IMG/VR virus record: IMGVR_UViG_3300034356_003109
DNA from: an uncultured virus (IMG/VR IMGVR_UViG_3300034356_003109)
Lineage: Duplodnaviria > Heunggongvirae > Uroviricota > Caudoviricetes
Length of the DNA: 20,000 bases
Reading direction: 5' to 3' (one strand)
Of this stretch, positions 1-20,000 are shown in pieces (the stretch's first letter is position 1; each line of letters begins with the position of its first letter). Under the pieces are notes generated by a model that was not told the DNA's origin, did not search any database, and saw only the letters and a program-made list of their open reading frames with translations. Made by a program: the position numbers and the translations under genes.

Positions 1-363
1 ATCATTAAATACGAATTTAACTCCAGAACGAGTGATCATCTCCTTGCTCAATCGCCCTTCGGCTTTGATATAAAAGCCTTTACGCTTCTTAGGTTGATCT
101 AAGAAGTTCTTCATGAACTGAAGCGCACAGCTAGTTTTGCCGCCTTCATTGATGCCGCAGAAACGATGCAGCCCAGTACCAATGCCGCCATTTAAAAAGT
201 AATCAAGAAGAAGGCTTCCGCTAGAAATTTTATACTCTATACTCTCTTCAAAATTATAATGCGAATCTTTATTGTTCTTCAAGAAACTTTTTAGTTGATC
301 TTGAGAAGTGATTATTTTGCCGCTTTCTGTTTCTACTTTTACTTCTTTTATTTTCTTAGTCAT
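1..363 (-). CDS. recA: RecA/UvsX-like recombinase, N-terminal part (runs off the left edge)
   Basis: Not in the ORF track. Manual translation from ATG at 363 gives MTKKIKEVKVETESG...ISSGSLLLDYFLNGGIGTGLHRFCGINEGGKTSCAL...FYIKAEGRLS. This has the RecA-type 'ISSGSLxLD..LxGG' motif, Walker A GINEGGKT and an 'IxAE' motif. The start overlaps the upstream stop (ATGA). Confidence 0.85.
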   Translation of the reverse strand, partial: MTKKIKEVKVETESGKIITSQDQLKSFLKNNKDSHYNFEESIEYKISSGSLLLDYFLNGGIGTGLHRFCGINEGGKTSCALQFMKNFLDQPKKRKGFYIKAEGRLSKEMITRSGVKFVFND

Positions 364-680
364 TTTAAAAAGTCTTTAACTGTCTTAGGTTTTATACTAA
401 TATTGTAGTCTTGTCCAGTCTTTTCGCCAATCTGAACTTCTGTATTTTTGAATTCAGGTTGAAAAATATATTTCTTATATTTATCTGCAATGCCGTTTGC
501 GTCCTCTCCTGCATATAAAGTCAAACAATTGACTTTAACTACGACAAGCTGTTCCCAGAATTTTAAATCAGGAAACTTCTTTAGTAGAGAATTTAATATT
601 CTAAACTGTTTTCCCCAAAATGAAACAGGCACTTTTTGAGGAATATGCAAAAGCTTTCTTAGCAACTCTCTTTTATTCAT
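360..680 (-). CDS. hypothetical phage protein (106 aa)
   Basis: ORF track 360..791. Start moved to the ATG at 680 (MNKRELLRKLL) because the longer extension runs through a terminator and promoter. Coupled to recA by ATGA. Confidence 0.7.
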   Translation of the reverse strand: MNKRELLRKLLHIPQKVPVSFWGKQFRILNSLLKKFPDLKFWEQLVVVKVNCLTLYAGEDANGIADKYKKYIFQPEFKNTEVQIGEKTGQDYNISIKPKTVKDFLK

Positions 681-687
681 CCTCGAT

Positions 688-715
688 AGAGTAGCATGAA
701 AACCAGAGATGTCAA
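688..715 (-). promoter_or_regulatory. sigma70-type promoter, probably leaderless
   Basis: Minus strand reads TTGACA-N16-TACTCT, with TG preceding the -10 (tgcTACTCT), then 7 nt to the ATG at 680. Confidence 0.65.
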
Positions 716-719
716 CAGC

Positions 720-746
720 AAAAAACCGCTGGTTTCCCAGCGGTTT
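720..746 (-). terminator. Rho-independent terminator
   Basis: Minus strand AAACCGCTGG-GAAA-CCAGCGGTTT followed by a T run, just downstream of the stop at 766. Confidence 0.85.
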
Positions 747-765
747 GTTTTGATTATTTTCTTTA

Positions 766-1296
766 TTAAGCTTTCGGATTGAAACCAGCACTCTGAAGAT
801 CAGGATTTTTAATAGCAGATTTTTGCTGTTGCAATTTTAGTTTTTCGTCTATACTTAAGCCTTCGATGGCTGCATCTGGAGTAATATTTCCTGATGGAGC
901 GGCAGGGGTTTCTGGAAAAACGGCTACTTGAGCAGCTTCAGACTTTTCAGCTTCTGGTGATTCGCCAGCTTCTTTCTTGCCTTCGTCGTTTAATTTGCCT
1001 TCTTTTTGCATCTTTTTTAGAATAGCTTTTTGAAGTGCTGGAGGTAGGGTTTTTTGTTTTTCTGTCAACTGACCAGCCATTTCAGTAAGCATCGAGCGAT
1101 TCTTCATATATGACATGCCGCACATATATTTAGCATCACTTGTACTCATTCCGGCAGTGTTGATCAAAGATTCGTCTTTGAGCATACACTCGCTCATATA
1201 TTCGCTATGCATTTCAGCTTCATCTTCCTCCATTATGTTAGAGATGGAGATTTCAGCTATGAGGTTTTTTGTATCGAATTTTATATTTGATTTCAT
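766..1296 (-). CDS. hypothetical protein, possibly virion head-associated
   Basis: 176 aa ORF; last gene of the 2771->766 operon. Contains a YMSECM...YMC Cys pair and low-complexity acidic/Pro segments. Confidence 0.7.
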   Translation of the reverse strand: MKSNIKFDTKNLIAEISISNIMEEDEAEMHSEYMSECMLKDESLINTAGMSTSDAKYMCGMSYMKNRSMLTEMAGQLTEKQKTLPPALQKAILKKMQKEGKLNDEGKKEAGESPEAEKSEAAQVAVFPETPAAPSGNITPDAAIEGLSIDEKLKLQQQKSAIKNPDLQSAGFNPKA

Positions 1297-1297
1297 G

Positions 1298-2158
1298 TTA
1301 TTTATTACCTTCTAGGATTTTTATTTGATCTATTGTTTTTGTTAAAATATCACCTTTTTTGAAATTAGCTCCATCGTTGATAACTTCGTAAGCAATTATT
1401 TTACCCATGTCATCGGGAAGATCTTTAATTTCTTTAATGATTCCTTCGCTATTATAATGTTTGCATGAAGCGTTGGTATTCAGAATTCTCATTCCAGTTT
1501 CAATTATGTTTTTATCTTCTTTTCCTTTTTGAGAATATACAAGATAATTATAAACAGCAAATAAATAATCCTCCATTAAAGTAATTTTGCTTTGAACCCA
1601 AGGTTCAATCGCTTCAGACATCTTCGGATTTGCATTAAGTTTATCGAGCAAGTCTTTAGAATAATCTGAAATATAAGCCAATTGCGCGATTGCCATTTCA
1701 GAAGCATCTTCGTTTATATCTTCGGATTCAGTTTCTATTTCTTCAGCGATTTCTTCAGCTTGAGCTAGATGAGGAGCTAATTTTAAAAGATCAGATTCTT
1801 CCCACAAGGTAATGCCATCCCATTGATGAACAACATCATCGACTCCACCTTTAGAAGTATAATCAGTTACAGACTTCTTTGATTCCCACATTTTACATGA
1901 CCAATATCTAGCTTTCCAACGAGGACCGGGGTTTGTATCGCATTGATGTCTAGCGCGAAAACTCTTTCTACGAGCGGGATCGTCGCGTTTGATCTCCATA
2001 TTTGGATCGCCAAAATTAACTTTTACAATATTGCCTTTCTCGTTTTTGACGTAAACAGAAAACTTCTTTGGCCCTTTGGACGTTCTAAAAGGTTTATTTA
2101 AAGTTTTCTTGTCTTTTGACGCTCGTATTTCGTTGCTAAAATTTACCGATATGTTCAT
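1298..2158 (-). CDS. multi-domain hypothetical phage protein (basic KKF.VYV...FGD...RRKSFRARH.C...RYWSC module plus helical 'WVQSKIT' module)
   Basis: 286 aa ORF. Both modules resemble small conserved domains recalled from large phage hypothetical proteins; function unknown. Confidence 0.7.
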   Translation of the reverse strand: MNISVNFSNEIRASKDKKTLNKPFRTSKGPKKFSVYVKNEKGNIVKVNFGDPNMEIKRDDPARRKSFRARHQCDTNPGPRWKARYWSCKMWESKKSVTDYTSKGGVDDVVHQWDGITLWEESDLLKLAPHLAQAEEIAEEIETESEDINEDASEMAIAQLAYISDYSKDLLDKLNANPKMSEAIEPWVQSKITLMEDYLFAVYNYLVYSQKGKEDKNIIETGMRILNTNASCKHYNSEGIIKEIKDLPDDMGKIIAYEVINDGANFKKGDILTKTIDQIKILEGNK

Positions 2159-2161
2159 TTT

Positions 2162-2299
2162 TTAATCTTCTATATTAACGAAATTAAGATTTAATTCATC
2201 TTCATTTACACCAAATTGCTTAAGATCAGAAAGAGATTCATCAAAATCAGCCTCTTCAAAATCATTAAATGAATAAATGTCTACTATTTTGTCGTTCAT
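2162..2299 (-). CDS. small acidic protein (45 aa)
   Basis: Below the ORF-track cutoff: MNDKIVDIYSFNDFEEADFDESLSDLKQFGVNEDELNLNFVNIED*. It fills the gap between 2304 and 2158 with 3-4 nt spacing on each side. Confidence 0.7.
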   Translation of the reverse strand: MNDKIVDIYSFNDFEEADFDESLSDLKQFGVNEDELNLNFVNIED

Positions 2300-2303
2300 G
2301 TTA

Positions 2304-2771
2304 TTAGTTAGCTATATCTTGATCTGCGCGACGATAAGCGTCTTTGACTTTACCACCACTTTGCATTCTTAAAAATGTATTCACTCTTGCCATACTCCAA
2401 GCTGCTCTTGATTGTCCAGGTCTATGACTAGAACTAAACGCACCTGAGCCTCTACGATACACCTTCTTTAATTGTCCAAGAGTTACTTTCTTAGAATGTT
2501 TAGCGTTGTGATTTTTTACTTTTTCTTTTAAAGCGTTAGTTACCTTTTGACTAAAAGTGATTTCAGCTTTACTTACTAATTGTTTTTCATTTTTTTTGTT
2601 TAATGCTTCTTTAGCTTTCTCTTTAGCATCTGGGCTTGTACCAGCAGATCCCGGTTTATTTACGCTAGAGCCTTTCTTACGTTCATCTGGCTTCGCTGGA
2701 GTTTGGGCCGAACTTTTTGGGCCTTGTCTTTTTTTTGCAATAAGCTCAGAAAAATCTAATATTAAATTCAT
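2304..2771 (-). CDS. basic hypothetical protein with DUF5824-like module (LKKVYRRG.GAF.SSHRP....AW..ARVN.FL)
   Basis: 155 aa ORF; motif resembles a conserved viral domain recalled from large dsDNA viruses. Family name not verified. Confidence 0.65.
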   Translation of the reverse strand: MNLILDFSELIAKKRQGPKSSAQTPAKPDERKKGSSVNKPGSAGTSPDAKEKAKEALNKKNEKQLVSKAEITFSQKVTNALKEKVKNHNAKHSKKVTLGQLKKVYRRGSGAFSSSHRPGQSRAAWSMARVNTFLRMQSGGKVKDAYRRADQDIAN

Positions 2772-2779
2772 ATTTAAAA

Positions 2780-2786
2780 TTACACT
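2780..2786 (-). promoter_or_regulatory. putative phage-specific (late) promoter motif AGTGTAA
   Basis: AGTGTAA lies 8 nt upstream of the ATG at 2771; the same motif lies 9 nt upstream of the ATG at 19384. Confidence 0.5.
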
Positions 2787-2804
2787 AATTTAACAATGTG
2801 TAGA

Positions 2805-2840
2805 AAAAAGTAAAGCCGCTTTTTAGAGCGGCTTTTTTTG
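2805..2840. terminator. Rho-independent terminator, potentially bidirectional
   Basis: AAAGCCGCT (2812-2820) / AGCGGCTTT (2827-2835) stem, flanked by an A run on the left and a T run on the right; just downstream of the 2855 stop. Confidence 0.8.
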
Positions 2841-2854
2841 TTTTTAATTGACTA

Positions 2855-2968
2855 TTACTTCTTCTTTACTGGAGGCTTGGCTGGAACTGGAGGCTTTCCA
2901 GTGGGCTTTGCAACCTTAGCGGAAGCGGTGGCGGTCTTAGTCATTGTCTTTGCTGTAGTCTTGCTCAT
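2855..2968 (-). CDS. small Lys/Ala/Pro/Thr-rich basic peptide (37 aa), histone H1-like composition
   Basis: Not in the ORF track: MSKTTAKTMTKTATASAKVAKPTGKPPVPAKPPVKKK*. Every Lys is encoded by AAG. Followed by a terminator and preceded by a promoter-like TTGAAA-N16-TAGTAT. Confidence 0.7.
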   Translation of the reverse strand: MSKTTAKTMTKTATASAKVAKPTGKPPVPAKPPVKKK

Positions 2969-3009
2969 ATTTGTATATGTGGTTTATACTATATTAAATT
3001 AATTTTTTT

Positions 3010-3687
3010 TCAAGCTTTTATCTTAAAAAGAACGTGTTTTTTGAGGACTTCTTCTTTCTGTAAAAACAAACCTCTGTTTTTAGCAAAATTTAAATAATAA
3101 AAATTGGCAATTTTGTTTTCGTTGTATTCTTGTGTCTTATATTTTTTGATTTCGTTTCTAGAAATTTGATAATAGTAATAACAGTCTTCTTTATTTTTGC
3201 TCGATATCTTATGTTTTATAATATCTCTTTGCCAAGTGTCTAAATCTTCATAAACGAAAGAAGAACAAATAAAAGTTCCGTTTTTGTTTAACATTGATAG
3301 GATTTTGTCTATAGTTTCAGTTTGATTTTTGACATAACCTATCATTTCAATACAAAATATATAATCAAATTTTTCATTTGTTTCGAATTTTTCAATGTCA
3401 ATGCAATAACTTTTTATATTTTGTGAGTAAAGTAGTTGTTTTTCACTTATGTCTATACCATGCAATTCACAATTTTTATAATTTTTTGATAATTGATTTA
3501 ATAAAAATCCATTTCCGCATCCAATATCTAAAACTTTAGAATTACTTTTTACATCAGCAAAAGAAAAAAGCCTTATAAAGTGTTGACTGATAGACTGATC
3601 AAGTACAACAGCATTATAAGGCTGATAATTATTTTTTATTACAGCGGCGTTTTTATCGTAAAAATTTTTGACCGCTTCGATTGACAT
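3010..3687 (-). CDS. class I SAM-dependent methyltransferase
   Basis: VLDIGCGNG motif I, GIDIS motif II, FDYIF. Start trimmed to the ATG at 3687 (MSIEAVK), 1 nt after the nrdJ stop. Confidence 0.85.
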   Translation of the reverse strand: MSIEAVKNFYDKNAAVIKNNYQPYNAVVLDQSISQHFIRLFSFADVKSNSKVLDIGCGNGFLLNQLSKNYKNCELHGIDISEKQLLYSQNIKSYCIDIEKFETNEKFDYIFCIEMIGYVKNQTETIDKILSMLNKNGTFICSSFVYEDLDTWQRDIIKHKISSKNKEDCYYYYQISRNEIKKYKTQEYNENKIANFYYLNFAKNRGLFLQKEEVLKKHVLFKIKA

Positions 3688-3688
3688 T

Positions 3689-5671
3689 TTATCTAATTGG
3701 ACATGCGCCACCGGCACATTCAGCCATATCTAGCATTTCAATGTTTCCTGATAGGATGGTAATTAAAGGCTTAACTTTAGCGTTGGCCGCTAAATACGCG
3801 GCTTCGTCAATTTCTTGATATGGAGCTTGTTTGAATCCATGATCCTTGAACAAAAGAAAGCTAACGCTCTTGATATTATTTTCGTAATTATCTTTTAGCC
3901 AAACTTTAAGAGACTCAAGTTCTTCTGGTTTGTAATAAGCAGTTACAGAAACAGCGTTATCTGACCAAATAGTTTGCAGCTTCTTAACCATATCAAGTTG
4001 CTTGATGACATCCATATCTTTTGTAAGGATAGATCCTTCAGGAGTCTTGCATGGGAAATACACAACAACGGTATCACGATTCTCAGTTCCATCAAAATTA
4101 ATAATGAACTCTACATGATAACCCATGTCTTTGCATGTTTGAACGAGACTGTCAGAGCTAGACATGCGTACTGTACGCATATAATATTCACTAAAAGCTG
4201 GATGAACGCCGGGAGTAGCTCCACCAAGTAAACTTAATGTTCCGCTGGGTTTGATGGTTGTAAGCTTAATGCTTTCAGGCCAACCACGATACTTACTCCA
4301 AGACTTATCAAAGTTGCGTAGAGCAACATAACAATCATCAAGCCAATCAAGCTTATCAAGAGACTGGCACACACCAGTAACGCCAAGGCCAAGGCGCATG
4401 TTCTTGTGGACAATACGATTAGTTTCTTCGTGTATGAAAGGTAACGCAGCAATAGCCTTTTGAGTTTTATAAAGAAGTTTTGCACAGTCAATTAATTCAT
4501 CTTTAGAGGTAATGTTGTTTAAATAAAGTTCAGAAAGATTGCAGCACTCATAATTTGCAAGGCTGATTTCAGCGCATGGATTTGTCATTTCACAATTATC
4601 TACATCTGTTGGATATAGAAGATTTTCAGAAATTGGCCCATCTTTAATGCGTCCAAATTTTTGAGAAAGAGGAAGATTAAAGAATCCATAAGGTTCACCA
4701 TTTGCATAACCTGAATCTTTATTTATTTCGTATCCATTTTTCCAAACCTCTTCAAGAACGTGATCATAGCTATCCGCATAGATGGTGTTGTTGCTCATTG
4801 CTCGCCAATTTGGGACGTTGCTAGAACCCCAATTCTTGGCGCGAAGATAAAGAATATCATCAGGATCGCCTAGAGCGATTTCCGCACTGCGCCGCACATT
4901 GCCAGCGACAACAACACTGCCAATAATATTGCAGATATCCAACACATCAATCGAGCGAAGTTTTTTGCCTTCGCGAGCTTGGAATATCTTTGTGATTTTA
5001 TCGATTCCGTCAATAAGGATTTGTGGACCACTAGCTTTTCCGCCAAAGCCCTTGATTGGTTCGCCGTAACCTCTGATGAGGATAGTTGAATACGAAAACG
5101 ATTTACCTGTAACGTAAAAAGCATCCAGAACTTTAGAAAGTAGATTAACCCAACCTTCGCGTTTATCTGGAACAATATAATCAGCGTCTTTAGTTGCTTC
5201 ATGAATAACATTTACACCTTTCTTGATCTTTGGGAGTTCGTGGACATCTTCACGACGAATACTATAACCTACACCGCCACCAAGCATTAGGTTCTCAAAG
5301 AGGAACAAAAAAGCCTTTGGCTCGCGCATTGCTGTTGCCCAGCAATTAAGAAGAGAATTCGCTCCAAAACGATCTACAGTTGAAGTGCCGAGTTGCCATA
5401 GCATTCGACCTGCAAAGTTACACTTTAAATTAAAAACGTAATCATAAATGCGTTCTGCTTCTTCTTTTGTATATTGTGCGCCAATTTTCTGTGCGCCATT
5501 GATACAACGTTCTACTGTTTCATTCCATTCTTCTGTCGTTCCATCTTCTTTTTGACGAGCATAAGTCCTTTTGTAGACAATATATCCAAGACCGCTAAAA
5601 CCCCAGTTGGGTTGCTTGTTTTTATATTGCGCCAAAAAAGAAGGAGACAGAATATTTAAATTATCGCTCAT
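3689..5671 (-). CDS. nrdJ: class II adenosylcobalamin-dependent ribonucleotide reductase (monomeric RTPR-like)
   Basis: YKRTYAR, GRMLW, NC, GGGVG, GNVRRSA, TNPCAE (thiyl-radical Cys), CCNLSE, TIKPSGT and C-terminal CAGGACPIR. Confidence 0.93.
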   Translation of the reverse strand: MSDNLNILSPSFLAQYKNKQPNWGFSGLGYIVYKRTYARQKEDGTTEEWNETVERCINGAQKIGAQYTKEEAERIYDYVFNLKCNFAGRMLWQLGTSTVDRFGANSLLNCWATAMREPKAFLFLFENLMLGGGVGYSIRREDVHELPKIKKGVNVIHEATKDADYIVPDKREGWVNLLSKVLDAFYVTGKSFSYSTILIRGYGEPIKGFGGKASGPQILIDGIDKITKIFQAREGKKLRSIDVLDICNIIGSVVVAGNVRRSAEIALGDPDDILYLRAKNWGSSNVPNWRAMSNNTIYADSYDHVLEEVWKNGYEINKDSGYANGEPYGFFNLPLSQKFGRIKDGPISENLLYPTDVDNCEMTNPCAEISLANYECCNLSELYLNNITSKDELIDCAKLLYKTQKAIAALPFIHEETNRIVHKNMRLGLGVTGVCQSLDKLDWLDDCYVALRNFDKSWSKYRGWPESIKLTTIKPSGTLSLLGGATPGVHPAFSEYYMRTVRMSSSDSLVQTCKDMGYHVEFIINFDGTENRDTVVVYFPCKTPEGSILTKDMDVIKQLDMVKKLQTIWSDNAVSVTAYYKPEELESLKVWLKDNYENNIKSVSFLLFKDHGFKQAPYQEIDEAAYLAANAKVKPLITILSGNIEMLDMAECAGGACPIR

Positions 5672-5681
5672 GGTAAAAAGT

Positions 5682-5691
5682 ATTATACACT
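5682..5691 (-). promoter_or_regulatory. putative internal promoter for nrdJ (AGTGTATAAT)
   Basis: Perfect TATAAT 10 nt upstream of the ATG at 5671, overlapping an AGTGTA motif. Confidence 0.45.
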
Positions 5692-6745
5692 AGATTTTAA
5701 AAATCTCTATGTCGTACTTTACCATACGTTCTACGAGGTTGTCAAAGGAAATTTTCGGATTCCAACCTAATTCTTTTCTGGCTGGAGTCGAGTCTCCCAA
5801 AAGAAGCTCAACTTCGGCGGGCCTGTAAAATTTAGGATTAATTTTAACTAAAATAGACGATTGAATTTCATTTTTAATGGCGTATTCAGTAGACACGCTC
5901 ATCTGTTCTTCTTGTCCGCATCCATGCCAAACACCTTCGATCCCGGCGCAAACAAAAGATTTATTAATGAATTCCCTAATTGTGTGTGTTTCGTTGCTTG
6001 AGAGAACGTAATCTTTTGGTTTTTCTTGATTCATTATTTTCCAAACGCCATCGACAAAATCTTCAGAATCCGACCAGTCTCTTTGAGCGTCTATGTTTCC
6101 GAGTTCAATTGGAGAGAATGGTTGATTGTTTTTAATAGCATGGTGTATGCGAGCAACACCTTTGCTGATTTTTCTAGTTACAAATTCTTCTCCGCGTTTA
6201 GTTCCTTCGTGATTAAAAAGAATGCCATGCACAGCGTATAGATTATAAGATTCACGATAAACTTTTACTAAATGGCGGGCAGCCGCTTTGCTTGCTCCGT
6301 ATGGGCTTCTTGGTTTAACTGGATGAATAATGTCTTGTGGGCTGTATTGAACATCTCCAAACTCTTCACTAGATCCAGCAGAATAAAAACGACACTTTGG
6401 TTGAAAACGACGAATAGCTTCAAGGCATCTTGCTACACCAGTAGCGTTGACATCGAAAGTTTGCAAAGGTATTTCCCAACTGCATCCAACAAAACTTTGT
6501 GCGCCAAAATTAATAAAATAGTCTGGTTGAATATCTCTTACAATATTGTCTAAACTTATAGAATCAGCAAGATCGCCATATACAAATTTAAATCTAGTAT
6601 TTTTAATGAATGCATTACAATTTATAAAATTAGGATTAGAGGTTCTTCGCATCATGCCATAAATTTGAGCGTCAGTATTCTTAAGCAAATATTCGCACAT
6701 GTTTGCGCCATCTTGTCCTAAAATTCCAGTTATAATTATTTTCAT
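5690..6745 (-). CDS. gmd: GDP-mannose 4,6-dehydratase
   Basis: ITGILGQDG, AQSFV, SSEEFG, PRSPYGASK (YxxxK), GILFNHE, FVTRKI, LGNIDAQRDW, RPAEVELLLGD. Confidence 0.95.
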   Translation of the reverse strand: MKIIITGILGQDGANMCEYLLKNTDAQIYGMMRRTSNPNFINCNAFIKNTRFKFVYGDLADSISLDNIVRDIQPDYFINFGAQSFVGCSWEIPLQTFDVNATGVARCLEAIRRFQPKCRFYSAGSSEEFGDVQYSPQDIIHPVKPRSPYGASKAAARHLVKVYRESYNLYAVHGILFNHEGTKRGEEFVTRKISKGVARIHHAIKNNQPFSPIELGNIDAQRDWSDSEDFVDGVWKIMNQEKPKDYVLSSNETHTIREFINKSFVCAGIEGVWHGCGQEEQMSVSTEYAIKNEIQSSILVKINPKFYRPAEVELLLGDSTPARKELGWNPKISFDNLVERMVKYDIEIFKI

Positions 6746-7185
6746 ATATTTTGGTATTTTATAACGTAATCAGTGCATATTCCATAACATATTGATAGAT
6801 CACCATCAAAACCTAGTTCTGGTAGTACGCAGATACTATTGGTAAATAATTTTTTATTTGGATAAGTCCAAATATATTTCTTACTTGTTAAAATCCAATC
6901 TTCAGTAGTATGCCAAAATACATTAAAATTATAATTTTTATCATTAAGCAATTTATAAAATGCTTCGCCGTTTTTAGCATGTAACCAAAATTGAGAATCA
7001 AATAAAAAATTATATTTTATTTCGTATGTAGGATTATCATGCCCTAAATACCATTTATCATTTATATGCCAAATATCAATTTCAACATCGTATCCTATAC
7101 CTAATGCATCATTGATATAATCTGGATGATTTTCTTTATCTTCATTAGGCCCATCTACATTACCTCTATGAGAAATAAATTTCAT
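6742..7185 (-). CDS. short GDPD/PLC-like phosphodiesterase-fold protein
   Basis: ISHRGN...EN...GYDVEIDIW...LGHD...WLHAKN...GICTD; only 147 aa. Confidence 0.7.
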   Translation of the reverse strand: MKFISHRGNVDGPNEDKENHPDYINDALGIGYDVEIDIWHINDKWYLGHDNPTYEIKYNFLFDSQFWLHAKNGEAFYKLLNDKNYNFNVFWHTTEDWILTSKKYIWTYPNKKLFTNSICVLPELGFDGDLSICYGICTDYVIKYQNI

Positions 7186-7203
7186 AACTTTTTAGTCTGT
7201 TAA

Positions 7204-8397
7204 TTAAATTTTTCCCCATTTTTCAATAGCTTCATAATATTCATTTGAATATTTTTTAGTAATAGATTGACTCATTGCTTTTGCGCCAGCCGTTGTTCCG
7301 TTAGGATGAGAAGTTATAGCTCCGCCAACATTAGCCATCCAATTGTTATGGCCGATTATAGAGCTGATATGATCAACTAAACCAGGATGCATTCCGCAAC
7401 TTAAAGCTGGTACAGCATTCAATTGATTCATATCAGAAATAATATTCTTCATGTTTTCTTCGTCAGTTTGCAAATATCCACCGATCATTCCAACATGAAG
7501 AGTCCCACATCCAGACATCGCGGCTAACTTGAATAGTAGTCTAGAATCTATTCTATATTGATGAGATTCAAAGTTAAGAACTCTATCTCCACTCTTCTGG
7601 AAATGAATCAATAAAGGTAAATTCAATTCTCGTAAAGACTTATAAACACCCATTCCACAATGAAAATTAGTATGAATTCCATTTCCACCTAAATCATGAA
7701 CAAGTTTAGCTTTGTTTAAAATAAAAGCAGGATCAGAATGAAGAGAAACGCAATAAAAAGTTTTGTATCCTCCGTCTCTAATTAAATTAGAGACTAGGTC
7801 AATTCTTTTTTCAAAACCACAGTGAGCGGCTGAACATAAAATTTCGTCTTCTTTTATGAAATTGCATCCGCCATCTAGTAATTTTTTTACTAGTTCTAAA
7901 TGTTTTTCTGCTGAAAGCCCTATCTTGGGCTTTGTTATTCCGCCAAAAATAACTTGATTATCTGGAATTCCGCAATGATTTCTTATTTCTTTAAGCCCTA
8001 TTTTAGGGCCAAGAAAACAGTTTTTCATTTTAGGCGTGAATTCAATGTCTAATAGATGGCAAGCTTGAACTTCATCAATGTCACATTGACCGCCCATAAC
8101 CTGAACTAAAAGATGAGAAATACCATCTTCTTTAAAATTGATATTGCTTTCTGGAAAAGCTACGCAAACAATTCCTTCTTTTTTCTTCTTAAGTTCTATT
8201 TCATCGCCAAGAATCAAACAACTATGTTTCTCAAACATCTCTTCTGTTTCCATTTCGGCTCTGCATTTAGGATTACCAATTGATTGACCAACAGCTAAAT
8301 TAAATGCTGCGTCAGCTACTGAGGTTTTTCCTTGTAAGAAATATTTTACAATAAAATAGTCTTCTTTATTAACGGATGTTACGAATAAGTTTTTCAT
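7204..8397 (-). CDS. RuBisCO-like protein (form IV-like, predicted non-carboxylating)
   Basis: GPKIGL, ITKPKIGLS (K175/K177 equivalents), GGCNFIKEDE (carbamylated Lys and Mg-binding D/E), LHVG, PALSCGMHPG, VGGAITSHPNG..AGAKAM. Confidence 0.9.
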   Translation of the reverse strand: MKNLFVTSVNKEDYFIVKYFLQGKTSVADAAFNLAVGQSIGNPKCRAEMETEEMFEKHSCLILGDEIELKKKKEGIVCVAFPESNINFKEDGISHLLVQVMGGQCDIDEVQACHLLDIEFTPKMKNCFLGPKIGLKEIRNHCGIPDNQVIFGGITKPKIGLSAEKHLELVKKLLDGGCNFIKEDEILCSAAHCGFEKRIDLVSNLIRDGGYKTFYCVSLHSDPAFILNKAKLVHDLGGNGIHTNFHCGMGVYKSLRELNLPLLIHFQKSGDRVLNFESHQYRIDSRLLFKLAAMSGCGTLHVGMIGGYLQTDEENMKNIISDMNQLNAVPALSCGMHPGLVDHISSIIGHNNWMANVGGAITSHPNGTTAGAKAMSQSITKKYSNEYYEAIEKWGKI

Positions 8398-9112
8398 TGT
8401 TTGAGTGTTTTAAATATGTTTGTAAATCTTCTGGAGTTCCTATCGGAAAATGTTCATTAAAAAAATAATGTCCTATTTTCTTTCCCTTATTTATTAAATA
8501 ATTATATGATGGCGCTATATAAAATTCATTTAAAGTTCTATCGTTTTTTTCAAACATTTCTTCACAAGAAGAAAATAAATCAGCAGCTTTTTTCCAGTAA
8601 TGAAAACCGTTTGAAGCAAATTCACTAAGAACCACTTTTTCTTTAACCTCAGTGACATCGCAAAAATCGTTTAATTTTACAAAACTGTTTTTTGGAGATC
8701 TAGAAAAAAAGGTTCCAAGCAAACCGTCGTAATCGTATTTGTGAGCGTATTGTCTAAATTTTTCAACATTGTAGTTACATATAACTTGATCGCAATTTGT
8801 TAATATTAATTCTTCGTTCAGATTTATATTGTTTTTTGCTTCATATGAAGTTTTTGCGGGTCCATCTTTCAATCCATCAATAATATAGAATTCAACACGA
8901 CAAGGAAGTTGAAGATTAATTATTTTTTTAGAAATAGAGAATTTTTCTTCATGCTCTTTCAAGATGCATAAAATAAATTTATCGCTTTTTTCTTGATTCA
9001 AATTCTTAATAACAAGTTCAATCATGTAGCTTCCGTTGACATTTATCAATGGCTTGGGTACTGGTGAATTGAATCTTTTGCCCAGTCCAGCGCATGGTAT
9101 TAAATAATTCAT
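8369..9112 (-). CDS. sugar-phosphate nucleotidyltransferase (NTP_transferase / GT-A fold)
   Basis: LIPCAGLGKRF...PKPLI, GPAKT, NCDQ, VKEK, NEFYIAPSYN, IGTPEDL. Confidence 0.85.
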   Translation of the reverse strand: MNYLIPCAGLGKRFNSPVPKPLINVNGSYMIELVIKNLNQEKSDKFILCILKEHEEKFSISKKIINLQLPCRVEFYIIDGLKDGPAKTSYEAKNNINLNEELILTNCDQVICNYNVEKFRQYAHKYDYDGLLGTFFSRSPKNSFVKLNDFCDVTEVKEKVVLSEFASNGFHYWKKAADLFSSCEEMFEKNDRTLNEFYIAPSYNYLINKGKKIGHYFFNEHFPIGTPEDLQTYLKHSNNEKLIRNIR

Positions 9113-9438
9113 GATTTAAGTTGAAAACATCTCTTGTCTTGCGCAGATGGGGTTTTTACGCAAATAATATTACAATCTTCAAGGAAAGTTGGATCAGAAA
9201 TTTCATAAGGTTCTAATATAAAAATATCGCCTTCTTCTAGAATTTTATCTTGCATAATCATTTTTCCGCTAATTAAAAGATTTATTTCTTTAACTATCGA
9301 GTGGTAATGATATTCGCAAATTTCATTTCTTTTGTGATTTTTGAATGAGACTTCAAAATCTTTTGTTTTATAAGCAGTTGGTTCAAAATTACCTACAAAC
9401 CATCCGCCTTTCATGTCTGATATTTTATACGTTTGCAT
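9109..9438 (-). CDS. cupin-fold protein (putative sugar isomerase/epimerase)
   Basis: GWFVGNFEP N-terminus; HYH-x4-E..LISG metal motif; GDIFILEP second cupin motif. Confidence 0.75.
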   Translation of the reverse strand: MQTYKISDMKGGWFVGNFEPTAYKTKDFEVSFKNHKRNEICEYHYHSIVKEINLLISGKMIMQDKILEEGDIFILEPYEISDPTFLEDCNIICVKTPSAQDKRCFQLKS

Positions 9439-10153
9439 ATTTATTATTAATAAATACTAAATCTTCTTCTATTCCGAGTTCATTTGATATAGAGCTTACT
9501 AATTGAAAATCTTGTTTTTCTAGAAATTCAATTAATTCATTTTTTATTGTTGACTTGTCATATATTTTTGAAAGTCCAACTTCTGTATGAATAGCTTTAA
9601 TATTTTTAAGATGAAAATCAAAACTCTTCAAGACTTCTAATTCGGCACCTTGAACATCCATCCATATTAAATCAATTTGATTTATTGAATTATTTCTTAA
9701 AAAAGAATCCCCTCTTATACATTCCACTTCAATTTCTTCTTGTATATAAGATTTGCCATAATAATGATTATTATTTGCTTTATATAAGGAACTGGCTCCT
9801 ATATTGCCATTAATGACTTTATGAAATTTAATATTGCCATCGATTAATCCAATTGCTTTTTCATAAAAAATTATATTATTTCTATCTTTTATATTTTTTT
9901 TGCACCATTCTGCTGTTTCTGGAATAGGTTCGAAACAATGAATTTTAGAATTCGGAAACCAATCTGACAATTCTAAACTTTGACAAGCGTCTCTAGATCC
10001 AATATCTAAAACATGATTTATGTCTTCTAAATCTATTTTATTTTCAATTTTTTTTATAAAATCAAATGTGTAGCTTAATACAGAACCTTCCCAGTTATTA
10101 TATTTTCTTTCTTTATTTGAGGAAAATGCATTTTTATTATATATAGTTTTCAT
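9425..10153 (-). CDS. FkbM-family methyltransferase
   Basis: VLDIGS, CFEP, GASSL, IDLIWMDVQGAELEVL, IHTEV, Y.....ELIEFL...F. Confidence 0.9.
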   Translation of the reverse strand: MKTIYNKNAFSSNKERKYNNWEGSVLSYTFDFIKKIENKIDLEDINHVLDIGSRDACQSLELSDWFPNSKIHCFEPIPETAEWCKKNIKDRNNIIFYEKAIGLIDGNIKFHKVINGNIGASSLYKANNNHYYGKSYIQEEIEVECIRGDSFLRNNSINQIDLIWMDVQGAELEVLKSFDFHLKNIKAIHTEVGLSKIYDKSTIKNELIEFLEKQDFQLVSSISNELGIEEDLVFINNKYANV

Positions 10154-10746
10154 ATTATATGATCGATTGCTGATTTATCAGCTTTGTATGATGATAAAAA
10201 TTTATTGTACTTTGTCCAAAAAATGTCATTTTCATCATTTATTCTATTTAAAAAAAATGTAAATTCTTCATTTTTTAATTGCATTTTATAAAAATTTTCA
10301 AGTATCATCTGTTCTGCAAATGCGTAGTTCATTTTTTCGTTTTTACTCCATAGTTTTATCATTAAATCTATATCGCCAGCCATTAAATAATCGCAAATAT
10401 ACCCTCCTTCATGGTTATGCCAAAAGAAAAAATTAATTTTATGGGTAAAAATATCAAGTAATTTATTTATATTTTTCGCTACATAATCACTTCTTATTTT
10501 TAAAACATTTTCAAATCCCAACTCTTTAGCTTTTAATAATCCATTCTCAGTTGTTATTTGTTGATAAAATAAATTTCCTACTCCAGAGTTTCGAGGTTTT
10601 TCATTAAAAATAACGTTATCATTTTTTAAATATTTGTTTTCATCCCCTTTCCATGTGGAAAAAATGCAATTTTGATTTTCCGTGGATTTTTTAATTTCTT
10701 CCACTTTTACAGATGGACCTTGGATTACAATACACCATTTTTTCAT
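10150..10746 (-). CDS. WavE-like LPS/glycan biosynthesis protein (putative glycosyltransferase)
   Basis: IVIQGP, STW, GN..YQ..TT.NGL..A, LKIRSD, D....GD, AEQ motif series. Confidence 0.65.
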   Translation of the reverse strand: MKKWCIVIQGPSVKVEEIKKSTENQNCIFSTWKGDENKYLKNDNVIFNEKPRNSGVGNLFYQQITTENGLLKAKELGFENVLKIRSDYVAKNINKLLDIFTHKINFFFWHNHEGGYICDYLMAGDIDLMIKLWSKNEKMNYAFAEQMILENFYKMQLKNEEFTFFLNRINDENDIFWTKYNKFLSSYKADKSAIDHII

Positions 10747-11456
10747 TAAATTTTATCTCTTAGGCTGTTTGATATCTTTTTTATTTTTTCTAATTCAATT
10801 TTGTATTCTGAAAAGTTCCATTTTCCTTTTACTATTGCTGTGGCAATATAAGGCCATATATTAGAATCATAATGTCCGCCTCTTTTATTTTCATTATCGA
10901 AATGAATTAATCCTTGAATTACATTTTTTTGTGATATTTCTTGGCTTTTAATTTCTAATTCCCAAATTGAAGATTTGGGGAATAATTTTAAAAAATCAAT
11001 AAATTTTTGCTTTTTCCATATCGTGGGTTGAACAGCAAAAAAATCTGAAGATCCATTTGTTATTTCATATAAACAATCTATTTCTTTGATTTTTTGTACT
11101 TTTAAATTTCCAGTTCTGCATAGTCTAATAAATGAATATTTACTGTTAGAAAGAAAATTTATATAATCATTTATTTTTTTAAAATCCGGTTTGCTGTATA
11201 AAAACATATCTTCATGTTGATAAAATATATATTCGCTATTTATCTTTTCTAAACATTGAATAAGTCTTTCTGAATAAATCAAAGAATCATCATATATAAT
11301 ATGTTGATTTTTTTCATTAAATTTTTTATTAGCAAGAATACAAATTTCATCTTTATCAATTCCATATCTTTCTTGTTCTTCTAAGAATATTTCTAATACA
11401 TCAAAGTATTCTGAATTTGTATAAACTATATCTTTAATTATTGATTGCATGTTCAT
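10746..11456 (-). CDS. putative GT-A-like glycosyltransferase
   Basis: YSERL..CL..I..EYIFYQHEDMFL, IRL, QPTIWKK, WELE, AIVKGKW, plus operon context. Start set at 11456 (ATGA overlap). Confidence 0.55.
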   Translation of the reverse strand: MNMQSIIKDIVYTNSEYFDVLEIFLEEQERYGIDKDEICILANKKFNEKNQHIIYDDSLIYSERLIQCLEKINSEYIFYQHEDMFLYSKPDFKKINDYINFLSNSKYSFIRLCRTGNLKVQKIKEIDCLYEITNGSSDFFAVQPTIWKKQKFIDFLKLFPKSSIWELEIKSQEISQKNVIQGLIHFDNENKRGGHYDSNIWPYIATAIVKGKWNFSEYKIELEKIKKISNSLRDKI

Positions 11457-12145
11457 ACCCATACACACGTTCTATTTGTAAAAAATCCATTCGCATAATA
11501 ATCTCTTTTAAAACCTTCAGATTGTAACCAAGGATTTAATGTTGATCCTATATCTAAGTAAATGTTTTTTTTGTTAGATTCGTAAAGTTGATGAGCTAAT
11601 AAATTTCCAAAAGGTCCAGCGCAAAAAAGAAATAGTTTATTTGTAAGATTTTTTTGTTTTATTTCTTCAATTAATTTATAATTATTGACCCATGCGCTAA
11701 ATCCTATAGGATAAAACTGTTCAATCTTAAACGGTAGATTATCTATTTTTGATTTTTCATTCGCTATTAAATGGATATCATAATTTTTATATTCTTTAAC
11801 AAATGTTTCTTTATAAATTTCATAATTTGAATTTACAAATACATTTGCAAAAGTTAAATGATCATAATCTTGACCAGAAAAATTAATCATTTTTTGAGAT
11901 TCGCCACCTTGACAACAAGGGCAAGATACGCCCACATAATAGTTGGGATCTTTATATTGGAAAGATTCAATTAGTTTATTTTTGAAAAAAGATGGAGTCA
12001 ATGGTGTTTTTTCAAATTCTCTATTATTTAAATTAACATCATTTATAATAGCCCATTCGCCGTCAGCATATTTAGAAAAAGAAAAAGGTGATCCTTTCTT
12101 AAAAAGATCAAATATTCTATAAATTTCTGATTCAAAGTTTTTCAT
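11453..12145 (-). CDS. GT-D fold (DUF1792-like) putative glycosyltransferase
   Basis: FSFSKYADGE...LFCAGPFG..L...YLDIGS.L.P resembles the GT-D R[FY]GDGE / LDIG motifs. Confidence 0.6.
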   Translation of the reverse strand: MKNFESEIYRIFDLFKKGSPFSFSKYADGEWAIINDVNLNNREFEKTPLTPSFFKNKLIESFQYKDPNYYVGVSCPCCQGGESQKMINFSGQDYDHLTFANVFVNSNYEIYKETFVKEYKNYDIHLIANEKSKIDNLPFKIEQFYPIGFSAWVNNYKLIEEIKQKNLTNKLFLFCAGPFGNLLAHQLYESNKKNIYLDIGSTLNPWLQSEGFKRDYYANGFFTNRTCVWV

Positions 12146-13133
12146 TACTGAGTATTGTTAAAATCTTTTTTGCACTTTTACCGTTTCCGTATGGACATTT
12201 CTTAGATATTAGAAAATTATTATTGATTTTCAAAAAATGGTCTTGCAAATCTTCTGGTTTTTGGCACAAATAAATATGTCCAGAATGTATACCTTCTGGT
12301 CTTTCAGTTGTTTTTCTACAAACAATTATCTTTTTGTTAAAAAAAGAAGCTTCTTCCTGAATTCCTCCTGAATCTGTTATTACAAATTTACAATCTTTTA
12401 ATATACATATTAATTCTGAATGTTGTAAAGGATCGATTTTTTTAATGTGTTTATAATTATTAGCTTCAGATTTAATAATGGGATTTGGATGAATTGGATA
12501 TATGAATTGTATATCTTTATTTTTTTCGGCTATTTTATCTATTTCTAAAAGCCAATTTTTTATTATTGGTAGATTTTCATTTCTATGTAAAGTGATCAAG
12601 ACTTTATTATTGTAGCTAATATTATTTTTGAACTTAACCAAATTGTCTAATGAAGTGTTTCCAACAACATATATTTGACCTTTTACTTTCTCTTTCTTTA
12701 GATTTTTTGCCGATAGTTTTGTTGGGCATAAGTTAATATCAGCTATTCTTGAAACAATTTGCCTGTATCCTTCTTCTGGAAATGGATTTTCTAAATCATA
12801 AGTTCTAAGACCTGATTCTAAATATATGATTTTTTTCTTCAAGTGATAAGCGACTATAGACGTTGCAGCTACGGTTGCGGTATCTCCTTGAATAAGAATA
12901 GCATCAAATTGAGAAATTATAGATTCTGTCTTTTTGAAAATTTGTTCGAAAATACTATTTAATCGATTTGAACAATTACTTTCTATATCTACAGAAAAAT
13001 CATTATCACCAAAATCAATAATGTTAGTGTGTTGTTTTACAAATAAAGTTTTTATCTGATTATTTGAAGCGGTTATAACAGGTTTAATTTTAAGAAATTC
13101 AGGTCTTGTGCCAAAAATAGCAAGGATTTTCAT
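12132..13133 (-). CDS. wecB: UDP-N-acetylglucosamine 2-epimerase (non-hydrolysing)
   Basis: FGTRPE..K, QH, QGDT, ESGLRT..L..PFPEE..R, VGNT..D, TLHR.EN, TDSGGIQEEA, TERPE, PYGNG. Confidence 0.93.
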   Translation of the reverse strand: MKILAIFGTRPEFLKIKPVITASNNQIKTLFVKQHTNIIDFGDNDFSVDIESNCSNRLNSIFEQIFKKTESIISQFDAILIQGDTATVAATSIVAYHLKKKIIYLESGLRTYDLENPFPEEGYRQIVSRIADINLCPTKLSAKNLKKEKVKGQIYVVGNTSLDNLVKFKNNISYNNKVLITLHRNENLPIIKNWLLEIDKIAEKNKDIQFIYPIHPNPIIKSEANNYKHIKKIDPLQHSELICILKDCKFVITDSGGIQEEASFFNKKIIVCRKTTERPEGIHSGHIYLCQKPEDLQDHFLKINNNFLISKKCPYGNGKSAKKILTILSNEKL

Positions 13134-13870
13134 AGTTCGTTTATGTATTTAAATCCCTTGTTTTTATAATGCACCAAATTTCTTCCAAAATGACTTCCGT
13201 GATAATTACAGGAAATACCTACGGAATCCACTCCGAGTTTCCAAGCTAAATCTCTCTTGCTTCCCCACATCTCTGGATCATTTATTGGATGAGGTGGAAC
13301 ATATGTATTTAAATTTAAATACTTCTGTATTGCGTAAGAAAAATGAACGTCTTCTCCAGAAAGATAATGAAGTGGAAGTTCTGCTTCTCTCCAATATGCT
13401 CCAAGCCATTCTCTTTTAAAGAACCAACTATGACCTACTATATCGACTTTCTTTGATTGTTCGTTTGGATTATCCCATCCATGACGATCATAATTTCTAT
13501 ATTCAAGATCTTTAAAAATAACGCCTATAGTACCCAGCAAGCCTTCATGTTCTTGAATCGTATTGTAGCAATTTTCTAACCATTTTTTACCAGGAATCGT
13601 GTCATCATCAAAAATACAAACGTATTTTGTTCTACAGTTTAAAGCATAAGCGAACCGAGACCAAACTCCAAAATTTGCATTTGATATGGCTGTAGCGCAA
13701 TTATTTGCTACTTCTAAATCTAGAGGTTTAAAATTTTCTAATTCTCCTTTATTCTGCCAAATGAAAATATTTTTAGGTTGCAAAGTCTGATTAGCTAACG
13801 CTTCATATTGCATTCTTGCTGCGTGAGGTCTTTTAAACCAATTAAATATTACAGATATATCGTTATTCAT
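13130..13870 (-). CDS. GT-A fold glycosyltransferase (GT2-like)
   Basis: N-terminal SVI....KRP, FDDDTIPG DxD motif, GEDVHFS. Confidence 0.8.
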   Translation of the reverse strand: MNNDISVIFNWFKRPHAARMQYEALANQTLQPKNIFIWQNKGELENFKPLDLEVANNCATAISNANFGVWSRFAYALNCRTKYVCIFDDDTIPGKKWLENCYNTIQEHEGLLGTIGVIFKDLEYRNYDRHGWDNPNEQSKKVDIVGHSWFFKREWLGAYWREAELPLHYLSGEDVHFSYAIQKYLNLNTYVPPHPINDPEMWGSKRDLAWKLGVDSVGISCNYHGSHFGRNLVHYKNKGFKYINEL

Positions 13871-14730
13871 ATTTTTTCCCAGAAAGTTAAAGCTGCTTTA
13901 TAGCATTTTTCTTTAAATTCGTTAATTCCAATTTTAGATATTTCATTTAAACATCCTATTTTATTTTGTTTAGAAGTGAGAATTAGCGTTCCACATAGAA
14001 CTGCTTCTGCAACTGATCGGCAAAACGGTTCATTAAGATTAGGATTGTAAAACATGTATTTATATTTATTATAAATAGTTGGCATTTCTTCATATTTAAC
14101 TAATCCTAGATATTCTATGTTTTTTATAGAACTGCATAAATGATATAAAATGTTGTTGTCTGTCCATCCAGCAACAACGAATTGTTGATTCGGATTCGCC
14201 AAAGCAAAATCAAAAAATTCAAACGCTCCTTTCAGTGGATGCATATAACCTGAGTATAAAATTTTCTCTTCTCTCTCTAAATTTAAATTTCTAAAATTAA
14301 GACAATCTATTGGATCATATATAATTTCTACATTTTTAAAAATATCTCCATATTTTTCTTTAAAAAAAGAAGCATGAAAATCACTTAAAAAGATACTTTT
14401 AATACATGATCCAAATAACTTTATCCTATCTTCTTGTTTAAGATATTCATTTGAATCGTGTTCTAGTCTTACATGATATTTATGTTTAGAAATTTCATCT
14501 ATCAAACTTGTATTTTTAAAATATAAAGAACATAGATTTGATGTTATAAGAATATCAAAGTTATGAATATTGATTGAAGAATTATATGTGTCATGATTCA
14601 GATTCAGTATTTTATACCCAAGAAGCTTTCCTTGATCTATTATTATCTTGTCGCTTCTTTGTGCGCCACCTGGAGCTTGATCTAAATCATAGTCAGATAA
14701 CCATAGTATTTTTTGGTTGACATTTATCAT
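13867..14730 (-). CDS. GT-B fold glycosyltransferase (GT4-like)
   Basis: GGAQ near the N-terminus, G.MH..KG, YLG.V.YEEMP.IYN, EPFCRSVAEA (E-x7-E). Confidence 0.85.
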   Translation of the reverse strand: MINVNQKILWLSDYDLDQAPGGAQRSDKIIIDQGKLLGYKILNLNHDTYNSSINIHNFDILITSNLCSLYFKNTSLIDEISKHKYHVRLEHDSNEYLKQEDRIKLFGSCIKSIFLSDFHASFFKEKYGDIFKNVEIIYDPIDCLNFRNLNLEREEKILYSGYMHPLKGAFEFFDFALANPNQQFVVAGWTDNNILYHLCSSIKNIEYLGLVKYEEMPTIYNKYKYMFYNPNLNEPFCRSVAEAVLCGTLILTSKQNKIGCLNEISKIGINEFKEKCYKAALTFWEKI

Positions 14731-14750
14731 TTAAAGAATATAGTAATCTT
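14717..14750. promoter_or_regulatory. overlapping divergent promoters
   Basis: Plus strand: TTGACA(14717-22)-N16-TATAGT(14739-44)-N6-ATG 14751. Minus strand: TATATT(14742-37)-N6-ATG 14730, with no clear -35. Confidence 0.6.
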
Positions 14751-15056
14751 ATGATTAGGACTTTAGGATTTCAAGACAATTTTTACTTAGTAATATGTGC
14801 TGATATAGAGTGTATGGTTTTAGCTAATTCATTCGAAGAGGCTGCGACAAATGGTTTAAAAAATATATTAAATAGACTCGGATTGAAAACAAATCTTTCT
14901 TTCTTGATAAGTGTCGATTTAATAAATAATCATGAAATAGAAACGTCCATTTTTCACACTTCGTCTATTTTAAACGACCTTGGCTATTTTAAATTGGCGA
15001 AAGATTTGGAATCTTTGAGTGATTTTTTCCTTGACAAAGGAGAAAATTCTCATTAA
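14751..15056 (+). CDS. hypothetical protein
   Basis: 101 aa ORF directly behind a consensus promoter. Confidence 0.65.
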   Translation: MIRTLGFQDNFYLVICADIECMVLANSFEEAATNGLKNILNRLGLKTNLSFLISVDLINNHEIETSIFHTSSILNDLGYFKLAKDLESLSDFFLDKGENSH

Positions 15057-15059
15057 ACT
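15031..15059 (+). promoter_or_regulatory. sigma70-type promoter
   Basis: TTGACA-N17-TAAACT. Confidence 0.7.
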
Positions 15060-15180
15060 CTGAAGCGAAGCGAAAGAGTTTAATTAATCTTAAGAAGATC
15101 TTACATAAAATCTTAAATAATATCTTAATAAAAAGTTAGGTTAATCTAAAGAGCGAAACCTAAAGAGCGAAACCTAAGAG
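15052..15180. repeat. repeat-rich intergenic region (inverted repeat, phased ATCTTA repeats, 14-bp tandem repeat); candidate replication origin or operator
   Basis: 10-bp inverted repeat ATTAAACTCT/AGAGTTTAAT (15052-61/15075-84). ATCTTA at 15087, 15098, 15110 and 15122. CTAAAGAGCGAAAC twice (15146-15173) plus a partial third copy. Confidence 0.7.
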
Positions 15181-15224
15181 AAATGAACAAGACTCATAAA
15201 TTTATAATACGAAGAAGAAAAAAA

Positions 15225-15812
15225 ATGATTTCAAAAGAATTACCTTTAATATTCGGTATTGCTGGCGTAGCAAGATGCGGCAAAGACACGCTTGGAAAAC
15301 ACCTCATAAGTAAACTTAATAAATCTGGATTCCCAGCGATGAATATCTCATTCGCTATGGAATTAAAAAGAGACTTAGAGCCTTTCTTAAAAGAAAAACT
15401 CAATGTTTCAGCTTTTACAGAAATTAATTCTGAAAAAGATCTTATTCGACCAATCCTTGTTTGCTGGGGAACTGACGTTTGCAGAAAAATTGATCCTGAT
15501 TATTGGATAAAAAAAGTTGAAAAGCAGATAAAATCTTCTATAAACAATAAAATCATAGTTGTCGTCACAGACGTTCGTTACGAAAACGAGTCTAAATGGA
15601 TAAAAGAAAACGGCGGCTTCATGATTCATCTTAGCAGAATGGGTCAAAAACCTTCTAACTTTCAAGAAAGATTAAACGATCCGATTGTAAAACGAAACTC
15701 AGACTACACAATCAAGTGGAAAACGTTTACCGATGAAAAAGAAACTTGCAATTATCATCTAAGCAAGTTATTCTATCAGAAAGGATGGTCAACATATGGA
15801 GACTTTAAGTGA
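15225..15812 (+). CDS. deoxynucleoside monophosphate kinase
   Basis: GIAGVARCGKDT P-loop, SFA..LK, R..L..WGTD..R...PDYWI, VVTDVRYENE..WIK..GG. The start could also be 15183. Confidence 0.85.
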   Translation: MISKELPLIFGIAGVARCGKDTLGKHLISKLNKSGFPAMNISFAMELKRDLEPFLKEKLNVSAFTEINSEKDLIRPILVCWGTDVCRKIDPDYWIKKVEKQIKSSINNKIIVVVTDVRYENESKWIKENGGFMIHLSRMGQKPSNFQERLNDPIVKRNSDYTIKWKTFTDEKETCNYHLSKLFYQKGWSTYGDFK

Positions 15813-16401
15813 TTTAGATTTAATCAACAGCATTAAAAACAAGAATAAAATAAATGAATGTCTACAAGAACTTATAGACAGGCATTCGGGAATTTACTTG
15901 GACATAGTAAATTCTTTTCTCAAGAACTGTAACAACGATTCATTGAGACATGAAATAATAAACGACAAAGAATACGCAATTTATAATTCCGTTCTTAAGT
16001 ACGACGAGAATCGCGGCACTAAGTTTTCTACATTTCTCGGTAATGAAGCTAAATGGATATGTTTAAACGCTTCTAATAAGAATAAAAAATATGTAGAATT
16101 AAACGACAACACTTACGATTTTGAATGCATAAAAGATGAGTACGAACAAACTTCTATAAATCTTCAAGATCAAATACTGAAAGATTTTAATGAACACATA
16201 TCTAAACACCCAGACAAGCGAATACAAAAAATCTTTTCAATGCGTTATTCTGGCAATAAAAAACTTATTCCTTGGAGGAAGATAAGTAAAACAATGAATT
16301 TAAGCATTCAAGGATGCATAAATATACACAACGCAGCTTTAAATTCTATTTCTAAAAACATAAGATCCAAATATGAAATTATTAGTCAACGCTCCAATTA
16401 A
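15796..16401 (+). CDS. phage-encoded sigma70-family RNA polymerase sigma factor (regions 2 and 4)
   Basis: SD.DLI, L.ELI.RH, YDENRGTKFSTFL (region 2.3), and C-terminal HTH IFSMRY...WRKISKTMNLSIQ....IH..AL. Confidence 0.85.
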   Translation: METLSDLDLINSIKNKNKINECLQELIDRHSGIYLDIVNSFLKNCNNDSLRHEIINDKEYAIYNSVLKYDENRGTKFSTFLGNEAKWICLNASNKNKKYVELNDNTYDFECIKDEYEQTSINLQDQILKDFNEHISKHPDKRIQKIFSMRYSGNKKLIPWRKISKTMNLSIQGCINIHNAALNSISKNIRSKYEIISQRSN

Positions 16402-17461
16402 CGCACTATCTTTCGGCAACGTATCTGTAAACATTCTTAGAGAATTGTTTAAAAAAAATATTGATTTAATATTTTTCCCTATCGGCGACAAGGCCGAAAT
16501 GGATGCTTATGATAAGATTGAACCTGATTTTGTAAAATATTTACAAGCAGCCACAAACGATAGGTACAGTAAAATTTCAAAAGATATTCCTTCTTTAAAA
16601 TTGTGGCATATTTTTGGCAGTGAAACTAGATATTCAAAGAATCAATCTTTGTTTACTTTTCACGAAGTCTCCGAAGTCACAAACATAGAAAAGAATTTAT
16701 TAAAATTACAAGACAATATCTTTGTAAGCTCTAATTACACCAAAAACATTTTCAATCTTAACGGATTAGACAATGTAACTCATGTGCCACTAGGTTTTGA
16801 CAACGACTTTCAAATAACCAATAAAACTTATTTACAAGATAAAATTCATTTCGGAATTCTAGGGAAGTTTGAAAATAGAAAAAATACCGCTCGCATCATA
16901 AAGTCTTGGCTTAAGCTTTTTGGTAATAAGCCAGAATACCAACTTAGCTGCGCGATCACCAATCCTTTCCTCGATAAAGCTAGATTCCAAAACGAACTAT
17001 TAAAAGTTTTAGAAGGAAAACAGTACAATAATTTAAACTTCGTCCCATACATGCAAACAAACAGCGAAGTCAATGACTATCTAAACAGCATAGATATCGA
17101 TCTTGGCGGATTGAGTGGAGCGGAAGGGTGGAATCTTCCATCATTCAACGCTACTGCGCTTGGCAAATGGAGTGTCGTTATAAATGCAACAGCGCATAAA
17201 GACTGGGCGACCAAGGATAATAGTATCCTAATAGAACCTTCTTCTCTAAAGGATTGTTATGATGATGTCTTCTTTAAGAAAGGGCAGTCCTTTAATCAAG
17301 GACAATTCTTTGATATTTCTGATCAAGAAATGGATGACGCTATTCTAAAGTCTTTATCTTATGCAAAAACACCAAATCCAGAAGGTTTAAAGCTTCAAAA
17401 ACAATTTACTTACCAAAAAACAGTTGAGACAATACTGTGTGCCATAAGTAGCCAGATGTGA
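16373..17461 (+). CDS. GT-B fold glycosyltransferase (GT4-like)
   Basis: VSSNY, VPLGFD, GKFENRK, SGAEGWNLPSF, TAHKDW. Confidence 0.8.
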   Translation: MKLLVNAPINALSFGNVSVNILRELFKKNIDLIFFPIGDKAEMDAYDKIEPDFVKYLQAATNDRYSKISKDIPSLKLWHIFGSETRYSKNQSLFTFHEVSEVTNIEKNLLKLQDNIFVSSNYTKNIFNLNGLDNVTHVPLGFDNDFQITNKTYLQDKIHFGILGKFENRKNTARIIKSWLKLFGNKPEYQLSCAITNPFLDKARFQNELLKVLEGKQYNNLNFVPYMQTNSEVNDYLNSIDIDLGGLSGAEGWNLPSFNATALGKWSVVINATAHKDWATKDNSILIEPSSLKDCYDDVFFKKGQSFNQGQFFDISDQEMDDAILKSLSYAKTPNPEGLKLQKQFTYQKTVETILCAISSQM

Positions 17462-17522
17462 CGCGTTATGTGTCATAAACGCTCTAAAGCGTCTTTAATG
17501 GCGTTTTAAACGCCACAAAAAG

Positions 17523-17539
17523 TTGGCACGATTCTTGCT
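17523..17539 (+). promoter_or_regulatory. sigma54 (-24/-12) promoter
   Basis: TTGGCACGATTCTTGCT is an exact match to YTGGCACGRNNNTTGCW, ending 15 nt before the Hsp20 ATG. Confidence 0.8.
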
Positions 17540-17554
17540 ACAGCATAAATAACT

Positions 17555-17833
17555 ATGTATAATAAACTAGTATATAAATATCAAGTAACAGAAGACGGTT
17601 TAACATTCAACGTCGAACTCGCTGGAAAATCTAAAGAAGATGTAAAAATCTTTAAGGAAGATTATTCTATAGCCATCAACGTTAATGATAATAAATACAG
17701 AATTAGCTATGAAGATTATATTCTAAGATCAAAATATGATTTTGATAATCCGAAAGCTAAGATGAAAAACGGCCTTTTAACCATCACCGTTCCACAAATT
17801 AAAAGAGCAGAAAAACAAATTGAAATAGAATAA
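17555..17833 (+). CDS. small heat shock protein (Hsp20/alpha-crystallin), minimal form
   Basis: VELAGKSKEDVKI and AKMKNGLLTITVP...KQIEIE (IxI motif). Confidence 0.88.
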   Translation: MYNKLVYKYQVTEDGLTFNVELAGKSKEDVKIFKEDYSIAINVNDNKYRISYEDYILRSKYDFDNPKAKMKNGLLTITVPQIKRAEKQIEIE

Positions 17834-17838
17834 ACAAA

Positions 17839-17871
17839 TAAAGCGCGATGAAAGTCGCGCTTTAATTTTTT
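17839..17871 (+). terminator. Rho-independent terminator
   Basis: TAAAGCGCGAT-GAAA-GTCGCGCTTTA followed by a T run, just after the Hsp20 stop. Confidence 0.85.
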
Positions 17872-17891
17872 CTACATATCATATAATAGAT

Positions 17892-18284
17892 ATGGTTTAT
17901 CAATTTAAGAATAAAAAGACTGGCAAAATCGTAGATATAGTTATGTCTATGAAAGATTATAAGCCATATCGCGGAGAAAGCGGTAATGACAATTTCTGGG
18001 AACGTATTTACGACGTACCGCAAGTAAATTTAGGAGACGCTAAAGTCGTCGATCCATTCGATAATAAAGCATTTGTAAATAAAACAGGAAATATGTCAGG
18101 AAAATACGGCGATCTTCTTGACTACTCTTCAGAACTTTCTGATAGAAGAGCGGCTTTGGCTGGTGGCGAAGATCCATTGAAGCGCAAATATTTTAATGAT
18201 TATAAGATAAAAACAAACGGAAAAAAGCATTTAAAAGATATGCCTAAAAAGATAGAAACCAAAGGGGCAACAATTGAATTTTAA
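17892..18284 (+). CDS. hypothetical protein (FmdB-like N-terminus lacking the Cys pair)
   Basis: 130 aa ORF, MVYQFKNKKTG..VD..MSM...WERIY..PQ; TATAAT 4 nt upstream. Confidence 0.65.
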   Translation: MVYQFKNKKTGKIVDIVMSMKDYKPYRGESGNDNFWERIYDVPQVNLGDAKVVDPFDNKAFVNKTGNMSGKYGDLLDYSSELSDRRAALAGGEDPLKRKYFNDYKIKTNGKKHLKDMPKKIETKGATIEF

Positions 18285-19384
18285 AGCAACCTTGCTGCGC
18301 CACTTATTCTCATTCCGTCTGTTTCAAAAATTTTAAATGAAAAACTAGATTGAAAATTCATATTTTCTCCTATTGATAAATCAAAAGACTGACTATCTAT
18401 TCTAGCGTTTAAAATTTCTACCCTTAAACCAGTTGCGCCATCATAGTTTTTTAAATTAAAAGTTAAATCGTAAGCGGTATCGTTATTAAAAATATTACTA
18501 AAATCACCTGTTACTGGTTCATCAAAAGTTCCATTAAAATTTACTGTACCAATTAATGGATACATTATTCTTTTATCATAAGGATAATTACTACCAAAAC
18601 CTAATAAATCTTTTCTTTCTATTGGAACGTCTATTTGTAAAGAAGATATTGTAGCTGGCACATCTCCAGAATACCTGACACCACCCATAAACGTTTGCGG
18701 TAATTGCAGAACTATATCTCCAGGTCTAATAGCATACGGTCTAGTAGCTTGATTTGATAGGTAATTTAATGGAGACATGTTGGCTCCGGTAAGCAAATAT
18801 TTTTCTGTTGATTTTGTTCCATTTGTTAAATTGATTGCCGGAACCTCACTTCCGTTCGCTCCAGTTCCATTATAAGTTTGAAACGTCATGTTTAAGCAAG
18901 AGAAAGAAGTAGAAACAGTTGGAACAGATCCAACTTCAGCAGATATAGAATAGTTAGTTAAAAAAGTATTACCTACTGCAAAAACATCATTGCCAACCAT
19001 ATTAGTTAAACTGTCGGCATCTTGAGCGTTAGTATCTGTTAATATAAAGAACAAATTCTTATCTTGACCAGAAATAGCCATGTTCTTTAAGAACGATTCA
19101 TTACCAGTAGCGTTCAATCCTAAAATTAACTCATTAGAGTTGTCAGAAACAAGGTATTTTAAATCTACAGATATTTCTGGAATAGTTATGTATTTTTCAA
19201 ATGCAAAATCAGAACTGCCGATTTGTTTTGGACGAGTAATTGGATTAGATACAGATATGCTGCTTGATTGAACTCTTTTTAATAATTTTAAAGATGCAAC
19301 ACCTGTTTGCCCAGTCCATGACGGCGAATCAGAAACTAAAACATCTGTTCCAGCATATATAACTCTGTTTCTAGTAATTGGCAT
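18281..19384 (-). CDS. putative virion structural protein, tail-tube-like
   Basis: 367 aa, Ser/Thr/Gly/Asn-rich with predicted beta strands. Apparent internal duplication (RVQSSSISVS..R..IGS / ISSLQIDVP..R..LLGFGS) is suggestive of tail tube proteins. Adjacent to a fibre gene. Confidence 0.55.
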   Translation of the reverse strand: MPITRNRVIYAGTDVLVSDSPSWTGQTGVASLKLLKRVQSSSISVSNPITRPKQIGSSDFAFEKYITIPEISVDLKYLVSDNSNELILGLNATGNESFLKNMAISGQDKNLFFILTDTNAQDADSLTNMVGNDVFAVGNTFLTNYSISAEVGSVPTVSTSFSCLNMTFQTYNGTGANGSEVPAINLTNGTKSTEKYLLTGANMSPLNYLSNQATRPYAIRPGDIVLQLPQTFMGGVRYSGDVPATISSLQIDVPIERKDLLGFGSNYPYDKRIMYPLIGTVNFNGTFDEPVTGDFSNIFNNDTAYDLTFNLKNYDGATGLRVEILNARIDSQSFDLSIGENMNFQSSFSFKIFETDGMRISGAARLL

Positions 19385-19393
19385 ATATATAGA

Positions 19394-19400
19394 TTACACT
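19394..19400 (-). promoter_or_regulatory. putative phage-specific (late) promoter motif AGTGTAA
   Basis: AGTGTAA 9 nt upstream of the ATG at 19384. Confidence 0.5.
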
Positions 19401-19453
19401 TTATACAACTTTATTTTTAAAAATAATAATTAAGAACATCAGGCGCAAATATA

Positions 19454-20000
19454 TTACTGATTCATCAACGTTTCTACATCTGATTTTAGCTGATCAATTT
19501 GTTTTTGCTGTTGTTTTGCAGCTTCTATTAAATAAGGAATTATTCGGCTATAATATAATGTTCTAGCGTCTTTAATCTCTTCATTCAATATCGAAGACTC
19601 AACAATTTCTGGAATTATTTTTTCGACGTCTTGCGCGATCAATCCCGGCATTAAAATATTTAACTTATATGCTTCTTGATCTATAGCATTAATAAACTCA
19701 TTCCATTCATATTGCACTCCTTGTAATTTTAATATTTTTTCTAATGCGTATGTCAAAGGGGTGATATTTTTTTTAAAACGAATATCACTAGACGATCCAC
19801 TCGTTCCGCTAGTTCCATTTTTTCCAGAAGATCCACTGGTCCCCGAAGATCCTGAAGTTCCATTAGATCCTGAAGTTCCATTAGCTCCAGAAGATCCACT
19901 GGTCCCCGAAGATCCTGGAGTTCCATTAGCTCCAGAAGATCCACTGGTCCCCGAAGATCCTGGAGTTCCATTAGCTCCAGAAGATCCACTGGTCCCCGAA
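19454..20000 (-). CDS. tail fibre/spike C-terminus: Gly-X-X repeat plus peptidase S74 intramolecular chaperone (5' partial)
   Basis: The frame of ORF 19454..19756 stays open to the window edge: ...SGTSGSSGANGTPG...GTSGSSSDIRFKKNITPLTYALEKILKLQGVQYEW...GLIAQDVEKIIPE...Y..IIPYLIEA.K followed by a coiled coil. Confidence 0.88.
   Translation of the reverse strand, partial: SGTSGSSGANGTPGSSGTSGSSGANGTPGSSGTSGSSGANGTSGSNGTSGSSGTSGSSGKNGTSGTSGSSSDIRFKKNITPLTYALEKILKLQGVQYEWNEFINAIDQEAYKLNILMPGLIAQDVEKIIPEIVESSILNEEIKDARTLYYSRIIPYLIEAAKQQQKQIDQLKSDVETLMNQ
19827..20000. repeat. 45-bp coding tandem repeat (encodes GANGTPGSSGTSGSS)
   Basis: Unit GAAGATCCACTGGTCCCCGAAGATCCTGGAGTTCCATTAGCTCCA at 19890 and 19935, partial at 19980, and a 63-bp variant at 19827. 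Confidence 0.9.

Follow-up and report, generated by a model that had tools for sequence, protein, structure and literature searches.

What would a T4-like tailed phage do with a RuBisCO-like protein (RLP) encoded among genes for glycan synthesis? The DNA analysed here (20,000 nucleotides from an uncultured member of the Caudoviricetes, hereafter the window) contains an RLP gene next to genes for a nucleotidyltransferase (NTase), a cupin (p109) and a GDPD-like phosphodiesterase (p147), and the original prediction was that the RLP works anabolically in making an unusual activated sugar.

Gene content of the window

The gene arrangement behind this idea was confirmed. All of the genes named between 6742 and 10746 are present on the minus strand (Table 1). 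They belong to a run of overlapping genes in one orientation that takes in Gmd, WecB and glycosyltransferases, and every open reading frame of at least 80 aa taken as a gene between positions 1 and 14730 lies on that strand. The RLP and NTase genes overlap by exactly 29 nt (8369-8397), and exactly 18 nt (7186-7203) separate the RLP gene from that of p147. The interpretation placed on these genes is partly supported, as described below. Profile searches support a phage origin: they identify a UvsX-like N-terminus, an S74-domain tail fibre, a T4-type dNMP kinase and a class II RNR. The window is also 100% identical to an IMG/VR contig of 70,941 bp. GC content is 0.24 at 10-12 kb versus 0.39-0.40 at 4-6 kb.

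Table 1. Coordinates and assignments of the features discussed
Feature	Coordinates	Strand	Assignment and basis
Gmd	5690..6745	-	GDP-mannose 4,6-dehydratase family SDR; PF16363, 353.8 bits
p147, 147 aa	6742..7185	-	Miniature GDPD-like phosphodiesterase; motif, profile, fold
RLP, 397 aa	7204..8397	-	PF00016; phage/CPR/SAR11/DPANN 'Form IV-like' clade
NTase, 247 aa	8369..9112	-	PF00483; sugar- or small-molecule-phosphate nucleotidyltransferase
p109, 109 aa	9109..9438	-	Small single-domain cupin; motif and fold
FkbM	9425..10153	-	FkbM-family methyltransferase; PF05050, 68.2 bits; TIGR01444, 86 bits
p198	10150..10746	-	Weak WavE / DUF7796-like similarity
Rest of glycan island (p240, p230, WecB, GT2, GT1)	10746..14730	-	
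dNMP kinase	15183-15812		T4-type
Further glycosyltransferase	16373-17461		

Active site and phylogeny of the RLP

The RLP matches Pfam RuBisCO_large with 99.4 bits (E 3e-28; cut-off 30.1) and reaches none of the NCBIfam equivalog cut-offs for MtnW, OiaX or RuBisCO. It keeps K175, K177, K201, D203, E204, H327, S379, G381 and G403/404, as do all 41 clade RLPs in our MAFFT active-site table. Among its replacements, E60G, T65N, N123G, H294Q, K334Y and G380C are likewise found in 41 of 41 (the placement of H294 differs by two residues between MAFFT and phmmer and is ambiguous) and R295K in 39 of 41; H298 is also replaced, by D. This residue pattern suggests that enolisation and P1 phosphate binding have been kept while CO2 addition and hydration have been lost. 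The window RLP is a candidate non-carboxylating, enolisation-competent enzyme.

The tree unites the window RLP with sequences from phages, CPR, SAR11, DPANN and other bacteria in one distinct clade with full support. MtnW and OiaX lie elsewhere in the tree, a separateness that holds against the clades included (the IV-Photo, IV-DeepYkr, IV-AMC and IV-GOS references were not among them). Its immediate subclade (support 99/98) includes a sequence from a Beckwithbacteria MAG (L025). Some of the 'cellular' hits are MAG contigs that resemble phage: one (L022) carries gp32, and the RLP of another (L023) is nearly identical to that of a phage (L018).

A phage RLP as such is not new. Jaffe, Castelle, Dupont and Banfield reported 'Form IV-like' proteins in phages (Myoviridae) and Beckwithbacteria, with about 80 phage sequences already published in 2019 (PMC6389311). 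Those RLPs share with ours a high divergence, location on contigs of T4-like or large phages, grouping with CPR (Beckwithbacteria) and partly conserved catalytic residues, and, judging from the taxa and the description, they probably belong to the same clade. As far as the available text of that paper goes, the function was left open and the gene neighbourhood was not described; the cassette with NTase, cupin and mini-GDPD, its gene fusions, the clade members from SAR11 and DPANN and the variants lacking an RLP, all described below, go beyond it. Our literature search found no paper tying phage RLPs to glycans.

Conserved linkage and gene fusions

Gene neighbourhoods of the homologues show a conserved linkage: 42 of 48 clade loci, in 14 gene arrangements, have an NTase homologue within 7 kb of the RLP gene, and 25 of 48 within 150 nt. 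The cupin p109 is found in 24 of the 48 loci and p147 in 27, while NTase, p109 and p147 were all absent from five bona fide RuBisCO loci (L049-L053). DPANN loci without p147 have a full-length PF03009 GDPD close by (L030, L044, L027). Three kinds of fusion join the same partners: RLP with NTase (P0253, 667 aa, 46% identity to the window RLP), NTase with cupin (L018, 353 aa) and an NTase paralogue with GDPD (L027, 505 aa). An ESM Atlas cluster of 82 members combining RuBisCO_large with NTP_transferase adds a lead only.

Neighbouring glycan genes include GT2, GT4, WavE, Bac_transf, RmlC, GT17, GT25, GT61, DUF4422, FkbM and carbamoyltransferase, and methyltransferase and radical-SAM genes are also frequent. 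The cassette adjoins pheST and lepA in SAR11 SAGs and lies with Bac_transf, RmlC and GT2 on a 372-kb contig. In L021, a locus whose 7-kb flanks are complete, the RLP gene adjoins arginase, ornithine cyclodeaminase and permease genes and the NTase is absent. A Verrucomicrobiae chromosome (L026) has RLP, NTase and cupin, its Pfam-named neighbours being a lactonase and a fatty-acid desaturase, not glycan genes. Because the linkage is conserved across phages, bacteria and archaea and is accompanied by three kinds of fusion, the predicted anabolic, non-carboxylating RLP coupled to NTase, cupin and phosphoesterase in a glycan setting is strongly supported.

The single RLP/sugar module first proposed was wider than this. 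Its linkage with NTase, cupin and GDPD-like genes is conserved, but FkbM (8 of 45 clustered loci), Gmd (14 of 45), p198 (homologues in 4 loci) and WecB are variable accessories outside the conserved core. Gmd scores 337 bits against TIGR01472, under the cut-off of 415; WecB (UDP-GlcNAc 2-epimerase) passes TIGR00236 (229.8 bits; cut-off 210); p230 has a weak GT-D match and p240 no assigned family. The gene called WavE-like, p198, is present, but its WavE match (E 0.02, 14.6 bits) is below the cut-off of 27, so that the label is weak. It also has an hhalign match to a DUF7796-like neighbour family (E 8e-4, probability 24%), and a function in transferring glycosyl or phospho-sugar groups is possible.

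Partner proteins and RLP-less variants

The NTase passes PF00483 (27.7 bits; cut-off 21.2), carries the motif GxGxR-F...PKP and matches phrog_3980 with E 9.8e-47. Neither p109 nor p147 has a Pfam match. The p109 motif is HxH(x4)E(x6)G (alignment A3); its PDB profile matches are cupin-type phosphomannose isomerase, which is also among its best structural matches, quercetinase and KdgF. Its AF2 model (pLDDT 93.7) gave 113 Foldseek matches at E <= 1e-3, with a cupin-type beta-barrel in every row displayed. For p147, residues H6, R7, E18, N19, E35, D37, H49, D50, H69, K71 and H92 are invariant (alignment A2) and the PDB profile matches are GDPDs. GDPD-family enzymes make up 31 of the 33 top VIA-align entries, the other two being beta-1,3(4)-glucanase, with Z of 8.0-10.8 and about 140 of 147 residues aligned. 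Judged by its AF2 model (pLDDT 96.9), p147 is a complete GDPD barrel reduced to 147 aa.

Cyanomyophage isolates carry genes for the NTase, the cupin, the mini-GDPD and a DUF7796-like protein, but none for an RLP. In the RLP slot, Bellamy has an NTase-RpiB fusion (gp206), S-SM2 and Bellamy have a mini-HAD and a protein of the class II aldolase family, and S-CAM9 and B3 have a HAD_2-NTase fusion. Enediol(ate) chemistry on phosphosugars is common to RpiB and the class II aldolase family; HAD_2 comprises phosphatases and phosphomutases.

Two known activation routes resemble parts of the cassette. Type II phosphomannose isomerase / GDP-mannose pyrophosphorylase is an NTase fused to a cupin, an architecture mirrored in the L018 fusion, and the window NTase has a weak full-length alignment with HddC (E 1e-4) of the GDP-heptose pathway (GmhA/HddA/GmhB/HddC). 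Family scores of the window proteins for both routes are far below the cut-offs, and neither is known to contain an RLP or GDPD, unlike the cassette.

A proposed pathway and the nature of its product

From these observations we infer that the RLP probably enolises a phosphorylated ketose, acting as an isomerase or epimerase, and feeds a nucleotide-activated unusual sugar into glycan synthesis. RLP, NTase, cupin and mini-GDPD would function as a single unit. With a carbamylated lysine and Mg2+, the RLP would enolise a phosphorylated 2-ketose, most plausibly a pentulose or hexulose mono- or bisphosphate from pentose-phosphate or glycolytic pools, and reprotonate it to an epimer or carbonyl-shifted isomer, with no C-C bond formed or cleaved. 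The phosphomannose isomerase-like metal cupin would carry out an aldose-ketose or epimer step, the mini-GDPD a phosphoester or phosphodiester step, and the NTase would add NMP to the derived sugar or ketose phosphate. The activated unit, possibly O-methylated by FkbM, would pass to the island transferases p198, p240, p230, GT2 and GT1, giving a glycan built alongside UDP-ManNAc (WecB) and GDP-6-deoxyhexose (Gmd). Against this reading, the window contains no sugar kinase or phosphomutase for an anomeric phosphate, the loci L021 and L026 depart from the glycan setting, and what a phosphodiesterase would contribute to nucleotide-sugar synthesis is not accounted for.

The product might instead be a CDP-ribitol- or CDP-xylulose-like ketose or polyol phosphate donor, for which S. 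pneumoniae AbpA provides the CDP-xylulose precedent, rather than an anomeric glycosyl donor. The NTase would then use the terminal phosphate of what the RLP makes, the unit would be transferred as a teichoic-acid-like phosphodiester decoration, and trimming or editing of that diester would fall to the GDPD-like enzyme. The core lacks a phosphomutase or anomeric kinase, it includes a phosphodiesterase from a family that cleaves polyol-phosphodiesters, and the NTase N-terminus weakly matches IspD, MobA and CobY-type models. NTase relatives are fused to RpiB and, in an Atlas cluster of 229 members (a lead only), to DHBP synthase, both acting on ribulose 5-phosphate. However, the sugar-1-phosphate enzymes HddC, GlmU and MurU match the NTase equally well (weakly and, as with IspD, over the full length), the HAD_2-NTase fusions and neighbouring GHMP kinases fit an anomeric route, and no CDP-alcohol or LicD/TagF-type phosphotransferase was found in the loci scanned. 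We consider such a donor unlikely.

The glycosyl-donor route has a phage parallel. T4-like phages convert ribulose 5-phosphate to UDP-arabinofuranose via an isomerase, a kinase, a HAD phosphatase and a MurU-like NTase, which in RB69, DLP3 and HY126 include arabinose-5-phosphate isomerase, the AfhE kinase/NTase and the AfhF HAD phosphatase (PMC13326640). The overall logic is the same, a pentulose phosphate being diverted via isomerase, bisphosphate and phosphatase steps to an NTase, and HAD, kinase and NTase partners also occur in cassette variants; in the available text of that paper, however, the module has a SIS-type isomerase instead of an RLP with cupin, no GDPD-like protein, and DNA as its target (PMC13326640).

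DNA could also be the target here, with the same chemistry serving to glycosylate a modified cytosine of the phage's own genome instead of a surface or virion glycan; RB69 and DLP3 modify their DNA in this way with NDP-arabinose. The island sits among the class II RNR, UvsX-like, dNMP kinase and further glycosyltransferase genes; NDP-arabinose made from ribulose 5-phosphate serves T4-like phages in arabinosylating their DNA, and a dNMP kinase is listed in the corresponding gene-set table (PMC13326640). We regard DNA hypermodification as quite improbable, given that the same cassette occurs in cellular genomes (the SAR11 SAGs and the 372-kb contig), that WecB, Gmd, at least five transferase-like genes and two methyltransferases are typical of a heteropolysaccharide, and that the 20 kb hold no cytosine-modifying synthase.

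Comparison with characterised RLPs

The R. rubrum system offers, by analogy, what would be the best mechanistic model for an RLP step followed by a cupin step. Its DeepYkr RLP is a 5-methylthioribulose-1-phosphate (MTRu-1-P) isomerase genetically paired with a small cupin, the MTXu-5-P sulfurylase, and does no more than enolise and isomerise a ketose 1-phosphate; unlike the cassette, it serves catabolic sulfur salvage and, as described in the available text, has no nucleotidyltransferase or glycan genes (PMC4958253). OiaX (3-oxo-isoapionate-4-phosphate decarboxylase, D-apionate catabolism) extends the range of the fold beyond RuBP to a branched/keto sugar-acid phosphate. The window RLP differs from OiaX: it scores 94 bits against a cut-off of 700, OiaX forms a separate 100/100 clade, and the four-carbon acid-sugar kinase and NanR regulator of the OiaX loci fetched are both missing from the window.

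MtnW/YkrW (2,3-diketo-5-methylthiopentyl-1-phosphate enolase) shares with the window RLP the RuBisCO fold, K175, K201, D203, E204 and the P1 glycine site, and its structure 2oek is the second-best PDB match (E 1e-26). The RLP might accordingly be imagined to recycle SAM by-products (ketose 1-phosphates derived from MTA or 5'-deoxyadenosine) of the island methyltransferases and the radical-SAM enzymes. Methionine salvage likewise combines an enolase with a dioxygenase and a phosphatase (PMC3698126), a set mirrored by RLP, cupin and phosphoesterase, the RLP-cupin shunt is similar (PMC4958253), and methyltransferase and radical-SAM genes are frequent neighbours. This role is nonetheless very improbable. 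The two MtnW models score 125 bits (cut-off 409) and 105 bits (cut-off 514), and MtnW lies on a separate branch of the tree. It has K, V and L at the N123, K177 and H327 positions, where the window clade has G, K and H, with the glycine in 41 of 41 members and K177 invariant. FkbM-type methyltransferases give SAH, not MTA. As originally noted, no methionine-salvage or Calvin-cycle family was found among the 27 window proteins scanned; MtnA, MtnB, MtnK, MtnX and MtnD are absent from these and from 98 neighbour proteins, with no mtn gene near the clade RLPs scanned. SAM recycling also leaves the near-universal NTase partner and the RLP-NTase fusion without explanation.

True carboxylase activity, or a place in an AMP/nucleoside CO2-incorporating pathway boosting the carbon metabolism of the infected host, has next to no probability: the RLP belongs to the RuBisCO large-subunit superfamily and its top NCBIfam match is the type III model, but at 151 bits against a cut-off of 497, with N123, H294, K334 and E60 all replaced, no PRK, e2b2 or DeoA among the window and neighbour proteins scanned, and only 29% identity to the e2b2-RuBisCO fusions P0288 and P0299, which have strong RuBisCO_large and RuBisCO_large_N matches.

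We return to the proposed enolising isomerase or epimerase that would feed glycan synthesis. The linkage and fusion of RLP genes with NTase, cupin and mini-GDPD point to a putative sugar-building role for the RuBisCO fold.

Gene content of the window

ORFs of at least 80 aa cover positions 1-14730 of the minus strand nearly without gaps, and their families were assigned with Pfam, NCBIfam and PHROGs. We assign the window to a T4-like phage because it is 100% identical to an IMG/VR contig of 70,941 bp. As the original prediction had it, ORF coordinates give a 29-nt overlap between the genes for the RuBisCO-like protein (RLP) and the NTP-transferase (NTase), and an 18-nt gap between the RLP gene and that for the 147-aa protein p147. 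Its labels ‘cupin’ for the small protein p109 and ‘GDPD-like’ for p147 hold by motif, profile and fold, while ‘WavE-like’ for p198 is a weak label at E 0.02.

Genes of the window in transcription order of the minus-strand run, followed by the remaining parts
Feature	Position	Strand	Remarks
GT1	13867-14730	-	first in transcription order
GT2	13130-13870	-	
WecB	12132-13133	-	TIGR00236 229.8 bits, over cut-off
p230	between WecB and p198	-	weak GT-D
p240	between p230 and p198	-	matches no family
p198	10150-10746	-	WavE at E 0.02 only
FkbM	9425-10153	-	
p109	9109-9438	-	no family in Pfam/NCBIfam/PHROGs; cupin by motif and predicted fold
NTP-transferase	8369-9112	-	passes PF00483 gathering score (27.7 vs 21.2 bits)
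RLP	7204-8397	-	PF00016 99.4 bits
p147	6742-7185	-	no family in Pfam/NCBIfam/PHROGs; GDPD-like by predicted fold and residue pattern
Gmd-family SDR	5690-6745	-	
Class II RNR, then methyltransferase, then UvsX-like N-terminus	to window edge	-	
T4-type dNMP kinase, further glycosyltransferase, Hsp20	Hsp20 at 17555-17833	+	
Collagen/S74 tail fibre	far end of window	-	

The exact 29-nt overlap occurs twice, at RNR/methyltransferase (3689-3717) and at NTase/RLP (8369-8397); the other junctions of the run mostly overlap by 1, 4, 14 or 16 nt, and two have an 18-nt gap. GC content is 0.243 at 10001-12000, where the p198, p240 and p230 transferase genes lie, versus 0.39-0.40 at 4001-6000 around the RNR gene, suggesting that the glycan island entered the genome independently of the replication genes. 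When 12 window proteins were searched with PADLOC, the RLP, NTase, cupin and p147 matched no defence family, and the only match was a weak one of FkbM to mad2. By hhalign, p198 is weakly similar to a DUF7796-like family (E 8e-4, probability 24%, 57 columns), and the p240 family shows no similarity to a paralogue family of the NTase (E 0.61) or to the DUF7796-like family (E 0.24). Elsewhere in the window, a DUF5824 protein at 2304-2771 has a C-terminus that also matches the end of the PHROG ‘cytidyltransferase’ family.

Active site and family placement of the RLP

We aligned 51 RuBisCO-superfamily sequences, comprising 41 relatives of the window RLP and Form III, Form II/III, MtnW and OiaX references, with reference identities confirmed by NCBIfam or record annotation and the MtnW and OiaX references taken from annotated plasmids. 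Thirteen rows were left out of the alignment and tree: the window's own contig (L001), near-duplicates (L011, L013 and L017), truncated sequences (L014, L016, L046, L048 and L053) and re-fetched loci (L054-L057). With residue numbers and roles that we take to be those of RuBisCO, K175, K177, K201, D203, E204, H327, S379, G381 and G403/404 are kept in all 41 relatives. All 41 also carry E60G, T65N, N123G, H294Q, K334Y and G380C, although MAFFT and phmmer disagree by two residues on where H294 falls, phmmer pairing a nearby His with the MtnW His. R295K is found in 39 of the 41 and H298D in 37, and the window RLP itself has E60G, N123G, H294Q, R295K and K334Y. The Form III and II/III controls retain E60, N123, K175, K177, K201, D203, E204, H294, R295, H327 and K334. 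Judged by these residues, the enolising machinery, the P1 phosphate site and some of the distal site are retained, but all CO2-addition residues are lost.

A bona fide RuBisCO of forms I-III is rejected on this incomplete catalytic set (E60G/N123G/H294Q/K334Y in 41/41) and by NCBIfam, with 151 bits for TIGR03326 (rubisco_III), 137 for NF003252 and 83 for NF010002 against cut-offs of 497, 438 and 489; the true RuBisCO controls L049-L052 pass the NCBIfam RuBisCO cut-offs. The MtnW assignment (DK-MTP-1-P enolase, IV-YkrW) fails likewise (NF007095, 125 vs 409 bits; TIGR03332, 105 vs 514). None of mtnA, B, K, X or D was found among 27 window proteins or 98 neighbour proteins from nine loci; in the MtnW reference locus, mtnX adjoins mtnW. 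As OiaX (3-oxo-isoapionate-4-phosphate decarboxylase), the RLP scores 94 bits against an equivalog cut-off of 700 and falls in a separate clade, and the window proteins include no four-carbon acid-sugar kinase.

In the IQ-TREE tree of the 51 rows, the 41 relatives form one clade (support 100/100) to which none of the reference groups (MtnW, OiaX, Form III and Form II/III) belongs, and it is against these groups only that the separateness stands. The Bacillus velezensis MtnW falls outside this clade, its exact position being unsure because of its long branch (2.37). The original prediction had set the RLP apart from methionine salvage, and both the tree and the scores below the MtnW cut-offs agree with it. 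One subclade unites DPANN and SAR11 sequences (96/95), and a second unites those of phages, CPR, Verrucomicrobiae and Bacteroidota (99/98), including one from Beckwithbacteria (L025). Matched by taxa and description, without the sequences of that study, the window RLP appears to belong to the ‘Form IV-like’ phage/Beckwithbacteria clade of Jaffe et al. (2019), who reported about 80 such phage RLPs plus Beckwithbacteria sequences and left the function open (PMC6389311). New branches of RuBisCO homologues had been described in ocean data by the 2007 GOS paper. No RLP was found in 50,697 deposited phage records by tblastn at E 1e-5, and the whole window had no megablast match to deposited phage records.

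Linkage of the RLP to a nucleotidyltransferase

The window proteins were compared by tblastn with 48 loci carrying a clade RLP, 18 from IMG/VR (among them the contig of the window itself and three near-duplicates) and 30 from species genomes. The NTase is present in 42 of the 48, in 25 of them no more than 150 nt from the RLP, while 24 loci have p109 and 27 have p147. The linkage that the original prediction saw in the window therefore recurs among homologues, in 14 distinct arrangements of the cassette (RLP, NTase, p109 and p147), and five true RuBisCO loci from the same scan are without NTase, p109 and p147. Of the six loci lacking the NTase, three are on contigs that stop within the RLP gene (L016, L046 and L048) and two have less than 1.3 kb on one side (L023 and L040). 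The sixth, L021, has full flanks and is a real exception: its RLP (6986-8176) lies between arginase, ornithine cyclodeaminase and amino-acid permease genes and that of a 555-aa methyltransferase-domain protein, and may be differently used or recently translocated.

Gene fusions join the same partners. Protein P0253 (667 aa) consists of an RLP 46% identical to that of the window followed by PF00483, and confirms a fusion type seen among the ESM Atlas structure neighbours of the NTase as a cluster of 82 members fused to RuBisCO_large. Other ESM Atlas clusters are candidate fusions of the NTase with DHBP synthase (229 members, mostly viral) and with HAD. One locus (L018) has an NTase-cupin fusion of 353 aa, and another (L027) an NTase paralogue fused to GDPD (505 aa). 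A search for longer NTase-containing proteins yielded 11, namely four double NTases and seven HAD-NTase proteins, with neither an RLP-NTase nor a DHBP-synthase fusion among them. Complex prediction for the RLP with the NTase scored 0.00 against a mark of 0.32, which speaks neither way.

The RuBisCO fold is also joined to other domains outside the window. In P0309 (583 aa), an N-terminal TIR_2 domain is fused to a complete RuBisCO large-subunit-like protein that shares 29% identity with the window RLP; its TIR part matches PADLOC TIR models (ThsB, SAVED-TIR and Argonaute-associated TIR) at E 1e-5 to 1e-7, and it may be a defence-type fusion. P0288 and P0299 (726 and 742 aa) combine IF-2B (e2b2-type isomerase) with RuBisCO and would place two AMP-pathway steps on a single polypeptide, and P0393 (1265 aa) combines RuBisCO with an APH-type phosphotransferase.

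Two versions of the cassette and their neighbours

In phage, CPR and other bacterial loci the cassette consists of RLP, NTase, cupin and mini-GDPD, whereas the SAR11 and DPANN version is without the cupin and has a second NTase paralogue that has lost the GxGxR signature (AGKDKNF / AGPNINF). This paralogue adjoins p147 in SAR11 and a full-length PF03009 GDPD in L030 and L044. Clustering of 584 ORFs from 45 loci (44 plus the window) found a DUF7796-like family of about 258 aa in 18 loci, absent from the window, as well as Gmd in 14 and FkbM in eight. The neighbours are mostly glycan genes (GT2, GT4, WavE, Bac_transf, RmlC, GT17, GT25, GT61, DUF4422 and carbamoyltransferase), except at a Verrucomicrobiae chromosome locus, where the neighbours named by Pfam are not glycan genes.

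The Woesearchaeota locus L030 encodes a 600-aa fusion of GHMP kinase and NTP-transferase (5064-6866), in divergent orientation to the RLP gene, and carries a B12-binding radical-SAM gene, FkbM and a weak WavE-like gene. Two loci binned as bacterial MAGs look like phage DNA: in L022 (Saprospirales) a gp32-like gene adjoins the cassette, and L023 (Phycisphaerales) has an RLP nearly identical to that of the IMG/VR phage locus L018 (branch lengths 0.05 and 0.13).

Related gene sets also occur in deposited cyanophages that lack an RLP. Among Synechococcus myophage records, 17 have p147 and three have p109. In phage Bellamy, an NTase fused to RpiB, which matches the window NTase at 30% identity (E 6e-27), precedes the p109 cupin and a DUF7796-like protein. 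S-SM2 and Bellamy share the order double NTase, GT61, class II aldolase-family protein, mini-HAD, p147 and DUF7796-like protein, and both halves of this double NTase are homologous to the window NTase; such proteins measure 497-528 aa (522 aa in S-SM2). In S-CAM9 and B3, a HAD_2-NTase fusion adjoins p147. From these gene sets, the NTase family, the mini-GDPD and the putative transferase are therefore the constant parts, and the RLP fills a slot that in other gene sets goes to different phosphosugar-tailoring enzymes. Of these, RpiB and the class II aldolase family use enediol(ate) chemistry. Proteins of about 100 aa in S-SM2 (locus L065, 5693-6004 and 7334-7663) and Bellamy (locus L064, 6696-7004) were deposited as ‘phosphoheptose isomerase’; Pfam gives them only a PNKP-type HAD phosphatase match below cut-off (E 6e-5 to 4e-3), and this annotation may be mistaken. 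For S-SM2 and further cyanophages, Sullivan et al. (2010) reported large ‘LPS’ gene clusters without a known use.

Partner proteins of the RLP

For p147 and for p109, 19 homologues each were aligned. Invariant in p147 are H6, R7, E18, N19, E35, D37, H49, D50, H69, K71 and H92, giving HR..EN..ExD..HD..K, which we take to be the GDPD catalytic pattern, with residue roles presumed accordingly. The protein has no Pfam match even at E 10, so the PF03009 gathering score is not reached, and its profile finds only GDPDs, weakly, at the top of the PDB list (3i10, E 0.0015; 7e0v, E 0.0023). Its AF2 model (pLDDT 96.9) was compared by VIA-align, and 31 of the top 33 entries are of the GDPD family (GDPDs and related phospholipases D), the other two being a beta-1,3(4)-glucanase. 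Because the model aligns at full length with GDPD-family barrels (Z 8.0-10.8 and about 140 of 147 residues for those 33 entries), p147 is predicted to be a complete GDPD barrel cut down to 147 residues.

The cupin motif of p109, HxH(x4)E(x6)G, is conserved at H44, H46, E51 and G58, and its profile matches cupin-type phosphomannose isomerase, quercetinase and KdgF in the PDB. Its model (pLDDT 93.7) gave 113 Foldseek matches at E <= 1e-3, every one of those shown being a cupin-type beta-barrel. With motif 1 and a predicted double-stranded beta-helix fold, p109 can be placed in the cupin superfamily. Its relatives come close to Pfam families below cut-off, one homologue scoring 24.6 bits vs 27 for Cupin_7 and Bellamy gp207 22.7 bits for Cupin_2.

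In the N-terminal GxGxR region of the NTase, which by its PF00483 score is a sugar-phosphate nucleotidyltransferase, G9, G11 (nearly invariant), R13, F14 and K20 are conserved across 22 sequences, and the protein reaches no NCBIfam equivalog cut-off. The source name ‘BcbE’ is absent among 120 NTase homologues listed and from the ESM Atlas names; bcbE and bcbG mutants of Pasteurella multocida are without the fructose side chain (PMC13552107).

Proposed function

The most economical explanation is that RLP, cupin, phosphoesterase and NTase make an activated sugar for the transferases of the island. The RLP would enolise a phosphorylated ketose to give an epimer or isomer, the cupin and phosphoesterase would finish the conversion, and the NTase would activate the product for use by these transferases. 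The anabolic role proposed in the original prediction is thus upheld in outline by the conserved linkage and the fusions, while the specific RLP chemistry stays a proposal. Two precedents support this explanation: an RLP isomerase of Rhodospirillum rubrum pairs with a cupin (PMC4958253), and T4-like phages convert ribulose 5-phosphate to UDP-arabinofuranose by way of an isomerase, a bisphosphate intermediate, a HAD phosphatase and a MurU-like NTase (PMC13326640).

The phage may use the activated product on cell-surface glycan, on virions or, less probably, on its DNA. Adjacent dNMP kinase and RNR genes lend the last of these some weight, but the presence of WecB and Gmd, the number of transferases and the occurrence of the cassette in cellular genomes weaken it. 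An NTase linkage through the terminal phosphate, CDP-polyol-like, instead of an anomeric one is unlikely.

A slimmer chance still, which we would put forward only as speculation, is that the cassette solves the making of ketose glycosyl donors by migration of phosphate to the anomeric carbon. The RLP would fix the stereochemistry of a ketose 1-phosphate, whose geometry is natural to substrates of the RuBisCO fold, and a first NTase would convert this to an NDP-1-ketose. Through the neighbouring anomeric C2-OH, the GDPD-like enzyme would then close and open a 1,2-cyclic phosphodiester, shifting the phosphate to the anomeric carbon, and a second or the same NTase would form the anomeric NDP-ketose used by DUF7796/WavE-like transferases. 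Phosphate migration would explain the constant phosphodiesterase partner, the paired or doubled NTases (in SAR11 and DPANN loci and in the double-NTase proteins) and the NTase paralogue-GDPD fusion. In its general design, a variable phosphosugar-tailoring enzyme (RLP, RpiB, class II aldolase or HAD) would stand ahead of a constant back end of NTase, mini-GDPD and transferase, which, if true, would amount to a modular system for rare sugars in both viruses and cells.

Significance

To our knowledge, every characterised RLP acts in catabolism or salvage. Our literature search, with subscription journals outside its scope, found no paper joining an RLP to a nucleotidyltransferase, glycosyltransferases or glycan synthesis, and the linkage places an RLP clade that was known, but had no explanation, in a new functional context. 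The four cassette proteins are small and apparently soluble, and the hypothesis is therefore directly testable in vitro. If true, a biosynthetic role in making activated sugars would add a new function to a fold that ranks among the most studied of all enzymes, and the large ‘Form IV-like’ clade of phages, without an explanation since 2019, would gain a testable job. The carriers, SAR11, CPR bacteria, DPANN archaea and abundant aquatic T4-like phages, are ecologically important; an unknown sugar on their surfaces, or one that phages attach to infected cells, virions or DNA, would matter for phage adsorption, for grazing and for immune-like recognition in seas and lakes alike.
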